Part shown: positions 1 to 64,000 of the stretch, one piece after another
How positions within the stretch are numbered: position 1 is the stretch's first letter
How the letters are laid out: every line of letters starts with the position of its first letter
Assembly: GCA_965208105.1 (NCBI GenBank)
Contig: OZ242318.1
Coordinates: 1,024,001-1,088,000, forward strand
Source of the DNA: Candidatus Latescibacterota bacterium
Lineage (GTDB): Bacteria; Latescibacterota; UBA2968; UBA8231
Direction: 5' to 3'
DNA length: 64,000 nucleotides
The notes under the pieces: generated by a model
What the model saw: only the letters and a program-made list of their open reading frames with translations
What the model was told of the DNA's origin: nothing
Databases searched by the model: none
Position numbers and translations under genes: made by a program

Positions 1-179
1 ATCTCACCTTGGATTCACTCAAACCGGGGTACTCCACAGCCGGGAATTTTGGTGGGTTTTGGCTATACTTGGCCTGTTACCAAGAGAATAAATGCAGTTT
101 ATCAAACCAACATAAGCGGCAGGTATTTTCCTTATAGTGATACGGGCCATTTCTCTTTTTCGCTTGGATTCTTCATCCT

Positions 180-1367
180 ATGAAAACTTGCCTATTCCTC
201 CTTCTGGCCTTCCCTGTTTTTGGTGAAAGCTTTCCCCTCTATTTGGGAGCGAGAGGGCAATTCACATTCAGGCAGTCATTGCCAGGTTATAATAACAATG
301 ATTTTTCTCTGGTGCACCGAATGGGCATAGAGGGGGGATCTTATCGCCTGATTGGGAAAAAGGAAATAGTGGGAATAGGCATGGGCGGGACGATTTATAG
401 TGGGCGGAATAGGCAAGGGAATAGATATTGGAGTGTTCCCATTCATGCTGAATTTCAAATTTGGCACATTCCTGCGGAGCGGATCGGGGAAGGGAGATAC
501 TATCGGGCAGGAATCAGAACAACGCGCTTCTTTCAGGGAAGCCGAGGAATTTGGGACTGGGATCGGGTTGATGACGGCAATATCTCTTTAAACATTGGTG
601 GAGGCTATGGTTGGCCCATTGGCTCCTCTTATAATATTCGCTTGGAGGGAAAATTTGGATTTGAGGCCGAAAATTTAAATTTTCAATTAGCCATGAATTT
701 TGGCAGGTGGTGGAATAAAAAAGAAATCCCTCTCCCTTCCTCCCACTCTCCTTCTCCTCCATCCGGCTTGACAGAGGAAGGAAGGGAGAGGAATGAATTG
801 AAGGCCATTCATTCTCCTCCTACTTCTGCCCGGGCAGGCAAAGACGAAGCTTCTTTTTTCTGGGGAGGAATATTTGCCAATAAGCCCGATTACCCTAATA
901 TTTCCCTGCCCTGCACCTGCATAAGTGGCACCATAGGCGCGCAAATAGGGAAATATCGGCCACTCGGAGACAATTGGATGGGAGGACTTTCTTTCATCTT
1001 CATTATTGACCGTTACGGCGATTACTATTACAGGCATGGATGGGATTGGGCTTTCCCTGCAAACTTGAACCTCAGCGCATTGCGCTTTTCTTCTCCCGAA
1101 AAGAGGGGAATTTTTTATAGGTTCGACCTGGGCCTTTCCTACCTACCAGTGTATAAGGGCAAGTGGAGTTTAACCAGGGAAGGCTATTGGGGAATGGGGT
1201 GGAATTGGCTGGTAGGGTTTGGCTATGCATTCTCCAATTCCTACATTTTGCAGGGAAATTTAATCACTCGGCATCATTATTACCTACGTCCCCATACTAC
1301 CTATAAATCTCCGCGTAATCCCTATGCCTATCCCCACATTTTTCTTTCACTCGGCAAATTTTTCTAA
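180..1367 (+). CDS. Hypothetical secreted/outer-membrane beta-barrel-like protein
   Basis: 395-aa ORF with signal-peptide-like N-terminus. Aromatic/Gly-rich alternating strands form two halves split by a Pro/Ser linker, and the protein ends in Phe. GC is lower than in neighbouring genes. Confidence 0.5.
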   Translation: MKTCLFLLLAFPVFGESFPLYLGARGQFTFRQSLPGYNNNDFSLVHRMGIEGGSYRLIGKKEIVGIGMGGTIYSGRNRQGNRYWSVPIHAEFQIWHIPAERIGEGRYYRAGIRTTRFFQGSRGIWDWDRVDDGNISLNIGGGYGWPIGSSYNIRLEGKFGFEAENLNFQLAMNFGRWWNKKEIPLPSSHSPSPPSGLTEEGRERNELKAIHSPPTSARAGKDEASFFWGGIFANKPDYPNISLPCTCISGTIGAQIGKYRPLGDNWMGGLSFIFIIDRYGDYYYRHGWDWAFPANLNLSALRFSSPEKRGIFYRFDLGLSYLPVYKGKWSLTREGYWGMGWNWLVGFGYAFSNSYILQGNLITRHHYYLRPHTTYKSPRNPYAYPHIFLSLGKFF

Positions 1368-1403
1368 TCCTTTTCTACTTCAGCAGCAGCATCTTGCGCT
1401 GCG

Positions 1404-2297
1404 CTATGCAGTAGCCGGGCCTGTATCGCGCAGGCCGGGAGGACGCCAGCGCTCGGTGAGCCTTGGCGCATGTGAGCGCACTGCGATGGAGAGCCGCTCC
1501 AGCCCGTCGACTTCGACGTCGACGCGGTCCCCGTCGTTGATGTTGCAGAGGCCCTCGTGGTGCGTGCCGCAGGCGATCAGGTCGCCGGGCATGAGGGTGA
1601 TGTAGCGGCTGAGCCAGACGATCTGCTCAATGATCGGGTACGCCATCGCCGACGTGCTGTAGTCCTGCTGAAGCTCCTCGTTCAGCCACAGCCGCACCCG
1701 CAGGTCCTGCGGGTCGGCGATCTCGTCTTTGGTGACCAGTGCAGGTCCCATCGGCGCCCAGTCGTCGATCCCCTTGGAGAGGAAGGTGGTGCGCCGCCCC
1801 TGCAGGCCCCGGCAGGACACGTCGATGAAGTTGACGTACCCGAAGACGTGGTCCATGGCGTCTTCCTCGGACACATGCCGCGCCTGCATGCCGATCACGT
1901 AGGCGATCTCCGGCTCCGGCTGATAGGCCGATGCACCTTCCAGGTCGGGAACCTCTATCGTCGTTCCCGTGCCGACGATGCTCGTCGCGCCCTTGTAGAA
2001 GAAATCGAGGATGCCTCTCCGCGCGCCCTCCCGTTCCAGGTAGTTCGAGAACGCGCCGAGGAGATGGCGCGGCCTCGGCAGCGGCGCCTGGATCTGCACG
2101 GAATCCCTGGGTACGCCCTGCTCGCTCTCTGCCAGCTGCTCGAACTGCGGGCGGTACTCGTCGAAGGCTTCGATCACCGCTTCCATGCGCCATTGCGCGG
2201 GCTGCTCAGCCAGGCTGCCCAGCGCCGGACTGAGGTCTACTACCCGGCCATCGCGGAGAAGGCCGGTCCTGGCATCATCGAACAGGACGAGTTTCAT
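1404..2297 (-). CDS. Fumarylacetoacetate hydrolase family protein
   Basis: Motifs FFYK, YQPEPEIAYVIG, GYVNFIDVS, KGIDDWAPMGP, TLMPGDLIACGT. Confidence 0.9.
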   Translation of the reverse strand: MKLVLFDDARTGLLRDGRVVDLSPALGSLAEQPAQWRMEAVIEAFDEYRPQFEQLAESEQGVPRDSVQIQAPLPRPRHLLGAFSNYLEREGARRGILDFFYKGATSIVGTGTTIEVPDLEGASAYQPEPEIAYVIGMQARHVSEEDAMDHVFGYVNFIDVSCRGLQGRRTTFLSKGIDDWAPMGPALVTKDEIADPQDLRVRLWLNEELQQDYSTSAMAYPIIEQIVWLSRYITLMPGDLIACGTHHEGLCNINDGDRVDVEVDGLERLSIAVRSHAPRLTERWRPPGLRDTGPATA

Positions 2298-3271
2298 TCC
2301 TTTCCTCCTCTCGAGATGATGTTCTTCACGGCCCAGCCCGGATCAGGGTCGCCGGCCATCGCCTTCCGGACCTGGGGGCCGGGCGCACCTGCCGTACCCC
2401 ATTGGTCCGCAGTTTCCGGCACCCGTCTCCACACCGCGGGTTCGTGCGTCGCTTCGTCTTCGATGTGCTCTATGTCGCTGGAGAATTCGTTCACGTATCC
2501 GGCCGGATCCTTGTAGTAGCAGAAGATGTTGTTGCCCGGGCCGTGACGCCCCGGTCCCCAGGCGGGTTCCTGCCCCCGGGCACGCAGCTTGGAGACCCCT
2601 TTCATCACGTCGTCCACGTTCGCCATCACGTACGCGACATGGTTGACCGATGCGTGATCTGCGCGGCTGAAGACAACGACGTGATGTCTCCGGCCGCAGC
2701 GCAGGAAGGCCATCTGGTCCTCGATCCAGTCCGAGACCCGGAACCCGAGAAAATCGGTGTAGAACTCCACGATCTGCTCGAACCGCGGAGTGTTGAGACC
2801 CACGTGGCACAGCCGGCGGGGGGCGGCTTTCCTGGCAGACCGGCCGTTCGCGTGTTCGGCCACGCCGGCCGATAGCTCGATGCAGCGGTTCTCCGGATCG
2901 AGAAACCGCAGCCCGTATCCGCCGCCGGGTTCGTCCAGGTCGCCCGGCCGCGCCACGAGGGCAGCTCCCCGCCGTTCGAGCTCGGCTGCCGCCGCGTCGA
3001 CTGCTTCGCGTCCGTCAAGGCTGAAGGCCAGGTGGTGGAGCCCGTTCCGGTCGGCGGGATGCAGGCTGAGAACGTGGTGCCCGGTCGACGCGGCGCGGAG
3101 ATATCGTGCGTGCCGGTCTCCTCCGGCCGATTGGAGTCCCCAGTCCTCCAGGTAGTAGTCGGCGTGGGCCGCGATCGCCGGCGACAGCAACCCCACGTGG
3201 CGGATGTCCGTTATCTTCACCTGCGCGGCTCTCCTGCAGGTTCCCCGGTGGGTGGTCCGCTCATAAGACAT
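2294..3271 (-). CDS. VOC-family extradiol dioxygenase (catechol 2,3-dioxygenase-like)
   Basis: Two VOC repeats with LHHLAF, LCHVGL, RRHHVV, VNHVAY, WGPGRHGPGNNIFCYYKDPAGYVNE. The real start may be the GTG near 3220. Confidence 0.85.
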   Translation of the reverse strand: MSYERTTHRGTCRRAAQVKITDIRHVGLLSPAIAAHADYYLEDWGLQSAGGDRHARYLRAASTGHHVLSLHPADRNGLHHLAFSLDGREAVDAAAAELERRGAALVARPGDLDEPGGGYGLRFLDPENRCIELSAGVAEHANGRSARKAAPRRLCHVGLNTPRFEQIVEFYTDFLGFRVSDWIEDQMAFLRCGRRHHVVVFSRADHASVNHVAYVMANVDDVMKGVSKLRARGQEPAWGPGRHGPGNNIFCYYKDPAGYVNEFSSDIEHIEDEATHEPAVWRRVPETADQWGTAGAPGPQVRKAMAGDPDPGWAVKNIISRGGKE

Positions 3272-3956
3272 TCCTCCGGGTCAACTCGATCTTCAAGTCC
3301 CGCCGGATGTAGATTTCGACGAACTCGCGCAGCCACACGTCCTTGGCCAGCGTGAACCGCTCGATCAGTTTCTGCTCGGGTCTTTCCGTGAGGTAGACGA
3401 TGCGCCACAGGTTGAGAGGCCGCAATTCGTCGCCGTCGACCGAATGCTCGACGTGAAAGAGAGGCTGTCCTTCCCCTGCTCGAAGCAGGTCCCCGTCCTT
3501 GTCGTGGAGTTCCGCCGCACCGATGAAAGTGGCACTCTGCCGCGCAGGGTTGAGGAAGACCTGTTCGAGGACCAATCCATGCTCTGACGGCTTGAGCCAG
3601 AGGCGCTGCCGCGAGCATCGCACGAAGGATTCGGCTCCGTCGGCCGCCGCCTGCCGGCGCCAATAATGGGAGCTGCCCACCGTTACGACGGAAGGAATAT
3701 AGAGATCGGGCCGGAACGCCTTTTTCACCTCCATGTCCCACAACATGGTCCGGGTGAACCCGAGCGGTTCGCTCGTGCGGTAATACCGGGCGAGCACCAG
3801 GTTGATGTCCACCGGAGACAGCTCGATCCGGGTGTTGCCCGGGTCGGTCCAGGCCCGCTCGAACTCTTCTTCATGTTTCAGCCGAGTGACGGTATTCGTC
3901 GCTTCCCCCCGAGCGCAGGCACCCTCCGCTTCGCCGCCAGGTTCAATGGCTCCCAT
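3261..3956 (-). CDS. Hypothetical protein, possibly SRPBCC/AtaL(DUF1857)-like
   Basis: 231-aa ORF overlapping both neighbours as in an operon. LWDMEVKKAFRPDLYIP resembles the DUF1857 N-terminal motif. Confidence 0.55.
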   Translation of the reverse strand: MGAIEPGGEAEGACARGEATNTVTRLKHEEEFERAWTDPGNTRIELSPVDINLVLARYYRTSEPLGFTRTMLWDMEVKKAFRPDLYIPSVVTVGSSHYWRRQAAADGAESFVRCSRQRLWLKPSEHGLVLEQVFLNPARQSATFIGAAELHDKDGDLLRAGEGQPLFHVEHSVDGDELRPLNLWRIVYLTERPEQKLIERFTLAKDVWLREFVEIYIRRDLKIELTRRNVL

Positions 3957-5703
3957 GGCCCGTCTCCGGAACCTTCACGTTGACTGTCACGATATCCGTG
4001 TCGTGGAATTGCTGGTGGCGAACGGAGGACGCGATGTGCCGCAACAGCCGCAGCGAGACTTCCCGCTCCATCAGCACGTCGTCGGGCCGGTCCGCCAGCA
4101 ATCCGATGCGGTCCTGCAGGTTCTCCTTGCCAGCCGAGGCAATGAACTCGAGGACGGCGCCGCCGCTCTCCTTGTGCGCCTTCAGGAGCAGGTGCCGCCG
4201 CTCGCGTCCCTCCCGGCCCTCGTCCTGCTCGATCAGCGTCAGCAAGGTCTCCTCGCTGGCGGCGTCGAGCCGGTCGACCATCTCCGCCCCCCAGCCGTTG
4301 CGGGATGCGAACCCATCGAGGAACTCCCTGATCTTCGGCAGCACGGACATATCGAACTCCACTTCGATCCGGCTGCGGCGGGGCGCCGTCGCTTCCAGAA
4401 ACAGGGTCATGAGGATCGCCAGGATACCCCCGGCTGTTATGCCGTTCCCCAGCAGGCCGCCCCCCAACTCCGCGAGCAGCTCGGGGAACAGAAGATCGTT
4501 CTGGCAGCCGACGCCGACCCAGAAGGCGACGCCCGCGATCAGCGCCTTGCGATGATCGATGCCGCCCTGCACCACCTCCGTCATTCCACGGACGAAGGTC
4601 AGCGCCAGCACGACGGTCAGATAGGCGACGACGACCGGGCTGGGTATCGCCAGTATCATGGCAAGGACCTTGGGCAGGAACGCCAGCACGATCAGCACGC
4701 CGGCGGCAACGATTCCCACCCGGCGCGCCGCGACTCCTGTCAGCTCGACCGTCGGGACGCTGACTCCGATAGTCTGAGTCGGCACGATCCCCGCGATGCC
4801 CGACAGCAGCTTGCCGATGCCGTCCGCGGTCACCGCACCCTCCACCGCCCGGTAGTCCACCGCCCGCGGCCGGCGCCACGACACGCGCTGGATGGCGACC
4901 GCCCCGGTGATCGTCTGGATAGCGCCGATGAGGGCCACGAAGGCGAAGGCAGGCAGGAGCTGCACGAAGGCCGGACCGAGGTCGAGCCCGATTCCCGGCC
5001 AGTTGCCCAGAGGCAAACCGATCCACGGAGCCCGGGCGATCAGGTCGAAGTCATAGAGACCCAACGATCCGCCAATAACCGATCCCGCTATCACCCCGAT
5101 GAGCGGAGCCCACAGACGCAGCGTTGCCCCCGCCTTCAGGGAGATGCCGCCGATGACCAGACCCGTCGCCACGGCGGTGAGCGGCGCGCTGAGGGCCGTG
5201 TCCTGCGGCGCGGCGGCCAGGCGGCTGAATACGACCGGCAGCACGGTCGCGGGTATCAGCATGTTCACGGTACCGACGATGGTCGGTGTGAGAAGCCGCC
5301 TGAACAGGGCCAGCCGCATCGAAATCACGATCGGGACGAGCGACGATGCGACGACGAGGGTGGCGAGCAACGCCGGACCACCCTCGCTGAGCGCGCTGAC
5401 GCAGACCCCGATGTAGGCTCCGGCGGGACCCATGAAGAGCAGGTATCCCGCTCCGACCCGGCTCAGCCTGAACGCCTGCAGGGCCGTGCAGATGCCACTG
5501 ACGGCGACCGCGCCGAACACGGCCCAGGACAGGTATGCATCGCTTCCGCCGCTGGCCCGGATGACGATAGTGGGGATGAAGATGATGCTGGTTATGCCGA
5601 GAACTACAAGCTGCAGGGCGCTGCCCAGGGACACGGGCGCCGGAGGATTCTCGTTCGGTTCGTATTGAACGTTGGAAGCGCTTTGATCGTCGCGGCTGCT
5701 CAC
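3943..5703 (-). CDS. NCS2 (xanthine/uracil permease) transporter with ~150-aa cytoplasmic C-terminal extension
   Basis: Starts YEPNENPP..SLGSALQ, has many TM helices and the NCS2 region ADGIGKLLSGIAG..VELTGVAARRV. Confidence 0.85.
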   Translation of the reverse strand: MSSRDDQSASNVQYEPNENPPAPVSLGSALQLVVLGITSIIFIPTIVIRASGGSDAYLSWAVFGAVAVSGICTALQAFRLSRVGAGYLLFMGPAGAYIGVCVSALSEGGPALLATLVVASSLVPIVISMRLALFRRLLTPTIVGTVNMLIPATVLPVVFSRLAAAPQDTALSAPLTAVATGLVIGGISLKAGATLRLWAPLIGVIAGSVIGGSLGLYDFDLIARAPWIGLPLGNWPGIGLDLGPAFVQLLPAFAFVALIGAIQTITGAVAIQRVSWRRPRAVDYRAVEGAVTADGIGKLLSGIAGIVPTQTIGVSVPTVELTGVAARRVGIVAAGVLIVLAFLPKVLAMILAIPSPVVVAYLTVVLALTFVRGMTEVVQGGIDHRKALIAGVAFWVGVGCQNDLLFPELLAELGGGLLGNGITAGGILAILMTLFLEATAPRRSRIEVEFDMSVLPKIREFLDGFASRNGWGAEMVDRLDAASEETLLTLIEQDEGREGRERRHLLLKAHKESGGAVLEFIASAGKENLQDRIGLLADRPDDVLMEREVSLRLLRHIASSVRHQQFHDTDIVTVNVKVPETGHGSH

Positions 5704-5806
5704 GAGACTCCCCTGGCCGGCCTGCCGTACGCCCGGTGATCCTGTTGCCCTGAGATGTAGCGAATCCCTCTTGGACCCAACGGGGCTGGGCGGTCTGGCA
5801 ACGCGC

Positions 5807-6106
5807 TCAGCCGGGGCGTCCCGTCAACCAGTTCCATGGGCGGACGTGAGACTCTGCGAAGGTGCCCGCCTGGGCGTAGGGACTGCCGGCGACGAATGCC
5901 TGTGCCACCTCGATCGATGGAGCTTCGAGCACGAGGACAAAGCCGGTAACGGTCTGGTCACTCTCGCTGAGCGTCTGCCCGCCATGATGAACGGTCACGT
6001 CGGGATGATGGCTATGATCGTGAAGGTAGGCGGCGAAGGCATCCTGCAACCGAAGCCTTTCCTGTCCCATTTCTGCCTTGTGAGTCGCGGAGACTACGCA
6101 ATACAT
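5807..6106 (-). CDS. YciI family protein
   Basis: 99 aa with GGQTLSE..TGFVLVLEAPS..AQAFVAGSPYAQAGTF..VRPW pattern. RBS AGGAGG upstream. Confidence 0.75.
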   Translation of the reverse strand: MYCVVSATHKAEMGQERLRLQDAFAAYLHDHSHHPDVTVHHGGQTLSESDQTVTGFVLVLEAPSIEVAQAFVAGSPYAQAGTFAESHVRPWNWLTGRPG

Positions 6107-6272
6107 GTGGTACCTCCTTTGCTAACGGGATGATGGTTGAAACCATTTTCACAGGTCAGAGGTGTATTAGAGAAGCGGAAGTGGCGTATGTTCAGGTACA
6201 ATCAAATTATTTTACGATAAAAGCTCCGCAAAATAAGGTAATTTGGTACCAAATGCCGATAAATCAGTGTAA

Positions 6273-8021
6273 TCACCCCTCCTCGTAGACAGCCTCCCCG
6301 CGGTGCAGCCGCTGGGCGATCTGGAGCGTCTGGAGCAGCTCGCGCTGAGTGGGCGCCTTGGCCGCCAGATAACGGGCCGCGGCCACCATCAGAATCCGCT
6401 GCTCGCCGACGTCGCTGCGCTCACCGTACTGGCGGATGGCTGCCTCGAGCATCTGGAAGCTGTGGAACTCGGCGTCCTCTCTCGCCAGGGATTCCGCCAG
6501 CGCGCGGAACAGGGATCCCGGTTCACCGCCCGAGGTCAGATAGCCGTACACCAGCCGCCCGGCTTCATCGACCTGCTGCTGCTGGTTGAGCAGATGGAGG
6601 TATCCCTCCAGTGCCTTGTCATGGCCATCGCCCACCTCTCCCGCTCCGGGTTCAGGCAAGCGTGCCGCCGGAACATTGAGGAAACGGTCGAGGTAGACGC
6701 GCATCGCCCCATGGTATACGCCGCGCAGCATCTCGGCCGACTCGGCTCTCTTCAGCATCTGGTGCAATGCGTTGGCGTAGGAAAAGGTGTGCAGCACCGA
6801 GATCCAGTCGGAGAACTCGTTCTGCACGTGAAACCTGGCGATGCGCAGCGCCGCTGCCTGCGCTACCGCCTCCGCCAGCTGCACCGGGCGCGCGCCCTGC
6901 CCCAGAGCTTCGTTCAGCGCCGCTACGATCGCATGAGGATCGTCCCCTAGAAGCTCCTCCGCGAATCCACTGCCTCGTTTCCACTCCCCTCCCCTGCCTT
7001 CTTCCTGCAGTCGATTCAGCGAGTCGAAGGTCTCGCTCAGCAGCGTCACGAGATCGACCGGAGAGCGCCAGCTGTTCTGCTCTTCGCTGCGCTGCGCCCC
7101 GCTCAGCTGGCGAATAAGGGAGGGCAGGACCTCTGCCGCGTGCTCCCAGCCAATGCGGTCGAGCAGCTCGAATGCCTTGTTGATGAAGTCGATGACATGG
7201 CCGCCGTCGAGGTAGAAGTGGTCGGTCGCCGCCGCCACCATCATCTCGGCCAGGTCGGCCTGGCTCGATGGGCGCTCGATGGCTGCCAGCAAGGTGCGTT
7301 CGGCTCCATCGGCGTTGCGCACTTCGATCAAGTAGCGGAACCACCGTCTCAGCGATGGGTGCGGGATAGCCTTGCTCTCGAGAGGCCGCAAGGGGATTCG
7401 CGGCGGCTGACCGCTGGTGTTCGACGCCACGTGCAGGACCCCCTGGTACAAGGGCGCGATGCGCTCGTCGCCTTCGAGGCGGTCGCTCACGTTGGCCATC
7501 GCCGACAGGATCGTCATGCCATCCGCCCAACCCGAACGCCTCCGGCGCACCCCGTACAGGCCGCTTGTCCGCACGATCTCGTTCGGATCCGCCCCGGCGC
7601 GGATGAGCGCGACGACGGCTTTGGCGACCACCAGCCTGATGTTCTGGTCCATTCCCTCTTCGAGCCGGCGCAGTCCGCGCTCGACCGGGTCGCGCGAGGG
7701 TGCGGAAACATCGATGTATACGCGGCCGTCCTTGACTTCGACCGGGTAGACCGTCGCGTCGTCGGCAAACAGATCGAAGGTGCAACCGCTCTTGAGATCG
7801 AAGCGGGCGTGATGCCAGTGGCAGGTCAGGATGCCGTCCTCGATGGTTCCGCGATGCAAGGGGAACCCCATGTGCGGACAGCGGTTGTCCACCGCGTGCA
7901 GGTCGCCTTCCGAGTAGAATACGACGATCGGCACAGGTCCGCCCGGGACCACGGCCCTCCCCTTGAGCTTGATCTCATCCAGAGATCCCGCGTCCAGCAG
8001 TTTCGTCGCTGAGTTTTCCAT
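6273..8021 (-). CDS. Rieske [2Fe-2S] domain protein fused to a large helical domain
   Basis: N-terminal CPHMG...CHWH Rieske motif followed by ~470 aa of helical sequence with repeated His motifs (GGHVIDF, LHTFSY, EFHSFQ). Confidence 0.85.
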   Translation of the reverse strand: MENSATKLLDAGSLDEIKLKGRAVVPGGPVPIVVFYSEGDLHAVDNRCPHMGFPLHRGTIEDGILTCHWHHARFDLKSGCTFDLFADDATVYPVEVKDGRVYIDVSAPSRDPVERGLRRLEEGMDQNIRLVVAKAVVALIRAGADPNEIVRTSGLYGVRRRRSGWADGMTILSAMANVSDRLEGDERIAPLYQGVLHVASNTSGQPPRIPLRPLESKAIPHPSLRRWFRYLIEVRNADGAERTLLAAIERPSSQADLAEMMVAAATDHFYLDGGHVIDFINKAFELLDRIGWEHAAEVLPSLIRQLSGAQRSEEQNSWRSPVDLVTLLSETFDSLNRLQEEGRGGEWKRGSGFAEELLGDDPHAIVAALNEALGQGARPVQLAEAVAQAAALRIARFHVQNEFSDWISVLHTFSYANALHQMLKRAESAEMLRGVYHGAMRVYLDRFLNVPAARLPEPGAGEVGDGHDKALEGYLHLLNQQQQVDEAGRLVYGYLTSGGEPGSLFRALAESLAREDAEFHSFQMLEAAIRQYGERSDVGEQRILMVAAARYLAAKAPTQRELLQTLQIAQRLHRGEAVYEEG

Positions 8022-8111
8022 GACTATTCCTTTCGCTTGGCCTTCTTCTCCCAGGTCGTTCCCGGTCGCGAAAGCCGATGGGAAAGAGGCTCCCTGATGA
8101 GCCCTGGACAG

Positions 8112-8142
8112 AACCTACAACTTCAAGTATACTTGAAGTCAA
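8112..8142 (-). promoter_or_regulatory. SoxR operator (soxbox) inside a 19-bp-spacer promoter facing the Rieske gene
   Basis: Perfect palindrome ACTTCAAGTATACTTGAAGT at 8120-8139, close to the SoxR consensus CCTCAAGTTAACTTGAGG. Minus strand reads TTGACT-19 bp-TAGGTT. Confidence 0.9.
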
Positions 8143-8152
8143 GGAAATTTTT

Positions 8153-8623
8153 ATGACGGAACTCTCACCCTCCCTGACCATCGGTGAGGTAGCGGCGCGA
8201 AGCGGGGTAGCGACCTCTGCGCTGCGCTTCTACGAGGAGCAGGGACTGATCTCTTCCGAGCGGACCAGTGGCAACCAGCGGCGGTTTCCACGGGCCGTAT
8301 TGCGGCGCGTAGCCGTCATCCGGGCCGCCCAGGCGACCGGCGTAACTCTGCGGGAAATCCGCTCAGCGCTGGATGGGCTTCCCGAAGGGCGCACGCCGAA
8401 CAAAGCGGACTGGGCCAGCATGTCGCGTGGCTGGAGGGACCAGCTCGAGGAGCGAATCGAGGTGCTGGAGAAGTTGAAAGAGGGCCTGACCGGCTGCATA
8501 GGCTGTGGCTGCCTGTCCCTGCGGACGTGCTGGCTGTTCAACCAGGGTGACGAGATAGCATCTCGCGTTGACGGCAGCTTGCTGATGGGAAGACCTGAGC
8601 CGAGGAGCCCATCCTCCAGGTGA
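8153..8623 (+). CDS. soxR: Redox-sensitive transcriptional activator SoxR
   Basis: MerR HTH LTIGEVAARSGVATSALRFYE..RTSGNQRR and the 2Fe-2S motif CIGCGCLSLRTC. Confidence 0.95.
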   Translation: MTELSPSLTIGEVAARSGVATSALRFYEEQGLISSERTSGNQRRFPRAVLRRVAVIRAAQATGVTLREIRSALDGLPEGRTPNKADWASMSRGWRDQLEERIEVLEKLKEGLTGCIGCGCLSLRTCWLFNQGDEIASRVDGSLLMGRPEPRSPSSR

Positions 8624-8886
8624 GGTGCCAATAACACGACTAGGAACGGCTCGGCGGCACCGGCCTGGAGGTCTTCGAACCGTAGATCCTTCCCGGCGAC
8701 TCACCGCTGCGTACAGGGGCGATATCCTGCTGACGAGCCATACGGCCTGGTTTGGCGAAGCTTCGATTTAGGACGCGTGGGTCGAGGCCGAGGAGAGTGT
8801 GATAGGTGCGACAGAAGTTCTCGACGAATAGCTTGACATTCTTCGACGGCAAACTAAGTTTAGCTAAGCTTAAAAGGAGTTGATCC

Positions 8887-9126
8887 ATGCACATCACCAA
8901 TATCCACCAGGCTAAAACGCAGCTCTCCAGACTGATCGAACGGGTACTCCAGGGAGAGGAGATCGTCATCGGTCGAGCTGGCAAGCCGGTGGCCAAACTC
9001 GTTCCCTACGAGCGGTCGGTCCAGCCCCGCCAGGGGGGACAGTGGCGCGGCCAAGTCACGATAGAGGACAACTTCGACGAGTTGCCCGAAGCAATAGCGG
9101 CGGCCTTCAGGGGCGAACAACCGTGA
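8887..9126 (+). CDS. Phd/YefM-type antitoxin
   Basis: NIHQAKTQLSRLIERV..GEEIVIGRAGKPVAKLVP. Upstream TTGACA (8833-8838) and short palindromes. Confidence 0.9.
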   Translation: MHITNIHQAKTQLSRLIERVLQGEEIVIGRAGKPVAKLVPYERSVQPRQGGQWRGQVTIEDNFDELPEAIAAAFRGEQP

Positions 9127-9500
9127 ATCTCCTCCTGGACACCCACGTGCTATTGTGGTGGCTCGACGACCCCACCCTCCTTGCTCCGGCCGCCCGGGTA
9201 GCCATCGGCCAAGGCCGGAACGCGGTTTTCATCAGCGCGGCAGCCGCCTGGGAAATCGCCGTCAAAAAGGCGCTGGGCCGGCTGAAGGCGCCGGACAACC
9301 TGGAAGAGGTCCTGGAGGAAGAACGCTTTCAACCACTGCCCATCACCCTGGCGCACGCCCTGGCCGTGGTCTCCCTGCCCCCGATCCATCAGGACCCCTT
9401 CGATCGCATCCAGGCGGCGCAGGCGAAATTGGAGAATTTTACCCTGGTGACGCGGGACGCACGCCTCAAGCAGTACGGCATTCCCTGTATCGACGCCTGA
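9123..9500 (+). CDS. vapC: VapC PIN-domain toxin
   Basis: GTG start overlapping the antitoxin stop. LLLDTHVLLW..SAAAAWEIAVK..HQDPFDR..LVTRD. Confidence 0.9.
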   Translation: MNLLLDTHVLLWWLDDPTLLAPAARVAIGQGRNAVFISAAAAWEIAVKKALGRLKAPDNLEEVLEEERFQPLPITLAHALAVVSLPPIHQDPFDRIQAAQAKLENFTLVTRDARLKQYGIPCIDA

Positions 9501-9573
9501 ACCTCCTTGATGGGCACGGGGCGCTGTTGTGATGGCTCGACGACCACCACCCTCCTTGCTCCGGCCGGCCGGG
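9498..9573 (+). repeat. Decayed duplicate of the vapC 5' end
   Basis: ctgttgtgatggctcgacgaccaccacctccttgctccggccggccggg matches 9150-9198 ctattgtggtggctcgacgaccccaccctccttgctccggccgcccggg. Confidence 0.8.
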
Positions 9574-9639
9574 GTGCTTGACAAAGCGCCTTTTGGCGGG
9601 TATCTAGTGCGCTGTCAATGACCTGTTTGAGGAGGAACC

Positions 9640-10524
9640 ATGGACAATCTGACTAAACGCGCCCTGGGCCGCACCGGCATCGAGGTCACCCAACTCGGAT
9701 TTGGCGCGGCTGAGCGCGGCCTGCCGGATGAAGCGGAGTACGACGATCAGGCCGGCGGAGTCTTGAATGCGGCCCTCGATGCGGGGATCAACCTCGTCGA
9801 CACGGCCCCGGACTACGGCGCGAGCGAGGGACGGGTCGGCAAGTACCTGAGCCATCGCCGCGACGAGTTTTTCCTGGCTACCAAGTGCGGCTGCAACATC
9901 GACGAGGAGGGCAACAGACTGGACCCAAAACACCTGTGGACGGCCGAGCGCCTGCGCACCAACATCGACCGGAGTCTGCGCCGCCTGAAGACCGACTGCG
10001 TGGATCTGCTGCAGATGCACAATCCCACGGTGGAAGATGTCGAGTCGGGAGGGCTGATCGAAGTGCTCGAGGATATTCGACAGGCGGGAAAGACCCGTTT
10101 CTTCGGGGTGTCTTCTACGCTACCGCATCTGGCCGCGTTCGTGGAGTCGGGTGCGTTTGACGTGTTTCAGATTCCCTACTCAGCCCTTGAGCGCCAGCAC
10201 GAAGGGACTATTCAGCAAGCGGCCGACGCCGGGGCCGGCATTCTCATTCGCGGCGGCATCAGCCTGGGGCACCGGGCCAACGAGGAGCGCCAGTCGAAGT
10301 GGGAGCGGTCCGGTCTCGACCAACTCATCGGCGGGATGAGTCGCCACGAGTTTGTCCTGCGCTTCACCCTCGCGCATCCAGGGTGTCACACGACGATCGT
10401 CGGCACGACGAACCTCGAGCACATGAAGTCCAATGTCGCCGCGGCCCTGGCGGGGCCATTGCCCGCGGATCTCTACGCCGAGGCGAAGGCCAGGCTGGCG
10501 AGTATTGGCGAGGAGCCGGAGTAG
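9640..10524 (+). CDS. Aldo/keto reductase
   Basis: LGRTGIEVTQLGFG, DTAPDYG, LATKCG, SLRRLKTDCVDLLQMH. Promoter TTGACA-17-TATCTA at 9578-9606. Confidence 0.92.
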   Translation: MDNLTKRALGRTGIEVTQLGFGAAERGLPDEAEYDDQAGGVLNAALDAGINLVDTAPDYGASEGRVGKYLSHRRDEFFLATKCGCNIDEEGNRLDPKHLWTAERLRTNIDRSLRRLKTDCVDLLQMHNPTVEDVESGGLIEVLEDIRQAGKTRFFGVSSTLPHLAAFVESGAFDVFQIPYSALERQHEGTIQQAADAGAGILIRGGISLGHRANEERQSKWERSGLDQLIGGMSRHEFVLRFTLAHPGCHTTIVGTTNLEHMKSNVAAALAGPLPADLYAEAKARLASIGEEPE

Positions 10525-10654
10525 CTCCAGCAGAGCCGCGCTTCAGCATCCCTTTCAGGACGTCTTCGCCGAGGAGATCCTCGGGCCAGCAAGATTGGGT
10601 CGCTGTGGATTCTTCGCCATGAACCAACTACCGAAATGCACCGCTCTTGGCTAC
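10523..10654 (+). pseudogene. Collapsed remnant of the downstream serine hydrolase locus
   Basis: 10552-10653 aligns to 12363-12465. 10523-10540 (agctccagcagagccgcg) aligns to ~11787-11804. Confidence 0.8.
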
Positions 10655-10670
10655 TTGAAGGAGGCCGCCC

Positions 10671-11729
10671 ATGCCTGAAACCACCGACCGACCCCTGACC
10701 CTGGCCATGGTCGGTCTGACCGCGCCCCACAGCAGGGGCTGGCTCGAGACCCTGCACACCCTGCCGGAGACCGGGCGGCTGCTGGTCTGCGACGTCGACG
10801 AGTCCGGCGGCGGTCCGGAGGTCCCGGAGGATGCCGAGGCCGTCTCGCCCGAGAATCTCCTCGAGCCGTCCTGCCGGCCCGACGCGACCCTGGTCTCCGT
10901 GCGCAATGACCAAGCCGCCGAGATCGGCTCGAAGCTGCTGGCCGGGGGGCTTCCCTGCATAGTCGAGAAGCCGGCCGGGCGCGGCAGCGGCGACATCGAG
11001 CGGCTCAACGAGGCCGCCGCCAGGGGAGGGACGATCTGGGCGCCCGGGTTCCTCAACCGCTTGCAGCCGGCGGCGCGCCGCATCCGCCGACTCGTGGTCG
11101 AGGAGCAGGCTATCGGGCGGGTCCAGTCGATCGAGGCGCGCATGGTCACCAGCTCGGTGGGCCAGCGAAACCCCGGGCACTGGCTCTTCCGCGAGGCCGT
11201 CGCCGGCGGCGGCATCCTGCACTGGCTGGCGATCCACCACGTCGACCTCGTCCGCTACCTGACTGGCGAGGAGTTCGGCTCGGTCTCCGGCTTCACGGCC
11301 ACCTTCAACCGCGGGATCGACGTGGAGGACATGGCCGCCTTCTCCTTCACCCTCCAGGGAGGCGCCCTCGGCAGCCTGCACGCCGGCTACGTGCTGCGCC
11401 AGCGCTACGGCGACATCGGCATCACCCTGCGCGGCGACCTGGGCGAGATCCTCTGGCCGCAGTTCGACTTCGCCGGCCGGCAGAACACCCTGTACATCCA
11501 CAGCGAGGGACCGCGTAGCGAGGGGCCCGGGCCCGAGGTCGTCACTCTCGAGCCGCCGGAGGGGTCCGGGTACGGCGGCGGCCTGGGCTGGGAGTTCGTC
11601 CGCCGCTTTGCCGCCGCGGCGCGCATGGGCGGGTCCTTCCTCACCGGCGGCGACGACGCCCTGCGGGCGATGCGCTTCGTGGAGGCGGCCTACGCCGCCG
11701 CCCAAAGCGGAGGACGGGTGGAGGTCTGA
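10671..11729 (+). CDS. Gfo/Idh/MocA family oxidoreductase
   Basis: CIVEKPA motif, GGGILHWLAIHHVDL, VEDMA, C-terminal DALRAMRFVEAAY. Confidence 0.88.
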   Translation: MPETTDRPLTLAMVGLTAPHSRGWLETLHTLPETGRLLVCDVDESGGGPEVPEDAEAVSPENLLEPSCRPDATLVSVRNDQAAEIGSKLLAGGLPCIVEKPAGRGSGDIERLNEAAARGGTIWAPGFLNRLQPAARRIRRLVVEEQAIGRVQSIEARMVTSSVGQRNPGHWLFREAVAGGGILHWLAIHHVDLVRYLTGEEFGSVSGFTATFNRGIDVEDMAAFSFTLQGGALGSLHAGYVLRQRYGDIGITLRGDLGEILWPQFDFAGRQNTLYIHSEGPRSEGPGPEVVTLEPPEGSGYGGGLGWEFVRRFAAAARMGGSFLTGGDDALRAMRFVEAAYAAAQSGGRVEV

Positions 11730-11841
11730 AGACGAGAATCATCGACGTCGAGCGGCCCGGGGGGCGCCGCGTGCCAAACCCGTGCGAGCTCCAGCGGAGC
11801 CGCGAGCCTGGCGGCTGACCGCACGGGAGTTTCGTAGGCCT

Positions 11842-12861
11842 ATGCACTGGAATTCCCTGGACGAGCTCGTCGAGGAGTGCGCTTTCTCCGGCGTCATCCG
11901 TGTCCGGCGACGTGGCCAGCCACTGTACGAGAAAGCTGCAGGGTTCGCCGACCGCGCCAACTCCATCGCCAATACCGCAGAGACGCGCTTTGGAATCGCT
12001 TCCGGGACGAAGCTGCTGACGGCATTGACCGTGGGCCGTCTCATCGACGCGGGTCGGCTGGACTTGACTACTCGAGTGCGCGACTGCATCTCAGGGGAGC
12101 TGCCGGATTACTCAGCGGCAATCACCATCCAGCATCTGCTTACCCACACCTCCGGGATTCCCGACTATTACGACGAAGAGTTCATTGAGGATTTCGAAAA
12201 TTTCACCGTCGACATCCCCTGGTACGAGCTGAGAGGCCCGAAGGACTATCTGCCGGTGTTCCCACAACGGGAGATGAAGTTTGCGCCGGGGGAAGGATTC
12301 TCGTACTGCAACAGCGGTTACATCTTGCTGGGCGTAGTGGTGGAAGAGGTAACCGGGAAGCGCTTTCAGGATGTCGTCGCCGAGGAGATCCTCGGGCCGG
12401 CAGGAATGGACCGCTCTGGATTCTTCGCCATGAACCAACTTCCGGAAGGCACCGCTCTTGGCTACATCGAAGACGGAGAGAGCTGGCGGACGAACACCTA
12501 CAACCTGCCCATCGTCGGCGCCTCGGACGGCGGTTTGTTCTCGACGCTGGCAGACATCGCGGCTCTCTGGGACAGGTTCTGGAACGGCGAGATCATCTCC
12601 GAGGACCTGGTGCGTACATTCAGTGCGCCTTTCTCCGATGCCAGCGGCGATTCCGGTCTCCACTACGGACACGGAATGTGGATCCGCAAACGCGCAGACG
12701 GAACTCTCCAGCACTATATCATGGGAGCGGATCCCGGTATCTCCTGCAAGTCTGCCTTCGACCGTCAGCGACGGTTGGACTACGCGGTTCTTGCGAACAC
12801 TTCCGCGTGCGCGTGGCCGATTGCAAGGGCTATCGACGACCTTCTCGGAAAAGTGGAATGA
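11842..12861 (+). CDS. Serine hydrolase (beta-lactamase class C-like)
   Basis: FSGVI, FGIASGTK (SxxK), LLTHTSG, FSYCNSGY (YxN). Confidence 0.9.
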   Translation: MHWNSLDELVEECAFSGVIRVRRRGQPLYEKAAGFADRANSIANTAETRFGIASGTKLLTALTVGRLIDAGRLDLTTRVRDCISGELPDYSAAITIQHLLTHTSGIPDYYDEEFIEDFENFTVDIPWYELRGPKDYLPVFPQREMKFAPGEGFSYCNSGYILLGVVVEEVTGKRFQDVVAEEILGPAGMDRSGFFAMNQLPEGTALGYIEDGESWRTNTYNLPIVGASDGGLFSTLADIAALWDRFWNGEIISEDLVRTFSAPFSDASGDSGLHYGHGMWIRKRADGTLQHYIMGADPGISCKSAFDRQRRLDYAVLANTSACAWPIARAIDDLLGKVE

Positions 12862-12949
12862 AGCGTTGGGTCTCTAACTGAGCATGGCGCGACCACAGTA
12901 CCCATGTCCGTTCTTCTTAGCTTCCCGGGAGATTGTGGGGACGGGTCAC

Positions 12950-13057
12950 GGTAGAATTGCCGTGATCATGGTAACTTACCCCTATACCCCAGCGAGCGCC
13001 TGATCAAAATCCGCACTAAAATTCTCAGCAGCCTCGATGCCGCACGCCAGGCGCAAC
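12950..13057 (-). pseudogene. Displaced 3' end plus 3' flank of the Cys/Met PLP lyase gene
   Basis: Translates [24 protein letters not shown] versus [24 protein letters not shown] at 27099. The flank matches 25355-25390. Confidence 0.85.
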
Positions 13058-13073
13058 GATCTTTGGTGCAGGC

Positions 13074-13709
13074 CTATGGGGGATTATTCTCCATCCAATT
13101 GCCCATGAAGTCGAAAAGTTCAAGCGAGTAAGGATCAACCTTCGGCAAGTTCCTTGCCTGTAGAGCAATCTCGCTATGGGGCGGCTGTGGGTCGGCTGTC
13201 TGTATTTCTGATACGTACCCTGGAATCGCGGAGTTCAGCGCCAAGAAGAAGCGCTTTTGAGGTTGTCTGAGCCGAAGGTGCTTCTCGAATTTTCGCCTCC
13301 TTCTTGTCAGATCGTCCTCTTTCCTCGATCTCAGTTTCTTTTCGCTGGCGGAGAGCAAGAAATACCCGTCCGGAAATCCTATCGATTTTTCCGCCACTAA
13401 CTCTCTGAGCAAACCAAAATCTCGCTTCCAGGTTGCGGGACTTTCGTAGACCCAGTCATACCAGACCTTCAGGTGGTCTCCATCCAGGACTACCAAAGCG
13501 GATTTCTTGGAATGCTCCAAGGCGATCTTCCACCTGTCAACCGACCTCTCAATGAACCAATTGGAAAGCGCTTCTCCTTCTAGATCGGGCGGAATGGCAA
13601 ACAGTGGTGGAATTTCGTCGACAACATGTGCTTGGTGTCGTTCGGCCATCGCGTACGATGTTGTCGTTTTCCCGACAGCGCTTGGTCCCTCGATGCAAAT
13701 GATCGCCAC
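13074..13709 (-). CDS. P-loop nucleotide kinase-like protein (cassette)
   Basis: ICIEGPSAVGKTT Walker A and VVLDGD. Confidence 0.75.
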   Translation of the reverse strand: MAIICIEGPSAVGKTTTSYAMAERHQAHVVDEIPPLFAIPPDLEGEALSNWFIERSVDRWKIALEHSKKSALVVLDGDHLKVWYDWVYESPATWKRDFGLLRELVAEKSIGFPDGYFLLSASEKKLRSRKEDDLTRRRRKFEKHLRLRQPQKRFFLALNSAIPGYVSEIQTADPQPPHSEIALQARNLPKVDPYSLELFDFMGNWMENNPP

Positions 13710-13767
13710 TTATCACTCCGTCTCGAGTCAGGGTAGATTTTCTCCAGGGGTAATCAATTCCGATGTC

Positions 13768-13856
13768 GGCTGACGTCTCACGGTTTGCGAACCTGCGCGG
13801 CGGGTTGCCGAAGGCCAACGGCCAAACGGCGAGCGGCGTGAATTGCTGTGATATAC
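13768..13856 (-). repeat. attC site (GAT-type R'' end)
   Basis: ggctgac..cggtttgcgaacc..ggttgccgaaggccaa..tgtgatatac. Confidence 0.8.
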
Positions 13857-13896
13857 GACGTGGCCCTTTTCTCAACAAGCTGATAAATGTGGACGC

Positions 13897-14232
13897 TCAA
13901 CTTTCACCAAGTGCTCTCGGCTCAAATACGTCGAGGACCGCTGCTTCTGAGTGTGGTCGCAGGATAGTACGCTCAGCAAATTCCTCAGCGTCTGGGTAGC
14001 CGGTAGTCCGAACACGATTGGCCGCTTTCTCAAAATCATAGAGCGTGCACCTGAACTGAACATCAGAGTCTATCATGAGCCAATGTGCACCCCGTTCTCC
14101 GTAGGGCATTGGTCCGGACACCACATCGCCCCCGATCACGAAATGATCAACCTGCTCCGCGGCAACATCCTCTATCACAGATTCAAGAGCTGGTGCATTA
14201 CCATGGATGTCATAGATGGCTGCAATTCGCAT
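13897..14232 (-). pseudogene. Metallophosphoesterase with in-frame internal deletion (cassette)
   Basis: The N-terminal DIHGN and GGDVVSGP motifs join directly to the C-terminal MPYG..AHW..YDFE region. The GNxD, HG and GHTH motifs are missing. Confidence 0.7.
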
Positions 14233-14312
14233 GACAGGTCTCCTTAGCTGGAGCCATGAGTATTCGAAATTGAACAACCTTCTGATGTTTTCTGATTCCT
14301 CTTGTCCATGTC

Positions 14313-14455
14313 ATATATCGTTCTGCCGGTTTGCGAACCCCGAGCTTGTTGAGGGGTTGCCCAAGGCCAAAGCGGCTATTACTTCATCTTTTATCAGGGT
14401 AAGTCTCCCATCATGTCCTGCGGAGTGCAGATCTCCGAACACGGACGTGTTAGGC
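14313..14455 (-). repeat. Chimeric attC interrupted by a ~78-bp PIN-cassette fragment
   Basis: Left attC half at 14313-14370, insert 14370-14446 matching ~17601-17678, right attC end acggacgtgttaggc. Confidence 0.8.
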
Positions 14456-14463
14456 GGCGTTGG

Positions 14464-15306
14464 TCAACTCACGCCGCCCTTCAAAAGACAACGCAGTGCA
14501 GTAAGGCTCTCCAGAGCCTTCTCTCGGGGGCGGACCTCAATGCAGTAGTCGGCGATATCCGCCTCGCTTAGACGGGGCAAAAAATCCATGAAGTCTATAA
14601 ATCCCGTTCCAATTACTCGATGTTGTCGGGGTGGCTCAGACCAATAGTCGTGCAAATGAACCTGCCTCACCTGGCTCAGATGGTTCCAAAAGTACTTCTC
14701 CAACGTCTCATCTTTTGTTCCGTCTCGATCAAAGGTTTTCGCCAGATCCCAGCACAGAAAGAGCTCCCCTGCATCCACAAACGGTCCCAGTGTATCTAGA
14801 ATCATCTCGTCCAGTTTGTAGTTTTCGCATACGAGCAGAAACCGGCCACGTACCAATCGGGTGATATCGTGAAGACTCTGGGATAGCCTCTCCAGATAGG
14901 CCGACAAAGCCGCTTTCGGAAGAGCTTGCTCTGGAGTGGTATCCGTCTTCCAGCTTGGCAAGGAACCAAGGTGAATCGTCACCAGATTGGCGCCTATGTT
15001 TTCGGCAAACCGGAAGAGGGCGCTATAGTAGTCGAAGATACCCTGCCTCAGATAGCCGTTGGTTTCAAGCAGCGAAACGGTCTCGTCCGGCGCGTGCAAT
15101 GCAATGCTCATTTGATTCCGTTGGACGAAATCAAGTATCTCTGCGCACGCCTGCGCAGACACTCCTTCGTACGAGAATCTGGGAACTTCACACGCAAGCT
15201 GTATGCCTGTGAAACCGTTCGACCTGGCATACCGAAGGGCGTCCATGATAGAATCTTCGTAGACTGCATGATAACTAATGTTCTGCAAAATATTATCGCT
15301 CTTCAT
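14464..15306 (-). CDS. Sugar phosphate isomerase/epimerase, AP-endonuclease-2 TIM barrel (cassette)
   Basis: LHAP, VTIHLG, CEN, CWDLAK, VHLHD, HRVIGTGFIDF, CIEV. Confidence 0.85.
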   Translation of the reverse strand: MKSDNILQNISYHAVYEDSIMDALRYARSNGFTGIQLACEVPRFSYEGVSAQACAEILDFVQRNQMSIALHAPDETVSLLETNGYLRQGIFDYYSALFRFAENIGANLVTIHLGSLPSWKTDTTPEQALPKAALSAYLERLSQSLHDITRLVRGRFLLVCENYKLDEMILDTLGPFVDAGELFLCWDLAKTFDRDGTKDETLEKYFWNHLSQVRQVHLHDYWSEPPRQHRVIGTGFIDFMDFLPRLSEADIADYCIEVRPREKALESLTALRCLLKGGVS

Positions 15307-15340
15307 CGCGCCTCAGATCCAGATCTTGCTTGCCAATGTC

Positions 15341-15432
15341 GCCTAAGTTTTCACAATTCACGAAGCCGCGCGGAAGCGGGTTGCCGAAGGCCAACGGCCG
15401 AACGGCGCGCGGCGTGAATTCCTGTGTTACAG
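15341..15432 (-). repeat. attC site
   Basis: gcctaag..aattcacg..gggttgccgaaggccaa..cgtgaatt..gttacag. The core base at the left end is mutated. Confidence 0.8.
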
Positions 15433-15478
15433 GTTGGCGGCGCGCCCCCGTCACGGCGAAGCGCTCGCAAACCCACTT

Positions 15479-16513
15479 CTACTCCATGTTGCCCATGGCC
15501 TGACGGCGGCGGCGGTTAGCAAGTTCGCGTAAGTCCACAACCACATCAGTTTCATCCACAATCTCCTGTCCAATAAGCTCTTCAAGCACGTCTTCCAAGG
15601 TCACCACACCCTCCAATCCACCTAATTCATCAATCACGACAAACAAATGTTGCCGGAGTTCAAGAAACATGCGCAGAACTCGATCCAACGTCAGCGTCTC
15701 CAGCACGAAGTGCGCAGATCGCGCGAGACTCTGCAGGGAGACATTTTCGCGGTTCTCGGCAACTGCTGATAGAAGATCCTGACGGTGGACGATCCCAACA
15801 ACATCGTCAGCATCTTTATCATCTACTATCGGAATACGAGCATATGATGGCACACCCCTTTGCAGCACCTCATCTACTTTCTGCCGTGCTGGAAGGGAAT
15901 AAATGACCGTGCGCGGTGTCATGATTTCCTGAACTGTTTTCTCTTTCAACGATAGAATGTTCTGAACGGCCCGGCCTCCTTCTGAATCAATGGTACCCGC
16001 ACGTCGCCCCATCTGCACCAATGCTATGAGCTCCTCCGAAGAAACAACATGCTCAACCTTGCCACGAGATATTAGCCGTGTCATAAATTGGCACAGCCAG
16101 ATAAGCGGTGTTTGTGTCCAGATCAAAAGTTGGATGGGATATGCAATCCAGGACACAAGGTGACGGGCATAGACCACGCCAATCGTCTTTGGAACAATCT
16201 CAGAGAACATAAGAATCACGAGGGTAAATACCGCTGAAAAATGCGGCAACCACGGTTCGCCCAAAACATCAGCGGCTGCTGCTCCAGCAAGGGCGGCTCC
16301 AACCGTATGCGCAATTGTGTTAAGAGATAGGATACCCGCGATGGGCGCATCCACATTTTCTCTAAACTTTTTCATTAATCGGCCAGGAGCACTGCCAGAT
16401 TTCGCCAGCGATTCGACATGACCAAGGGGAGCCGAGTACAATGCCGCTTCAAAAAGTGAACACAAAAAAGAAAAGAAAACGGCAAAACTCACAAAGAATA
16501 TCAATTCAAACAT
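15479..16513 (-). CDS. CNNM/DUF21-CBS hemolysin-family transporter (cassette)
   Basis: SFLCSLFEAAL, ILSLNTIAHTVGA, SEIVPKT, IMTPRT, VIDELGG..GVVTLEDVLEELIG.EIVDE. Confidence 0.92.
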   Translation of the reverse strand: MFELIFFVSFAVFFSFLCSLFEAALYSAPLGHVESLAKSGSAPGRLMKKFRENVDAPIAGILSLNTIAHTVGAALAGAAAADVLGEPWLPHFSAVFTLVILMFSEIVPKTIGVVYARHLVSWIAYPIQLLIWTQTPLIWLCQFMTRLISRGKVEHVVSSEELIALVQMGRRAGTIDSEGGRAVQNILSLKEKTVQEIMTPRTVIYSLPARQKVDEVLQRGVPSYARIPIVDDKDADDVVGIVHRQDLLSAVAENRENVSLQSLARSAHFVLETLTLDRVLRMFLELRQHLFVVIDELGGLEGVVTLEDVLEELIGQEIVDETDVVVDLRELANRRRRQAMGNME

Positions 16514-16603
16514 CTGATTACCCCCCTTTGCTTAGAAAACCGCAATTTGCTTTTGTGCATGATTTGCCGGTGTGGGGTTGTGGGACAACCTTGCGCCGCT
16601 TTC

Positions 16604-16696
16604 CTGTAACGTCTTACCGATTGCCGAACTCGCCGAAGGCGAGTTGCCGACAGGCCAGGCCGCCAATGCGCCGTAGCGGCGAACGATTTGTTATAT
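16604..16696 (-). repeat. attC site
   Basis: ctgtaac..gaactcgccgaaggcgagttgccgacaggcca..gttatat. Confidence 0.85.
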
Positions 16697-16708
16697 GAAG
16701 TGGGGTCA

Positions 16709-17275
16709 TCACTTGCGTGCGGCCATTCGATCGAACGCACTCGGGCGGACACGATGTGTCCAAGCATCGATAACCGCTGCTGCGTTGGCTTCGACAGGTT
16801 GCGTGGAATCAACTTCCAGATCGTACTCGACGAAACTGTGAACTACCTGAAAGTCCGCTTTCGCCTCGCCAGATCGTCGGTCCCCTCTCTCGCGTTCCCG
16901 CCGCTCTAGCTCTGCAAGCGGACAGTGCACCCCGACAGCGAATACATCGCAATCAGAAAGAAGGCCCACCAGATCTGCCAGCCAAGCCTCGGTCTCGATT
17001 ATGTGGTCAACGATGAGGTTGTTTCCTGCCGCGGCCAAAACTGGAAGACATCGGTGAAACCCGTCGAATACGGCTGGTCGCATTTCTAGCCAGTTGAGTT
17101 CACGATTAAGTATGCGGGACCACGGCAGAGCATTGGAATCGCGCAGATGGTCAAATGAAATATGCCAGAAAGGCGCTTGTAGCGTCTGCTGGAGTTGACG
17201 TGCAAGCGTAGTTTTTCCAGCACTTGATGCGCCGTTGATGAGAATGATCTCGCCCCGGTCTCGATCGCTAGACAT
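16709..17275 (-). CDS. Chloramphenicol phosphotransferase-like (CPT) P-loop kinase (cassette)
   Basis: IILINGASSAGKTT, GNNLIVDHI, VGVHCPLAELERRERERGDR, YDLEVDS. Confidence 0.85.
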   Translation of the reverse strand: MSSDRDRGEIILINGASSAGKTTLARQLQQTLQAPFWHISFDHLRDSNALPWSRILNRELNWLEMRPAVFDGFHRCLPVLAAAGNNLIVDHIIETEAWLADLVGLLSDCDVFAVGVHCPLAELERRERERGDRRSGEAKADFQVVHSFVEYDLEVDSTQPVEANAAAVIDAWTHRVRPSAFDRMAARK

Positions 17276-17318
17276 ATACGCCAAGAGGACGGTTCAGTAG
17301 GTCTTCACACCCGATTTC

Positions 17319-17408
17319 ATATAACGTTGTGCCGGTTTGCGAACCCGCGAAGCGGGTTGCCGGAGGCCAAGGAGCGTTAGCGACGCAGCGCAAACCGTGC
17401 TGTTATGT
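17319..17408 (-). repeat. attC site
   Basis: atataac..cggtttgcg aacccgcgaagcgggtt gccggaggccaa..cgcaaaccg..gttatgt. Confidence 0.92.
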
Positions 17409-17435
17409 GCTTCAGGCTGACGCGGCGGAGTGGGG

Positions 17436-17627
17436 TTACGAAGCTTTGTGCTCTTTACTAACGGGCCGGCTCTCGCGCCTCTTGGAATGAGACCAGTCTA
17501 TAACCCCGTTGGCATATGCACGCTCTCTTTCGCGGAGCATTTCGCCAAGGCGCTTCACGTCAAAGCTGTGCTCTCGAGCAATATCCTCCTTGGTCTTCCA
17601 CAAGGCGGCTATTACTTCATCCTTCAT
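17436..17627 (-). CDS. Small putative antitoxin partner of the PIN toxin (cassette)
   Basis: 63 aa, MKDEVIAALWKTKEDIAREH.FD. The start overlaps the read-through stop of the toxin (TGATG). Confidence 0.65.
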   Translation of the reverse strand: MKDEVIAALWKTKEDIAREHSFDVKRLGEMLRERERAYANGVIDWSHSKRRESRPVSKEHKAS

Positions 17628-18103
17628 CAGGGTAAGTCTCCTATCATTTCCTGCGGAGTGCCGATCTCCGGACACGGATGCCCATGCTCAGTACAGAGTG
17701 CTCAAACCCGTGGCTTGAGCAGAGCATTGTCAATGTGCTTGAAGTTCCAGGTGAGAAGATAATCGACAGTGTGCACAACCGATAGGGCAATATGGAATGC
17801 GTCATCAGCGGCACTAATGGGTAGCGGACCAGGATGCACGAGCCTACCAGCAAACTCGATAACCTGATCAGACACGGCCAGTAATGGAATACCCTCAAGA
17901 TGCGCCATTCTGCGCTGTGCAGCCTCTGGATCGCCACGGTTGGCTTCCTCTAGCACCAAGGCTGAAGTGCAAAGGTCGAAGTCCTGGCGCTGGTGATTCC
18001 ACCACGACACCGTCACCTCCTGCCAGGCCGCCACCAACGCACTGGGCGATGGCCGCGCTGTCAGGTAACTGACGATCGATGTCTCGATGTAAAGCGACGG
18101 CAT
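17627..18103 (-). pseudogene. PIN-domain (VapC-like) toxin with premature TGA at 17702-17704
   Basis: LYIETSIVSYL..DAFHIA..YLLTWNFKHI. The frame continues past TGA as ALCTEHGHPCPEIGTPQEMIGDLP*. Confidence 0.8.
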
Positions 18104-18143
18104 GGGAATAAACCTGAGAATAGATCTGAATTCATCCTATTGC

Positions 18144-18231
18144 ACATAACGTTCTCGCGGGCTGCGAACCTGCCGCAGGCAGGTTTCCTGCGAAGGCCGA
18201 ATGGCCCGAGCCGTGGGTGCTCGTGTTAAGC
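18144..18231 (-). repeat. attC site
   Basis: acataac..gaacctgccgcaggcaggtt..gaaggcc..gtgttaagc. Confidence 0.85.
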
Positions 18232-18243
18232 GAAGCGGCAGGC

Positions 18244-19320
18244 TTACCAAGGGCCGATCTGTGCTCTAAATCTGGCCTCTTCCATCGGCGGACCCAGCCC
18301 GAGCATCGAGCATAACCTATCGTAGTGAGCCACGGCCCAACCTCTTCGCCAGTCAGGGAAGGCTTGTCCTTGCCAGTGGACTGATGAGCCAACGAGCTCG
18401 GCCCCCCATGTCAGTGAGGAGAGAGCCCAAGCGTGGTAATCAGCTGCCAGACGATGGAGTCGCTCCCAACAATCGTCTGGAAACGCGCGGTGGGTCTCAT
18501 ATCCATCCTGAAATGCACCGAAATATCGACGGTCCAGACCCAGAATAGAGGCATACAGAAGCGAAATCTCCAACGCGCCATCACAAATCTCAATTGGCCC
18601 GAAGTCAATGCACCCTGATAGACGAAAACCATCCGGCGTCCTGTCCAATATGAAGTGCTCTTCCCACGGTTCCTCACTTGCCAGTCCGGGCGGAAACAGC
18701 GGATCATCCGGCGGACGAGCCAGGTGTCTCTCAGCCCTTGAAAACAAACTCCTTACGTCGAGCTCCAGACTTTCTAGAATTAGACAAACTCTGTCCAGCT
18801 CATGCGCCACTCGCTCGCGACGCCGATCTAGGTGGTAGAGAGGGTCTGAGCGATGGTCATTGACCCTGGCGGATAGTTCAAGATGGTCGGCAGCAGCTAG
18901 AAGCGAACTCCCATCTGCCGTGTGATAACTCGCCATCCCCTCCCCAAGACCACAAAAGAGCTTCAGACGTTCAACTTCATCGACTTCCTGCCAGAGCAGA
19001 TCGAGGCGTTTTCCAGGACACTTTTCCGTAATGAGGTACGACGCGTCCAGCGACAGATCACGTTCGCACCAGGTAATAACCCTTGGCGTCGGAAAAGCTG
19101 GCTCTACCTCCAGGAGTCGATAGTCTTCCTCATCTTCCTTGAAGGCGAGAAACTGGAGAGCGTAGGTATCATCCAAATAGTAGATGACTTTCTCGTTCCC
19201 TCTCCCTTCAGATTCTATCTTGCTCGGATCTGGAATTGAGTGGCGAGCACAGATCTCGGTAATGTCCTCGCGAGTCAGACGCTCTCTAAAATCGTCCTCT
19301 GGCCGCCCTATGCGTTCCAT
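18244..19320 (-). CDS. APH/kinase-like fold protein (cassette)
   Basis: FPTPRVI..YLITEKCPGKRL and SGCIDFG. The HGD catalytic loop is not recognisable. Confidence 0.65.
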   Translation of the reverse strand: MERIGRPEDDFRERLTREDITEICARHSIPDPSKIESEGRGNEKVIYYLDDTYALQFLAFKEDEEDYRLLEVEPAFPTPRVITWCERDLSLDASYLITEKCPGKRLDLLWQEVDEVERLKLFCGLGEGMASYHTADGSSLLAAADHLELSARVNDHRSDPLYHLDRRRERVAHELDRVCLILESLELDVRSLFSRAERHLARPPDDPLFPPGLASEEPWEEHFILDRTPDGFRLSGCIDFGPIEICDGALEISLLYASILGLDRRYFGAFQDGYETHRAFPDDCWERLHRLAADYHAWALSSLTWGAELVGSSVHWQGQAFPDWRRGWAVAHYDRLCSMLGLGPPMEEARFRAQIGPW

Positions 19321-19350
19321 CGGCTGACATCCTCTCAAGCCTGCCGTTTC

Positions 19351-19454
19351 GCTTAACATTTACGCCGGTTTGCGAACGCCGAGCTGGCCGAGGCGTTGCC
19401 CGAAGGGCCAAGACGCCCGCAAGGGCGGCGCAGCGCAACACCGTGCTGTTACGC
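19351..19454 (-). repeat. attC site
   Basis: gcttaac..ccggtttgcgaacgcc..ggcgttgcccgaagggccaa..accgtgctgttacgc. Confidence 0.9.
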
Positions 19455-19481
19455 GCTGGTCTGTCTCAATCAATCTCGTGG

Positions 19482-20453
19482 TCAATCAAGCTCCTCGATG
19501 TTGCGTCTAATACAATCGAGTACGAGATCAATTCTGGAGTCGGGGAAAGATGCACTTCCCCACGCGTTGATGTAGAGAGACGGCGTTCCAAGACTGAAAA
19601 TATTGCGTGCTGCCGCGAACGCTGGGATTGCCTGCAATTCCCAATCTCTCAGCGGCCGAATCTCCTGGTACCCCTTGAGGAAGGCCTCCGCGTTCTCCTC
19701 GGGTGCCTTCCAGTACATGACCTCCGTGAAGTAGGTCGCGACATCATACACGCGCCAACCCAACCCGCAAAAATCGAAATCCAAAAAGCTCATTGCGCCG
19801 CTTGGGCTTACTTTCGTGTTTGACGCGCTCACGTCACCGTGCAGAAGCCCATAAAACGGCTTCTCCTGCTCCAGGCTGCAAATTCTGGGCTCAAGGATCG
19901 CGCAGACCTCCTTGAGGTAGGCGACGGACTCCGCCCGATGAGGTACTGCCTCCCGGAAAGCCTCAATGGGTCGTTGTACCATCATGTTGAAATCAATGCA
20001 CGGACGGTTGATCGCTGCCTTCATTGAATCGGCAGCCGAGTGTATCCTGGCGATTTGTGAGCCCAACTGCGCAACTGTCTCCACACTGGGTGTCCGGCTG
20101 AGATGATCCCCATGTATGTATGCGAACAATACGCCGTGACGCAGGCCTTCAGGCGCTTCGAGCGCAAGCATTCGGGCATCGTCTTTTGGCCGAATTGGTG
20201 GCCCAACAGACACACCCTCCCTATCAAGGTGTTCAATCAGATCGAGCTCAGACTCGATCTCGGCTGAATTTCGGCTGAGATGTTGATAAACACAGAGAAC
20301 GAAATCACCTTCGGAAGACCACACACGGTAGGTGTCACGAATTGTACCCTTGATCAACTGACAGTGCACCTGAGACAGACGAAATGCGTCCTCGATGATC
20401 TCAGAGAGGGCGTTCGTACATAGAAATGACTTACTGATCGGTAGCGGATTCAC
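19482..20453 (-). CDS. Phosphotransferase, type II homoserine kinase/APH family (cassette)
   Basis: LLHGDVSASN and FLDFDFCG..WRVYDVA. Confidence 0.85.
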   Translation of the reverse strand: MNPLPISKSFLCTNALSEIIEDAFRLSQVHCQLIKGTIRDTYRVWSSEGDFVLCVYQHLSRNSAEIESELDLIEHLDREGVSVGPPIRPKDDARMLALEAPEGLRHGVLFAYIHGDHLSRTPSVETVAQLGSQIARIHSAADSMKAAINRPCIDFNMMVQRPIEAFREAVPHRAESVAYLKEVCAILEPRICSLEQEKPFYGLLHGDVSASNTKVSPSGAMSFLDFDFCGLGWRVYDVATYFTEVMYWKAPEENAEAFLKGYQEIRPLRDWELQAIPAFAAARNIFSLGTPSLYINAWGSASFPDSRIDLVLDCIRRNIEELD

Positions 20454-20501
20454 TTCATCAATACTTCACCAATGTCTGATCAACGGCTGGAACGGACTTG
20501 C

Positions 20502-20600
20502 GCGTAACGTTTTCACCGGTTGCGAACGCCGAGCTTGTCGAGGCGTTTCCCGTAGGGACAAGGCGCGCACTCGCCGCAGCGCAACACCGTGCTGTTACCC
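20502..20600 (-). repeat. attC site
   Basis: gcgtaac..ggttgcgaacgccgagcttgtcgaggcgtt..cgcaacaccgtgctgttaccc. Confidence 0.9.
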
Positions 20601-20631
20601 GATGGCGGCATCAAGGAGAAAGCTACCGAAC

Positions 20632-21174
20632 TCAAACACCTGGCCGCCCAAACTCAACCGAGGCCGTATCAGTCAGCTCGATCTCGTCACCCAGAGCGTG
20701 TTCTGCAACACGAGACACAACAGAAGCTGAAATATCTTCGAAAGGATACGTGGCGTGAGCATCACGAATAAGCACAACTTCCAGGCTCCGGGTCAAGGCC
20801 CCTCGAATCGTTGCACTGACACACATCTCGGAGAGCAGACCGGCTACCGCAATACGGTTCACACCATTGCGTGTGAGAATTTCTATTAGATCAGTGCCGG
20901 CGAATCCGTCGTCCCCTGTTTTGCGCAACACCAACTCCTCCGGGTTTAGCGCTAACTTCGGATGGATGAACCACCCAGGCGTTCCGGGCTCGTCAAGAGT
21001 ACCCGGTGGACCGTCGTTCTGTAGATGGACCACAAGAGTCCCAGCAGATCTTGCGGCGGCCAATAATGCGACGAGGTGCTCTAGAACCACGGCAGAGTCA
21101 GGGACTGCTCGTTCTCCTTCCAACAATCCTTGCTGCGCATCAACTATGAGTAGGGCTGTGATTGATTTTTTCAT
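20632..21174 (-). CDS. Isochorismatase family cysteine hydrolase (cassette)
   Basis: ALLIVDAQ, RKTGDDGF, AGLLSEMCV, DAHAT. Confidence 0.9.
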   Translation of the reverse strand: MKKSITALLIVDAQQGLLEGERAVPDSAVVLEHLVALLAAARSAGTLVVHLQNDGPPGTLDEPGTPGWFIHPKLALNPEELVLRKTGDDGFAGTDLIEILTRNGVNRIAVAGLLSEMCVSATIRGALTRSLEVVLIRDAHATYPFEDISASVVSRVAEHALGDEIELTDTASVEFGRPGV

Positions 21175-21253
21175 GCAAGTCTACCATTCACTGGCCTGGT
21201 CCACCTCCATGAGAAGTATGTCATTTGCAGGCTTTCTCGATCATGCCGCTTTC

Positions 21254-21334
21254 GGGTAACGTTTTCGCCGTGCCCGAACCGCGTAGCGGTTGCGCGAAGG
21301 GCGAAGCCCGAAGCCGGGCACGGACGTGTTATAG
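21254..21334 (-). repeat. attC site
   Basis: gggtaac..cgtgcccg aaccgcgtagcggtt gcgcgaagggcgaa..cgggcacg..gttatag. Confidence 0.9.
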
Positions 21335-21380
21335 GATGTGCCAGACGGGGGTAAAGGGGAAACCCTTTCTCCGACACATG

Positions 21381-21944
21381 TCATGCTTCAAGCGACATCC
21401 AATGCCTTCGGCAACTGAACGCCAGTTCATAGAGTGCAGCGAAATCCTGATCGTCATCGGAGAATAGTTCTGCAGCTTTGCTATAAGTGACGGTCCGGAC
21501 TTCAATGATGGAGCTGTCACGATCAGAATCTGACGGAGAGCCAACCCGATCTGCATCTGCGCACGAAACAACTCTCACATGAATGGGGTGGGGAAAATTA
21601 GGTAGCCTGGGTTGGGGTTCTCTTGATGTACAATGGTACATGCCCATCGGATAAACATTGCTCAAGGCTGCACCCGTTTCTTCCATGACCTCTCGATGCG
21701 CAGCCTGCAGCCAGTCCTCTCCAAGTTCCAAGGTGCCCCCAGGCAACACCCACCTACCATTCTCGCGCATGGTCACCAGGCACTCGTTCTCCGAGACAAA
21801 CGGAATTACATATGACGAGCCGCAGCACGAAGCTACGATTTCGGAATCGAAGTTGACGAAATCGATTCCCTCTCCCCTACGACTCTGTAACGCCGGAAAA
21901 TCTCCGGCCAATCTGTCGAAATCGGCCTCAGCCAGAAACTTCAC
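21381..21944 (-). CDS. NUDIX hydrolase (cassette)
   Basis: Nudix box GGTLELGEDWLQAAHREVMEETG. Confidence 0.9.
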   Translation of the reverse strand: MKFLAEADFDRLAGDFPALQSRRGEGIDFVNFDSEIVASCCGSSYVIPFVSENECLVTMRENGRWVLPGGTLELGEDWLQAAHREVMEETGAALSNVYPMGMYHCTSREPQPRLPNFPHPIHVRVVSCADADRVGSPSDSDRDSSIIEVRTVTYSKAAELFSDDDQDFAALYELAFSCRRHWMSLEA

Positions 21945-21967
21945 ACCATCTCCTCATCTGGCATTTC

Positions 21968-22051
21968 CTATAACGTTATGCCGGTTGCCGAACTCGCGAA
22001 TGCGGTTGCGCGAAGGGCGAACGCCCGGAGCCGGGCACGGACGTGTTATGT
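21968..22051 (-). repeat. attC site
   Basis: ctataac..gaactcgcgaatgcggttgcgcgaagggcgaa..gggcacggacgtgttatgt. Confidence 0.88.
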
Positions 22052-22080
22052 GTTTTGTGCCCTGCGGTGGGGTGGGTGGG

Positions 22081-22356
22081 CTACTTGAGGGTCAGTTCCA
22101 AACGTCGACCAAGCGCGTGTGTCACCTTGCGCAAAGTCGACAGCTTGATGTCCTCGGCGTGATTCTCCATACGCGATATTGCCGTCTTTTTGGTTCCAAT
22201 GCGCTCGGCAAGTTCATCCTGGGTCAAGCCCGCGGCTTCTCGGGCTTGCCGAAGTAGGACTCCAATCTCGAAATCTCGATAGCCCTCCTCAAATCCTTCG
22301 GCAAAACGAGGATCCGTCTTCTTCCTGCGCGAAATGTATTTCTCCACATCACTCAT
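22081..22356 (-). CDS. higA: HigA-like XRE HTH antitoxin (cassette)
   Basis: LRQAREAAGLTQDELAERIGTKKTAISRMEN. Lies directly downstream of the RelE-like toxin. Confidence 0.85.
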   Translation of the reverse strand: MSDVEKYISRRKKTDPRFAEGFEEGYRDFEIGVLLRQAREAAGLTQDELAERIGTKKTAISRMENHAEDIKLSTLRKVTHALGRRLELTLK

Positions 22357-22716
22357 GACGATGCTCCTCTCTTGCGGCCTAGATATTCTAGCCGATAGCG
22401 CTCAGCTCGACGAATTTCACCTCGGTCGGTCTTAGCGGTCTTCTTGGAATACCCGTGTGTGACAACGAGGTCGCCGCCGTACACAAAAAATGAAAAGAAC
22501 CGATAGGCTCCGCTGGACGTTTTCACCCGGCACTCCCAGATGTCGTCGGTGCCTACTAGCTTCTTGAGATATTGTCTCGGAACGCGGGTCAATTCGTTCG
22601 ATCAAACGAAAGACCCACAATACCTTCTGAGCATCACTCCCGTCGAGCCTGTCGAGAAACTCCCGAACAGGACATCTGCTGTCCTTCGTACGGTAGAATT
22701 CAATGGATCTGCCCAC
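22353..22716 (-). pseudogene. higB: HigB/RelE (gp49-like) toxin, frameshifted near 22587
   Basis: The N-half (IEFYRTKDSRCPVREFLD) and C-half (YLKKL..IWECRV..YRFF..THGYSKKTAKT) are in different frames. Confidence 0.8.
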
Positions 22717-22722
22717 GCATTT

Positions 22723-22751
22723 ATGTTAACACGCACGTTAACCTAAGTCAA
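22723..22751 (-). promoter_or_regulatory. TA cassette promoter with palindromic operator
   Basis: Minus strand TTGACT-17-TAACAT overlapping GTTAAC-N6-GTTAAC. Confidence 0.7.
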
Positions 22752-22764
22752 CAGGGCACATTGC

Positions 22765-23040
22765 ACATAACGCTTTGCCGGTTTGCGAACCATTGGTTCG
22801 CATAACGGCCGCCAAGTCCTGCTTATCTGAAACGAAGGTACCTATTGCGGAGAGCAGTCGCAACTAAAGTCCTCAAGACCGTATTTTCTCTTAACTCCTT
22901 GATATAATTTGAAATAAACCGATTTTCAACAATTCCGCTCCGCGCGGCGGCGAGCGATCCATCAGGGACCCTCCTTTTCCCTTGCGAAGGTTCTCTGCGA
23001 ATTGCATAGTACCAGTATCGGTCCCTTATGTTCCCGTTCA
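22765..23040 (-). promoter_or_regulatory. Conserved array leader copy 1: attI-like site, Pc-like promoter, IHF-like box, divergent promoter
   Basis: Homologous to 56087-56365. Minus TTGCGA-17-TACCTT (22863-22835), minus TATCAAGGAGTTA (22904-22892), plus TTGCGA-17-CATAGT (22982-23010). Confidence 0.75.
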
Positions 23041-23112
23041 TCCAGACAGGTTCGGGTATTTCGCGAAGTTATCAAAGCGGGATAAACCTGCATTTCCCAA
23101 GGAGGTCGGGCC

Positions 23113-25224
23113 GTGAAATCCTGGTACAGCCAAGTCCTGGAGCAAGGTGATGCTGCCCTGCGGGCCCAGGTAGCCAGAGCCTTGCTGAAGGGGCGCAAGC
23201 CCCGGAAGCCCAGGAAGCCGGACCACTTCGGCCGCATCGTCGAATACCTGCGCAGGGGTCACCACTGCTGCGGGGTGGTGCAGGGGGACCCGAACAAGTC
23301 GAGGTCTTTGTGGGTTCTGAATCAGGAGGGCAAGGAGGCCTGGGTGAGCCATCGCAAGCTCATCGACATGTCGAGCGAAAAAATCGGGCTGCGGCAGCGC
23401 CATGAAATCGTCCGCGCCCTGCGCCAGGTCAACCGGCGCCGGGAGAGGATAAAGGGGGAGCTGAACCTGCGGCCCCTGTGGGAATTGGCCGCCGAGGAGC
23501 CGGACCGAAAATGGGCCCTGAGCGAACTGGCCGAGCTCTACTTCGGGGAAGACCAGGACAGCGACCGCCTGACCGCCCTTGCCCGGCTCCTGGGAGAGGG
23601 GAAGTTTTTCTCCCGGCAGGAGCAGCACTATCTGTCATTGCCGGCAGGCAAAGTGGAAGAGCGCGGCCGGGCATCGGAGCAGCGGCACCGCGATCGAGAC
23701 CGATTGGAGGAAGCAGCCCTTTGGCTGCGGCAGGTGGCGGATGGCAAAGAGGGCGCCCGGCCGGAGGGGGCCGCGGAGGCCATTGCCGTGTTGGAGCAGG
23801 CAGCCCTGTTCGAGGGAGAAAGTCCAAGGGCAAAAGAGGCGGCCAGGTTGATGAAACAGGCGCATCTGCACGGTCCGCTGGCGGCCTTCGATGTCCTGGT
23901 CAAACTGGGACACTGGGACGTGAACGAGAATCTCGAGCTGCTGCGCTGCGATGTGCCCGTGGACTTTTCGACAAAGGCCCTGGCCGAAGCGGCGGAGCTC
24001 CGCGGGCTGCCTGCGGCTGGACGCGGGCGGCGCTGGTGGGGCCGGCGGGTCTACGGTTTTTCGCGGGATGGGAAGGTTTGTGACAGGGCCTTCAGCGTGC
24101 GTCGGACCCTCTTCGGATACAAGCTGGGCCTGCACTTCGCCGTCCCCGCCTTGCTGGTGCAACCAGAGGGCCGGGTGGAGGTGGAGGCCATGGAACGCGG
24201 GGCTTCCATATACCTGCCCGATGGTTCGATCCCCATGTTGCCGCCTTCCCTGGCCGCTGCCGCTGGGCTGACTCCAGGGGAGCGCCGGCCCGCCCTGACC
24301 GTGGAGGTGCGCCTCGATCTCCGCCGCCAGATCAAGGGGTTTGCCCTCCGCCTGTGCCGGGTCAGGCCGCGGATGGTCTTGCGCATGGAGGAGGCAGAGG
24401 CCCGGCTGGCCGCCGATCCGCACCTGCGCTGGTTGTACGATCTGGCCCGGACCCGGCGGCAGACGCGGCGACAGAGGGGGGATTTGATTCTGGCCGCGCC
24501 CGAACTGAACATGGATTTCAGGGAAGGGGCGGTCCGGATCCAGCGCCTGGAGGCGAACCAGGCCGGGCCGCTGATCTGCGAGGAGCTGAAGTTGCTCGCC
24601 CAGGAGCTGGCCGGGGCGTTTTGCGCTCGAAATGGCATCCCATCGGTCTACCGGGTCGAGCCTGTTTCCCCCGGAATCTCGGTGGAGGGAGAGGAGTACG
24701 ATGCCGCCCGGGTACACGCAGGGAAGAAGCAGATGTCCCGAGGAAGGCTGCAGACCGAACCCCCGGCGCACGGCCCAGGGAGGGTGTGCATCGGCCATCC
24801 CCTCGATGGCTACGAGGATCTGCTGATGCAGCGACAACTGCTGGGCTTTATTGCCGACGGCACCCTACGGTACGTCCGGGAGGATTTGGCCCGGGGCCTG
24901 AGCGCCACCGCCCTGGCGCGCGAGACGGCAGCAAAGGTCATGGGCTCGGCCCGGCACTACTGGCAGCTGAAGTACCTGGAGGAAAAGGCGGGAGAAGAGG
25001 TGGAAGGGGTTGTGCTGGAACGCGCCGGGGTTGGAATCCTGGTCGAACTGGACTGTTGCCTGTTGAAGGTCTTTGTGCCCGGGAGACGCGAGACCTGGGC
25101 CGCTCCGGGAGATCGAATTCGGGCAATGGTAGGCCTGGTTTCGGCGCGCCGGGATTTGATTCGTCTCGAGCATCCCCGGCCTCTTCAGGCCGGTGCAAAA
25201 GATTACTCCTCCGTTTCTCTTTAG
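23113..25224 (+). CDS. RNB-domain (RNase II family) protein with degenerate catalytic motifs
   Basis: EAMERGASIYLPDGSIPMLP and GERRPALTV motifs plus a C-terminal S1-like domain. The Asp cluster and SPIRRY motifs are altered. Confidence 0.8.
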   Translation: MKSWYSQVLEQGDAALRAQVARALLKGRKPRKPRKPDHFGRIVEYLRRGHHCCGVVQGDPNKSRSLWVLNQEGKEAWVSHRKLIDMSSEKIGLRQRHEIVRALRQVNRRRERIKGELNLRPLWELAAEEPDRKWALSELAELYFGEDQDSDRLTALARLLGEGKFFSRQEQHYLSLPAGKVEERGRASEQRHRDRDRLEEAALWLRQVADGKEGARPEGAAEAIAVLEQAALFEGESPRAKEAARLMKQAHLHGPLAAFDVLVKLGHWDVNENLELLRCDVPVDFSTKALAEAAELRGLPAAGRGRRWWGRRVYGFSRDGKVCDRAFSVRRTLFGYKLGLHFAVPALLVQPEGRVEVEAMERGASIYLPDGSIPMLPPSLAAAAGLTPGERRPALTVEVRLDLRRQIKGFALRLCRVRPRMVLRMEEAEARLAADPHLRWLYDLARTRRQTRRQRGDLILAAPELNMDFREGAVRIQRLEANQAGPLICEELKLLAQELAGAFCARNGIPSVYRVEPVSPGISVEGEEYDAARVHAGKKQMSRGRLQTEPPAHGPGRVCIGHPLDGYEDLLMQRQLLGFIADGTLRYVREDLARGLSATALARETAAKVMGSARHYWQLKYLEEKAGEEVEGVVLERAGVGILVELDCCLLKVFVPGRRETWAAPGDRIRAMVGLVSARRDLIRLEHPRPLQAGAKDYSSVSL

Positions 25225-25386
25225 CGATCGGCCTCCTCGGACGCAATTTTAATGGCCATTCCACCGAGTACATGTGGGGTCTGCAATTCAACTCGAACCG
25301 GGTGAGGCTTTGGCGTCCCCATCTCGCAAAGCTCGCGAAGCTCCAGCCGACTGGGGCAGCGTTGCGGCGATCGCGGTAACTCGCCC

Positions 25387-25552
25387 CTAGTGTCCCGTCG
25401 CAGAGATAGGTTGGCGCAATTGGGCCGCCGAGGCGCCTGGCTCACTAGGCGCCTGAGCGAGTCGTACATGTGGTGTACGGCGAGTGAAGGCAACGCCGTG
25501 AGCCAGGATGGATCGTCGGAAAAATGGCGAAATATTTCTGCGACGGGACACT
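25387..25552. mobile_element. MITE-like non-autonomous element with ~20-bp terminal inverted repeats at a CTAG site
   Basis: agtgtcccgtcgcagagata (25389-25408) versus tatttctgcgacgggacact (25533-25552), 19/20 match. Confidence 0.75.
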
Positions 25553-25569
25553 GATATGTATTGACGGTT

Positions 25570-25845
25570 GTCAACCCCCTCCGGGGTGGTCGTTTCGGGT
25601 GTTATCTTTGCATGAGTTTGTTCGGGAACAGAAGGGACGCTGTAGCGACGGTTGATCCGACTGATATTCGCGGGTTGGTTACCGCCTGTCCTGGGTGCGT
25701 CGCGGAGCGGCCTCAATCTAGAGTCGAGGGTCAGCCTGATAGGCGCCTCATAGTGTCTTCGAGGATTCTCCTGACCGGTCCCTTCTGTCCCGTTTCGATT
25801 TACATGAGCAAAGGTCCTATGCCGGCTTCTGAGACGATGAGCTTA
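25570..25845 (-). ncRNA. Candidate bridge/seek RNA region of the IS1111 element
   Basis: ~280-nt non-coding region downstream of the transposase. It contains GACACTA and TCTAG, which match the reconstructed target GGGACACTAGACC. Confidence 0.5.
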
Positions 25846-26985
25846 TCAGGCGGCGATCCGAGGCCTCCTGGCCACGAGGCGGCCGGGGCGTTTCTGCTCC
25901 CAGGCGATGGCCCAGATGAAACCCAAAAGCTCCCGCGCGATCGCGGTGCAGACTTTGTTTTTCGGCATCCCTCGCCCACTCAGCCGTCGATAGCGTCCAC
26001 ACAGGCGTTTCTGTGCCTTCCAGGCGATGGCCTGTATGGGGGGTGCGGTCTGTTCGGCGCGTCGTTGCAAGGCGGCCGTCTTGCGGGCGGGAAAGCGATA
26101 GCACCAGGCCGCTTCCACCAGCACGCGCCGCACGTGGGCGTTGCCCGCCTTGGTGATCGCCCCTCGCTTTTGGCGGGAGCCGCTGGAATGCTCGCTGGGG
26201 ACCAGACCGACGAAGGCCATCAGTTGGCGCGGCGAGTCAAAGCGGGTGAGGTCCCCCAACTCGGCCAGGGTCGTAACCGCGGTGAGCGTGTCTACCCCGC
26301 GCAGCGCCCTCATAGCCCGCGTCTCCCCTTCCAAAGACCATCCCTCCAGCGCCTGCTGCAGGGCCTGGTCCAACCCCTGGATCCGACCTTGGGCTTCCTG
26401 TACCGCGTCCACGTATTCCTGAAAGACGATCTGCTGGGCCGGATGATCGAAGCGCTGGGTCTGCAGCCAGCGAAAGTGGGCTTGGGTCCAGCGACTGCGC
26501 CCGGAGTAGATCCGGCCGTGGCGCTGCAAGAAGCTGTTCAGCCGCTGGCGCACGCGGCGCTCGGCGTGCTTGAAGTCTTCCCGGCAGCGCTCCAGATCGC
26601 GCATCGCCTCCTGCGCTTCGTCGGGCACCCACACGGGGGTCAACTCGCCGTGTTGGAAAAGCCGCACCAGAGACACAGCATCGCGGCGGTCGGTCTTGAT
26701 GCGGTCGCCCGGCCGACGCGGGATCAGCGAGGGCGCCACCACCGTGCAGGCGTGCCCCAGGGCTGTGAGCTGACGGTAGACGCCGTAGCCGCAGGGTCCG
26801 GCCTCGTAGCAAAACCGCAACGAGGTCCCACCACGGGCCAGTTGGCCCGCCAGCTTGGACAACGCGGCGCCCGTAGACGGTATCGTTCCATACAGGTCTG
26901 GCCCTTTTCGGCCTTCACCGGCCAGGGCGACGGTGATCGAATCTTTATGTATGTCCAAGGCGACGAATTTCGTAGATTTACGCAT
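25846..26985 (-). CDS. IS110 family transposase (DEDD recombinase)
   Basis: VALDIHK, CYEAGPCG, IKTDRRDA, GLVPSEHSSG..GAITKAGN. RBS AGGAGG upstream. Confidence 0.95.
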   Translation of the reverse strand: MRKSTKFVALDIHKDSITVALAGEGRKGPDLYGTIPSTGAALSKLAGQLARGGTSLRFCYEAGPCGYGVYRQLTALGHACTVVAPSLIPRRPGDRIKTDRRDAVSLVRLFQHGELTPVWVPDEAQEAMRDLERCREDFKHAERRVRQRLNSFLQRHGRIYSGRSRWTQAHFRWLQTQRFDHPAQQIVFQEYVDAVQEAQGRIQGLDQALQQALEGWSLEGETRAMRALRGVDTLTAVTTLAELGDLTRFDSPRQLMAFVGLVPSEHSSGSRQKRGAITKAGNAHVRRVLVEAAWCYRFPARKTAALQRRAEQTAPPIQAIAWKAQKRLCGRYRRLSGRGMPKNKVCTAIARELLGFIWAIAWEQKRPGRLVARRPRIAA

Positions 26986-27098
26986 GGCCTCCTCCTTCTC
27001 GCTGGGGATAGGTCTTTGGGTGAACTCCGTTTTCCCAAAGATAACCCCCGACAACCGAGTCGGAGGAGGTCTTTCATATCTCCGTCAATACATAAGGT

Positions 27099-28238
27099 CT
27101 AGACCCCGGCTAGGGCCTGAGCAAAATCCGCGCACAAATCCTCGGCGGCCTCGATTCCGCAGGCCACTCGCACCAGACCGTCGGTTATGCCCATGGCCGC
27201 CCGCTCTTCCCCACTCAAGCCGCTGTGCGACGTGGTGGCCGGCCGGGTAATCAGGGTTTCGACCCCGCCCAGGCTCGGAGCCGAGGCCGGCAGGACGAGC
27301 CTGGACAGCAATCGCTCTGCGGCTTCCACTCCCCCTTGCAGCTCGAAGCTCAATACCCCACCCGCCCCCGTGAACAGCCGTTGCGCCCGCTGATATTGCG
27401 GATGGCTTTCCAGCCCCGGATAATTCACCCGTCTCACCTGCTCCTGCCCGGCCAGAAAGCGCGCCAGCCGCAGGCCATTTTCGTCGTGCTGGCGCATTCT
27501 CAGCGACAAGGTCTTCAGGCCTCGTTGCAGCAGAAAGCAGGTGTGGGTATCCAAGGTCCCTCCCAGGTGATTGAGTTTGTGGGTAATGGCGTTGATGCGG
27601 GCAGCCGAGCCCACTACCACCCCGGCGACGAGGTCCGAGTGGCCGTTGAGATACTTGGTCGCGCTATGCAGCTCCAGGTCGAAACCGATCTCCAGCGGGC
27701 GGAAGTTGCACGGCGAGGCAAAGGTATTGTCGATCAGGGATACCAGCTCATGCTCGCGGGCAAATTCCACCACCGCCTCCAAGTCCGCCACCTCCAGCAG
27801 CGGGTTGGTCATTGTCTCCACGTAGATCGCCCGGGTCTCCGGCCGCAGCTTGGCCGCCCATGTCTCCGGCGCATTGCCGCCGATGAAGTCGTAGCTCAAG
27901 CCAAAATCCGGCGCATCCTGGGTAACAAAGCCGTGCGTGCCCCCGTAGAGGCAGTCCTGGATGAGCAGGTGATCGCCGCTGTTGAGCACGGTCAGGGATG
28001 CGGTGGTAATCGCGGCCATCCCCGAGCCGGTGACCAGGGCAGCCTCGCCGCCGCAGACAGCGGCCAGTTTGGCGTGCAATACGCGGTGATTGGGGGTGTT
28101 GTTGAGGCGGAGATAGCGGATGTCGTCGTATGCCTGCTCGTCCTGCGAGACATATGTCGAGCTCTGGAAGATCGGCAGCACGACGGCTCCGTCGATGCGC
28201 TCCTCGCCGGCGTGGACGAGGCGAGTCTGAATATCCAT
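27099..28238 (-). CDS. Cys/Met metabolism PLP enzyme (cystathionine/methionine gamma-lyase family)
   Basis: [44 protein letters not shown]. Confidence 0.93.
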
Positions 28239-28310
28239 GTTGGTTTCCTTATCTGGTTTTCAGGGAAATTTTAGTGTGCAGCCGCTCGTATAGCGGAATG
28301 AAGTTCCGGC

Positions 28311-28347
28311 GGCAGGTTGGCCGGAGCCGAGGGTGCTCGTGTTATGC
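28311..28347 (-). repeat. Partial attC (R'' half)
   Basis: ggccggagccgagggtgctcgtgttatgc resembles 18203-18231 ggcccgagccgtgggtgctcgtgttaagc. Confidence 0.65.
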
Positions 28348-28372
28348 GAGGCAGGCCAACATATAGCCATTG

Positions 28373-28948
28373 TCAGGTTTCAGACCTTCCGAACATGAAG
28401 GACATTTCCCGATGAAAGCTCATGTTGTCGTCGGGAACTATGTACTCCAATCTATCGCAAATGAACGACCCTTTCGGCGCCGTGTTCTGAAGTTGGTCGC
28501 AAAGCTCGAGACTCTCCTGTATCGAGATGAACTCCGCGATCGTCATATGAGGTGGTATGTGCCTCCTCTTGTACACCTTGCTGCCAAATGCCCGGGATTT
28601 ATGGAGGGCCTGCTGCAACGCGCGAATCGGCTCAGCGGGATGTATTGAGTATGAGACACCCGGATGCTTGCTGGATGCGTGGAGTGTACGGAAATGGAGA
28701 TCAAATGGCTGGAATTCCTGCAATATGCCTTGGATCTCGGTTTCGAGGTCTGGAGTCATCTCCAGGCTGAGCGGGTCCGATACGGAGATGTGAGTACCGC
28801 AGGTGGCATGAGATTTCGGATCGTAGCGCTCCCGCAATGGATCTATTAGATCGCTCACCTCTTTCGGAGGCATGATGAGGATCAATCCGAGTCGATAGTC
28901 GAGCTGCCAATCCTCCCACCTATCTGTATTCTGTGCATACCTGACCAT
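28373..28948 (-). CDS. 2H phosphoesterase / 2'-5' RNA ligase family protein
   Basis: Two HxT/S motifs (THISV, PHMTIA). Confidence 0.85.
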   Translation of the reverse strand: MVRYAQNTDRWEDWQLDYRLGLILIMPPKEVSDLIDPLRERYDPKSHATCGTHISVSDPLSLEMTPDLETEIQGILQEFQPFDLHFRTLHASSKHPGVSYSIHPAEPIRALQQALHKSRAFGSKVYKRRHIPPHMTIAEFISIQESLELCDQLQNTAPKGSFICDRLEYIVPDDNMSFHREMSFMFGRSET

Positions 28949-28949
28949 C

Positions 28950-29729
28950 CTAGTTCCCCTCCCGGGCTACGTGCACCGCCTCACCTCCTGGAGGGTTCCA
29001 GACAACCTGGACCTGAGAGAAACCTGCCTGCCGAAGGAGATTGGTCTGGGTCTCGACCGGCAGAGTTATGTCAAAGTTCCACTCGCCACGGTCGCCGCCC
29101 GGCAGCTTGCCGATCCACCTGTTGTACCAATAGAGGGTGTCTTCTTCTCCCCTGGGATCCTTGTCTGATTGATCGCCCTCGACGTAGACGCCGGCAGGCC
29201 GCAATGCTTCTCTCACCCTCTCATAGACGGGAACTTTCTTCTCGGGAAGAAAATGGTGCATCGTAAGGACTGAGACGGCGTAATCGTACTCCTGGTTTCC
29301 AAACGGAATATCCAGCAAATTGCCCTGGACCAACCTCAGCTGCCCGGATTTGTCAGCGAACTTGGCTTCGAGCTGTCCAAGCATGTTGGGAGCTCTATCC
29401 ACCGCCGTAATGCGCGCGTTGGGAGCTCTCGCAAAGACGAATTCGAGCTGTATACCGGTCCCGCAGCCAATGTCCAGAATGTCGATTGGTTCATCGGTCA
29501 GTGGTATCTGGCCGGCAACGGCCTGGTAGAAGGGGTCGTCCGGCCCAACACCAAACTTCCTGTCCCAGATGTCAGCGGTGGAGTTGAAGAAGCCAAAGAG
29601 TTCCTCGACGCCGTCATGCATCCAGTCTTTGACATCGTCGCCCGATGGTCCCGGGGCAATGCGTATTTGTTCCCTTCGCCTCAGAAATTCTTCCTCTATC
29701 GCCTGTGATTCAGGCTTGTCCGCAGGCAT
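28950..29729 (-). CDS. Class I SAM-dependent methyltransferase
   Basis: ILDIGCGTG, VSVLTMHH, LRPAGVYVEGD. The longer ORF start runs through an attC and was not used. Confidence 0.9.
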   Translation of the reverse strand: MPADKPESQAIEEEFLRRREQIRIAPGPSGDDVKDWMHDGVEELFGFFNSTADIWDRKFGVGPDDPFYQAVAGQIPLTDEPIDILDIGCGTGIQLEFVFARAPNARITAVDRAPNMLGQLEAKFADKSGQLRLVQGNLLDIPFGNQEYDYAVSVLTMHHFLPEKKVPVYERVREALRPAGVYVEGDQSDKDPRGEEDTLYWYNRWIGKLPGGDRGEWNFDITLPVETQTNLLRQAGFSQVQVVWNPPGGEAVHVAREGN

Positions 29730-29772
29730 ATTGTTCTTCCCATTTCGCAGACCCATAAAGGCCACAGTTTCA

Positions 29773-29870
29773 CCTGATGTTTGTGGGTTTATGAACCCCG
29801 AGCTTGTCGAAGGATTGCCGAAGGCCAAGACGCCCGGAGGGCGAGGCAAGCGTAAACCGTTCGGTTACCC
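29773..29870 (-). repeat. Degenerate attC site
   Basis: ggtttatgaaccccgagcttgtcgaaggattgccgaaggccaagacgcccggagggcg..cgtaaacc..gttaccc. Confidence 0.8.
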
Positions 29871-29882
29871 GATAGCGTCATC

Positions 29883-31490
29883 TCATCTGGCCCCGGCTCT
29901 GCGCAGGCGTCCGGCCACTTCGTCATGATCATTGCGCTCAACCCACGCCAACGGCCTGGCCCAGGACGCACCTCCACCGTTGGGATCGGCCCCTCGCTTC
30001 AGCAGTAGCTCAACGGCCTCGAGATGTCCCGCACGCGCTGCGAAGCCCAGAGGTGTCGACCTATCTTCCTCGTCCAGGGCTTCCAGGTCAGCACCGTGGT
30101 CCAGAAACATACGGATGAGCTCCACCGCATGCTTGGCCGTGTACGGTGAGCTCCACAGGTCGTGCAGGGGAGTACGCCGTTGCCAGTCCGGGAGATTTGG
30201 GTCCAGACCGTGTTCCAGCAGCTGCCGCGTCATATGGGGTGCCTGGTACAGGTAGGTTTTGCACTCGGTCAGCACCGCCGGCATGGGATACTTTCGTGCC
30301 AGAAAGATCTTCAGCAACGCCTCGTGCGCGGCGGTAGAGTCGCCTTTGTCCAATCTGCGCCGGTAGCCACTGACGATGGCTGTGTAGGGAGTTCTCTGGA
30401 ATTCCCACTCCTCCTGGCTGAACGGGTCGTCGCAGTAGCGCAGGATTGTGGCTGCCGTCTCCAGCTCGCCGCGCTGCAGATACCCCCATGCAACCCTGGG
30501 TTTGCCACCATGCGAGTAAAGCAGGCCTCGCATCTCGTCGGTCTCGGCCCGGCTCGCCGGAGTGCCGCTGGAGTCGATCCCGCCATTGGGGTCCGCTCCG
30601 GCTTCCAGGAGCCAACCGGCCATCTCGAGGTCGTTCATAAGGGTAGCCGACATCAGCGCGGAGCCCTTCGGACAGGTTCGTGTCTCGCGCAGCCCCGCAT
30701 CGGCTCCCTGATCGAGAAGAAATCGCGCTATCTGCCGGTGACCGCGCTCAACAGCCGCCGAAAGTGGCCGCTTCCCCAGCGTGTCAGGATCGTTGGCCTG
30801 AGGGGTGTGGGCTTGTACGAAACCCCGCAAGGCATCCATATCCCCACGCGCCGCCGCCAGCGTCGCAGAATCCTTGGCCCCCGTACGGTACAAGGCATTC
30901 GCCAATTGCTCGGGATTCTCTCGCAGGTTCCAGTAGGTACCGCCCCAGTAGGCGTAGTGAACGGGCCGAAATCCAGCGTGGTCGACAGCATCCACCGGCG
31001 CGCCGACATCGAGAAGAGCCCGCAAGGATATTTCGTCGCGCTTTATCACCGCCGAATGAAGGGGGGTTCGGCCGTCGCGATCAACTTGCTCCACAAGCTC
31101 CGGCGCAGCAGCCAGCAAACGTTTCACTTCCTCACTGTCTTCCAGGTCGATGGCTTCGTGGAGTCGCAGGTCGGAGACAACCGCATCCACACCAACTTCG
31201 CTGCGAAGATACTCGGAGACTTCTGTGTGACCGCGATCGTCGGCCAACTCGATCAAATGGGCAGGTTTTTCGGGCCGATGTGCGGCCCAGAGTGTTTTCG
31301 TCGCTTCCAGATTGCCTTCTCGCACGGCGAAGTGAATCGGGGTCGTGTACCAGAACTCGAGCCGAGCGCAGTGCGGATCGTCGGCAAGGCGCCGCTGCAG
31401 AATTTCGACCTCGTTGCGAATCGCCGCGCAGAACAGGTCCCAGGCCAGGCGGCCTTCTTCGGTTTCCACACACCGTGCCGGACGTATCAT
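29883..31490 (-). CDS. Ankyrin-repeat protein (cassette)
   Basis: Repeated TPIHFAV, GRTPLHSAV, RPLSAAV, TPLGFAA..GHLEAVELLL.RGADPN. Start placed inside the cassette boundary. Confidence 0.92.
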   Translation of the reverse strand: MIRPARCVETEEGRLAWDLFCAAIRNEVEILQRRLADDPHCARLEFWYTTPIHFAVREGNLEATKTLWAAHRPEKPAHLIELADDRGHTEVSEYLRSEVGVDAVVSDLRLHEAIDLEDSEEVKRLLAAAPELVEQVDRDGRTPLHSAVIKRDEISLRALLDVGAPVDAVDHAGFRPVHYAYWGGTYWNLRENPEQLANALYRTGAKDSATLAAARGDMDALRGFVQAHTPQANDPDTLGKRPLSAAVERGHRQIARFLLDQGADAGLRETRTCPKGSALMSATLMNDLEMAGWLLEAGADPNGGIDSSGTPASRAETDEMRGLLYSHGGKPRVAWGYLQRGELETAATILRYCDDPFSQEEWEFQRTPYTAIVSGYRRRLDKGDSTAAHEALLKIFLARKYPMPAVLTECKTYLYQAPHMTRQLLEHGLDPNLPDWQRRTPLHDLWSSPYTAKHAVELIRMFLDHGADLEALDEEDRSTPLGFAARAGHLEAVELLLKRGADPNGGGASWARPLAWVERNDHDEVAGRLRRAGAR

Positions 31491-31529
31491 GCCGTCGATT
31501 TTGTCCTGCGCCGTCCGTCCGTCCTCGTC

Positions 31530-31620
31530 GGGTAACCTTCTCACCATTTGCAACCCCGCCTAAGAGAAGTCTCGAAGGCCAAGGGGCGAATGTCCCTTGG
31601 CGATAATGGGTACGATATAT
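31530..31620 (-). repeat. Degenerate attC site (GAT-type R'' end)
   Basis: gggtaac..gaaggccaaggggcgaatgtccc..aatgg..gatatat, the same subtype as 52448-52537. Confidence 0.75.
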
Positions 31621-31694
31621 GAAGTTGGAATCTGGTTGTAGGTAAGAATTGTCTCAAGTCCCGGCGTGATAGCTCAAATTGCCCGGTGGGCTCA

Positions 31695-32243
31695 TCAGCC
31701 TGCCCTGATCCTCGGATCTCGAAAACGCGCAATTGCGTGAGGTCCGTAGGTTCCCAGGGAGATCGTCCCGGTGAGGTCGTCGTTCACGTCGACATCGCTC
31801 ACGGGCTGCCTATCGACAAAGCTTTTGACTGTTGATCCCTCGACTGCAAGGAGCAGGTCATACTCTCGGCCCCACTCGATGTCCATGTCGAGGAGCTGGA
31901 GCACGTTGGTGCCATGCTTGCCTCGTTCATAGCTGCTTATCGCCATCTTTCCCATCCCTCTGAGCCAATCGAGCATGTAGATTTTCGGGCGCTCCACAGT
32001 TATTCCGAAATCTATCTGCAGGTTGGCCCCGTGAACGAGCGTAGCCTGGACACTCAGCTCGAAGTTGGACCAGTTGCCCTTCTGATAGGTCAGTGCGTTG
32101 CATTGGTTCAGGCCAGCCGCATCGATGACGAGGGCATCGCCGTCACGAGACCAAACTCTCGGATCATCGGGTTCCCACCCTGCAAGATCATTGCCATGGA
32201 GCAGGGATTTCCAATCACCGTCGCATTCGCCAGTTGCTTCCAT
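31695..32243 (-). CDS. DUF1080 (3-keto-disaccharide hydrolase-like) domain protein
   Basis: WKSLLHGNDLAGW..NFELSVQ..ARFRDPRIR. RBS AGGAG upstream. Confidence 0.7.
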   Translation of the reverse strand: MEATGECDGDWKSLLHGNDLAGWEPDDPRVWSRDGDALVIDAAGLNQCNALTYQKGNWSNFELSVQATLVHGANLQIDFGITVERPKIYMLDWLRGMGKMAISSYERGKHGTNVLQLLDMDIEWGREYDLLLAVEGSTVKSFVDRQPVSDVDVNDDLTGTISLGTYGPHAIARFRDPRIRAG

Positions 32244-32293
32244 CAACTCTACTCCTTGCCCGACGCAACGATTGCGCATCACCGTGCGGCCCT

Positions 32294-33178
32294 TTACCCC
32301 TGGTTCAGTTCCGAGGGAATACCCGCTGCATTGACGTTGTCCGCTCCGGCGACGACCGGCCAGGCCTGGCCGCCCTGGAACTCGAAATCCTCGCGTCCGC
32401 ACAACCAAAGAAACAGGCGCGCAACGCGCACCGAGTCGTGCCACTTCTCGGGCATCTGGCTGCCCGTGCTGAAGTCGATCTTGGTGAAATCGCACTCTGG
32501 ATCGGCGACCCAGTCGCGCGTGGGCGCGGCCGTGCGCCTGTAGTTGTATTTGAGCAGGTCGCGGACCCCCCTACCCGTGGCGGTGGTGCTGCGATGCCAG
32601 ATGGAGTAGTGGGTGATGAAGATCGAACCGGCCGGCGCCACGGTCTGCACCCCCTGCCGCATGCTGCCGTACTGGGTCATGTATCGGCGCTTGATACGCA
32701 GAAAGTGGGAACTGGGCAAAAACTCGGTTGGCCCCAGCTCGGCGGGCGAATCCTGCGGGTAGTAGAAAACCTGAAGACAGTCCAGCCGCGGCGAGTCGAT
32801 GGCCCCGCCGTCGCGGTGCCAGCCGCCGCTCATGGCGAACGGGCCCTGGAGGCGAGTGTCGCTCATGTGCATGGGCAGCGTGAAGTCTTTGCCCAGGAGC
32901 GAGCGCACCGCCCCCGCTGCTTGAGGGTTCTTGATGACGTTGTCGACGAACCACTCCTTCTCCAGGATTTCCATCGGCACTAACACCCTGCGGTTTTCGA
33001 GCTGGCCCCCACCGACAGCTTGGGGGTGTTCTAATTCATACCTGTCGATGAACTCCCTGGTCCGGCGGTTGATATCATCGGGGACTACGGCTTCGAACAT
33101 CATGATGCCATTCTTGCAGAAATCAATCACCTGCTGGTCGGTCAGCGTCGGCTCGCAATTGTACTTTTCTCCCAACAT
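32294..33178 (-). CDS. Phytanoyl-CoA dioxygenase (PhyH) family protein
   Basis: LTDQQVIDFCKNG, WHRDG, GPTEFLPSSH, AGSIFITHYSIWHR. Confidence 0.85.
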   Translation of the reverse strand: MLGEKYNCEPTLTDQQVIDFCKNGIMMFEAVVPDDINRRTREFIDRYELEHPQAVGGGQLENRRVLVPMEILEKEWFVDNVIKNPQAAGAVRSLLGKDFTLPMHMSDTRLQGPFAMSGGWHRDGGAIDSPRLDCLQVFYYPQDSPAELGPTEFLPSSHFLRIKRRYMTQYGSMRQGVQTVAPAGSIFITHYSIWHRSTTATGRGVRDLLKYNYRRTAAPTRDWVADPECDFTKIDFSTGSQMPEKWHDSVRVARLFLWLCGREDFEFQGGQAWPVVAGADNVNAAGIPSELNQG

Positions 33179-33462
33179 GATCGGTCCTTTCCGCGTGTTC
33201 AAGTCTCGATGATGGAATCGGCCACCCGCTCCCCGATCGCCCTGGTGGAAAGATTGGTTCTGGCGCGTACGCAGTCAAGCATGATGGCGGAGGCGGCCAC
33301 TCGCAGGTTTTCCACGACCAGGACTAGGACAGGTAAAGAGCATAGTCGCAATTGCAGCAAGTGGCCAGATTCCTAAATGCGGCGGGCTACGAGGCGGACG
33401 ATTGACGCCGGTACGCACGAGACTGTCCCTCTGTCCGGCGCTTCCTAAACTCGGCATCCACA

Positions 33463-33502
33463 CAACACTTTTGTTGACATCAACACTTTTGTTGTGTAAT
33501 TA
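33463..33502 (+). promoter_or_regulatory. hicAB promoter with tandem operator
   Basis: CAACACTTTTGTTG twice (33463-33476, 33481-33494) overlapping TTGACA-17-TAATTA. No RBS before ATG 33509, so probably leaderless. Confidence 0.75.
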
Positions 33503-33508
33503 TAGAAA

Positions 33509-33697
33509 ATGAAGGCCAGCGAACTCCGGCGCTGGCTCAGGAGACGAGGCTGCACGTTTCATGCGCACAAGGGCGGCAGCGGTCATATAACAGTCCGGCT
33601 TGGGGACCGCACGACTCAGTTGCCTATGCACGGTGGCAACAAGGAATTGGGCCGAGGGCTGGTGGCCAAAATCAAGAAAGACCTGGGGTTGAACTGA
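33509..33697 (+). CDS. hicA: HicA toxin
   Basis: 62 aa, basic, KGGSGH..LPMHG..IKKDLGL. Confidence 0.88.
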   Translation: MKASELRRWLRRRGCTFHAHKGGSGHITVRLGDRTTQLPMHGGNKELGRGLVAKIKKDLGLN

Positions 33698-34125
33698 TGC
33701 TGACCTATCCTATTGTACTCGAAGACGATGATAACACCCTGCTAGCTACGTCCCCGGACTTTCCGGAACTCACCACGTTTGGAATGGACCGAGACGAAGC
33801 GCTCGCACGGGCGGTTGACGCGCTAGAGGAGGCCATAGCAGCCCGCATCCACGACGGTCGGGATATTCCGTCCCCTTCACAAGGGCGGGAGGTCGCGGTG
33901 CTGCCTACGCTCACCGCCGTTAAGGTGATGCTGTATCAGGGGATGCGGGAGCAGGGGATCGGCAAGGCAGAGTTAGCGCGTCGCCTCGGCTGGCACCTTC
34001 CCCAAGTGGATCGGGTATTGGACGTTCAGCACAACTCGCGCATGGATCAGCTAGACGCAGCAATGGGTGCCATAGGCAAGCACCTGCACGTTAGGGCTAC
34101 AGACCAACAGAGGGTATCATCCTGA
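33697..34125 (+). CDS. hicB: HicB antitoxin
   Basis: YPIVL..SPDFPELTTFG..EALARAVDAL with a C-terminal HTH (KAELARRLGW). Confidence 0.9.
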   Translation: MLTYPIVLEDDDNTLLATSPDFPELTTFGMDRDEALARAVDALEEAIAARIHDGRDIPSPSQGREVAVLPTLTAVKVMLYQGMREQGIGKAELARRLGWHLPQVDRVLDVQHNSRMDQLDAAMGAIGKHLHVRATDQQRVSS

Positions 34126-34185
34126 CGTTGCGGATCATGCGCGGTTGCAGGCCGTCGCGTGCAGCCGGTTTGTTAGACAAAATGC

Positions 34186-34953
34186 TCAGGCCATCTCTGC
34201 GACCATCCACTGCATGGAGCGCCGCCGCATGACCCGTTTAAACGGGAGATTTCCCGGTTCAGCAAGGAAGCAGAGAATCTCACCGGATGTGGAGGGCAGC
34301 ATCACTGCCACATGGAGGCCGTCGCGCCAAGTGCACGGCCATTGCGGGGCACCTACCACCACAAGGTCGCAGTTGGACTGTACATGGCCATCGCGGATGA
34401 GCGGTTGCATCGTCGTGACGAACGAGATGTGTGATGGCCCGTCAGTAGTATCCTCGGCCAGACCAAACAGTTGGCGGATTCCTACCTGAACCGAGTGTCC
34501 CTGCCGGACATGCTCTTTCAGTTCCTCCAAATCGCCGCGTACGCCATTGCCATCAGCATCGTGTTCGTAGACCGTACGCCAGCGGTCGCAGATAAACCAC
34601 CGATATATCCCGTACGGATAGGCCTGGCTCTCATCCAGGCGCACATCATGCCACATCCACTTCACGTGAGAAAAGGTCCCGGAGTCGTCGTATTTGAAGA
34701 TGCTGATGTATGGTTGATGTATGTCTTGGCCGCGGTGTGAATAGCTATGGTGATGGCTCATGAGTCCGGCAAACGCGTCACTCTCACCGGCGTAAGTCTG
34801 CTGAAAATAGAGCGTTTCCTCGTACCGATCTGTGGTCATGTAAAGCCTGAGATCTGCGCCTCGGCCCACTGCCGCCGCCAAGTCGGACACCTCGCCATGG
34901 GATGAGGTCAGGTCCGTCTGCTGTTCGAGGGCAAGAGTCCAGTAGTGTCCCAT
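34186..34953 (-). CDS. Hypothetical protein
   Basis: 255-aa ORF from MGHYWTLAL with an RBS-like AGGA upstream. No family recognised. Confidence 0.55.
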   Translation of the reverse strand: MGHYWTLALEQQTDLTSSHGEVSDLAAAVGRGADLRLYMTTDRYEETLYFQQTYAGESDAFAGLMSHHHSYSHRGQDIHQPYISIFKYDDSGTFSHVKWMWHDVRLDESQAYPYGIYRWFICDRWRTVYEHDADGNGVRGDLEELKEHVRQGHSVQVGIRQLFGLAEDTTDGPSHISFVTTMQPLIRDGHVQSNCDLVVVGAPQWPCTWRDGLHVAVMLPSTSGEILCFLAEPGNLPFKRVMRRRSMQWMVAEMA

Positions 34954-35009
34954 TGTGCGCGTTTCCTTTCCTAGCAACGGGGTGGGGCATAGTCGCCATC
35001 GCAACAAGC

Positions 35010-35120
35010 AGCCAGAACACCATGATAGGGCACCTGAGTCAGCCGCGGCGGCGGCACCAGCGCCTCCAGTTTCTCGATCAACTCTTCGGGGGGAAGCAGC
35101 ACGCGGGGCGTGCCGTCGTA
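35010..35120 (-). pseudogene. IS91/ISCR-family transposase fragment
   Basis: Translates YDGTPRVLLPPEELIEKLEALVPPPRLTQVPYHGVLA, the conserved Y2-transposase segment. Confidence 0.75.
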
Positions 35121-35201
35121 TCAATCAAATGATCAAGGAGCGCGATAGAACTATCGCCAGCTTCCTAAAGCGCCAGCAGTGCAAAAGGTTGTACCACACA
35201 G

Positions 35202-35651
35202 CTAACGGGCATCTGCCTCATCCAGGGCCTCCCCGAGCGCCTGCGCCAACCCGTCGGGATCGTCCGTCCCAATCCTGCACGTTTTGCCGTTCCTCATCAG
35301 AAGTTCAATCGCCGAGCGCCCGTATATGCTGTAAAGCCAGCCGCGCGGCGTGTATCGAATTCCCCAGCCGTAGTACCACGGATTCACCACTTTCGCGTAG
35401 GACTCGACTTCGCTTAGCTGAATGCGTTTACGGATGACTCCCACCCCGAATTGAACCGCAATAACCCCGCCGCCGACCCTTACCGTCAAGCTCGAGAACA
35501 GTGCCAGCAATATGAGCATGACAATCAGGGGAATCAAAGTAGCCGGTTTAAATTCCGAGAAGATATTTGAACAGACTAAAAACAGGACGACAGCGCTGTA
35601 CGCGATCAGGTGTATGTAACCAACTTGGGTGTGTTCGTATTCTTTCATCAA
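35202..35651 (-). CDS. Small membrane protein (2 TM plus PH-like domain)
   Basis: YEHTQ, two hydrophobic helices, YYGWGIRY..GWLY..RIGTDDP. Confidence 0.7.
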   Translation of the reverse strand: MMKEYEHTQVGYIHLIAYSAVVLFLVCSNIFSEFKPATLIPLIVMLILLALFSSLTVRVGGGVIAVQFGVGVIRKRIQLSEVESYAKVVNPWYYGWGIRYTPRGWLYSIYGRSAIELLMRNGKTCRIGTDDPDGLAQALGEALDEADAR

Positions 35652-35703
35652 CTCCCAACGCTTTTCCTAGGTTCCTTCTCTCCGTGCCAATTCGTACGGC
35701 GGC

Positions 35704-36795
35704 TCAGAGTAGAATCATCCCACGGGCGACTTTCCCTTCCAGCATGTCGTCAAAAGCTTCGTTCACTTCCTCCAACCGATATGTTCGGGTGATTAATTCG
35801 TCCAGCTTGAGGACGCCGGCGCGATACAGTCCAAGCAGGCGCGGCATATCGTATCGAGATCGAGATGATCCGTAACAACACCCTTTGACCGTTTTCTCGT
35901 CCCAGAAGACCACTCCCGGGTCAAGATCAAGCGGCTCGCGCGGAGGTGCGCCCACCCAGACAGCCGTTCCTCCACGCCGGATTGCGTGCACCACCTGCTC
36001 GTAAGTTGTGCGCGTGCCTATGGCTTCAAACGCATACTCGACGCCTAATCCATCGGTCAAAGCGCGAATCTCCTCTACCGGATCAACCTCGTCCGCATTG
36101 ACCGTATGCGTGGCGCCAAACTCCAAGGAAAGTGCCAGTTTCGACTCGAGCAGATCGACCGCGACGATTTTCGCCGCGCCCGCAATGGCAGCCCCTTGAA
36201 TCACATTCAAGCCGATACCGCCCGCACCAAACACGGCGACGCTGCTGCCAGGACGCACCTGCGCGGTGTTGGTCGCGGCACACACCCCGGTCGTAACACT
36301 GCAGCCAATCAGCGCAGCCTTGTCCAGTGGAATATCCCGATCAATGGGCACCGCACAGGATTCGGGAATCACACTGTACTCGGCGAAAGAAGCCACCGTG
36401 GCAAAGTGATGAATGGATTTCCCGTTTTTCTTGTAACGCGTCGTGCCGTCCGCCAGGAATCCCTTCTTTTTCTTGCGTGCCGTCAAACAAAGATTGGAGC
36501 GGCCCTCGGCGCAGTAGGTGCAATGACCGCAGGACTCCATCCATGAAAGAATGACGTGGTCCCCGGGTTTTACCAACGTGACTCCCTTGCCGACCTCCTC
36601 AACCACACCCGCCCCTTCATCGCCCAGCACCGTAGGCAATGGAGGATCGAGCAGTCCGGTGACAACATGGTAGCAGCTATGGCACACGCCCGTAGCTGCC
36701 ATCTTGACGAGCACCTCCCTCTCTTTCGGAGCTTCCATCTCAATATCTTCGACGACAACTGGTTGATTCTGTTCGTACAAGACTGCGGCTTTCAT
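35704..36795 (-). CDS. Zn-dependent alcohol dehydrogenase (class III-like)
   Basis: GVCHS, LGDEGAG, CGHCTYC..C, GAGGIG. Confidence 0.92.
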   Translation of the reverse strand: MKAAVLYEQNQPVVVEDIEMEAPKEREVLVKMAATGVCHSCYHVVTGLLDPPLPTVLGDEGAGVVEEVGKGVTLVKPGDHVILSWMESCGHCTYCAEGRSNLCLTARKKKKGFLADGTTRYKKNGKSIHHFATVASFAEYSVIPESCAVPIDRDIPLDKAALIGCSVTTGVCAATNTAQVRPGSSVAVFGAGGIGLNVIQGAAIAGAAKIVAVDLLESKLALSLEFGATHTVNADEVDPVEEIRALTDGLGVEYAFEAIGTRTTYEQVVHAIRRGGTAVWVGAPPREPLDLDPGVVFWDEKTVKGCCYGSSRSRYDMPRLLGLYRAGVLKLDELITRTYRLEEVNEAFDDMLEGKVARGMILL

Positions 36796-36850
36796 GCTTC
36801 TACCCTCAAGACTTTAACCCCGATTCCGTATTCACTGGCCGGGTTGGCGG

Positions 36851-38176
36851 CTACAGCTCGACCTTCTTGAAGTGAGGCAACCACTTTTCATTCTTGCGGA
36901 GCATCTCCTTCACCATCTTGCGCGCCTCGGCGAGCGACAGCTTGGCGGCGGTCAACGGATCGTGGGCAATCGCCTGGTAGACCAGCTCGGCGTCCCCTTT
37001 GAGACAGCCCTCCACCGCCATCATCTCGATCTGAGCGCTCAGCCCGGTGAGCATGGCACATTGCGGCGGCAGCCTGCCCACCCGGATCGGCTCGAACCCT
37101 TTGCGGCTGGCGACCACCGGCACCTCGACGCAGGCCCCGCCCGGGAGGTTGTCCACCAGGCCATCGTTGGCAACGTTCCCGTTGAACTCGAAGATCTCGC
37201 CGCCCACGAAGGCGTTGATGATCGACGCGGCGTACTCGTGACCGCGCTCCAGCGGCACCTCGTCTGTCGCGAGCCATTCTCGCACCGAACGCCGCCAGGT
37301 CTTTTCGCGTTTTCGGTACTCGTTGAGAATGTAGGCGTAGCGGCCCGGATTCCACCCGGTCCCGGTGGTGCAGTACTGACGAATCAGATCAGGCCGTTTG
37401 CGAAACCACCAGTTGTACTCCGAGTTGTGCCCGCTGGATTCAGTGACGTAGCGGCCCAGGGCGAGGAACATTTCGTTCCGCACCAACTCGTGGTTGTACA
37501 CCTTCTTGTCGGTGGACACCACCTTTTTCAGTTTGGGATACAGGTCGCGGCCACGGTGCTCCAGCTTCAAGTACCAGGCCATATGGTTGATGCCGGCGCA
37601 CTGGTAATCCATCTGCCCCGGCTTCAAACCCAACCAGCTTTCGAGCATGGCGGCGGTCCCCTGGACGGAGTGGCACAGGCCGGTGAGCTGGATCCCGGTC
37701 TCGCGTTGCATGGCGTGGCACAGCATCGCCATCGGGTTGGTGTAGTTGAGCATGATGGCGCGGGGACAGAGCTCCTCCATGTCGCGGGCGATCGCCAGCA
37801 TCTCCGGAATAGTGCGCAGAGCGCGGAAGATGCCGCTCGGACCACGGGTGTCCCCCACGTTGGTGTTGATGCCGTACTTCTTCGGTATCAGGATGTCGTG
37901 CTGCCAGACGCGGGTGGCGCCGCGGAGGATGGTAACGCAGACGGCGTCCGCACGTGAAAGTACCTGGCGCCGATCGGTGGTGGCGGTGACGGTCGCTCCG
38001 TAGCCGCCCTGGTCGATCAGCTTGCGACAGGCGCGGCGGGCAAAATCGAGTCGTTGTTTGTTGATGTCTACCAGGGCGATCTCGGCGTTGCGCAGGCGAT
38101 CGAAGGTGAGCAGATCGCGCACCAGGTTGCGCGTGAACCCGAAGCTGCCCGCTCCTATGAAGACGACTTTCGGCAT
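36851..38176 (-). CDS. melA: Alpha-galactosidase, GH4
   Basis: [56 protein letters not shown]. Confidence 0.9.
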
Positions 38177-38265
38177 AGTTCCTCCCCTATTTCGCGCCGT
38201 CGTCCAAATCCGGCGATCAGGCGGGACCACTGCCCGCCGAAGTCGGGGACGACGATTTTCAAAGT

Positions 38266-38811
38266 TTACACCTGCCCTTTCAGGCTTCCCCACGAAATGG
38301 GTGCAACATTCGTCTGGTCTGCAGTGAGATACAACCCGGCGCCAATGTAATAGGATACACCCTCAATCTCGATGGGGGCCACGTAGCTTACCTTGGTGGA
38401 CTCGTCCTCTCCTTCGATCGCCGGATTATCAAAGAGATATTCCGTAAATCCACCCCCGGCTTGTGCCGCCGCGATATTCTGCTGTACGATCTTAACGCCA
38501 TTGCTGTCTTCCGAGTCGATATTATTGACTCCCTCGCGCTCGGGTTTGGTCGCGTGGAAGTAGCCAGTTCCGTCAAAACCAGTGATGAAGATGTAAATTG
38601 GTCCATGCCTCCATTCTTCGTCGGTTCTGAAGGTCTCCAAAATAGCCGCCCGCTCCTCCTCGCCTTGTGCGGACTCCAACAGGCTCTTCGCTTCCAGCAC
38701 GAAATCCTTGAGCGTCTCTCGATCTACTACATCCCTTGCGGCAGCAGCGGCATTTTCTGCTCCACCGAGCAGCCCCATCGCAACCAGGACAAAGGACAAA
38801 ATTCGAATCAT
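38266..38811 (-). CDS. Secreted stand-alone single Cache domain protein
   Basis: Signal peptide, [34 protein letters not shown]-terminal [10 protein letters not shown]. Confidence 0.8.
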
Positions 38812-38841
38812 GATTTTCTCCCGTAGTTGGTAAAATTCAAG

Positions 38842-39366
38842 TTACCCATCCTTGAACTGGGCAGCGTCTTTGAACCTGCGGCCGCGGTCGGCGACCCGGC
38901 GTTCCCTCACGAACGACATGACTGGTACTCCGTAACCACAGCTCGTCTGGGTCTGCTCCACGTCGACGTCGATCACCTGCCGCGGCGGAAGCTTGAGCTC
39001 CTCTGCGGTAGATTCGAACAACCGCTCCGAAAGCGGTGATTCCCCGAACGGGACAGCCCGGGCGGTGCCATAGAGCCGTACGATAGCCACATCCGCTTCG
39101 CCAAAGGAACAAACCATCACCGTCACCGGCCCACCGGCCTCGGCGTGCCGGGCGGTTTCGTTGCCGCTGCCGGCGTAGTCCAGATAGGCAACCCTGTTGG
39201 GCGTGATAATGTGCAGGGGGGTCGCCCCTTTCGGCGACAGGTTGATGGGGCCGACATTCTTCGGTCCGCAGCGCAATTCCGGATCGGCAGTAGCAATGAA
39301 GAAAACCGCCGAGCTGCGGATCAGATCTGCCTGCTCGTCGGTTATCTGTTTAAAGTATCCTCCCAA
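38842..39366 (-). CDS. Pyridoxamine 5'-phosphate oxidase-like FMN-binding protein
   Basis: VFFIATA..NLSPKG..YLDYAGSGNETARH..IVRLYG..QTSCGYGVP. Confidence 0.88.
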   Translation of the reverse strand: MGGYFKQITDEQADLIRSSAVFFIATADPELRCGPKNVGPINLSPKGATPLHIITPNRVAYLDYAGSGNETARHAEAGGPVTVMVCSFGEADVAIVRLYGTARAVPFGESPLSERLFESTAEELKLPPRQVIDVDVEQTQTSCGYGVPVMSFVRERRVADRGRRFKDAAQFKDG

Positions 39367-39722
39367 TTGTCCCTCCTTTTCTGCTCATGGACTGTCGAGC
39401 AGTCGCATCAGTTGGCGCCGCGCCCAAGTGGACAGGTGGCCGGTAGCGTCCGCGTACCCGTCTTGATCCGGCAGTCGGCAAGTCCATCCGCGGCGGCCCC
39501 GGCCGGCAAGTTCGCGGCTGGGCATCGAGGTGCCGACGTGATCGCACGGACAGCCGCTTTCGCCAACGCAGAGTAGCAGGTTCTACCTGCGACCGCGCGA
39601 CGAAATAAGCTACACAACCCGCACAACGTCGGCCATGTACGGTCTCCGCCGCCGTCGCTGTGGGGGCAGGTCAAGCTAACTGTCCGAATTCCGGGGTCCA
39701 CCTCTCTCTCCTTCGTAAAATT

Positions 39723-39977
39723 TGCACATTTACATCTCGTTACAATTGGTTACAAAGCAGCAATCTTCGATTAATAACTGGCTCGTAGTATTAGTTGTAT
39801 CGCTTGGATCGGTGCTTGATCCAGACACTGTGTAACAGATCTCGCAAATAAATATACGATCTGATGCGCATGGCTAACACATAGTTATTTATCAGGAAAG
39901 GTGCATTTTACTTAAATCCATCTCATTTTTGGCGTGTCTGTTGCTGCTGCCAACCACAACTAGGGCCAGCCCAAGAG
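39723..39977 (+). repeat. ~255-bp direct repeat copy 1 (TonB-receptor promoter plus decayed 5' end)
   Basis: Aligns to 43858-44115. The start codon is lost (gtgcattttactt versus gtgcattatgatt). Confidence 0.9.
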
Positions 39978-40111
39978 GCACATAGGTAAAAGAGTATGAA
40001 CAACAACGGGATTAGATTTTCAAAAAAGCGAAGTGGATCAGAGGTTCCAATAAAGGGAATTTCCCTAAATATGGGATTAATTTTCAAAATAAGTCAGATG
40101 GGGATGCGACA

Positions 40112-41716
40112 ATGAAAAAGCTCAGTATTGGCGTTATCGATCTAGTTGCCAGAGGACGTACGCAAGGCCCGTGGGCGCGGACCATGAACGCGAATCTGGC
40201 GGGAATCATGGCCCAAGCAGTTGCCGCATGGTGTGAACAAGAGGGGCATTCCGTTGCGTACACGTGCTATGTCGGCCTTGGAAATCCCGCTGAGGGGCTT
40301 CCTGAAAAATTGGATCTCGCAATTATCTCCTCCTTTTCGCAGGGAGGCCAACTGGCTTATGCGTTGAGCGCCTTTCTCCGGTCCAGGGGCGCCCTCACCG
40401 TACTTGGGGGTCCCCATGCCCGCTGCTATCCTCAGGATGCCCAGAAGTATTTCGATTACGTTGTTGGTTTCGCCGACAAAACTCTCATCCAGAACATTTT
40501 ACAGGACTGCTCTCAGCACCGGCCCCTAGGTATTCATGTTTCGGCAGAAAGGCACCCTTCGACCTTGCCCAGCGTACAAGAGCGCTGGAAATTCATAGAA
40601 ATCGCCCTCCGCAAGGCTCCATTTAAAAAATCGGTCCCCATGATTGGCAGTCTGGGATGCCCCTACAGATGCAGTTTCTGTATCGATTCGGTCATTCCCT
40701 ACCAGTCTCTGGATTTCGATGTGATCAAGGCAGATCTGCGTTTCATTCTGGGAAAGTTCAAGCACCCCGTGGTGGGCTGGCATGATCCCAACTTCGGCAT
40801 TCGATTCGACGACTGTTTGTCTGCCATAGAGGAGGCGGTACCTCCAGGCCGCATGAGCTTCGTTGCCGAAAGCAGTCTGTCTCTTCTCTCGGAACCCCAC
40901 GTGAAACGACTCCAGAAGAATGGATTCATGGCCTTGTTGCCGGGAATCGAGTCATGGCGGGACTTCGGCAACAAATCGAAAACCGGGAAAAATCAAGGCA
41001 TGGACAAGGTTCGGCAAGTCTCTGAGCAGGTCAATATGATCTTGAGATATATTCCCTACGTTCAAACCAACTTCGTCTTCGGACTCGACGCCGACGAAGG
41101 GTCGGAACCCTTCGAGCTCACCAAGCGCTTCCTTGATATGACTCCCGGCATCTACCCCGCCAATTCGCTATTGACGGCCTATGGGCAAGCGAGTCCTCTC
41201 AACCTTGAATATCAAGAGGCGGGGCGGGTTCTGCCCATTCCGTTCTACTTTCTCGACAGCTCTCAAGGAATGAATATCAAGCCCAAGAACTACACATGGA
41301 AAGAACTCTATGACAACATGGTCAGCTTGACCAGGCACAATACATCATACAGATATCTTCTCAAAAACAGCCGGGCGATTCCCGGCATCTCCATTCGGTT
41401 TATACAATTTATCCGCTTTCTATCGTGGTTCAATCGACTTAAATTTTTCAGTGAAATCCGGCGGAGACTCGATGAAGACCCGCAGGTTCGGTCTTTCTTC
41501 GAGGGAGATACGACAGAAATTCCACAGTTCTACGTGGAGAAGATAAGGCGTAGTCTAGGCCCGTTGTGGGATTGGCTCCCAGAAGGCGCCTTGTATCATG
41601 ATCCGAATGCCTATCTCAAATCACAGAAAAATCCATCTTCTGTCGACGTCTCTGTGGACTGGTCCCACACGGATACGCCTTTGGAGTCCTCCCGCGCAGT
41701 CCCTCCTGAAAATTAA
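40112..41716 (+). CDS. B12-binding radical SAM protein
   Basis: TVLGGPHA in the cobalamin-binding domain and GCPYRCSFC (CxxxCxxC). Confidence 0.88.
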   Translation: MKKLSIGVIDLVARGRTQGPWARTMNANLAGIMAQAVAAWCEQEGHSVAYTCYVGLGNPAEGLPEKLDLAIISSFSQGGQLAYALSAFLRSRGALTVLGGPHARCYPQDAQKYFDYVVGFADKTLIQNILQDCSQHRPLGIHVSAERHPSTLPSVQERWKFIEIALRKAPFKKSVPMIGSLGCPYRCSFCIDSVIPYQSLDFDVIKADLRFILGKFKHPVVGWHDPNFGIRFDDCLSAIEEAVPPGRMSFVAESSLSLLSEPHVKRLQKNGFMALLPGIESWRDFGNKSKTGKNQGMDKVRQVSEQVNMILRYIPYVQTNFVFGLDADEGSEPFELTKRFLDMTPGIYPANSLLTAYGQASPLNLEYQEAGRVLPIPFYFLDSSQGMNIKPKNYTWKELYDNMVSLTRHNTSYRYLLKNSRAIPGISIRFIQFIRFLSWFNRLKFFSEIRRRLDEDPQVRSFFEGDTTEIPQFYVEKIRRSLGPLWDWLPEGALYHDPNAYLKSQKNPSSVDVSVDWSHTDTPLESSRAVPPEN

Positions 41717-41819
41717 TCGTTTGCGATCAAAGCACAGAAAAGATCTACTTACAGTTTGAGACTATCTTTCTTACGACCTAAATTTTTAATTGAAGCTCGT
41801 TTGCAGGATCATAATTTGG

Positions 41820-42512
41820 ATGATGGCTGCAATACTGATAATCGATGACGACGAAGAACTGACGGACCTTCTAGAGACCTATTTGGGAGATTTCGGATTC
41901 AAGACAACCGCTGTGTCCAGCCCGTCCAAGGGTATAGAGCTTCTTGGAAAAAGCGACTTCGACCTCGTAATTCTCGATGTAATGTTGCCCGAAATGGATG
42001 GATTCAATGTCTGCAAAACCATCCGGGAAACACATACTCTCCCCATAATTATGCTCACGGCTCGTGGAGAAATCACGGATCGTGTTGTCGGGCTGGAACT
42101 CGGAGCAGACGATTATTTACCCAAGCCCTTTGAACCCAGAGAGTTAGTCGCTCGGATTCAGGCGGTCCTCAGGCGGGGGCATAAGCCGGCCAAAAAAGGC
42201 ATTCTTGAAATCGGTGATCTGAAAATCAACCTGGAGAAATATACCGCGACCATTGACGGCGTCTCTTTGGATCTGACAACCACTGAATTCGAAATGCTCG
42301 TCCTGTTAGTCCAAAGTGGCGGCAGAGTCCTCAGCCGCGATTATATCATGCAGAATATTCGGGGCGTAGATTGGACAGCCTTCGACCGCTCCGTTGATGT
42401 TCTTATCTCGAGAATACGTCACAAGCTGAAAGACGATCCGCGAAACCCACACTATATACGGACGATTCGCGGGGCGGGTTATGTGTTTGTCGGCGCGACT
42501 GAGGCCGCATGA
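41820..42512 (+). CDS. OmpR-family response regulator
   Basis: LIIDDD, ILDVMLP, GADDYLPKPF, DRSVDV.ISRIR.KL, TIRGAGY. Confidence 0.95.
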   Translation: MMAAILIIDDDEELTDLLETYLGDFGFKTTAVSSPSKGIELLGKSDFDLVILDVMLPEMDGFNVCKTIRETHTLPIIMLTARGEITDRVVGLELGADDYLPKPFEPRELVARIQAVLRRGHKPAKKGILEIGDLKINLEKYTATIDGVSLDLTTTEFEMLVLLVQSGGRVLSRDYIMQNIRGVDWTAFDRSVDVLISRIRHKLKDDPRNPHYIRTIRGAGYVFVGATEAA

Positions 42513-43822
42513 CAGTTCCTTCCACGATCAATATCAAGCGATCGCTCTTCCTCAAGATCTCTTTATTGCTTTTCTTCGCTGTCTCGATCATGACAACTGG
42601 TCTCTTTTTAATTGAAGAAAAAGAAATGGAGAGCGAAATCGTGCCTGTGATATCCGATCTCATGGTCAGGCACGCACAAGGTATTGTTGCCGGCCTTGGC
42701 TCCCAACCCGAGGTGAACCAGCTACAACAAATAGCAGATAGTTTGCAAGTAGAAATCTGGTATGAGAGTGATGGCGTAGCTTGGCAGAGTGACCCAGATA
42801 TGCAGGTGAAGGACAGAGCGGCCATGAAGCCGTACAAGGATGACGAGCGAATCAGGGTTATGAACAGTGACGAGGGCGATGAGCTCTTCGTTGACCTGGA
42901 CTTAGAGCATGGTCATTATCAGTTCAATTTCCTTAAAGCCGAGTTTCTCGATCAAGACGAAATATATTTTCTCACCTCCCTTGGGCTCGTCGTATTCTCT
43001 TTTTTTATCATATATCTCCTTCTTCGCAGCCAGCTCAAGCCGATAAAAGCGCTGCATGAGGGCGTAAGAGAGATTGGGGAGGGCAACCTGGATTTCGAGA
43101 TCGAGACGAATCGGGTTGATGAGCTTGGCCAGCTCGCTCTGTCATTTAATCGTATGACGCAGCGGATCCGGAAATCGCTTCTCGCTCGCGACCAACTGCT
43201 GCTCGATGTGAGTCATGAGCTACGATCCCCTTTGACGCGCATGTTAGTCGCTATTGAGTTTCTGGAGAACAATAAGACCAAGCAGACGCTATACAAAAAT
43301 ATCAAGAATATGGAGTCAATGGTTACGGAAATCCTGGAAAACGAACGCATGAACAGCCCTCATGGAGGTCTCCAAACCGAATCGATTAATATTCTCGACT
43401 TATTAATGGATCTGTGCAAGAATCACCAGGGCCAGGAGCCAGGTGTCGTGCTTCAGTGTTCCCCGGAGGATCTTATTGTGACCGTCGACCCGACAAGAGT
43501 GACCACGGTCTTGAATAATCTCCTTTTGAATGCCATTAGACATTCAAATGCGACCGATCCCATCGAGGTCAGCTGTACCCGGGAACGAGACAAGATTCTT
43601 ATTAAAGTTCAGGACTATGGCTCAGGCATTCCGCAGGATGATCTACCACATATTTTCGAGCCCTTCTACCGGGTTGATAAATCCCGCTCGAAACAAACCG
43701 GAGGCTATGGTCTGGGTATGAGCGTATGCAAGAAGATCATGGAAGCACACGGCGGCCAGATCGACATTTCAAGCTCACCGAACAAAGGGACATGCGTTCT
43801 CCTTACCTTCCCTATGAGATAG
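42509..43822 (+). CDS. HAMP sensor histidine kinase
   Basis: Two TM segments, DELGQLA.SFNRM, VSHELRSPL, NAIRH, DYGSGI, FYR, GYGLGM. Confidence 0.95.
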   Translation: MTVPSTINIKRSLFLKISLLLFFAVSIMTTGLFLIEEKEMESEIVPVISDLMVRHAQGIVAGLGSQPEVNQLQQIADSLQVEIWYESDGVAWQSDPDMQVKDRAAMKPYKDDERIRVMNSDEGDELFVDLDLEHGHYQFNFLKAEFLDQDEIYFLTSLGLVVFSFFIIYLLLRSQLKPIKALHEGVREIGEGNLDFEIETNRVDELGQLALSFNRMTQRIRKSLLARDQLLLDVSHELRSPLTRMLVAIEFLENNKTKQTLYKNIKNMESMVTEILENERMNSPHGGLQTESINILDLLMDLCKNHQGQEPGVVLQCSPEDLIVTVDPTRVTTVLNNLLLNAIRHSNATDPIEVSCTRERDKILIKVQDYGSGIPQDDLPHIFEPFYRVDKSRSKQTGGYGLGMSVCKKIMEAHGGQIDISSSPNKGTCVLLTFPMR

Positions 43823-43857
43823 CCTGAATAGCCTCGCGTCCTCTTCTTCGCATTATC

Positions 43858-44043
43858 TGCACGTTTACATCTCATTACAATTGGTTACAAAGCAGCAATC
43901 TTCGATTAATAACTGGCTCGTAGTATTAGTCATGTCGCCTGGATCGATGCTTGATCCAGATACTGTGTAACAGATCCCGCGATAAAATACAGCGGTCTGA
44001 TGCGCATGGCTAAAACGCAGTTATCAATCAGGATAGGTGCATT
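43858..44043 (+). promoter_or_regulatory. Direct repeat copy 2: TonB-receptor promoter with tandem TTAC boxes
   Basis: TTTAC-N5-ATTAC-N5-GTTAC at 10-bp period (43864-43888), resembling CpxR/OmpR-family boxes. Also present in copy 1. Confidence 0.6.
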
Positions 44044-46416
44044 ATGATTAAATCCATCGCATTCCCAATGGCGTGTCTGTTGCTGCTGCCAGGCACGAGC
44101 ATCGCAGCCCAGGAGAGATTTACCGTCAGCGGTTATGTCAAAGATGCCGCCGACGGCGAAGCCATACCCGGCGTCAACATCGCCGTATCGGCCATGGAGG
44201 CAGGCACAACGACGAACGCCTACGGCTATTACGCACTGCGGCTCCCCGCAGGCACTCATATGGTCGCGTTCACCTTTATCGGCTATGACGCGATTGTACG
44301 TCCTGTTGACCTCAATCAAGATCAAGTGCTCAATATCGAATTGGCCGCGGCAGCAATAGAGCTGACCCAGACCACTGTGAGCGCCGAGCGAGTCGATGAG
44401 AATGTCGGCTCCATCGAAATGAGCGCCGCCGAATTGGATATAAAGACCGTAGAGCGCGCGCCCGCCGTTTTGGGCGAAGCCGATCTGGTGCAAACAATCC
44501 AGTTGTTGCCGGGGGTGACGACCGTACGCGAAGGGGCTGCGGGATTTAACGTGCGCGGCGGGGCAGCAGATCAAAACCTGGTCCTGCTCGATGAAGCCAT
44601 AGTCTACAATGCGGCGCACCTCTTCGGCTTCTTCTCGGTCTTCAATGCCGACATCACCAAAGACATCAGGATCTACAAAGGAGGGATCCCTGCCCAGTAT
44701 GGCGGGCGGTTGTCCTCGGTGTTAGATGTGCGGCAAAAAGAGGGCAATGCCAAAAAGTTCCGGGGCAAGGCAGGCATAGGGGTCCTGTCGGGGCGCATGC
44801 TACTGGAAGGCCCGATCGCCGAAGGTCGTGGATCCTATGTAGTCGCCGGACGCCGTTCTTATGGCGACATCTTTTATAATGCGTTCAGCAGCGACAACAG
44901 CACCGCTCATTTCTACGACGTCAATTTTAAAGGCAACTACAATATCAACGACAACAACCGCCTCTTCGTCTCGGGTTATCGCGGCAGGGATGCCTTCAAA
45001 GTCGCTGATATTTTCGGCAACGCCTGGGGCAATACCACCACCACCGTCCGCTGGAACCGTCTCTTCAGCCGGAGATTGTTCGCCAATTTCACAGGCGTGT
45101 TCAGCCGCTACAGCTACGATAGCGATACGTTTACCGCTGGGGCGGAGCACAATTGGCTGTCCCACATCACCAACTTCAAGTTCAAATCTGATTTCTTCTA
45201 CTCATTGACCGAGGGGAATTCGCTCAATTTCGGCGCCAGCAGTATCTATTACGGCTTCACTCCTGCCAATATCAAACCTATCGGGAAAACGTCTTCGGTT
45301 GTTGCGGCGAAGCTGGATCGACAGAAGGCTGTAGAGCCAAGCGCTTATGTCAGCTTGGACCATCGACTCACCGACTTCCTCTCGTTCCAATATGGGTTGC
45401 GTCTGTCGGCGTTCAGTCGTCAGGGGGGGCAGGATTTACCCGTCTATCGCGACAACCAGCCGATCGTATACAACGAGACCTTGGGCCGGTATGAAGCGGG
45501 GGTAATCAAAAGCATCACCTCGTATGAAAACTGGAAGAACGTAAAAAGCTTTACGGGTCTGGAGCCCCGCGTATCGGCGCGATGGTCGCTGACGGAATCC
45601 AGCTCGATCAAGGCAAGCTACAATCGCACCCGGCAGTATATCCACCTCATCTCCAATACGACCGCATCCCAGCCCCTGGATATCTGGAGACCCAGCGGCC
45701 CCTTTGTCGAACCACAGACAGCCGACCAGATCGCCGGTGGATATTTCCGAAACTTTCGGGAGAATGTGTACGAAGCTTCGGTCGAAGCCTATTACAAGAA
45801 GATGAACAATCTGATCGACTACTTCGACGGGGCCCATCTGACATTCAACAACAACCTGGAGACCGAGCTATTGAAGGGCAAGGGCCGATCCTACGGCGTA
45901 GAGCTGATGGTGCGCAAACGCACGGGACGCTTGACTGGTTGGCTGGGCTATACGTGGTCGCGCACCGAGCGCCAGGTCCCTGGATTGGGCGGCGGCGATC
46001 CGGGCATCAACAATGGGGAATATTATCCGGCTAACAATGACAAGGCACACGATCTGACCTTGACCACCGTATACGCCCTTAAACCGCGTTGGTCCCTATC
46101 GACAAACTTCGCCCTGTCTACGGGTACGCCCACGACTTTCCCGATCAGCCGCTACGAGTTCGCCAATTTCACCGTTCCGCAGTATGAGACGCGGAATGGG
46201 GCTCGCTTGCCGGCCTATCACCGCCTGGATTTGGGACTGACCTACACCACGGCCAATGACCACAGTTGGGTCTTCAGCATCTACAATCTGTATAACCGAC
46301 ACAATGCCGCTACAATCAGTGTCCGACAAAGCGAGAAGGACAAGCTCGTCACCCAAGCTGTACAGACTTCGATTTTCGGCATCCTTCCCAGCATAACCTA
46401 TAACCGGAGCTTTTAA
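44044..46416 (+). CDS. TonB-dependent receptor with N-terminal carboxypeptidase-regulatory-like domain
   Basis: VSGYVKDA..GTTTNAYGYY, plug region LLPGV..NVRGG..QNLVLLD, RLPAYHRLD, C-terminal F. Confidence 0.93.
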   Translation: MIKSIAFPMACLLLLPGTSIAAQERFTVSGYVKDAADGEAIPGVNIAVSAMEAGTTTNAYGYYALRLPAGTHMVAFTFIGYDAIVRPVDLNQDQVLNIELAAAAIELTQTTVSAERVDENVGSIEMSAAELDIKTVERAPAVLGEADLVQTIQLLPGVTTVREGAAGFNVRGGAADQNLVLLDEAIVYNAAHLFGFFSVFNADITKDIRIYKGGIPAQYGGRLSSVLDVRQKEGNAKKFRGKAGIGVLSGRMLLEGPIAEGRGSYVVAGRRSYGDIFYNAFSSDNSTAHFYDVNFKGNYNINDNNRLFVSGYRGRDAFKVADIFGNAWGNTTTTVRWNRLFSRRLFANFTGVFSRYSYDSDTFTAGAEHNWLSHITNFKFKSDFFYSLTEGNSLNFGASSIYYGFTPANIKPIGKTSSVVAAKLDRQKAVEPSAYVSLDHRLTDFLSFQYGLRLSAFSRQGGQDLPVYRDNQPIVYNETLGRYEAGVIKSITSYENWKNVKSFTGLEPRVSARWSLTESSSIKASYNRTRQYIHLISNTTASQPLDIWRPSGPFVEPQTADQIAGGYFRNFRENVYEASVEAYYKKMNNLIDYFDGAHLTFNNNLETELLKGKGRSYGVELMVRKRTGRLTGWLGYTWSRTERQVPGLGGGDPGINNGEYYPANNDKAHDLTLTTVYALKPRWSLSTNFALSTGTPTTFPISRYEFANFTVPQYETRNGARLPAYHRLDLGLTYTTANDHSWVFSIYNLYNRHNAATISVRQSEKDKLVTQAVQTSIFGILPSITYNRSF

Positions 46417-46418
46417 CC

Positions 46419-47285
46419 ATGAAAAACATACAAATCGCCATCTGGATGGCAGCGCCCCTGTTCACAGCGTGTGAGAGAGTCGTCGATATAGATGTGGAAG
46501 AAGGGCCGGAACGGCTCGTTGTCGAGGGGCGCATCGAGCGCAATATAGACGACCCGGATGCGGTGCAGTCTCTCCGGTTGTCTACCACGGCTCCCTACTT
46601 CAGTAACGAGCCAACCCCCGCGGCCAGCGGAGCAGAGGTGGTCGTGCTGGACGACTCAGGCAACACCTATCCCTTTACCGAGTCGTCGGATCAACCCGGC
46701 ATCTACGAAAACGGGGATATGCGTCCCGAGGTCGGGCGGGCCTACACCCTTGAAATTGATCTTGACGGCGAATCCTATCGAGCGGTCGAAACATTACTTC
46801 CCGTTGCGCCCATCGACCGGATCTACCAGCAATTCAACAAATCTAACCCGTTCGAGGAGGAAGGCATCCATGTAAAGATCGATTATCAAGATGTCGCCGG
46901 TCGCGAAGACTACTATCTGTGGGAGCAGTTCGCCGATGGTGTATCGCAAGCCAAGCCCGATGACGGTAATGAGTTCAATTTCGTCGGATCGGATGATTTG
47001 TATGACGGGGAGTGGGCCATCGGCTTCGAGCCGAACGAAGAAGCGACCGTAGAACCGGGCCAATTGATCCGCGTACGACAGCTCTCGTTATCAAAAAGGG
47101 CCTTTGACTATTATTTCCTGATCTTCCAGCAGACGGGGCAAAATCCGGTCTTCCCTACCCCTGCGGCCTTGGTTCGTGGCAACGTTGAGAATCTGACCAA
47201 TCCCGACCATTATGCATTGGGGTATTTTGGCGCCAGCGAAGTGGATGTTGCGGAGCTGGTTATCGTGGAAGAAGACGCGCCATGA
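46419..47285 (+). CDS. DUF4249-type lipoprotein
   Basis: Lipobox FTAC, RLVVEG.I, LSKRAFDY, GNVEN..ALGYF. Lies downstream of the TonB receptor. Confidence 0.8.
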   Translation: MKNIQIAIWMAAPLFTACERVVDIDVEEGPERLVVEGRIERNIDDPDAVQSLRLSTTAPYFSNEPTPAASGAEVVVLDDSGNTYPFTESSDQPGIYENGDMRPEVGRAYTLEIDLDGESYRAVETLLPVAPIDRIYQQFNKSNPFEEEGIHVKIDYQDVAGREDYYLWEQFADGVSQAKPDDGNEFNFVGSDDLYDGEWAIGFEPNEEATVEPGQLIRVRQLSLSKRAFDYYFLIFQQTGQNPVFPTPAALVRGNVENLTNPDHYALGYFGASEVDVAELVIVEEDAP

Positions 47286-47506
47286 AGATTTGCCAGGCAG
47301 CCCGTCACTACCGGCCTCGGAAAGCTATCTCCAAGCATGCTCGTACTTGCTCTGGAAGAAGAGAGCCTCCATCAGGTCGGTTGAAGCCTGTCAGGGTGGT
47401 GCCGGAGTGCCAATTTTTGTTATCCTTGCGGTGGCGCCTGCCGTCCAGGCAGGCTGGTGGGGCTTGATCTCGAGGGGGACCCTTCAGAAGAGAAACGGAG
47501 GTCAAT

Positions 47507-48931
47507 ATGACCGCAGCTATCGACGAAATCCTGGCGTTCGCTCCGGCCTCGGAGCTTCGAAAGCTCATCGCCGGCAAGGAACTATCCCCCGTGGAGCTCA
47601 CGGAGATGTATCTCAGGCGCATCGACCGTCTCGACTCTCGCCTCGACTCCTATCTCACGGTGGCCCACGACCAGGCCATGTCCGCCGCGCGGTCGGCGGA
47701 GGAGGCCGTCATGCGCGGCGACGACCTCGGCCCGCTCCACGGTCTGCCCATATCGATCAAGGACCTTGAATTGACCAGGGGTTTGAGGACGACCTCAGGA
47801 TCACTGATCTTCGAGGACAGGGTGCCCGACGAGGACTCGGTCGTGGTGGAGCGCGTCCGGCAGTCGGGCGCGGTGATCCTGGGCAAGACCAACACGCCTG
47901 AGTTCGGGCAGTCGGGAACGACCGACAACCGCCTGGGCGGCCCGTGCCGCAACCCGTGGAACACGGAGCGCACCACCGGAGGCTCCAGCGGCGGCGCGGG
48001 CGCGTCTACGGTTGCCGGCTTATGCGCCCTGGCCCAGGGCAGCGACGGGGGCGGCTCCATCCGCATACCTTCGAGCTTCTGCGGCGTCTACGGCCTGAAG
48101 CCGACGCAGGGGCGGGTGCCCTATTACGCCGGTCCCAGTCCCGCAATCCCCAACCACTTCAGCCAGGCGGGTCCGATGACCAGGGCGGTCGCGGACGCCG
48201 CGATGCTGCTTCAGGTGCTCGCCGGCCACGACCCCAGGGACCCGTCGTCGATACGCCAGGCCCCTCCCGACTTCCTGGCCGCGCTGGACAGGGACGTCTC
48301 AGGGCTGAGAATGGCCTGGAGCCCGGACTACGGCTACGCCGCCGTCGACCCGGAGGTCGTCGAAGTCGCGTCCCGCGCGGCGATGGCCTTCGAGGAGGTG
48401 GGATGCACCGTCGAGGGCTCCGACATCAGCCTCGATTCGCCGTTCGATGCCTTCTGGACCTTGTTCAGCGCGGTGGGCTACACCCGACTCGGCCTTCTCC
48501 TCGAAAAGGCCGACATGCTGACCGACTATGCCCGGGAGTGCATCGAGAAGGGGGCCTCGGTCACGGGGGCCGACTACGCTGCCTCCCTGGCCTACCTCGA
48601 CCGTCTCAGGCAGCAGTTCGCCGATCTATTCGACGACTACGACCTGCTGTTGTCTCCGACGATGGCCGTGCCGGCCTTCCCGGTGGACGGCCGGCCCGCC
48701 CGGATCGCGGGCCGCGACGTAGACAGCCTCTGGGGATTCCTGCCATTCACCTATCCCATAAACATGATCGGCCATCCCGCTGCAAGCATCCCCGCGGGCT
48801 TCTCTACCGAGGGCATGCCAATAGGACTGCACATCGTCGGCCGGTGGGGAGACGAGGAAACGGTGCTCGCCGCGTCCGCCGCCTTCGAGAAGGCCAGGCC
48901 CTGGATCGAGGGCAGGCCGCCGGTCTCCTGA
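47507..48931 (+). CDS. Amidase signature family enzyme
   Basis: ISIKD, GKTNTPEFG, GGSSGG, GSDGGGSIRIP. Confidence 0.95.
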   Translation: MTAAIDEILAFAPASELRKLIAGKELSPVELTEMYLRRIDRLDSRLDSYLTVAHDQAMSAARSAEEAVMRGDDLGPLHGLPISIKDLELTRGLRTTSGSLIFEDRVPDEDSVVVERVRQSGAVILGKTNTPEFGQSGTTDNRLGGPCRNPWNTERTTGGSSGGAGASTVAGLCALAQGSDGGGSIRIPSSFCGVYGLKPTQGRVPYYAGPSPAIPNHFSQAGPMTRAVADAAMLLQVLAGHDPRDPSSIRQAPPDFLAALDRDVSGLRMAWSPDYGYAAVDPEVVEVASRAAMAFEEVGCTVEGSDISLDSPFDAFWTLFSAVGYTRLGLLLEKADMLTDYARECIEKGASVTGADYAASLAYLDRLRQQFADLFDDYDLLLSPTMAVPAFPVDGRPARIAGRDVDSLWGFLPFTYPINMIGHPAASIPAGFSTEGMPIGLHIVGRWGDEETVLAASAAFEKARPWIEGRPPVS

Positions 48932-48956
48932 CGCCCCTGCCTGCGGATGCCGGGTT

Positions 48957-49577
48957 CTATCCCGGCCACTCCGGCCTCGCCATCGTGAAGAAGCTGTCCA
49001 CCTCGACGAAATCGAGGTAGCCCAGCCTTCCGACCGGCCGCAGCTTGAGGAAGTCCACGCGCCCGTCCACCAACACGCTGTCGTCTATGTGGACGCCTGC
49101 GACTTCGCCGAAGACTACGGTGTTCGGATCGTCGGGGTTGTCCGACAGCACCTCCAGCGAGGTTGTGTAGCGGCACTCCAGGTGGACCGGGCTCTCTGCC
49201 ACGCGGGGACAGCTCACCAGCCTGCTCTCCGCCTTGGTGAGCCCGGCGTATTCGAACTCGTCGACCTCGCGCGGGGCCGGAACGGCGGAGGCGTTCATCT
49301 GCTCGCGCAGCTCCCACGTGGCGACGTTCACGACGAACTCCCCGGTGGCCTGAGCGTCGGCCACCGCGTCCTTCAGACCGCCGAACTTGTGGTTGCTCGT
49401 GGCCGAGAACATCACCTGCGGGGGAGTGTAGGCCACAGCGTTGAAGAACGAGTAAGGCGCGAGGTTCGGGACGCCTTCGGCGCTGAGAGTCGATATCCAG
49501 CCGATGGGCCTGGGGACGACAATCGCGTTGAGCGGGTTGTGGGGCAGCCCGGACCCATCCTTGGGTTCATAGAACAT
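48957..49577 (-). CDS. Flavin reductase family protein
   Basis: VVPRPIGWIST..NLAPYSFFN..GEFVVN. Confidence 0.9.
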   Translation of the reverse strand: MFYEPKDGSGLPHNPLNAIVVPRPIGWISTLSAEGVPNLAPYSFFNAVAYTPPQVMFSATSNHKFGGLKDAVADAQATGEFVVNVATWELREQMNASAVPAPREVDEFEYAGLTKAESRLVSCPRVAESPVHLECRYTTSLEVLSDNPDDPNTVVFGEVAGVHIDDSVLVDGRVDFLKLRPVGRLGYLDFVEVDSFFTMARPEWPG

Positions 49578-49621
49578 TGAAGCCTCCGGTCTGAACTCTG
49601 TGCGCCCCGCGCCGCGATGTC

Positions 49622-51109
49622 TCAGGTCGATTGACGGTCCGCCCCGGGCCGGCCGAACTCCCAGGAGTGGAGCGTCGCCCTCATCATCTCGAAGCGCACG
49701 GTGATCTTCGTTCCGGCCAGCCCCGATAGATCCGCACTGCCGCGCCAGCTCACCTCGCGCCCGAACTCGTCCCCGGCGAGCGGGTCGCAGTCGGCGAAAT
49801 CAAACCTCTCCAGTGGCTCTGTTTTTTCCGGCGGATATGGCAGATCCTTGTAGAGCGCGGCGCGAATCCAACCGCCCCGTTCGGTGGAATAGTTGAGTCG
49901 CAGCGGCCCGCCTTCCGCCATGCTGCCGATCAGCGAAAAGCTGCCATGGTCCTCCGCGCGCAGGCCGCCGATCCGGTCCCGGGGCCAGGTAGCCCAGGCG
50001 ACATGGCTGCGCTTGTCCCTGTCGAGATAATAGCCTTCGTTGTGCCTGGCATCGCTCGCCCCGTACGGCACCGCCATGCGGCCGTCTTCCAGAACCAGCA
50101 ACTCGGTCCCGACGTACGGCCCCCCTTCCTCGCCGCTTCCGCTTCCACCACAGGCCAGGACCGGAGTTCGCCCCGCCCGCGTCCAGTTGATGCCATCGCG
50201 GCTAACCGCCAGGAACACATCCACCTTGTCGTTGAGCTGGTCGAAGACCGAGGGAAACATCATGTGGAGACCGGCGCCGGGATAGGGCGAATAGGCATTG
50301 GTGTAGAAGGAGTGGCTGGGTCCGTCCTCCAGGCCGGGCACGACGATCGTTTCCGGTTTGGCCCACCGGCGAAAATCATCTGTCTCGGCGCGCCCGATGG
50401 CGCGGCGGCCGTTGGCGTGGGTGCGAAAAAACCCCACGTAGGTGCCCCGGTCGCCGTCGTAGCGGCAGATGGTCTGGGTATCGCAGAACATCTCGAACAG
50501 GATGTCCTCCAGCGCGGTCCAGTTGACGCCGTCGGGAGAGACCGCACCGCGATGGGTGCCGATCAGCTGTACTTCCTTCCGCATCTCATCCCTCGAGTAC
50601 CCCGCCTCTCCCAATTCGCGCCACCGGCGCAGTCCCTCTTCAGCGGTGATCTCCTTGCCCTTGTCGAACCACTGGGGGCAGTGGCCTATCCGTTTGTAGC
50701 GCTCGGCGGGAGGTGCGCTCGGATCGATGAAGGTGCAGCCGGTCCGCACCCCCGGTCCTCGCCGGCAGATATTGTTGAGGTGGGAACCGTTGAATTCGAA
50801 CAGTCCCAGTTCGGGCCGTGTCCACGACAAGCCTTCCTCGCTCTCGGCGTAGCAGAGCAGCTGATCGTTGATGCCCTTGCCGCACTGCGTTCCGTACCAC
50901 ATCCGGTACTTGCCGCCGTCGCGGAACACCGTGACATGGCTCAGGCCGCCTTCCCATGGCATTTCGTCGGTGAGGACAGGTGCCGAGCGTTCGGCCTGGT
51001 TGAATATCAACCGCACGCCCCGGGGAGGATGATAGTGGTAGGCCCTGCCGTCCGGCTCGTAGCCGGCGAAACCGGAATAGATGTCGGCGTAGTCAAGTAA
51101 CGGGCGCAT
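49622..51109 (-). CDS. Hypothetical glycoside hydrolase-like (beta-propeller) protein
   Basis: Repeated Asp-box-like motifs (SEEGLSW, SPDGVNW, SRDGINW) and YRMWY. Confidence 0.6.
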   Translation of the reverse strand: MRPLLDYADIYSGFAGYEPDGRAYHYHPPRGVRLIFNQAERSAPVLTDEMPWEGGLSHVTVFRDGGKYRMWYGTQCGKGINDQLLCYAESEEGLSWTRPELGLFEFNGSHLNNICRRGPGVRTGCTFIDPSAPPAERYKRIGHCPQWFDKGKEITAEEGLRRWRELGEAGYSRDEMRKEVQLIGTHRGAVSPDGVNWTALEDILFEMFCDTQTICRYDGDRGTYVGFFRTHANGRRAIGRAETDDFRRWAKPETIVVPGLEDGPSHSFYTNAYSPYPGAGLHMMFPSVFDQLNDKVDVFLAVSRDGINWTRAGRTPVLACGGSGSGEEGGPYVGTELLVLEDGRMAVPYGASDARHNEGYYLDRDKRSHVAWATWPRDRIGGLRAEDHGSFSLIGSMAEGGPLRLNYSTERGGWIRAALYKDLPYPPEKTEPLERFDFADCDPLAGDEFGREVSWRGSADLSGLAGTKITVRFEMMRATLHSWEFGRPGADRQST

Positions 51110-51276
51110 CGCATCTCCTTTCGGTCGGGGCTCCGTTAATGTATTTGTCTGGAAAAAATGCTGCGATACTTGGCGCGGTGTCACTCATTGATCACGGGGG
51201 GCCCATCCGCCAAGGGTTCTCCCAACCGCAATTCCCCCACCATACTGATCTAAATTGATTGGATTCGAATATCCTT

Positions 51277-52392
51277 CTAACGCACGAAGGACCGCTGAAT
51301 CTCCTCGGGCGTCCGGTGGGAATACTCGAACGCATCTATATCCAGTATCGGATGAGCCGCGGCGATCGACTCATCCACGTCGCATCCAAGGCCGGGAGCC
51401 TCGGGCACGAGGATAGCGCCCCCTTCTTCCTGGATGCATCCCGGCGCCACGTCGTATCGCCAGGGGACGTCATCCGCCTTGTGTTCGAGGAAGATGCAGT
51501 TGGGGATCGACGCGAGCACGTGCAGGTTCGCCATCTCGATGATCGGCCCCACGGAGCCGTCGTGAGGGGCCACGGTCACCGATTGGGCCTCGGCCATGGC
51601 CGCCAACTTCTTGAGCTCGGTGATCCCGCCCAGGCGGGTAGTCTCCGGCTGCACGATATCCACCAGGTTGCGCGCCAGCAGCTCCGAAAAGGCCCACTTG
51701 GTCGCGAAACGCTCTCCCGTTGCCAGTGGAACCGCGACCTTCTCAGCAACCTTCGCGAAAGCCTCGACATTCTCCGGCACCACGGGGTCCTCCAGAAACA
51801 TGGGACGGTACGGCTCGCATCCCCGTCCGAGCTGGATGGCGGCGGACGGGGTCATTTCCGCGTGACAGTGAACGCCGATCTCCACCTCGTATCCCACCGC
51901 CTCGCGCAAGCTTTTAATCGTTTCGATCTTCGGCCCGCACTTGAAGAACCTGTAGCCGCGATCGATCAGCCTCTCCGCCTCCGCCGGCGTGCTGGCGTGA
52001 CCGTACACCGGAATTCTGTCCCGCATCTTGCCGCCCAACAGCTCCCAGACCGGAACGCCGAGCGCCTTGCCCTTTATGTCCCACAGGGCACAGTCGAGAG
52101 CGCTGATCATCCCACCACGCACCGACCCCGTTACCCCGTGACCGTGCAGGATATCGTAGAGCCTGAGCCAGAGTCTTTCGATCTGGAAGGGGTTTTCGCC
52201 GATCACGAAGTGTTTCATCTCCTGGATCGCCTTCTCCACGATAAACGGCCAGCCGCCTCCTTCGCCTACGCCGGTCACGCCCTCGTCGGTGAAAACCTTG
52301 ACGAACAACCAGTTCCGTCCACGGGGGCGCGAGTTCATCGACGAACCCTCGTTCGCGTTGACCAGATAGGTTTTAACATCGGTGATCTTCAT
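51277..52392 (-). CDS. Mandelate racemase/enolase superfamily dehydratase (galactonate dehydratase-like)
   Basis: MKITDVK, ALWDIKGKALGVPVWELLGG, FLEDP, ATGER, GGITE..APH. Confidence 0.9.
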   Translation of the reverse strand: MKITDVKTYLVNANEGSSMNSRPRGRNWLFVKVFTDEGVTGVGEGGGWPFIVEKAIQEMKHFVIGENPFQIERLWLRLYDILHGHGVTGSVRGGMISALDCALWDIKGKALGVPVWELLGGKMRDRIPVYGHASTPAEAERLIDRGYRFFKCGPKIETIKSLREAVGYEVEIGVHCHAEMTPSAAIQLGRGCEPYRPMFLEDPVVPENVEAFAKVAEKVAVPLATGERFATKWAFSELLARNLVDIVQPETTRLGGITELKKLAAMAEAQSVTVAPHDGSVGPIIEMANLHVLASIPNCIFLEHKADDVPWRYDVAPGCIQEEGGAILVPEAPGLGCDVDESIAAAHPILDIDAFEYSHRTPEEIQRSFVR

Positions 52393-52447
52393 GCTGGTGG
52401 TCTCCTTATTTCATGCAACCGTCGGACTTGGGTGTTGTTAATTCTTC

Positions 52448-52537
52448 GCATATCGTTTTCACGGTTTACGAACCCACGAAGTGGGTTGCCGCAGGCCAAG
52501 GGGCGAATGCCCCGCAGCGTAAATGGATGTGATATAT
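52448..52537 (-). repeat. attC site (GAT-type at both ends)
   Basis: gcatatc..ggtttacg aacccacgaagtgggtt gccgcaggccaa ggggcgaatgcccc..cgtaaa..gatatat. Confidence 0.88.
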
Positions 52538-52604
52538 GAAATGGGACTCTTCATTACCTGTACCAGAGCTCTACTGCTGGAGCTGCCGGGGAGGGTGCCG
52601 AGCA

Positions 52605-53261
52605 TCAGTCGTGGTGGCGTTTGTAATAATGTCTGATCTTTGGGTCGCGGAAGCGAACGACCGTGTTGTGGCCCCAAACGGCCAAGCCAACTGCACCGCG
52701 CGACTCCCCAGGCAGCGTCAACCGATTGACCAATACACCGTTCACGTAGCTGGTCACTGAGCGATCACGGACCTTGAGGACAATGTCATATTCGCGACCA
52801 GGCTCCATAACGAAATCAACGACATCGAGTTTGACATCCTCACGAGTTTCCTCGTTCCGACGGACGACGACCATGGTCTTCCAACCCGTCAGGTATGTCA
52901 GGAAATGCGACGAAACACCGTCGTCGGAGATTCCAAATACGAGTTGCGGACCGGACCCCTTCTCAATGGTGGCCTGCACCTTGAATTCATAGGCAGCCCA
53001 GGTCCCATCTCCCTGGACAAGCCGCCCGCGGCTTGCCTGGCCCGTATCGGCAATGATGGCGTCGCCCTCGCGACGCCATACGGAAGGGGTGAAAGGGCCT
53101 TCACTGGCATGCCATCCGGCCAAGCCCTCACCCTCTACCATTGACTCCCACGGCTTGCCGATATCCGCTCGACCGTAGTCGTTCTCAAAGGAAGGAGTTC
53201 CGACAGCGGCACTCACTGTAGTTAGTAGGCCCAGGTAGATTGCGTAGTGAATTTTCTCCAT
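52605..53261 (-). CDS. Secreted DUF1080-like domain protein (cassette)
   Basis: Signal peptide, WESMVEGEGLAGW..YEFKVQ..VRFRDPKIR. Paralog of 31695-32243. Confidence 0.7.
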   Translation of the reverse strand: MEKIHYAIYLGLLTTVSAAVGTPSFENDYGRADIGKPWESMVEGEGLAGWHASEGPFTPSVWRREGDAIIADTGQASRGRLVQGDGTWAAYEFKVQATIEKGSGPQLVFGISDDGVSSHFLTYLTGWKTMVVVRRNEETREDVKLDVVDFVMEPGREYDIVLKVRDRSVTSYVNGVLVNRLTLPGESRGAVGLAVWGHNTVVRFRDPKIRHYYKRHHD

Positions 53262-53301
53262 TACATGGTCTCCGGTCGGTGATTCCGGTTCTTCCCATTT
53301 C

Positions 53302-53398
53302 ATATATCGTTCCGCCGGTTTGCAAACCCCGAGCTTGGCGAGGGGTTGCCGCAGGCCAAGGCGACGTAGCCGCCGAAGCACAAACCGTGCTGTTATAC
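53302..53398 (-). repeat. attC site
   Basis: atatatc..ccggtttgcaaaccccgagcttggcgaggggttgccgcaggccaa..caaaccgtgctgttatac. Confidence 0.9.
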
Positions 53399-53411
53399 GT
53401 CGTGATATTCA

Positions 53412-53879
53412 TTACTCTGTTGAATGCAACTCGTCTCTGATCCTACCACCAATCTCATTCATCTGATCTTCACTGACACTTTCCTCCTGAGAAACACCCA
53501 GATAAGCAAATACTCTAGTGCTTCGCCGGTCGGCCGGTTGATTAGCCATTCGAGGCACAATATGGAAGTGTACATGCGGATGATCCTTGGCCTCGGCAAA
53601 CTGGATCACATATGTTTTCACGCATCCGACTACAGCCTTAAGAGACAAGGAAACACGCCGAATCAAGGGCCCCAATTCTGCGGCTTCCTGCTCAGTGAGC
53701 TCATCAAGCGATTCGATGTGTCGTTGCAGAACCAACACCAGCCATCCGGGCAATGAGGTATCGAACGCATGCGCAACATCCCAGAACCTGGTCTGGTAAA
53801 TGCTGTCGTAAAGTGGCGCCTTCCCCAGCCTTCTTCGTGCAGTCAATTCGCACGTCTTGCACGTGTCACTACCGTTCAT
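53412..53879 (-). CDS. HIT family hydrolase (cassette)
   Basis: CKTC near the N-terminus and the HPHVHFHIVPR histidine triad. Confidence 0.9.
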   Translation of the reverse strand: MNGSDTCKTCELTARRRLGKAPLYDSIYQTRFWDVAHAFDTSLPGWLVLVLQRHIESLDELTEQEAAELGPLIRRVSLSLKAVVGCVKTYVIQFAEAKDHPHVHFHIVPRMANQPADRRSTRVFAYLGVSQEESVSEDQMNEIGGRIRDELHSTE

Positions 53880-53907
53880 GTCCGACCTCTCATTGCATCT
53901 CCATGTC

Positions 53908-53996
53908 GTGTAACGTTCTGCCGGTTTGCGAACCTCGATGTGGTTGCCGAAGGCCAAGGGGCGGCAGCGCCTCAACGCAACACCGTGATTTTAGCG
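53908..53996 (-). repeat. attC site
   Basis: gtgtaac..ccggtttgcgaacc..ggttgccgaaggccaa..cgcaacaccg..tttagcg. The core G is mutated. Confidence 0.85.
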
Positions 53997-54006
53997 GAAG
54001 TTTCAC

Positions 54007-54222
54007 TCAATTCAATAGATCGCGAAATTGCTCAACGGAAAGACCCGCGTCTCGAACAATTCCGCCCATTGTGAACGCATTGACCGGATTGCTTCGGGGA
54101 ATAGTCAAGATCCGGGTACCGTCACTCATGACGATGTGTTTACCCTGGCGAATTATCCGAAATCCAGCCTTTTCCAAGGCCCTTACGGCCCGCAGGTGAT
54201 TGACCTCTGGAATCTTGGGCAT
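54007..54222 (-). CDS. hicA: HicA toxin (cassette)
   Basis: ALEKAGFRIIRQGKHIVM..LTIPR..IVRDAGLS. Confidence 0.85.
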   Translation of the reverse strand: MPKIPEVNHLRAVRALEKAGFRIIRQGKHIVMSDGTRILTIPRSNPVNAFTMGGIVRDAGLSVEQFRDLLN

Positions 54223-54223
54223 C

Positions 54224-54421
54224 CTAAAGCGTCAGCTCCACCTCTTTGACTTGAGCGTCTCCTAGTAGTTCGTCGACCGCTGCAAGGTATTCGCGTATAG
54301 CCGCTTCGATGTTTGCAAGCGCTTCCGCCTCGGATGCACCTTGAGACCAACAACCGGGAAGCCCAGGAACAGAAACACTCCATCCCTCATCAGATTCGAG
54401 CAACGCGACTTTGTACTTCAT
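54224..54421 (-). CDS. hicB: Short HicB antitoxin (cassette)
   Basis: VSVPGLPGCWSQG.SEAEALANIEAAIREYL. Confidence 0.88.
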   Translation of the reverse strand: MKYKVALLESDEGWSVSVPGLPGCWSQGASEAEALANIEAAIREYLAAVDELLGDAQVKEVELTL

Positions 54422-54542
54422 TTCGACACCTTCCTTACTTGCGGCAATAGAGCACCATTTGCCAAATGAGGATCATAATTCAATAAATTCTTGCGAACTT
54501 CCGTGCATCACGGCGATGTAAGAATTTTCCACGTCCTATTTC

Positions 54543-54637
54543 CGCTAACGTTTCGCCGGTTTGCGAACCTGGCGCAGCCAGGTTGCTGAAAGCCAAGCCG
54601 CCTGAAGGGCGGCGTAGCGAAAACCGGTGTGTTATGT
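54543..54637 (-). repeat. attC site
   Basis: cgctaac..ccggtttgcg aacctggcgcagccaggtt..gccgcctgaagggcggc..aaaccgg..gttatgt. Confidence 0.92.
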
Positions 54638-54644
54638 GCCGTGC

Positions 54645-55493
54645 CTACCCAACGTACGCTCGCCCAGATGATGTTTTCGAATGATCGGATTCCAGGGAAA
54701 TTTGAGTGATGGTGTCGTGGGCGCGTCCCGTGCGGTCATGGTGCACATACACGATGTCGTCAATGACGATTCGCCGATTACCCGGATACTTGCAGGTCAA
54801 GTCCCCGCCCCGGAAATACTGCCCATCATAGCGCCGGAAGAAGACGGTCCTTCCTCCTTCTTCAACGAAGGCTTCCACGAGCTCTCCACCGTTTGGTGAG
54901 GACAAGCCGGGTATGGGATCCAAGATACGAATACAACAAAACCTGTTGTCGCCGATAGTCACATCGTAGGTACCAGCACCGAGACCTTGCGCATCGGTCG
55001 TCTTGTAGGCGCCATCACTCAGGCGTTCGTACCGCCCATCGTCAACTATTCGACGATTCATAGAACCGCCCCAGTTGGCTTCGAAGGTCCTGTCGCCCAG
55101 CAATTCGAACACGCGTCTCCCACGCAAAGTCTTGACCACTCCAACCCATCGGGCACCCTGGTCGTCCAACAGTGCGTACATGTACCCGGGATTGAATTCT
55201 GTTGGCCAGTCCTTCCGATTTGCATACTCTTGCAATCGAAGCTCGACACAATCTGTGTCACGGAGCCTTGCTGGACCCACGGACACGATTTCGGTAACCC
55301 CTGTTAGCTGGAGCGTATCCGATTCATACGCGGCCCACATGCAGTGTTCCCCCAGCCTAGGTACGGCAAACCACCACTGTAGCTCCGGGCAGCCGACTTC
55401 GTCTACTCTCTCGCAACTTTCCTCGATCGTGACCTCAGGCCGCGTCAATGGAAACCCACGACTCGTCGCGTTGCTGGCGTTCTCAGGATTCAT
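54645..55493 (-). CDS. Hypothetical protein (cassette)
   Basis: 282-aa ORF filling the space between two attC sites. RBS-like GGAG upstream. No family recognised. Confidence 0.7.
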   Translation of the reverse strand: MNPENASNATSRGFPLTRPEVTIEESCERVDEVGCPELQWWFAVPRLGEHCMWAAYESDTLQLTGVTEIVSVGPARLRDTDCVELRLQEYANRKDWPTEFNPGYMYALLDDQGARWVGVVKTLRGRRVFELLGDRTFEANWGGSMNRRIVDDGRYERLSDGAYKTTDAQGLGAGTYDVTIGDNRFCCIRILDPIPGLSSPNGGELVEAFVEEGGRTVFFRRYDGQYFRGGDLTCKYPGNRRIVIDDIVYVHHDRTGRAHDTITQISLESDHSKTSSGRAYVG

Positions 55494-55549
55494 GATGGGA
55501 TCTCCGATATCGCCTTGGGAGGTCGATGTCTGTGTGCTTCTGGCATGCC

Positions 55550-55646
55550 GCCTAACGTTTCGCCGGTTTGCGAACCCCGAGCTTGGCGAGGGGGTTGCCG
55601 CAAGCCAAGGCGCGCAAGCGCCGAAGCGCAAACCGTGCTGTTAGAT
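55550..55646 (-). repeat. attC site
   Basis: gcctaac..cggtttgcgaaccccgagcttggcgagggggttgccgcaagccaa..cgcaaaccgtgctgttagat. Confidence 0.92.
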
Positions 55647-55670
55647 GAAGCTCTCTCAGAAGTCAGATCT

Positions 55671-56042
55671 TTACGCGTCAATGGCTTCACGTGTAACGGA
55701 TGGTTCGAAAAAACGCTCCTGGAACTCCGTCAAAGCCAGGATCTGCTCGTCTGAGTAGTCTCTACCGGCAGGTACGACAATGAGCTTATCATCATCGTCG
55801 TCCGATCGTTGAATGACGGCGATACATCTGCCTGTAAAAGCCTCTATCGGTTTGAAGACACCCAGGATATAGGCGTCCATATTTTCTCCGTCAGGCGCCG
55901 GAACGTCCGGAAGAAATCCGTAGTTGACAGGATAGATGAAGCCCGCTTCAGGATGCCTGGAGCCAAGGGGTCGATCAATCGTAAGATCGACCATTTCTCC
56001 GATGAACTTCCTTGCATCCACGAAATTCTCCGTCATGGTCAT
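55671..56042 (-). CDS. Small inorganic pyrophosphatase-like protein (first cassette)
   Basis: IDRPLGSRHP..YPVNYG..DGENMDAY..DDDDDKLIV. Confidence 0.8.
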   Translation of the reverse strand: MTMTENFVDARKFIGEMVDLTIDRPLGSRHPEAGFIYPVNYGFLPDVPAPDGENMDAYILGVFKPIEAFTGRCIAVIQRSDDDDDKLIVVPAGRDYSDEQILALTEFQERFFEPSVTREAIDA

Positions 56043-56086
56043 TTAATCTCCCAGCCATGTTGAAGTGAGGCAACGCTGCTCCGAGT

Positions 56087-56365
56087 TTCATCTAACTGCC
56101 TATATGCGAACCATGGTTTCGCATAATGGCCTCCAAGTGCTGCTAATCTGAAACGAAGGTACCTATTGTCGAGAGCGGTCGCAACTAACGCCCACAATAC
56201 TTTAAATTCGCGTAACTCCTTTATATTTAAATAGATAAATCGATTCTTCATCGATTCTGTGCGACGACAACCGGTTCATCAGGAATCCTGCCGGACCCTT
56301 GCGTACTGTCCCAGCGAATTACATAGTACCGGGTACCGGTATCGGCGCCGAATTTTCATTCATTG
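56087..56365 (-). promoter_or_regulatory. Conserved array leader copy 2: attI-like site, Pc-like promoter, IHF-like box, divergent promoter
   Basis: Core GTTAGAT (56096-56090), palindrome TATGCGAA-ccatggt-TTCGCATA, minus TTGCGA-17-TACCTT (56184-56156), minus TATAAAGGAGTTA (56225-56213), plus TTGCGT-17-CATAGT (56299-56327). Confidence 0.78.
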
Positions 56366-56378
56366 AGGAGGAACTGGT

Positions 56379-56825
56379 ATGATCCGAGCCGTCACCTCGG
56401 AGGACATGATTGCTTGCGCACGTCTATTCGCGAAGGTCTTCTCCGAATGGCCGTACGAGGAATCGTGGACCATTGCCCAAGCCCACGACTACCTCGATCG
56501 GTTCTGGAGGTTCGATTCCGAGCATTGTCTCGTCGCTCTTGACAAAGATGAGGTTATCGGAGCGATGTTCGGATACTGCTACCCCTGGCAGAACAGAATC
56601 AACTACTACATGCAGGAGCTCTTTGTCGAGGCGGATCGGCGGCGGTCGGGCCATGGTCGAAAGCTGGTGCGCCATCTGCTCGACGGGCTTGGAGAATCAG
56701 GTACATCCATGTCCCTGATCGCCAATGAGGCAACGCCGGCTGCCGCCTTCTACCAGGAGCTTGGACTGCGGCAGCATAGATACTACAAGTTCTACTGTGG
56801 TACGGTGAACAGGGGCGACGAGTAG
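56379..56825 (+). CDS. GNAT family N-acetyltransferase
   Basis: VFSEWPYEESW, YMQELFV..RRRSGHGRKL, AAAFYQELG. Confidence 0.88.
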   Translation: MIRAVTSEDMIACARLFAKVFSEWPYEESWTIAQAHDYLDRFWRFDSEHCLVALDKDEVIGAMFGYCYPWQNRINYYMQELFVEADRRRSGHGRKLVRHLLDGLGESGTSMSLIANEATPAAAFYQELGLRQHRYYKFYCGTVNRGDE

Positions 56826-56955
56826 CCCGTCGTATAACCAGGTCGAATTCTCAGGGTCATGATTCCTCCTGAAGATTATCAGCGCACATCTTGACATCGC
56901 CATTTAAAATTATGGATTCAATGACGGTCGTTTCATTCTGCTCGAACTCGTTGGA

Positions 56956-59319
56956 GTGAACCACTCGATGCTGGGAATAGCCATATCCGCCGTTCTGTTC
57001 ATGGGCATGGTGCTGCCGACGCGCGCCCAAATTGAAAAGAGCGATCTCTACATCGGCCTATTGCTCGACTTCGGGGCCGAGGCGACCGGTGCGGAGCGGG
57101 ACTTGGCGCTCCTGCAGGAGGAAATCCACAAGGTGCTGGGGGTCGACAAGTCGGTCCATTTCCTCCCCGAGCACATGCGCTTTTCCGCCGGGCACGCAGG
57201 CTATATGTCCCTGGCCAACGACCCGGCGGTCGACCTGATCATTGTCGCCGGGCCGGCCAGCGCGGCGATGCTGGCCGCTCAAGGAGCCCTGCCCAAACCG
57301 ACGATCGCCGTGGGGATACTGGATGTGGAGTTACAGCAGATTCCCCTCGTCGAGCCTGGCGTCTCCGGGGTGCGAAATTTCACCTATGTCCTCGGTACCC
57401 ACTCGATCGAAAAGGACCTGGCGGCGTTCCACCGCATCCATCCCTTTGCCCATCTGGCCGTCGTCGTCAGTGAAAACCTGAAGGGCAGGCTGGATTTCGA
57501 GGGTTTCTTCGAACGCATTGCGGCGCCTTACGGGGCCCAGGTGGAGGTGTTTTTTTGGGGGGAAGAAACCTCTCTACCGACCCTGAACGACGGGGTCGAC
57601 ACGGTCTATCTGGCGGCGGTCTTCGAGCGCTCCCTGGAGGAGGTCGGCCTGCTGGCTGAGGCCCTCGCCGAGCGCAGTCTGCCTTCCTTTGCCATGAGCC
57701 GGTCTTATGTGGATGCGGGAATCATGGCCTGTATCGGCGACGAGAGCGGCCGCGACCATATTTTCCGCAAGCTGGCCCTGATCGTCGAGGGAGTGGCGCT
57801 GGGAGAGGAACTGGCGGCTATGCCCGTGCGGTACAATCTCGACGAGCAATGGGTGCTGAATGCCGCAACGATCCGCCGAATCGGTTTCGACCTCTCGTTT
57901 GAAGCGCTGTTTTCCGCCCGCTTCCTCAAGGCCGACGAACCCACAAGCGACCGCCGCTTGAGCTTGCAGGAGGTTATCGCCGAAGGCTTGCGGAGCAACC
58001 TCGACCTGCGCATTGAAGAGGGCAACCTCGATTTGGCCGGCCAGGATTTGCGCCGGGCAAAGTCGTCCCTGTTGCCCACGGTAGAAACCTCGGCCACAAT
58101 GCTGCAGATCGACCCGGACGCGGCGGAGCGCGCTTTTGGTCAACAGCCCGAGCGCACCGGCGCGGGTACTGGGACCGTGCAGCAGGTGCTGTTTTCCGAG
58201 CAGGTCTTCGCCAGCGTCAAAATCCAGCGCTACCTGGCCGAGGCCGCCCGCCATCGCGCCGATCTGGTCGCGCTCGACGTGGTGCTGAACCTGGCGACGG
58301 CCTATTTCAATATCCTGCTGGCCAAGACCGGGGGGCGCATCCAGGATGAAAACCTCGAGGTCTCGCGCCGCAATCTGAAGATAGCCCGCACCAGAAATGC
58401 CGTCGGCTATGCTGGCGTGGCCGACGTATTCCGCTGGGAGAGCGAAGTGGCTCGGGCCACCCAAGCCTCGATCGAGGCTTTCAACAACCTCTACCTGGCC
58501 AAAGTGCAGCTCAACCGCTTGCTCAACCGGACCGATATCGGCGAGGAGTTCGAGGTGGAGGATGCCCGGCTTTCCGACGAACTTTTTGGCCGCTTCGACC
58601 CGGCCCGCATCGGTCCCCTGATCGACCGCGCCGGCGATGTGGAGATCCTCACCGACTTTCTCGTCGAAGAAGCCCTGCAAAACATGCCTTCGCTCAAGCA
58701 GCTGGCGGCCAATATGAAGGCAGCCGAGCGCCGGCAGCAGATGAACCGGCGGCTCTACTACCTGCCTGCGGTGGCTTTGCGCGGACAGGCCGACTACACC
58801 TTCTGGCGCGCCGGCAAGGGCATGCCTCCGGCCTCCTCCGAGCCCCTCGACGGCACATGGAACCTGGCCCTCCACTTCAGCTATCCCCTCTTTCAGGGCA
58901 ACCAGCGCAAGATCGCCATCGTCCAGACCGCGATTCAGCAGCAGCAACTCCGCCTCCAGGAGGAGAGTCTGCGCCAGCAGCTCGCCCAGGCCGTCCGGGT
59001 GCGGATGACGAACCTGGTGTCCAGGCGCACCAACATACACTTTGCCGAGGTGGCCGCTGCAAGCGCGCAGAAGAACTTTGATCTGGTGCAGGACGCTTAC
59101 GAGAAGGGCCAACTGGCGATCACCCAACTGGTGGATGCCCAACGCGCCGCCCTTTCCGCCCGTCAGGCCGAGGCCGGGGCCGTCTATGAATACCTGGTCA
59201 GCTATCTGCAGTTGGAAAACAGCATCGGAGGCTACACCATGTTCATGACTTCAGAGGAGCAGGAGGCCTTTGTCGGGCGCTTGACGGCCTTCTTCTCCAA
59301 AAGAAAGAATGCACCATGA
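56956..59319 (+). CDS. TolC-family outer membrane factor with N-terminal ABC substrate-binding-like domain
   Basis: The C-terminal ~450 aa form OEP repeats (LSLQEVIAEGLRSN, AYFNILLA, YEKGQLAITQLVDAQ). The N-terminal ~320 aa are periplasmic-binding-like. Confidence 0.85.
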   Translation: MNHSMLGIAISAVLFMGMVLPTRAQIEKSDLYIGLLLDFGAEATGAERDLALLQEEIHKVLGVDKSVHFLPEHMRFSAGHAGYMSLANDPAVDLIIVAGPASAAMLAAQGALPKPTIAVGILDVELQQIPLVEPGVSGVRNFTYVLGTHSIEKDLAAFHRIHPFAHLAVVVSENLKGRLDFEGFFERIAAPYGAQVEVFFWGEETSLPTLNDGVDTVYLAAVFERSLEEVGLLAEALAERSLPSFAMSRSYVDAGIMACIGDESGRDHIFRKLALIVEGVALGEELAAMPVRYNLDEQWVLNAATIRRIGFDLSFEALFSARFLKADEPTSDRRLSLQEVIAEGLRSNLDLRIEEGNLDLAGQDLRRAKSSLLPTVETSATMLQIDPDAAERAFGQQPERTGAGTGTVQQVLFSEQVFASVKIQRYLAEAARHRADLVALDVVLNLATAYFNILLAKTGGRIQDENLEVSRRNLKIARTRNAVGYAGVADVFRWESEVARATQASIEAFNNLYLAKVQLNRLLNRTDIGEEFEVEDARLSDELFGRFDPARIGPLIDRAGDVEILTDFLVEEALQNMPSLKQLAANMKAAERRQQMNRRLYYLPAVALRGQADYTFWRAGKGMPPASSEPLDGTWNLALHFSYPLFQGNQRKIAIVQTAIQQQQLRLQEESLRQQLAQAVRVRMTNLVSRRTNIHFAEVAAASAQKNFDLVQDAYEKGQLAITQLVDAQRAALSARQAEAGAVYEYLVSYLQLENSIGGYTMFMTSEEQEAFVGRLTAFFSKRKNAP

Positions 59320-60425
59320 AGCGAGGTATCATGCCAAAGCGGAATTTCGAAACTGCCGGGGTTTTTGCAGCGGCGATGGGCCTGTGGATTGGCTGCGGCG
59401 ACGAGCCACAGGTTGCCGAACCCATCCGCCCGGTAAAATACGCCGAAGTCCGTCCCGCCAGCGCCGTCCAGAGCCAGCGCTTTGCCGGCACTGCCAAAGC
59501 CGGCGTCGAAGCCAGGCTAAGCTTCAGAACGGGTGGGCTTATCGAATCGATCAGCGTCAAGGTGGGCGACCAGGTCGAAGCGGGTCAGCGCATTGCCACC
59601 CTGGACAGCCGGGATGCGGTGCTCGCGCATCAACAGGCCAAGGCCGCGCTGGAAAATGCCCGCGTGCAGAAGGCCAATTCCCAGTCAATGCTCATTCGCG
59701 TGCGGCAGCTCTACCAGGCCAACAATGTCTCCCTCGCCGAGTACGAACAGGCCAAGAACGGCTTTGCCTCGGCCACGTCCAGTTACGAATCGGCCCGGAA
59801 GAGTTTGGATTTGCAGGAGCGCCAGCTGGGCTACAATGAGATATACGCCCCTGTCGCCGGCATAGTCACCGCGGTCCACAACGAGGTCAACGAGGTAATC
59901 CAGGCCGGCGCGCCCCTGGTAGAGTTGAGCGCAGGCAAGGACATTGAAATGGAGGTAGGGGTGCCCGAGGGCTATATCGCTCGAATCCAGACCGGACAGC
60001 CGGTGCGCGTGCGTTTTTCAGCCCTTCCCGGACTGGATTTTGCAGCCCAGGTGCGCGAGATAGCATACGCGCTCGACGCCTCCAGCACCTATCCGGTCAT
60101 CGTGCAGCTCGACGCCCCTTCCCCGTCCATTCGCCCCGGCATGGCCGGAGAGGTGGAATTTCGCTTTGGCTCCGGCGAGCCTTCGGAGGACCCGCTCGTG
60201 GTACCCGTTAAAGCGGTAGGGGAAGACGCCAACGGCCAATTTGTCTTTGTCATAGACGGGATCGACAAGGGCCTGGGAACGATCCACCGCCGGCCGATTC
60301 GGGTGGGCAAGTTGCTGGCAGACGGATTTATCGTGGAAGATGGGCTCGCCGACCGGGAGTTGGTCGCCACCGCGGGCCTCAGATCGCTCTTGAACGGGAT
60401 GAAAGTGCGCCTTTGGCAAGAGTGA
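59316..60425 (+). CDS. RND efflux membrane fusion protein
   Basis: IRPVK, LSFRTGG..VKVGDQVEAGQRIATLD, IYAPVAG, IRPGMAG. Confidence 0.93.
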   Translation: MKRGIMPKRNFETAGVFAAAMGLWIGCGDEPQVAEPIRPVKYAEVRPASAVQSQRFAGTAKAGVEARLSFRTGGLIESISVKVGDQVEAGQRIATLDSRDAVLAHQQAKAALENARVQKANSQSMLIRVRQLYQANNVSLAEYEQAKNGFASATSSYESARKSLDLQERQLGYNEIYAPVAGIVTAVHNEVNEVIQAGAPLVELSAGKDIEMEVGVPEGYIARIQTGQPVRVRFSALPGLDFAAQVREIAYALDASSTYPVIVQLDAPSPSIRPGMAGEVEFRFGSGEPSEDPLVVPVKAVGEDANGQFVFVIDGIDKGLGTIHRRPIRVGKLLADGFIVEDGLADRELVATAGLRSLLNGMKVRLWQE

Positions 60426-60453
60426 GACGCACCCGGCCTGAACGGACCCTGCT

Positions 60454-63400
60454 ATGAACCTCACCCGAATCGCCCTGGAGAACAACCGCGTCACCATCGT
60501 GGTCCTGTTCGTCGTTGCGCTGCTGGGCTTATTGGGCTATCAGACGATGCCACGCGACAGTATGCCCCCCTACACGGTCCGCGTCGCCTCGGTGGTGACC
60601 GGCTTTTCCGGGGCCGGTCCCGAGCGCGTCGAAGCCCTGATCACCAGCAAGATCGAAGAAGCCGCGCAGGAGTTGCCCGAGCTGAAAACCGTTGCCAGTG
60701 AGTCGCGGACGGGCTTGTCGATAGTTTCGGTAGAGCTCAAACAGGAAGTAGCTCCGGAGGAACTCCAGGCCGTATGGGACCGATTGCGCCGCAAGATTGA
60801 GACCATCCGCTCGGATTTGCCCGAGGGCATCCATGGCCCCGAGGTCAATGACGATGGGGTCGGGGTGGTGTACGGCATCGTGATCGGCCTGACCGGGGAT
60901 GGGTTCACCTTTGCCGAGCTCGAGGCCTACGCCAAAAGACTGCGGGACGATCTGATCAAGCTGCCCGACGCGGCCGAGGTAAGGATAAGCGGCATCCAGG
61001 AAGAGCGGATCTACCTGCAATTCAACGATGCCCGGCTGGCCGAGTTGGGACTCTCTGCCCAAAAGATCAAGAACAGCATCGCCAGTACCAACATCGTTTT
61101 TTCCGGCGGCGAGGTCAGCCTCGAGGACGAACGCCTGGTGCTCGAACCGACCGGCAGTTACGCCGGACTGGACGATCTGGGAAGGACGATGATCGCAGTG
61201 GGCAAGGGCGGGAGCGTGTACCTCGGCGATGTAACCCGCGTCGTGCGGGACTATGAGACACCCCGGCAGCGCCTGGTCAAGATCAACGGTCAGCCGGGGC
61301 TTGCACTATCGGTGGCGCTCAGCGAAGGGGCCAATATCATCCAGTTGGGGAAAGAGATCGACCAGCTGGTAGCCCTCCACCAGGCGCGGCTGCCTCTCGG
61401 CATAACCCTCGACAGAGTGGCTTCCCAGGACTTCGAGGTAGAAAAATCGGTCGCCAACTTCACCAACAATCTCCTGCAGAGCGTCGCTATCGTGCTGTTG
61501 TCCATGCTGCTCTTTCTGGGTCTGCGCACCGGTATGGTCGTAGCCAGCCTCATTCCCATGACCATTGTCGCCACCCTGTTCATCATGGGGATACTCGATA
61601 TCGGTCTCAATCAGGTGTCCCTGGCGGCGTTGATCATGGCCCTGGGCATGCTGGTGGACAATGCCATCGTGGTGTCCGAAGCTATCGTGGTCAAGATGGA
61701 AAAGGGCACCGATGCCAAAGAGGCGGCCATCGAGTCGGCTCGGGAGCTGGCCGTGCCGCTTCTGGTCTCTTCGCTGACCACTTCAGCCGCGTTCCTGTCC
61801 TTCTTTCTGGCCGCGTCCATCATGGGCGAGATGATGGCGCCGCTTTTCAGTGTGATTACCATAGCTCTGCTCTCCTCCTGGTTGCTTTCCCTGACCATGG
61901 TCACGTTGCTGGCGGTGTTTTTCATTCGAGTGAAACGGCAGGCCTCGCAGCCCGGGAAAAGCGCTTTTATCGATCGCCTCAACGGCCAGTATAAAGGCCT
62001 GCTGCTCAAGGCCCTTGCGCGCCCCTATTCATTCATGGGCATCATCGCCGGGTTGTTTGTATTTTCGCTTCTCGGCTTTGGTTTCCTGCCGTTCATCTTC
62101 TTTCCCGACAGCGAACGCAACCTGTTGACGGTAAACCTGAATTTGCCCCTGGGCACCAAGATCGAGACCACGACTGCCCGGGTGGAACGGCTCGAGGCGT
62201 ATATCGCGGACAGCCTTTTGGTGAGCGAAGAACGGCGGCGCGGGGTAGCGGACTGGGCGGCCTTCGTCAGCGAGGGGACGCCTCCCTACGATCTGGGTTA
62301 TCAGCCGGGTGAGGCCAACTCGGGCTACGCCCACATGTTGCTCAATACCAGTTCAGGCGACGATAACCAGTGGGTAATCGACCGCCTTAATGACTTTTGT
62401 TTCCGCTCCTTTCCCGATGCCGAGGTGCAGGTTTCGAGGCTGGCGGGGGGAGGAGGCGGAAGAGACGTGGCCGTGCGGATAACAGGGCCGGACCCCAATG
62501 AGCTGTTCGGCCTCGCCGAGCGCATCAAGCAAAAACTCAACGGAATACCCACTGCGCAGAATATCGGCGACGATTGGGGCCCCAAGATCAAAAAAGTCGT
62601 CGTTGACATCGACCAGTCCAAGACCCGGAACGCCGGCCTGACCAACCAGGATATCGCCCTCTCGTTGCAGACCGCGCTCACGGGGTTCAATACCGGTGCT
62701 TTCCGCGAGGGCGACCAGAGCCTCCCCATTGTCCTGCGCAACGAAAGCAGCCAGGACGTCGATGTGCGCCAACTGGAGAGCATCAACATCTACGCCCAGG
62801 GGTCGGGCAACAACGTGCCGCTGGGACAAGTGGCGCAGATCGTGCCTCAGTGGCAACTCGCCAAGATCAAACGGCGCGACCTGTACCGCACCTTGACCGT
62901 GACCTGCGACGCCAAAAGCGGTTATACGGCGCAGGACATCACCGACGAGCTCATCCCCTGGCTCGAAGATGACAGCGAATCGTGGAAGCCGGGCTATCGC
63001 TACGAGTTGGGCGGCGAGTCGGAGCAGAGCAGCGAGGCCATGAGCGCGGTCGTCGCCAAGCTGCCGCTGTCGGGCTTTATCATTCTGGCGCTGTTGATCG
63101 TCCAGTTCAACTCCTTCCGCAAGACCTTCATCGTGCTGAGCACCATTCCCCTCGGCCTGATCGGGGTCATCGCCGGTCTGCTCGTCTTCCGCTCCTTCTT
63201 TGGTTTCTTCGCCTTTCTCGGACTAATCTCGCTGGCCGGAATCGTCATCAACAACGCGATCGTGCTCATAGACCGCATACAAATCGAGCTGAACCAGTCC
63301 GGGAGGGCGTCTATCGAAGCGATCGTCGCCGCGGCTCAGCAGCGTTTTCGCCCCATCCTGCTGACCACCTGCACGACGACGCTGGGGCTTATTCCCCTCT

Positions 63401-63528
63401 ATCTGGGCGGTGGGCTGATGTGGGAGCCGATGGCGGTGGCCATCATGGTGGGCCTGCTCTTTGCCACTGTGATCACCTTGCTGTTCGTGCCGGTGCTCTA
63501 CAAAATCCTATTTGCGATCGAAAACTGA
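60454..63528 (+). CDS. RND efflux permease (AcrB/AcrD/AcrF family)
   Basis: 1024 aa with GAGPERVE, LGMLVDNAIVV, GIVINNAIVL, RFRPILLT. Confidence 0.95.
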   Translation: MNLTRIALENNRVTIVVLFVVALLGLLGYQTMPRDSMPPYTVRVASVVTGFSGAGPERVEALITSKIEEAAQELPELKTVASESRTGLSIVSVELKQEVAPEELQAVWDRLRRKIETIRSDLPEGIHGPEVNDDGVGVVYGIVIGLTGDGFTFAELEAYAKRLRDDLIKLPDAAEVRISGIQEERIYLQFNDARLAELGLSAQKIKNSIASTNIVFSGGEVSLEDERLVLEPTGSYAGLDDLGRTMIAVGKGGSVYLGDVTRVVRDYETPRQRLVKINGQPGLALSVALSEGANIIQLGKEIDQLVALHQARLPLGITLDRVASQDFEVEKSVANFTNNLLQSVAIVLLSMLLFLGLRTGMVVASLIPMTIVATLFIMGILDIGLNQVSLAALIMALGMLVDNAIVVSEAIVVKMEKGTDAKEAAIESARELAVPLLVSSLTTSAAFLSFFLAASIMGEMMAPLFSVITIALLSSWLLSLTMVTLLAVFFIRVKRQASQPGKSAFIDRLNGQYKGLLLKALARPYSFMGIIAGLFVFSLLGFGFLPFIFFPDSERNLLTVNLNLPLGTKIETTTARVERLEAYIADSLLVSEERRRGVADWAAFVSEGTPPYDLGYQPGEANSGYAHMLLNTSSGDDNQWVIDRLNDFCFRSFPDAEVQVSRLAGGGGGRDVAVRITGPDPNELFGLAERIKQKLNGIPTAQNIGDDWGPKIKKVVVDIDQSKTRNAGLTNQDIALSLQTALTGFNTGAFREGDQSLPIVLRNESSQDVDVRQLESINIYAQGSGNNVPLGQVAQIVPQWQLAKIKRRDLYRTLTVTCDAKSGYTAQDITDELIPWLEDDSESWKPGYRYELGGESEQSSEAMSAVVAKLPLSGFIILALLIVQFNSFRKTFIVLSTIPLGLIGVIAGLLVFRSFFGFFAFLGLISLAGIVINNAIVLIDRIQIELNQSGRASIEAIVAAAQQRFRPILLTTCTTTLGLIPLYLGGGLMWEPMAVAIMVGLLFATVITLLFVPVLYKILFAIEN

Positions 63529-63622
63529 CCTTATGAAAAGACCCAGGAAGACAGAGTGTCATGCGAGATGCCATGCAGTGCCACACCAAATTTGACGTTA
63601 AGCGGGTTATATGGAGGTTTCC

Positions 63623-64000
63623 ATGCTGACTGAAGAACAGGTGCGACAGTTTCTAGAAGAGGGCTATCTCGTTTTCGAGGCCCTGATTCAAGGCGAAAGA
63701 TTGGCCTATTACAAGCAGGTGTTTGACGAGCTGGTCGCCGAGGGGAGTAAATTGACCGAGCAGGAGTCGCACTGGGCCCTCGAGTTGGACGAGCGCGGTG
63801 AGCCCCTGGCGGGTTTGCTGAACAAGATCCAGGGTGTCTGCGTGGTCGATGCCCGGGTTTTGGATCTGGCGCGCGAGCCGGCGATTTTGGACCGAGTGAC
63901 AGCATTGATCGGAGAGAACATCGATGTGTTCGGCACCAAGTTTTTTCCGAAGCTGCCCAATGGCGGCACCTCGACGGGCTGGCACCAGGACAGCTTCTAT
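63623..64000 (+). CDS. PhyH family dioxygenase, runs off the window end
   Basis: RBS GGAGG, then MLTEEQVRQFLEEGYL..TKFFPKLP..TGWHQD. Absent from the ORF track because it has no stop within the window. Confidence 0.8.
   Translation, partial: MLTEEQVRQFLEEGYLVFEALIQGERLAYYKQVFDELVAEGSKLTEQESHWALELDERGEPLAGLLNKIQGVCVVDARVLDLAREPAILDRVTALIGENIDVFGTKFFPKLPNGGTSTGWHQDSFY

Follow-up and report, generated by a model that had tools for sequence, protein, structure and literature searches.

Dispersed cassette arrays with a conserved attI-type leader in a Latescibacterota genome, and a linked IntI-like recombinase that may serve them in trans

The stretch of DNA analysed here (the window, 64,000 nucleotides of contig OZ242318.1 of a Candidatus Latescibacterota bacterium) carries two cassette arrays of the integron type, A and B, each preceded by a copy of the same conserved leader (Table 1). 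The attC sites were called with a lineage-specific nhmmer profile (seeded with 9 window sites, 3 iterations) rather than with the IntegronFinder covariance model, and extrahelical bases were left unscored. The whole genome contains 83 matches, and 17 of these are found in the window: 10 in array A, 5 in array B, and 2 degenerate strays. Like integron attC sites, they are imperfect palindromes, 60-140 nt long with a terminal GTTRRRY, and their bottom strands fold into an R stem, an unpaired spacer, an L stem, and a variable tip. In the window the median start-to-start spacing is 987 nt, and between the sites lie single (rarely two) small promoterless ORFs of varied Pfam families, all on the minus strand, which is the organization of gene cassettes. 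Array A encodes NUDIX, isochorismatase, two APH-family, CPT-like, CNNM-CBS, AP_endonuc_2, and Metallophos proteins, and the ORF pair of its first cassette may be a toxin-antitoxin-like arrangement. A preliminary description of this DNA had counted 10 attC sites and about 11 cassettes; the ten sites are confirmed on the minus strand, but the "eleventh cassette" is the terminal ORF, on whose distal side the nhmmer profile found no attC. The two degenerate sites between the arrays are a decayed leaderless array fragment.

The gene divergent from leader A encodes an RNB (RNase II family) protein and no recombinase; a DNA search found no match to it in the congener G001. The earlier statement that the window encodes no tyrosine recombinase holds, with neither a TIGR02249 nor a tblastn match within genome positions 1024001-1088000. 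Arrays A and B each have at least two attC sites, with neither an integron integrase nor a recognisable pseudogene of one beside them. They are attC clusters of the integrase-less kind (CALINs), and neither is a complete integron in the IntegronFinder definition (an integron-integrase gene near the attC cluster); even locus C at 2.06 Mb offers just a non-canonical, interrupted gene.

Table 1. Features of arrays A and B, their leaders, and related loci (window positions unless marked as genome positions)
Feature	Position	Strand	Basis or content
Terminal ORF past last array A attC	13074..13709	-	211 aa, no Pfam match
Array A, 10 attC and single-gene cassettes	13773..22048	-	nhmmer
Array A attC 1-5	13773-13853, 14315-14374, 15347-15429, 16607-16693, 17321-17405	-	nhmmer
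Array A attC 6-10	18146-18228, 19354-19451, 20505-20597, 21257-21331, 21970-22048	-	nhmmer
Array A first cassette	22049..22771	-	small ORF 22432-22716 (no Pfam match), then HTH_3 ORF 22081-22356
Leader A, ~175 nt	22763..22944	-	covariance model, E 1.1e-39
Leader A core	22771-22765	-	GTTATGT
Leader A inverted repeat	22802-22784	-	TGCGAACC-AAT-GGTTCGCA
Leader A promoter-like motif	22863-22835	-	TTGCGA-17-TACCTT
Leader A invariant block	22835-22843		AGGTACCTT
Leader A invariant block	22857-22864		GTTGCGAC
Outward promoter-like module at leader A	22944..23040	+	TTGCGA-17-CATAGT
RNB gene divergent from leader A	23113..25224	+	HTH_RNase_II domain
Weaker attC look-alike near the degenerate sites	28311-28352		
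Two degenerate attC-like sites (fragment 29780..31611)	29780-29867, 31533-31611	-	nhmmer
Array B, 5 attC	52451..55643	-	nhmmer
Array B attC sites	52451-52534, 53304-53395, 53911-53993, 54546-54634, 55553-55643	-	nhmmer
Array B first cassette	55553..56096	-	pyrophosphatase-like ORF 55671-56042 (Pfam) and own attC
Leader B	56088..56263	-	covariance model, E 1.5e-39
Leader B core	56096-56090	-	GTTAGAT
Outward promoter-like module at leader B	56253..56340	+	upstream of GNAT gene 56382-56813
Array C first cassette	genome 2060508-2061050		same cassette as array B first cassette
Leader C	genome 2061042-2061219		
Recombinase gene, start	genome 2061252		divergent from leader C
Leaderless array	genome 4606265-4613999		4 attC
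Leaderless array	genome 286684-287609		2 attC
Recombinase remnant in G001	G001 3761038-3761229		residues 1-64

When the regions 22700-23100 and 56020-56420 are aligned, the mean column identity is 80% and the conserved part covers about 265 columns. The homology of the array heads that had been described is therefore real (22763-23040 matches 56088-56365, the head of the second array), but the head block of about 270 bp is a composite of a leader of about 175 nt and a separate dispersed repeat of about 90 nt. In the leader itself, the GTT core at the first cassette is present in both copies, and the reported palindrome corresponds to the inverted repeat of Table 1, which lies wholly 5' of the core and covaries (one position pair is G-C in 11 and C-G in 15 of 36 copies); its right arm GGTTCGCA resembles the L' part of the genome's attC sites. 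The distal module of leader A contains GAGTTAAG. Two other elements of the preliminary description stand in part: the cassette-facing TTGCGA-17-TACCTT motif exists, and the block GTTGCGAC ... GGTACCTT, a putative Pc, is conserved among leaders, but it agrees with the sigma-70 consensus at 7/12 positions and was not called by a promoter scanner; the IHF-like box is exact in copy A and only there, the string conserved across copies at that place being CAA.GAGTTAYG. The claimed divergent promoter does not belong to the leader. It sits in the unrelated dispersed repeat, present in 8 copies in this genome and in at least 13 matches in G001, which elsewhere reads TTGACA-17-CATAGT and is absent beside leaders C, D, and E in an alignment of the five leaders.

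A covariance model of the leader gave 8 matches in the genome at E<=1, of which five (A to E) are strong, and their E-values of 1e-34 to 1e-41 exclude chance. The preliminary description had proposed to test whether leader copies elsewhere head arrays and whether one sits next to an integrase gene, and the outcome is positive: all five strong copies head minus-strand arrays, with 10, 5, 38, 11, and 7 attC matches (38 at locus C), and leader C at 2.061 Mb, alone among them, adjoins a divergent gene for an IntI-like tyrosine recombinase that starts 34 nt away. Leaderless arrays also exist (Table 1), the strays of the window among them. Paralogous cassettes occur within arrays.

The best solved match of the recombinase is VchIntIA (PDB 2a3v), both by sequence (E 3.9e-47) and by fold, and its top NCBIfam family is TIGR02249, with 234.9 bits against a cut-off of 265. 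The catalytic residues R-K-H-R-H-Y (R147, K172, H237, R240, H263, and Y272) are invariant in the alignment. The protein is Xer-like in length, and residues 179-238 of the 2a3v chain correspond to just 18 residues; the additional domain of about 35 residues near patch III (I2 helix) that characterizes IntI is missing, and a structure model has no helix between H180-193 and H211-225. The I2 insertion is treated in the account of PMC7790495 as the device for recognising folded attC. Canonical IntI proteins of sister genera carry an insertion of about 41 residues with AL.RKYP, which is absent from the leader-linked recombinase clade, and this clade is separate from canonical IntI in a small tree that leaves the deep order unresolved. 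The recombinase is IntI-like but no canonical integron integrase. The gene at locus C carries an in-frame TAA; loading in trans is therefore probably not happening now in this genome, and its arrays are probably frozen at present.

The arrangement was compared across 61 genomes, in which canonical IntI above the TIGR02249 cut-off was found in 11, the leader in 12, and both in none; canonical IntI genes are present in sister genera of the same family. The leader occurs in 1-10 copies per genome across genera. A homologue of the recombinase was detected in 8 of the 10 leader-bearing relatives searched, and in all eight the best match lies directly beside a leader in divergent orientation, at a distance that ranges from 34 to 128 nt across genomes and at one copy per genome. 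This adjacency holds in two bacterial families and persists where protein identity is as low as 72-76%. In G001, co-oriented attC sites follow every one of the 10 leaders; in the other relatives this is so for 16 of 25 leader loci within 1.5 kb, none shows the opposite orientation, and the remaining 9 have no attC within the 1.5 kb examined. Such counts are not independent, because the relatives are kin.

Homology among the five paralogous leaders is lost right after GTTA, and such an end, at a GTT that is also the cassette boundary, is expected of a crossover point and not merely of a promoter. Satellite E (a leader with no adjoining recombinase gene) has an orthologue among the satellites of G001, upstream flank included (87% over 1579 nt); at the core, identity falls from 0.74-0.80 to about 0.3, the cassettes downstream are unrelated, with nothing of 200 nt or more in common between the arrays, and the pair has been retained in two species with no recombinase remnant. 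The first cassette of array B is also that of the recombinase-linked array C, and its homology stops at ACG|TTA. Another cassette is common to arrays C and D (98.5%, ACG|TTA at both ends), and a cassette from the middle of array C has a 96% identical counterpart in first position next to a G001 leader. On this comparative evidence alone, the leader has the features of attI, i.e., a unique head site with a GTT crossover, the platform upstream, and the cassettes downstream, and the junctions at the GTT core argue that the recombinase-less leaders have served as insertion sites.

We propose that a chromosomal integron family specific to this lineage has the leader as its array head and that a single recombinase serves its multiple platforms in trans, a reading that we consider fairly probable. 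In the leader of about 175 nt, an insertion site of the attI type would be joined to the conserved promoter-like block that faces the cassettes; arrays A and B are platforms of this kind without a recombinase gene. Acting in trans, the single recombinase would insert circular cassettes into any of the leaders, at the G|TT core, and on all arrays it would use the attC sites to excise or reshuffle cassettes; transcription of the leader-proximal cassettes would come from the GTTGCGAC ... GGTACCTT block upstream. At least some satellites would have arisen by whole-platform duplication followed by loss of the recombinase, with the leader kept. The preliminary idea of satellite platforms loaded in trans by one integrase thus gains from the leader copies that head arrays, the one recombinase-linked copy, the repetition of the pattern in relatives, and the core junctions, but the linked enzyme is without the IntI-specific insertion and is interrupted by a stop in its own genome. 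Taken together, the sequence comparisons make service of several platforms in trans well supported, short of proof.

Alternatively, arrays A and B could be relics, i.e., once-complete duplicate integrons whose recombinase was deleted or replaced and whose leaders are decaying with no present role, the shared cassettes being products of segmental duplication, of homologous recombination between attC sites or leaders, or of gene conversion, with no insertion at satellites. Recombinase remnants do lie beside satellite leaders in G001 (Table 1) and in the relative G032 (residues 212-298), and at least some satellites therefore began as whole-platform duplicates; leader D also retains about 35 extra nt of the recombinase upstream region in common with leader C, and the majority of the linked recombinase genes are broken, 2 of 9 across genomes looking intact. 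Identity in the cassette common to B and C is graded (ORF body 100%, attC 88-92%, first 100 nt 92-98%, leader 68-86%), a pattern that gene conversion or an older duplication would explain as readily as independent insertion. Directly past the recombinase-linked array of G001 lies DNA with 95-97% identity to the distal flank of array B, and the upstream flank of B matches the flank of a G001 satellite; heads and arrays have therefore been rearranged. Against decay, however, a consensus of satellites only (29 copies, 11 genomes) keeps the same blocks as the 9 recombinase-linked copies, and motif-specific conservation and covariation persist at an overall satellite identity of 70-86%; the orthologous satellite E, with no remnant, carries different cassettes in two species, the homology breaking off at the core; and the common segments are exactly one cassette, bounded by cores. 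We consider the relic reading unlikely.

A second alternative is that the leader serves regulation or expression alone (as a promoter, a hairpin-bearing 5' leader, or a binding site for a protein), that the recombinase is Xer-like and does other work, and that the cassettes are or were moved by a canonical IntI since lost or located on another replicon or donor. This would suit the missing IntI domain, the position of the recombinase outside the canonical clade, the canonical IntI of sister genera, and an inverted repeat that could equally be an operator or RNA hairpin, but this is quite improbable given the lack of co-occurrence of canonical IntI and leader in the 61 genomes, the adjacency of recombinase and leader preserved over two families, and the precise end of leader homology at the GTT.

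Returning to service in trans, we suggest, more tentatively, a distinct integron class in which an I2-less IntI-like recombinase, which either never had or has lost the helix, serves several dispersed attI platforms per chromosome. If this is true, cassettes would be captured without a strict need for the IntI-specific domain, recognition might depend on the attC sequence, which is strongly conserved, perhaps in double-stranded form, one integrase with many docking sites would be a maintained architecture and no state of decay, and the recombinase clade could represent a surviving intermediate on the path from Xer to IntI, or a reversal along it. The I2 insertion is, per the literature, the innovation that created integron integrases, and activity of an I2-less recombinase on these sites would bear on the evolution of single-strand attC recombination. 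Tools requiring the IntI C-terminal signature would then miss the integrase of a whole lineage and label all its arrays CALIN.

Among known systems, the recombinase is closest to VchIntIA in sequence, fold, top family, and catalytic residues, and differs in the shortened 2a3v segment. Class 1 attI1 contains two direct-repeat integrase sites and an inverted simple site ending at GTT. The leader is similar in its crossover-type GTT at the first-cassette junction, in the inverted repeat near the core, and in putative upstream GTT-containing boxes (GAGTTAYG, GTTGCGAC, and ATTATGCGAAC), but it has no sequence similarity to attI1 and its inverted repeat stays clear of the core. Sedentary chromosomal integrons, such as the Vibrio superintegron and the Xanthomonas ilvD integron, likewise have large arrays with species-homogeneous attC sites, a divergent recombinase next to attI, frequent integrase pseudogenes (the Xanthomonas integron integrases are described as mostly inactivated in 10.1101/2025.06.18.660453), paralogous cassettes within arrays, and a toxin-antitoxin-like cassette; here, in contrast, several platforms with one leader family share a chromosome, and the recombinase is without the IntI insertion and below the NCBIfam integron-integrase cut-off.

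Clusters of attC sites without an integrase occur commonly and tend to be dismissed as debris. Those described here have a conserved, paralogous insertion-site leader, and the comparative junctions show cassette turnover at the heads, which would make them working, or recently working, extra platforms of one system. The account of CALINs in Cury et al. (2016, PMC4889954) invokes integrase loss, rearrangement, IS activity, or secondary-site insertion, and the attI search outlined there used only exact matches to class 1-3 sites; a 2025 Xanthomonas preprint (10.1101/2025.06.18.660453) presents CALINs as mobilisable in trans and at conserved loci. The idea of CALINs served in trans becomes directly testable with the defined substrates identified here. 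In the literature searched, supplements aside, we found no description of integrase-less arrays headed by a paralogous conserved attI-type leader. Arrays A and B resemble CALINs in having at least two attC sites without a nearby integrase in a genome where another array is integrase-linked, but they differ in their conserved attI-type leader, whose paralogous copies number 1-10 per genome across genera. With a recombinase gene beside only one of the leaders, one unusual enzyme may serve many docking sites.

As the preliminary description had correctly stated, the window contains two cassette arrays, recovered here with an attC profile, whose heads are homologous (80% mean column identity), and recombinase searches found no tyrosine recombinase encoded within it. 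The 270-bp block taken there for one leader is composite, consisting of a leader of ~175 nt, defined by a covariance model built from five copies, and an outer part of ~90 nt which is a separate dispersed repeat. In the whole genome of this Latescibacterota bacterium the leader model gives eight matches at E<=1, five of them strong (E 1e-34 to 1e-41) and all five on the minus strand, at 1.047, 1.080, 2.061, 2.751, and 4.494 Mb (leaders A to E, respectively); the eighth match is weak. Every strong copy is the upstream end of an attC array (arrays A to E, with 10, 5, 38, 11, and 7 attC matches, respectively), and leader C adjoins a gene encoding an IntI-like recombinase, which bears out the expectation that leader copies elsewhere would head arrays, one of them beside an integrase gene. 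The observations are best accounted for by a lineage-specific integron family in which each chromosome has several attI-type platforms and a single IntI-like recombinase without I2 (the IntI-specific insertion/helix), which would serve, or would have served, these platforms in trans.

Coordinates of leaders, arrays, recombinase gene, and dispersed module
Feature	Coordinates	Strand	Evidence or remark
Leader A	window 22763-22944	minus	covariance model
Leader B	window 56088-56263	minus	covariance model
Weaker full-length leader copy	genome 3581318		sole attC match 9 kb off
Short-form leader copy	inside array E, model positions 76-180		immediately follows an attC 5' half
Array A	window 13773-22048	minus	10 attC sites (nhmmer)
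Array B	window 52451-55643	minus	5 attC sites (nhmmer)
Degenerate stray attC sites	window 29780-29867, 31533-31611		2 sites (nhmmer)
Recombinase ORF	genome 2061252-2062190		divergent from leader C, 34 nt away
Dispersed module copies	window 22944-23040, 56253-56340; genome 794006, 802857; 5-6 at 4338036-4366904

In the direction of the array, the leader is arranged in the order of a distal module (AATCG.T.TAT ... CAA.GAGTTAYG.GAA), an invariant GTTGCGAC, 13 variable nt, an invariant AGGTACCTT, and then CGTTTCAGATAAG. Its inverted repeat in this genome is TGCGAACC-AAT-GGTTCGCA, followed after 9-13 nt by the GTTA core, beyond which the leader paralogues are unrelated. In an alignment of 38 copies from 11 genomes, the blocks of the nine recombinase-linked leaders are also kept in the consensus of the 29 copies from satellites, i.e., leaders with no recombinase gene beside them. 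One position pair of the inverted repeat is G-C in 11 and C-G in 15 among 36 copies, and the repeat is thus held by compensatory change; the right arm GGTTCGCA resembles the L' side of the attC sites of this genome. Since short-form leaders (model positions ~80-180) exist, the distal module can be lost. Two other interpretations were rejected: a coding function (ORF 22823-23041, minus strand), because the copies are separated by indels whose lengths are not divisible by three, and a miniature attC at the leader end, because the GTTA core has no R'' partner upstream.

The cassette-facing promoter proposed earlier, TTGCGA-17-TACCTT, does lie in the same place as two invariant leader blocks; measured against the sigma-70 consensus, it agrees at only 7 of 12 positions, and a promoter scanner did not call it. 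From conservation and position we infer a cassette-facing promoter in the leader, from which transcription would be expected to begin shortly after GGTACCTT, by a few nt, and read into the first cassette. The IHF-like box is exact in copy A and in no other copy, and the divergent promoter once assigned to the leader belongs to the dispersed module, which is missing from leaders C, D, and E. This module of ~90-110 nt (near-consensus TTGACA-17-CATAGT in other copies, then a short palindrome) is found in eight copies in this genome, and the congener G001 has 13 matches or more; it faces an RNase II-family gene at A and a GNAT gene at B, and copies of this promoter-like module stand upstream of differing genes. 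The 30-kb region at 4.34-4.37 Mb, rich in copies, may be another modular gene island. Just 3' of the RNase II-family gene, a ~166-nt element (window 25388-25553), REP- or MITE-like in appearance, is found at ~20 places in G001 with 89-92% identity.

The attC profile, a lineage-specific one seeded with nine sites of the window and iterated three times in nhmmer, detects 83 attC-like sites across the 4.85-Mb genome, 17 of them in the window (median spacing 987 nt). The attC bottom strands fold into R and L stems with an unpaired spacer between them, and end in a variable tip; in a search of the window against Rfam, no family reached its gathering score. The ORFs between attC sites are one gene each, on the minus strand, and belong to unrelated Pfam families (NUDIX, isochorismatase, two APH-family kinases, CPT-like kinase, CNNM-CBS, metallophosphoesterase, HTH protein, and xylose-isomerase-like TIM barrel). 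The cassettes at 16709-17284, 18244-19359, and 19482-20453 encode CPT-like/APH-family phosphotransferases, by family name only. Two 78-nt segments (14368-14445 and 17601-17678; 91% identical), each adjoining a different attC of array A, may be a common cassette end or a small ORF. Just past the distal end of array A lies a PF00144 (beta-lactamase-fold) gene (11608-12861), likewise assigned by family name only, around which a 103-nt direct repeat is placed (10552-10654 and 12363-12465; 89% identity, 1.8 kb apart); another direct repeat of ~220 nt (39706-39927 and 43841-44063; 85-89% identity, 4.1 kb apart) flanks the plus-strand ORFs at 40112-43822. Elsewhere in the genome, attC clusters without a leader are found at 4606265-4613999 and 286684-287609, in addition to the strays of the window, and array C contains internal cassette-sized paralogues of 96-99.5% identity. 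At least nine copies (identity >=99.5%) exist of a 1162-nt insertion sequence, and two of them (genome 2041413-2042574 and 2749056-2750217) lie within cassettes of arrays C and D. A bias of orientation relative to replication is known in large chromosomal integrons. Cumulative GC skew of the whole genome has its minimum at ~2.96 Mb and its maximum at ~0.38 Mb, so that arrays A to D (1.04-2.75 Mb) would point along the direction of replication and array E (4.49 Mb) against it, all five being on the minus strand.

The top NCBIfam family of the recombinase is the integron integrase family TIGR02249, with a score of 234.9 bits that falls short of the 265-bit cut-off, and its best solved relative, by sequence and by fold (model pLDDT 75), is the Vibrio integron integrase VchIntIA (PDB 2a3v), whose residues 179-238 correspond to only 18 residues in the recombinase. 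The canonical IntI of sister genera carry an insertion of ~41 residues with AL.RKYP, whereas the recombinase clade does not. Homologues at 74-98% identity have intact genes of 293-314 residues, and in more distant ones the sole difference is an N-terminal extension; absence of the insertion is therefore a family trait. The catalytic residues R-K-H-R-H-Y are conserved. In a small tree, canonical IntI (100/100 support) and Xer both stand apart from the recombinase clade; with 18 rows and long-branch outgroups, the tree does not tell apart a sister position to IntI, a position nested in IntI, and one nearer to Xer. In the genome under study the ORF has one in-frame TAA, at a position that is a sense codon in a 98%-identical metagenomic homologue, and tblastn of this genome detected no second recombinase copy or remnant, including beside leaders A, B, D, and E. 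The recombinase is probably inactive here and arrays A and B frozen. When genome contigs were searched with the recombinase alignment, a leader or attC match (lineage-specific profiles only) was found at 0 of 80 loci among the matches listed (33-55% identity).

Among 61 genomes, which are kin, so that counts of leader, recombinase, and IntI are not independent, the leader model matches 12 (the present one included) with 1-10 copies each: 10 in G001, five in G035 and G056, four in G026, and three in G010, G016, G030, and G032. One leader-bearing genome belongs to a different bacterial family. Co-oriented attC sites follow 10 of 10 leaders in G001 and are found at 16 of 25 leader loci of the other relatives (1.5 kb fetched), with the opposite orientation at 0 of 25. 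A recombinase homologue is present in eight of the ten leader-bearing relatives searched, and in all eight the best match adjoins one leader in divergent orientation (gaps of 34-305 nt); it looks intact only in G001 and G056, the rest having stops, a frame break, or truncations.

Cassettes are shared between arrays within the genome. The first cassette of array B is also that of the recombinase-linked array C, with 100% identity in the ORF body, leaders 68-86% identical, and homology ending where its own attC reads ACG|TTA; with this attC only 88-92% identical, the shared cassette may also reflect gene conversion or an older duplication. Arrays C and D have one cassette in common (98.5%), with the core at both ends. 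Between species, G001 has a satellite orthologous to satellite E, upstream flank of 1.4 kb included (1579 nt aligned at 87%); the leader identity of 0.74-0.80 gives way to ~0.3 directly past the core, and the two arrays have nothing of 200 nt or more in common. Array B adjoins, on its distal side, sequence with 95-97% identity to DNA just past the recombinase-linked array of G001, while its upstream flank matches that of a G001 satellite; at locus C the recombinase-plus-leader unit is the sole stretch that the two species have in common. These alignments indicate that heads and arrays have been reassorted and, with the shared cassettes, provide evidence that leaders without a recombinase have acted as insertion sites. 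The A locus is also found in metagenomes of other studies at ~93-95% identity. The same first cassette is present in one contig (X6 record 20); another (X9 record 28) has a 370-nt deletion with long sides, in which the core and first ORF are gone. In contigs of two such metagenomes, leader position 22794 directly adjoins 22423 (22424-22793 lost), and the deletion ends have the microhomology GGT(T)CG in common. Read joints from 21264 to 21980 (715 nt, exactly one cassette; X5 and X9) were discounted, their 21-nt sides lying within repeated attC sequence.

The main rival explanation is pure decay of duplicated integrons, which accounts for the recombinase pseudogenes and for the remnants: G001 retains 64 N-terminal recombinase codons beside a satellite leader, G032 retains a C-terminal remnant, and leaders D and C both extend ~35 nt further into the region upstream of the recombinase. 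At least some satellites therefore appear to have begun as duplicated whole platforms. (A recombinase coding remnant at leader D was rejected; the homology with C ends ~35 nt before the start codon.) Decay leaves unexplained the motif-level conservation, the covariation, and the turnover at the orthologous satellite. A second rival, in which the leader is regulatory and the cassettes are moved by some other integrase, is weakened by junctions that fall at the core and by the distribution of canonical IntI, which exceeds the cut-off in 11 of the 61 genomes, none of which (0/11) has the leader. We favor several attI-type platforms and one I2-less recombinase.

In the literature searched, comprising main texts with few subscription journals among them, we found neither paralogous attI-type leaders heading CALINs nor an I2-less recombinase linked to cassette arrays. 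Cury et al. (2016; PMC4889954) define CALIN and attribute its origin to integrase loss, rearrangement, IS activity, or secondary-site insertion; attI sites were sought there by exact class 1-3 matches only, and an integrase call needed the IntI C-terminal signature. A 2025 Xanthomonas preprint (10.1101/2025.06.18.660453) describes CALINs at conserved loci that are mobilisable in trans. The I2 helix is presented in PMC7790495 as the acquisition by which the enzymes moved towards single-strand recombination and as the device for reading attC.

Follow-up and report, generated by a model that had tools for sequence, protein, structure and literature searches.

A five-cassette array headed by an attI-like leader in a Latescibacterota genome, probably served in trans by a distant intI-like recombinase

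The window analysed here is a 64,000-nucleotide stretch of a 4.85 Mb Latescibacterota genome, and the array of interest (array 2) occupies positions 52448-56096 on its minus strand, where five attC sites bound five cassettes. Cassette 1 (55556-56095) combines a pyrophosphatase-like ORF (55671-56042), assigned through Pfam, with attC 1 (55550-55646), and is followed by cassette 2 (54549-55555), composed of an ORF without a Pfam family (54645-55494/55631) and attC 2 (54543-54637); contigs from two other samples join across this second cassette. Cassette 3 (53914-54548) carries a HicB-like antitoxin (54224-54421; PF15919), a HicA toxin (54007-54222; PF07927), and attC 3 (53908-53996), and cassette 4 (53308-53913) holds a HIT-domain ORF (53412-53880; PF01230, E = 3.8e-5) with attC 4 (53302-53398). 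The array terminates in cassette 5 (52454-53307), whose ORF (52605-53261) encodes a 3-keto-disaccharide hydrolase (DUF1080-like) domain (PF06439, E = 9.4e-9), and whose attC 5 (52448-52537), the last site of the array, scored 98 bits with a covariance model that has this very site in its training set. All of these features lie on the minus strand; attC 1 to 4 were likewise aligned and scored with the model, and the limits of cassette 5 were placed at the attC cores.

The distal flank of the array is an enolase-superfamily (MR/MLE) gene (51277-52392, minus strand). At its head, the array is preceded by a leader of approximately 160 nt (56097-56260, minus strand), delineated by nhmmer, blastn, and alignment, which ends at a GTT crossover. 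The gene facing this leader, divergent from the array, encodes a GNAT acetyltransferase (56379-56825, plus strand; Pfam), as had been proposed in the initial annotation, and between the two lies element X (56252-56356, plus strand), a repeated promoter-like module facing the GNAT gene. Element X occupies the place held by intI and its promoter at the main, intI-linked leader of the genome. In a complete integron, intI adjoins attI and the cassettes; here, the neighbour of the leader is the GNAT gene. With at least two clustered same-strand attC sites and no nearby integrase, array 2 corresponds to a CALIN under the IntegronFinder definition, its attC sites having been judged with a covariance model built in the present analysis rather than with that of IntegronFinder.

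The five attC sites of array 2, together with nine from array 1, fit the canonical R''-L''...L'-R' fold. Pairing reached 87.5% of 279 cells compared to 77.7% in shuffles (none of 500 as high) and dropped to 26-41% when the partners were slid, while 10 of 20 pairs had changed on both sides. The sites of array 2 display the imperfect inverted R''/R' and L''/L' boxes and the bulged hairpin of attC sites, with some variants: attC 3 has AAA in R'' where AAC is expected, attC 4 has GAT in R', and both the R' and R'' cores of attC 5 are GAT/ATC, not GTT/AAC. Of the 14 positions in the ends previously quoted for cassette 1 (55640-55653 and 56083-56096), 13 are complementary. A model derived from the 14 window sites identified 90 sites across the genome, grouped in arrays; an Rfam scan of 52300-56500 recovered no attC family, its two matches (E = 0.86 and 0.92) being at chance level. 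This alignment and fold, combined with the leader homology described below, bear out the presence of a five-cassette satellite platform headed by an attI-like leader.

The attI-like core (56094-56130, minus strand) consists of the GTT crossover (56096-56094), a 5-nt spacer, and an L box situated inside a palindrome (56103-56125). Alignment of 13 homologous leaders from five genera revealed that similarity ends exactly at G/TTA, and the crossover suggested at the GTT is indeed the point where these leaders diverge. The palindrome upstream of the GTT, noted earlier, folds with z = -2.8, and its arms change symmetrically in other genera. The sequence before the GTT had also been described as non-attC, which holds insofar as the attC model does not match the leader, but not for the last 8-nt box before the spacer: the L box shares GGTTCGCA with attC L', being identical to that box in the local attC sites. 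By its position at the array head, where the integrase-side leader meets the first cassette, and with a GTT crossover, the core may be considered a putative attI site, and the divergence point of the 13 leaders, the identity boundary of a shared cassette, and strain joints at 56099 (see below) support this placement.

Upstream of the core, the leader contains three conserved blocks (56148-56169, 56177-56186, and 56210-56219, minus strand). A conserved TTGCGA-17-TACCTT, seen by eye in the alignment, is a candidate cassette promoter Pc, and the leader would presumably drive cassette expression; this candidate is absent from the results of a simple sigma-70 consensus scan, which found no promoter in 55950-56450. 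The divergent promoter that had been proposed to face the GNAT gene is, accordingly, not recovered by the scan, but 56252-56356 copies a promoter-like element of which other copies read TTGACA-17-CATAGT. A sigma-70 match near leader 1, the leader of array 1, sits inside the first cassette and was rejected as a leader promoter.

The leader is not unique to this locus. Paralogous copies, five clear and one weak by nhmmer, occur in this genome (G000), and eight were found by blastn in the same-genus genome G001, in keeping with the earlier proposal that the leader was duplicated. Leader copies head four integrase-less arrays in G000; leader 1 (22760-22945, minus strand) is the paralogous attI leader of array 1 (13769-22771). 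Another copy, 73-80% like the array 2 leader, adjoins the sole intI-like gene of the genome (genome positions 2061252-2062187), 0.98 Mb from array 2 and beside about 50 attC sites. The leader also adjoins the intI-like gene in G001, G014, and G011, and is separated from the intI-like start by 70-80 nt in G010 and G016, while this gene is divergent from attI and an attC array in G000, G001, G010, G014, and G016. As judged from these gene arrangements, the leader corresponds to the intI-attI intergenic region.

No intI remnant, the presence of which the initial annotation had named as refuting, was found beside the array 2 leader: a TIGR02249 search of the genome gave no match inside the window, and the best tblastn match in the whole window (E = 0.38), which falls in the conserved non-coding leader, was rejected as a remnant. 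The distant recombinase itself possesses the tyrosine-recombinase catalytic motifs in alignments. Its best NCBIfam and best PDB matches are canonical IntI (TIGR02249; VchIntIA, PDB 2A3V), relative to attI and the cassettes its gene lies where intI does and is likewise divergent, and canonical IntI forms its sister clade in the tree (99/99). Nevertheless, its TIGR02249 score of 234.9 bits is below the cut-off of 265, and it is without the IntI-specific additional domain (the I2 region near patch III), with 18 residues where VchIntIA has 60; the insertion of approximately 41 residues found in six canonical IntIs from the same taxonomic family is likewise missing. That domain is called necessary for cassette capture in the relevant passages of PMC7790495. 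In a homology search with the G001 integrase, all homologs retrieved belonged to other phyla at ~50% identity, and close relatives were absent. In G000, the gene contains an in-frame TAA at codon 58; the orthologs in G001, G016, and G014 (79-91% identity) are intact, the apparent internal stops of the latter two having been dismissed as breaks because they are the natural stop codons.

Comparison of array 2 with the intI-linked array revealed that cassette 1 recurs there as the first cassette (genome positions 2060508-2061050). The 5' end is identical at 55 of 55 positions, the next 30 nt at 26, the ORF body at 387 of 387, and the attC at 63 of 73; the leaders ahead of the two copies agree at 117 of 160 positions (73%), and beyond the attC of the shared cassette identity is 53%. 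Such patchiness, with ten differences in the attC and, near the start codon, four mismatches within 30 nt, is not predicted by a single clean transfer; it could stem from gene conversion among the ~90 attC sites.

The first cassette of the platform also differs between related strains. Logan contig X5 record 20 follows 56462-56099, continues into 787 other letters, and returns to 54554-54157, while X10 record 11 follows 56459-56099, then 779 other letters, then 53934-53718; the shorter sides of these joints measure 255 and 217 letters. The two contigs appear to join the same leader, element X, and GNAT flank to a different first cassette, with the proviso that Logan contigs can be chimeric at repeats. 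Contig joints between attC sites with sides of fewer than 30 letters were disregarded as unreliable, and array parts without contig cover were excluded as evidence unless a contig joined across them. In G001, the counterpart of array 1 has another first cassette and the second in common, with exact cassette boundaries. Arrays 1 and 2 have no cassette in common, blastn giving only attC-sized matches of at most 116 nt. The suggestion that the two platforms were loaded independently is therefore upheld by this lack of shared cassettes and by the first cassettes that differ at the array 2 leader and at the array 1 counterpart. Polymorphic first cassettes, which had been recommended as a check, are present at 56099 in the contigs of two samples, and cassette content, whose invariance had been named beforehand as refuting, varies between strains.

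Array 2 probably functions, or functioned until recently, as an integron insertion platform; it lacks an integrase gene of its own and would be served in trans by the distant intI-like recombinase. The platform would have two parts, the first an orphan copy of the attI/leader with its L box, short spacer, GTT crossover, upstream palindrome, and conserved blocks probably including the cassette promoter, and the second the five attC-bounded cassettes. The genome's one intI-like tyrosine recombinase, encoded beside a homologous leader, would insert cassettes at the GTT of the array 2 leader and cut them out between attC sites. The observations behind this reading are the anatomy of the array, the homology of its leader, the exact divergence point, one cassette at two leaders, and first cassettes that differ between related strains; we infer both the action of the distant recombinase at array 2 and a site-specific, not homologous, mode of exchange. 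The integrase in trans invoked by the initial annotation is supported by the single, distant intI-like gene, with the caveats that this gene has an in-frame TAA here and that its product is not a canonical IntI. Given the different first cassettes at the array 2 leader, several docking sites seem to share one distant recombinase; the premature TAA implies that the arrays of this genome are probably frozen at present.

Array 2 might instead be a decayed second integron that lost its own intI by deletion, element X and the GNAT gene having taken its place, and that is now an inert relic or ordinary CALIN. A satellite leader in G001 is still joined to the first ~64 intI codons (93% like the G000 main leader and intI start), so loss of intI beside a leader does happen, and the only intI-like gene of G000 is broken. 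We nonetheless regard this account as unlikely, as the window has no intI remnant, the first cassette at the array 2 leader varies among strains, and a cassette 100% identical over 387 nt is common to array 2 and the main array. It may be right on origin, but not on inertness over the recent past.

Alternatively, array 2 could be the distal piece of one integron that a chromosomal rearrangement severed from intI, with a leader playing no independent part, a scenario described in the relevant sections of Cury et al. 2016 (PMC4889954). The enolase-type gene flanking array 2 has a 97%-identical ortholog in G001 at the distal flank of the intI-bearing integron, and the intI sides of G000 and G001 are syntenic. 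A plain split, however, would leave the severed piece without attI at its head, whereas array 2 begins with a full leader that is merely 73-80% like the main one; other strains retain this leader and the GNAT flank with a variable first cassette, and the array 2 cassettes were not found in the intI-linked array of G001. A split is for these reasons quite improbable, while the common distal flank indicates that array-array rearrangement also shaped the locus. A further possibility is that the repeated leaders and attC sites underwent homologous recombination or gene conversion, which moved the shared cassette and made the strain differences. Such exchange could draw on ample homology (5-6 leaders in addition to some 90 similar attC sites) and accords with the patchy identity of that cassette, but is very unlikely to be the explanation, as the nearest leader mismatch lies 6 nt from the GTT, far-end similarity stops right after GTTA, other strains have their joints at 56099 and within attC L' boxes, and the conserved stretches at joints, of 8-20 nt, are short for homologous exchange.

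A broader reading may tentatively be entertained, namely that this lineage runs a multi-platform integron in which a single Xer-like integrase, of a clade sister to canonical IntI and without the I2 domain that is regarded as indispensable to the recombination of attC, serves at least five dispersed attI sites in trans, and that members of this I2-less family stand at the head of attC-type arrays in distant phyla (Desulfitobacterium, Paenibacillus, Thermodesulfobacterium, spirochaetes, and an archaeon). Were this true, integron-like gene capture would go back further, or extend more widely, than the IntI definition allows. Since the recombinase for sites of the array 2 type does not have the domain that defines integron integrases, the lineage offers a natural test of the requirement for that domain. 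An insertion site copied around the chromosome, with each copy heading its own array and a strain-variable first cassette, would also mean that "one integrase, one attI, one array" is not the sole design. Such a multi-site integron would allow simultaneous expression of several "first" cassettes and would account for some of the abundance of CALINs that is otherwise unexplained.

Among known systems, array 2 most resembles the CALIN, defined in the consulted sections of Cury et al. 2016 (PMC4889954) as a cluster of attC sites without an integron integrase: it comprises at least two attC sites, no integrase gene lies within kilobases, and its five sites match the average CALIN size given there. 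The same sections allow that an integrase encoded elsewhere may excise CALIN cassettes, take CALINs to be degraded or severed integrons without Pc, and state that attI could not be searched for because it is unknown for most integrons. The literature, as far as these sources represent it, treats integrase-less attC clusters as debris left by severed or decayed integrons, with neither insertion site nor promoter. In contrast, array 2 keeps a conserved attI leader that is multi-copy and has a strain-variable first cassette; it is a CALIN by the IntegronFinder definition that yet retains a putative attI, and no such case was found in the literature searched. Sedentary chromosomal integrons, such as the Vibrio superintegron and the Xanthomonas ilvD integron (10.1101/2025.06.18.660453, in the sections concerned), are likewise large arrays on the chromosome, homogeneous in their attC sites and containing toxin-antitoxin cassettes, and their integrase is, as here, often inactivated by stop codons; they differ from the present system, in which one intI-like gene whose product is without the IntI-specific domain accompanies at least five attI platforms. 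In Xanthomonas, CALINs occupy conserved loci in about half of the genomes, and those same sections make no mention of attached attI leaders. Finally, insertion at attG sites (10.1101/2022.09.11.507474) likewise places cassettes away from the integrase gene through trans action of the integrase; attG sites, as portrayed in the pertinent parts of that study, are scattered non-att sequences, whereas the target here is a conserved attI paralog reused in several genomes.

Array 2 (52448-56096, minus strand) is a real feature, and is almost certainly an integrase-less array carrying a genuine attI-type leader; it is likely that this site has been used in trans. The genome is a single contig of 4.85 Mb, in which the window represents G000:C1:1024001-1088000. 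Five repeats of approximately 90-100 nt each are seen on the plus strand between 52448 and 55646 and, when read on the minus strand, each is organised like an attC site, with ..TAAC and an L'' box on one side of a variable centre and an L' box and GTTA.. on the other. These five sites were aligned with nine sites from the second array of the window (array 1; 13769-22051). On this 14-site alignment, the canonical attC fold pairs 87.5% of 279 cells, compared with 77.7% for column shuffles (0 of 500 reached the observed value) and 26-41% for slid partners, and compensatory changes are present in 10 of the 20 pairs. When folded as single-stranded DNA, attC 1 and attC 2 form an R-box stem, an unpaired spacer and an L-box stem; an L stem is also apparent in the minimum-energy folds of attC 3 and attC 5, and is not in that of attC 4. 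A genome-wide search with R1, a covariance model built on the 14 sites, revealed 90 sites, nearly all of them clustered with others on the same strand.

Of the 14 positions in the ends proposed for the first cassette in the initial annotation (55640-55653 and 56083-56096), 13 are complementary. The cargo is typical of cassettes: a pyrophosphatase-like ORF (cassette 1), an ORF without a Pfam family (cassette 2), a HicB/HicA pair (cassette 3), a HIT-domain ORF (cassette 4) and a DUF1080-type ORF (cassette 5). At 53302-53308, 52448-52454, 52531-52537 and 13850-13856, the core reads GAT/ATC in place of GTT/AAC, and the variant dinucleotide accompanies the downstream cassette (cassette 5 begins with AT and its own R'' is ATC), which is consistent with a G|NN crossover. 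Within array 1 (14310-14460 and 17590-17660), one attC appears to be cut short and joined to a fragment duplicating a portion of a different cassette in that array. Two additional R1 matches on the minus strand between the arrays, at 29769-29873 (E 4.9e-7) and 31527-31623 (E 4.1e-6), may constitute a third small cluster, beside which no leader was found.

Copies of the leader were sought in the genome by blastn and an nhmmer profile, using the ~170 nt upstream of the first cassette. Besides leader 2 itself, copies were found at 22760-22945 of the window (leader 1, heading array 1) and at genome positions 2061040-2061214 (the main leader), 2751292-2751464 and 4494105-4494265, all of which head an attC cluster; a weak copy at 3581318-3581485 (E 6e-6) falls outside this set. 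The main leader is positioned between ~50 attC sites (2010546-2060603) and the sole intI-like gene of the genome (2061252-2062187, plus strand), which is the classical divergent layout. A homologous leader adjoins the orthologous intI-like gene in five related genomes (G001, G010, G016, G014 and G011), representing, with the genome under study, five genera. Leader 2 is a copy of the intI-attI region of this lineage. An alignment of 13 leaders highlights three conserved blocks, a palindrome whose arms vary symmetrically between genera, and a ..GCAG|TTA end, directly after which all similarity ceases; such an abrupt end is what an attI crossover would be expected to produce. Directly before the leader spacer, the box GGTTCGCA is identical to the L' box of the nearby attC sites, and despite this common box R1 did not match the leader. 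The box GGTTCGCATA, common to 56104-56130 and the attC L' boxes, bears an apparent resemblance to the arm of E. coli dif that XerC binds.

As the initial annotation had suggested, the gene divergent from array 2 encodes a GNAT acetyltransferase rather than an integrase. A tblastn search of the whole window with the intI-like protein revealed no intI remnant, the best match (E 0.38) lying within the conserved leader. Between leader 2 and the GNAT gene lies an element of ~100 nt, termed X (56252-56356), with a second copy in the window at leader 1 (22944-23050); at both leaders, X occupies the place that intI and its promoter hold at the main leader. Eight more copies occur in the genome (near 4338027, 4347056, 4348620, 4360204, 4365761, 4366810, 802843 and 794006), and about a dozen among the matches listed for the same-genus genome G001 cover the X stretch. 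Most copies contain TTGACA-17-CATAGT followed by a 12-nt palindrome, and X is, judged by these motifs, a repeated promoter-like module upstream of unrelated genes. One copy precedes the start of a PIN/VapC-like ORF. A consensus promoter scan of leader 2 reported nothing, and both the leader promoter and the X promoter are putative.

Use of the site is supported by three comparisons, and the first two show the leaders with other first cassettes. Logan contigs (not reads) of four coded sequencing runs were compared with 50800-57800, the inserted stretches being known from their lengths. A single 1539-nt contig of run X5 matches 56462-56099, a stretch that takes in the GNAT start, X and leader 2, at the cost of 28 differences and 16 gaps; there follow 787 letters that do not resemble the window, after which the match resumes at 54554-54157 (attC 2 into the HicBA cassette). 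Similarly, a 1347-nt contig of run X10 comprises 56459-56099, 779 other letters and 53934-53718 (attC 3 into the HIT cassette). In both, the joint on the leader side is at most 3 nt from the GTT and the other lies within an attC, indicating the same platform in related strains, with another first cassette and with cassettes 1-2 or 1-3 absent. These runs also contain the enolase-type flank, as well as cassettes 4 and 5. In G001, the leader of a satellite at 5.766 Mb aligns throughout with leader 1 and is followed by a different first cassette; its second cassette is that of array 1 (21974-21335; ~88% by eye from the alignment), the similarity beginning and stopping at cassette boundaries.

Cassette 1 of array 2 recurs in first position in the main array, ~0.98 Mb away, and no further copy was found in the genome. 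Between the two loci, the leaders are identical in 117 of 160 aligned columns (the closest mismatch being 6 nt from the GTT), the 55 nt that follow the GTT in 55/55, the following 30 nt in 26/30, the ORF body in 387/387 and the attC in 63/73 positions, with 53% identity past the GTTA of the attC.

At its distal end, array 2 is flanked by an enolase-type gene with a 97%-identical counterpart in G001; this counterpart is located 12.7 kb from the leader and intI of G001, six R1 sites lying in the interval, and the intI sides of the two genomes are syntenic. Leader 2 is nevertheless only 79% similar to every full-length-matching G001 leader, two of which are 88-91% similar to the main leader. Arrays have accordingly been re-associated with flanks, probably via exchange between arrays. 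Furthermore, one G001 satellite leader retains beside it ~64 codons from the start of intI (L028 5827-6218; G001:C1:3760826-3761217) and is 93% similar to the main leader and gene start, implying that some satellites arise by intI-attI duplication followed by gene loss. These points concern history, and the evidence of site use stands regardless.

The candidate enzyme is the intI-like gene at the main leader. Codon 58 of its frame is a TAA, at a position occupied by Glu or Asp in four orthologs; the frame is open in G001 (91%), G016 (88%) and G014 (79%), and is lost near the C-terminus in G010. The best matches of the protein are TIGR02249 (234.9 bits against a cut-off of 265) and VchIntIA, residues 179-238 of which correspond to just 18 residues. 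At that place, canonical IntIs from the same taxonomic family (six proteins, 350-469 bits) carry an insertion of ~41 residues with an ..RKYP.. motif, which is absent from the short proteins aligned with them. The insertion-less gene occupies the place of intI next to attI and attC arrays in several genera (orthologs L009, L010, L011 and L012). In a tree of 34 rows (nine short, six canonical, four Xer, and 15 of 80 distant homologs, nine picked for attC-model matches and six lacking them), one clade unites the canonical IntIs and has the short and distant proteins as its sister group, the two together being split from the Xer rows at 99/99. Among the 32 of 80 distant loci with long flanks (homologs ~50% identical, from other phyla), R1 produced 18 matches in nine (L036 6700-12819, L070, L071, L107, L038, L085, L057, L099 and L060), all downstream of the integrase gene on its strand and none upstream or opposite. 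The repeats of L036 (Desulfitobacterium sp. Sab5) are plainly attC-like and spaced 660-2370 nt. According to PMC7790495, cassettes cannot be captured unless the additional IntI domain is present, and intermediate forms are lacking; on this footing, the short enzyme may or may not recombine attC. This is the chief weakness of the trans model, and the enzyme is perhaps the agent acting on the array 2 site, a tentative assignment.

The initial annotation, which had read array 2 as an apparently intact satellite platform with an attI-like core, is supported. In the extracts returned by a full-text literature search, neither attC clusters headed by a conserved attI leader of their own nor a single integrase with several attI sites were found. 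Two papers (PMC4889954, PMC9024848) describe CALINs, attC clusters without an integrase, as degraded or severed integrons without a Pc, and treat attI as not searchable, being unknown for most integrons; a Xanthomonas preprint locates CALINs at conserved loci. Array 2 is a CALIN by definition, and one that is itself an attI platform.
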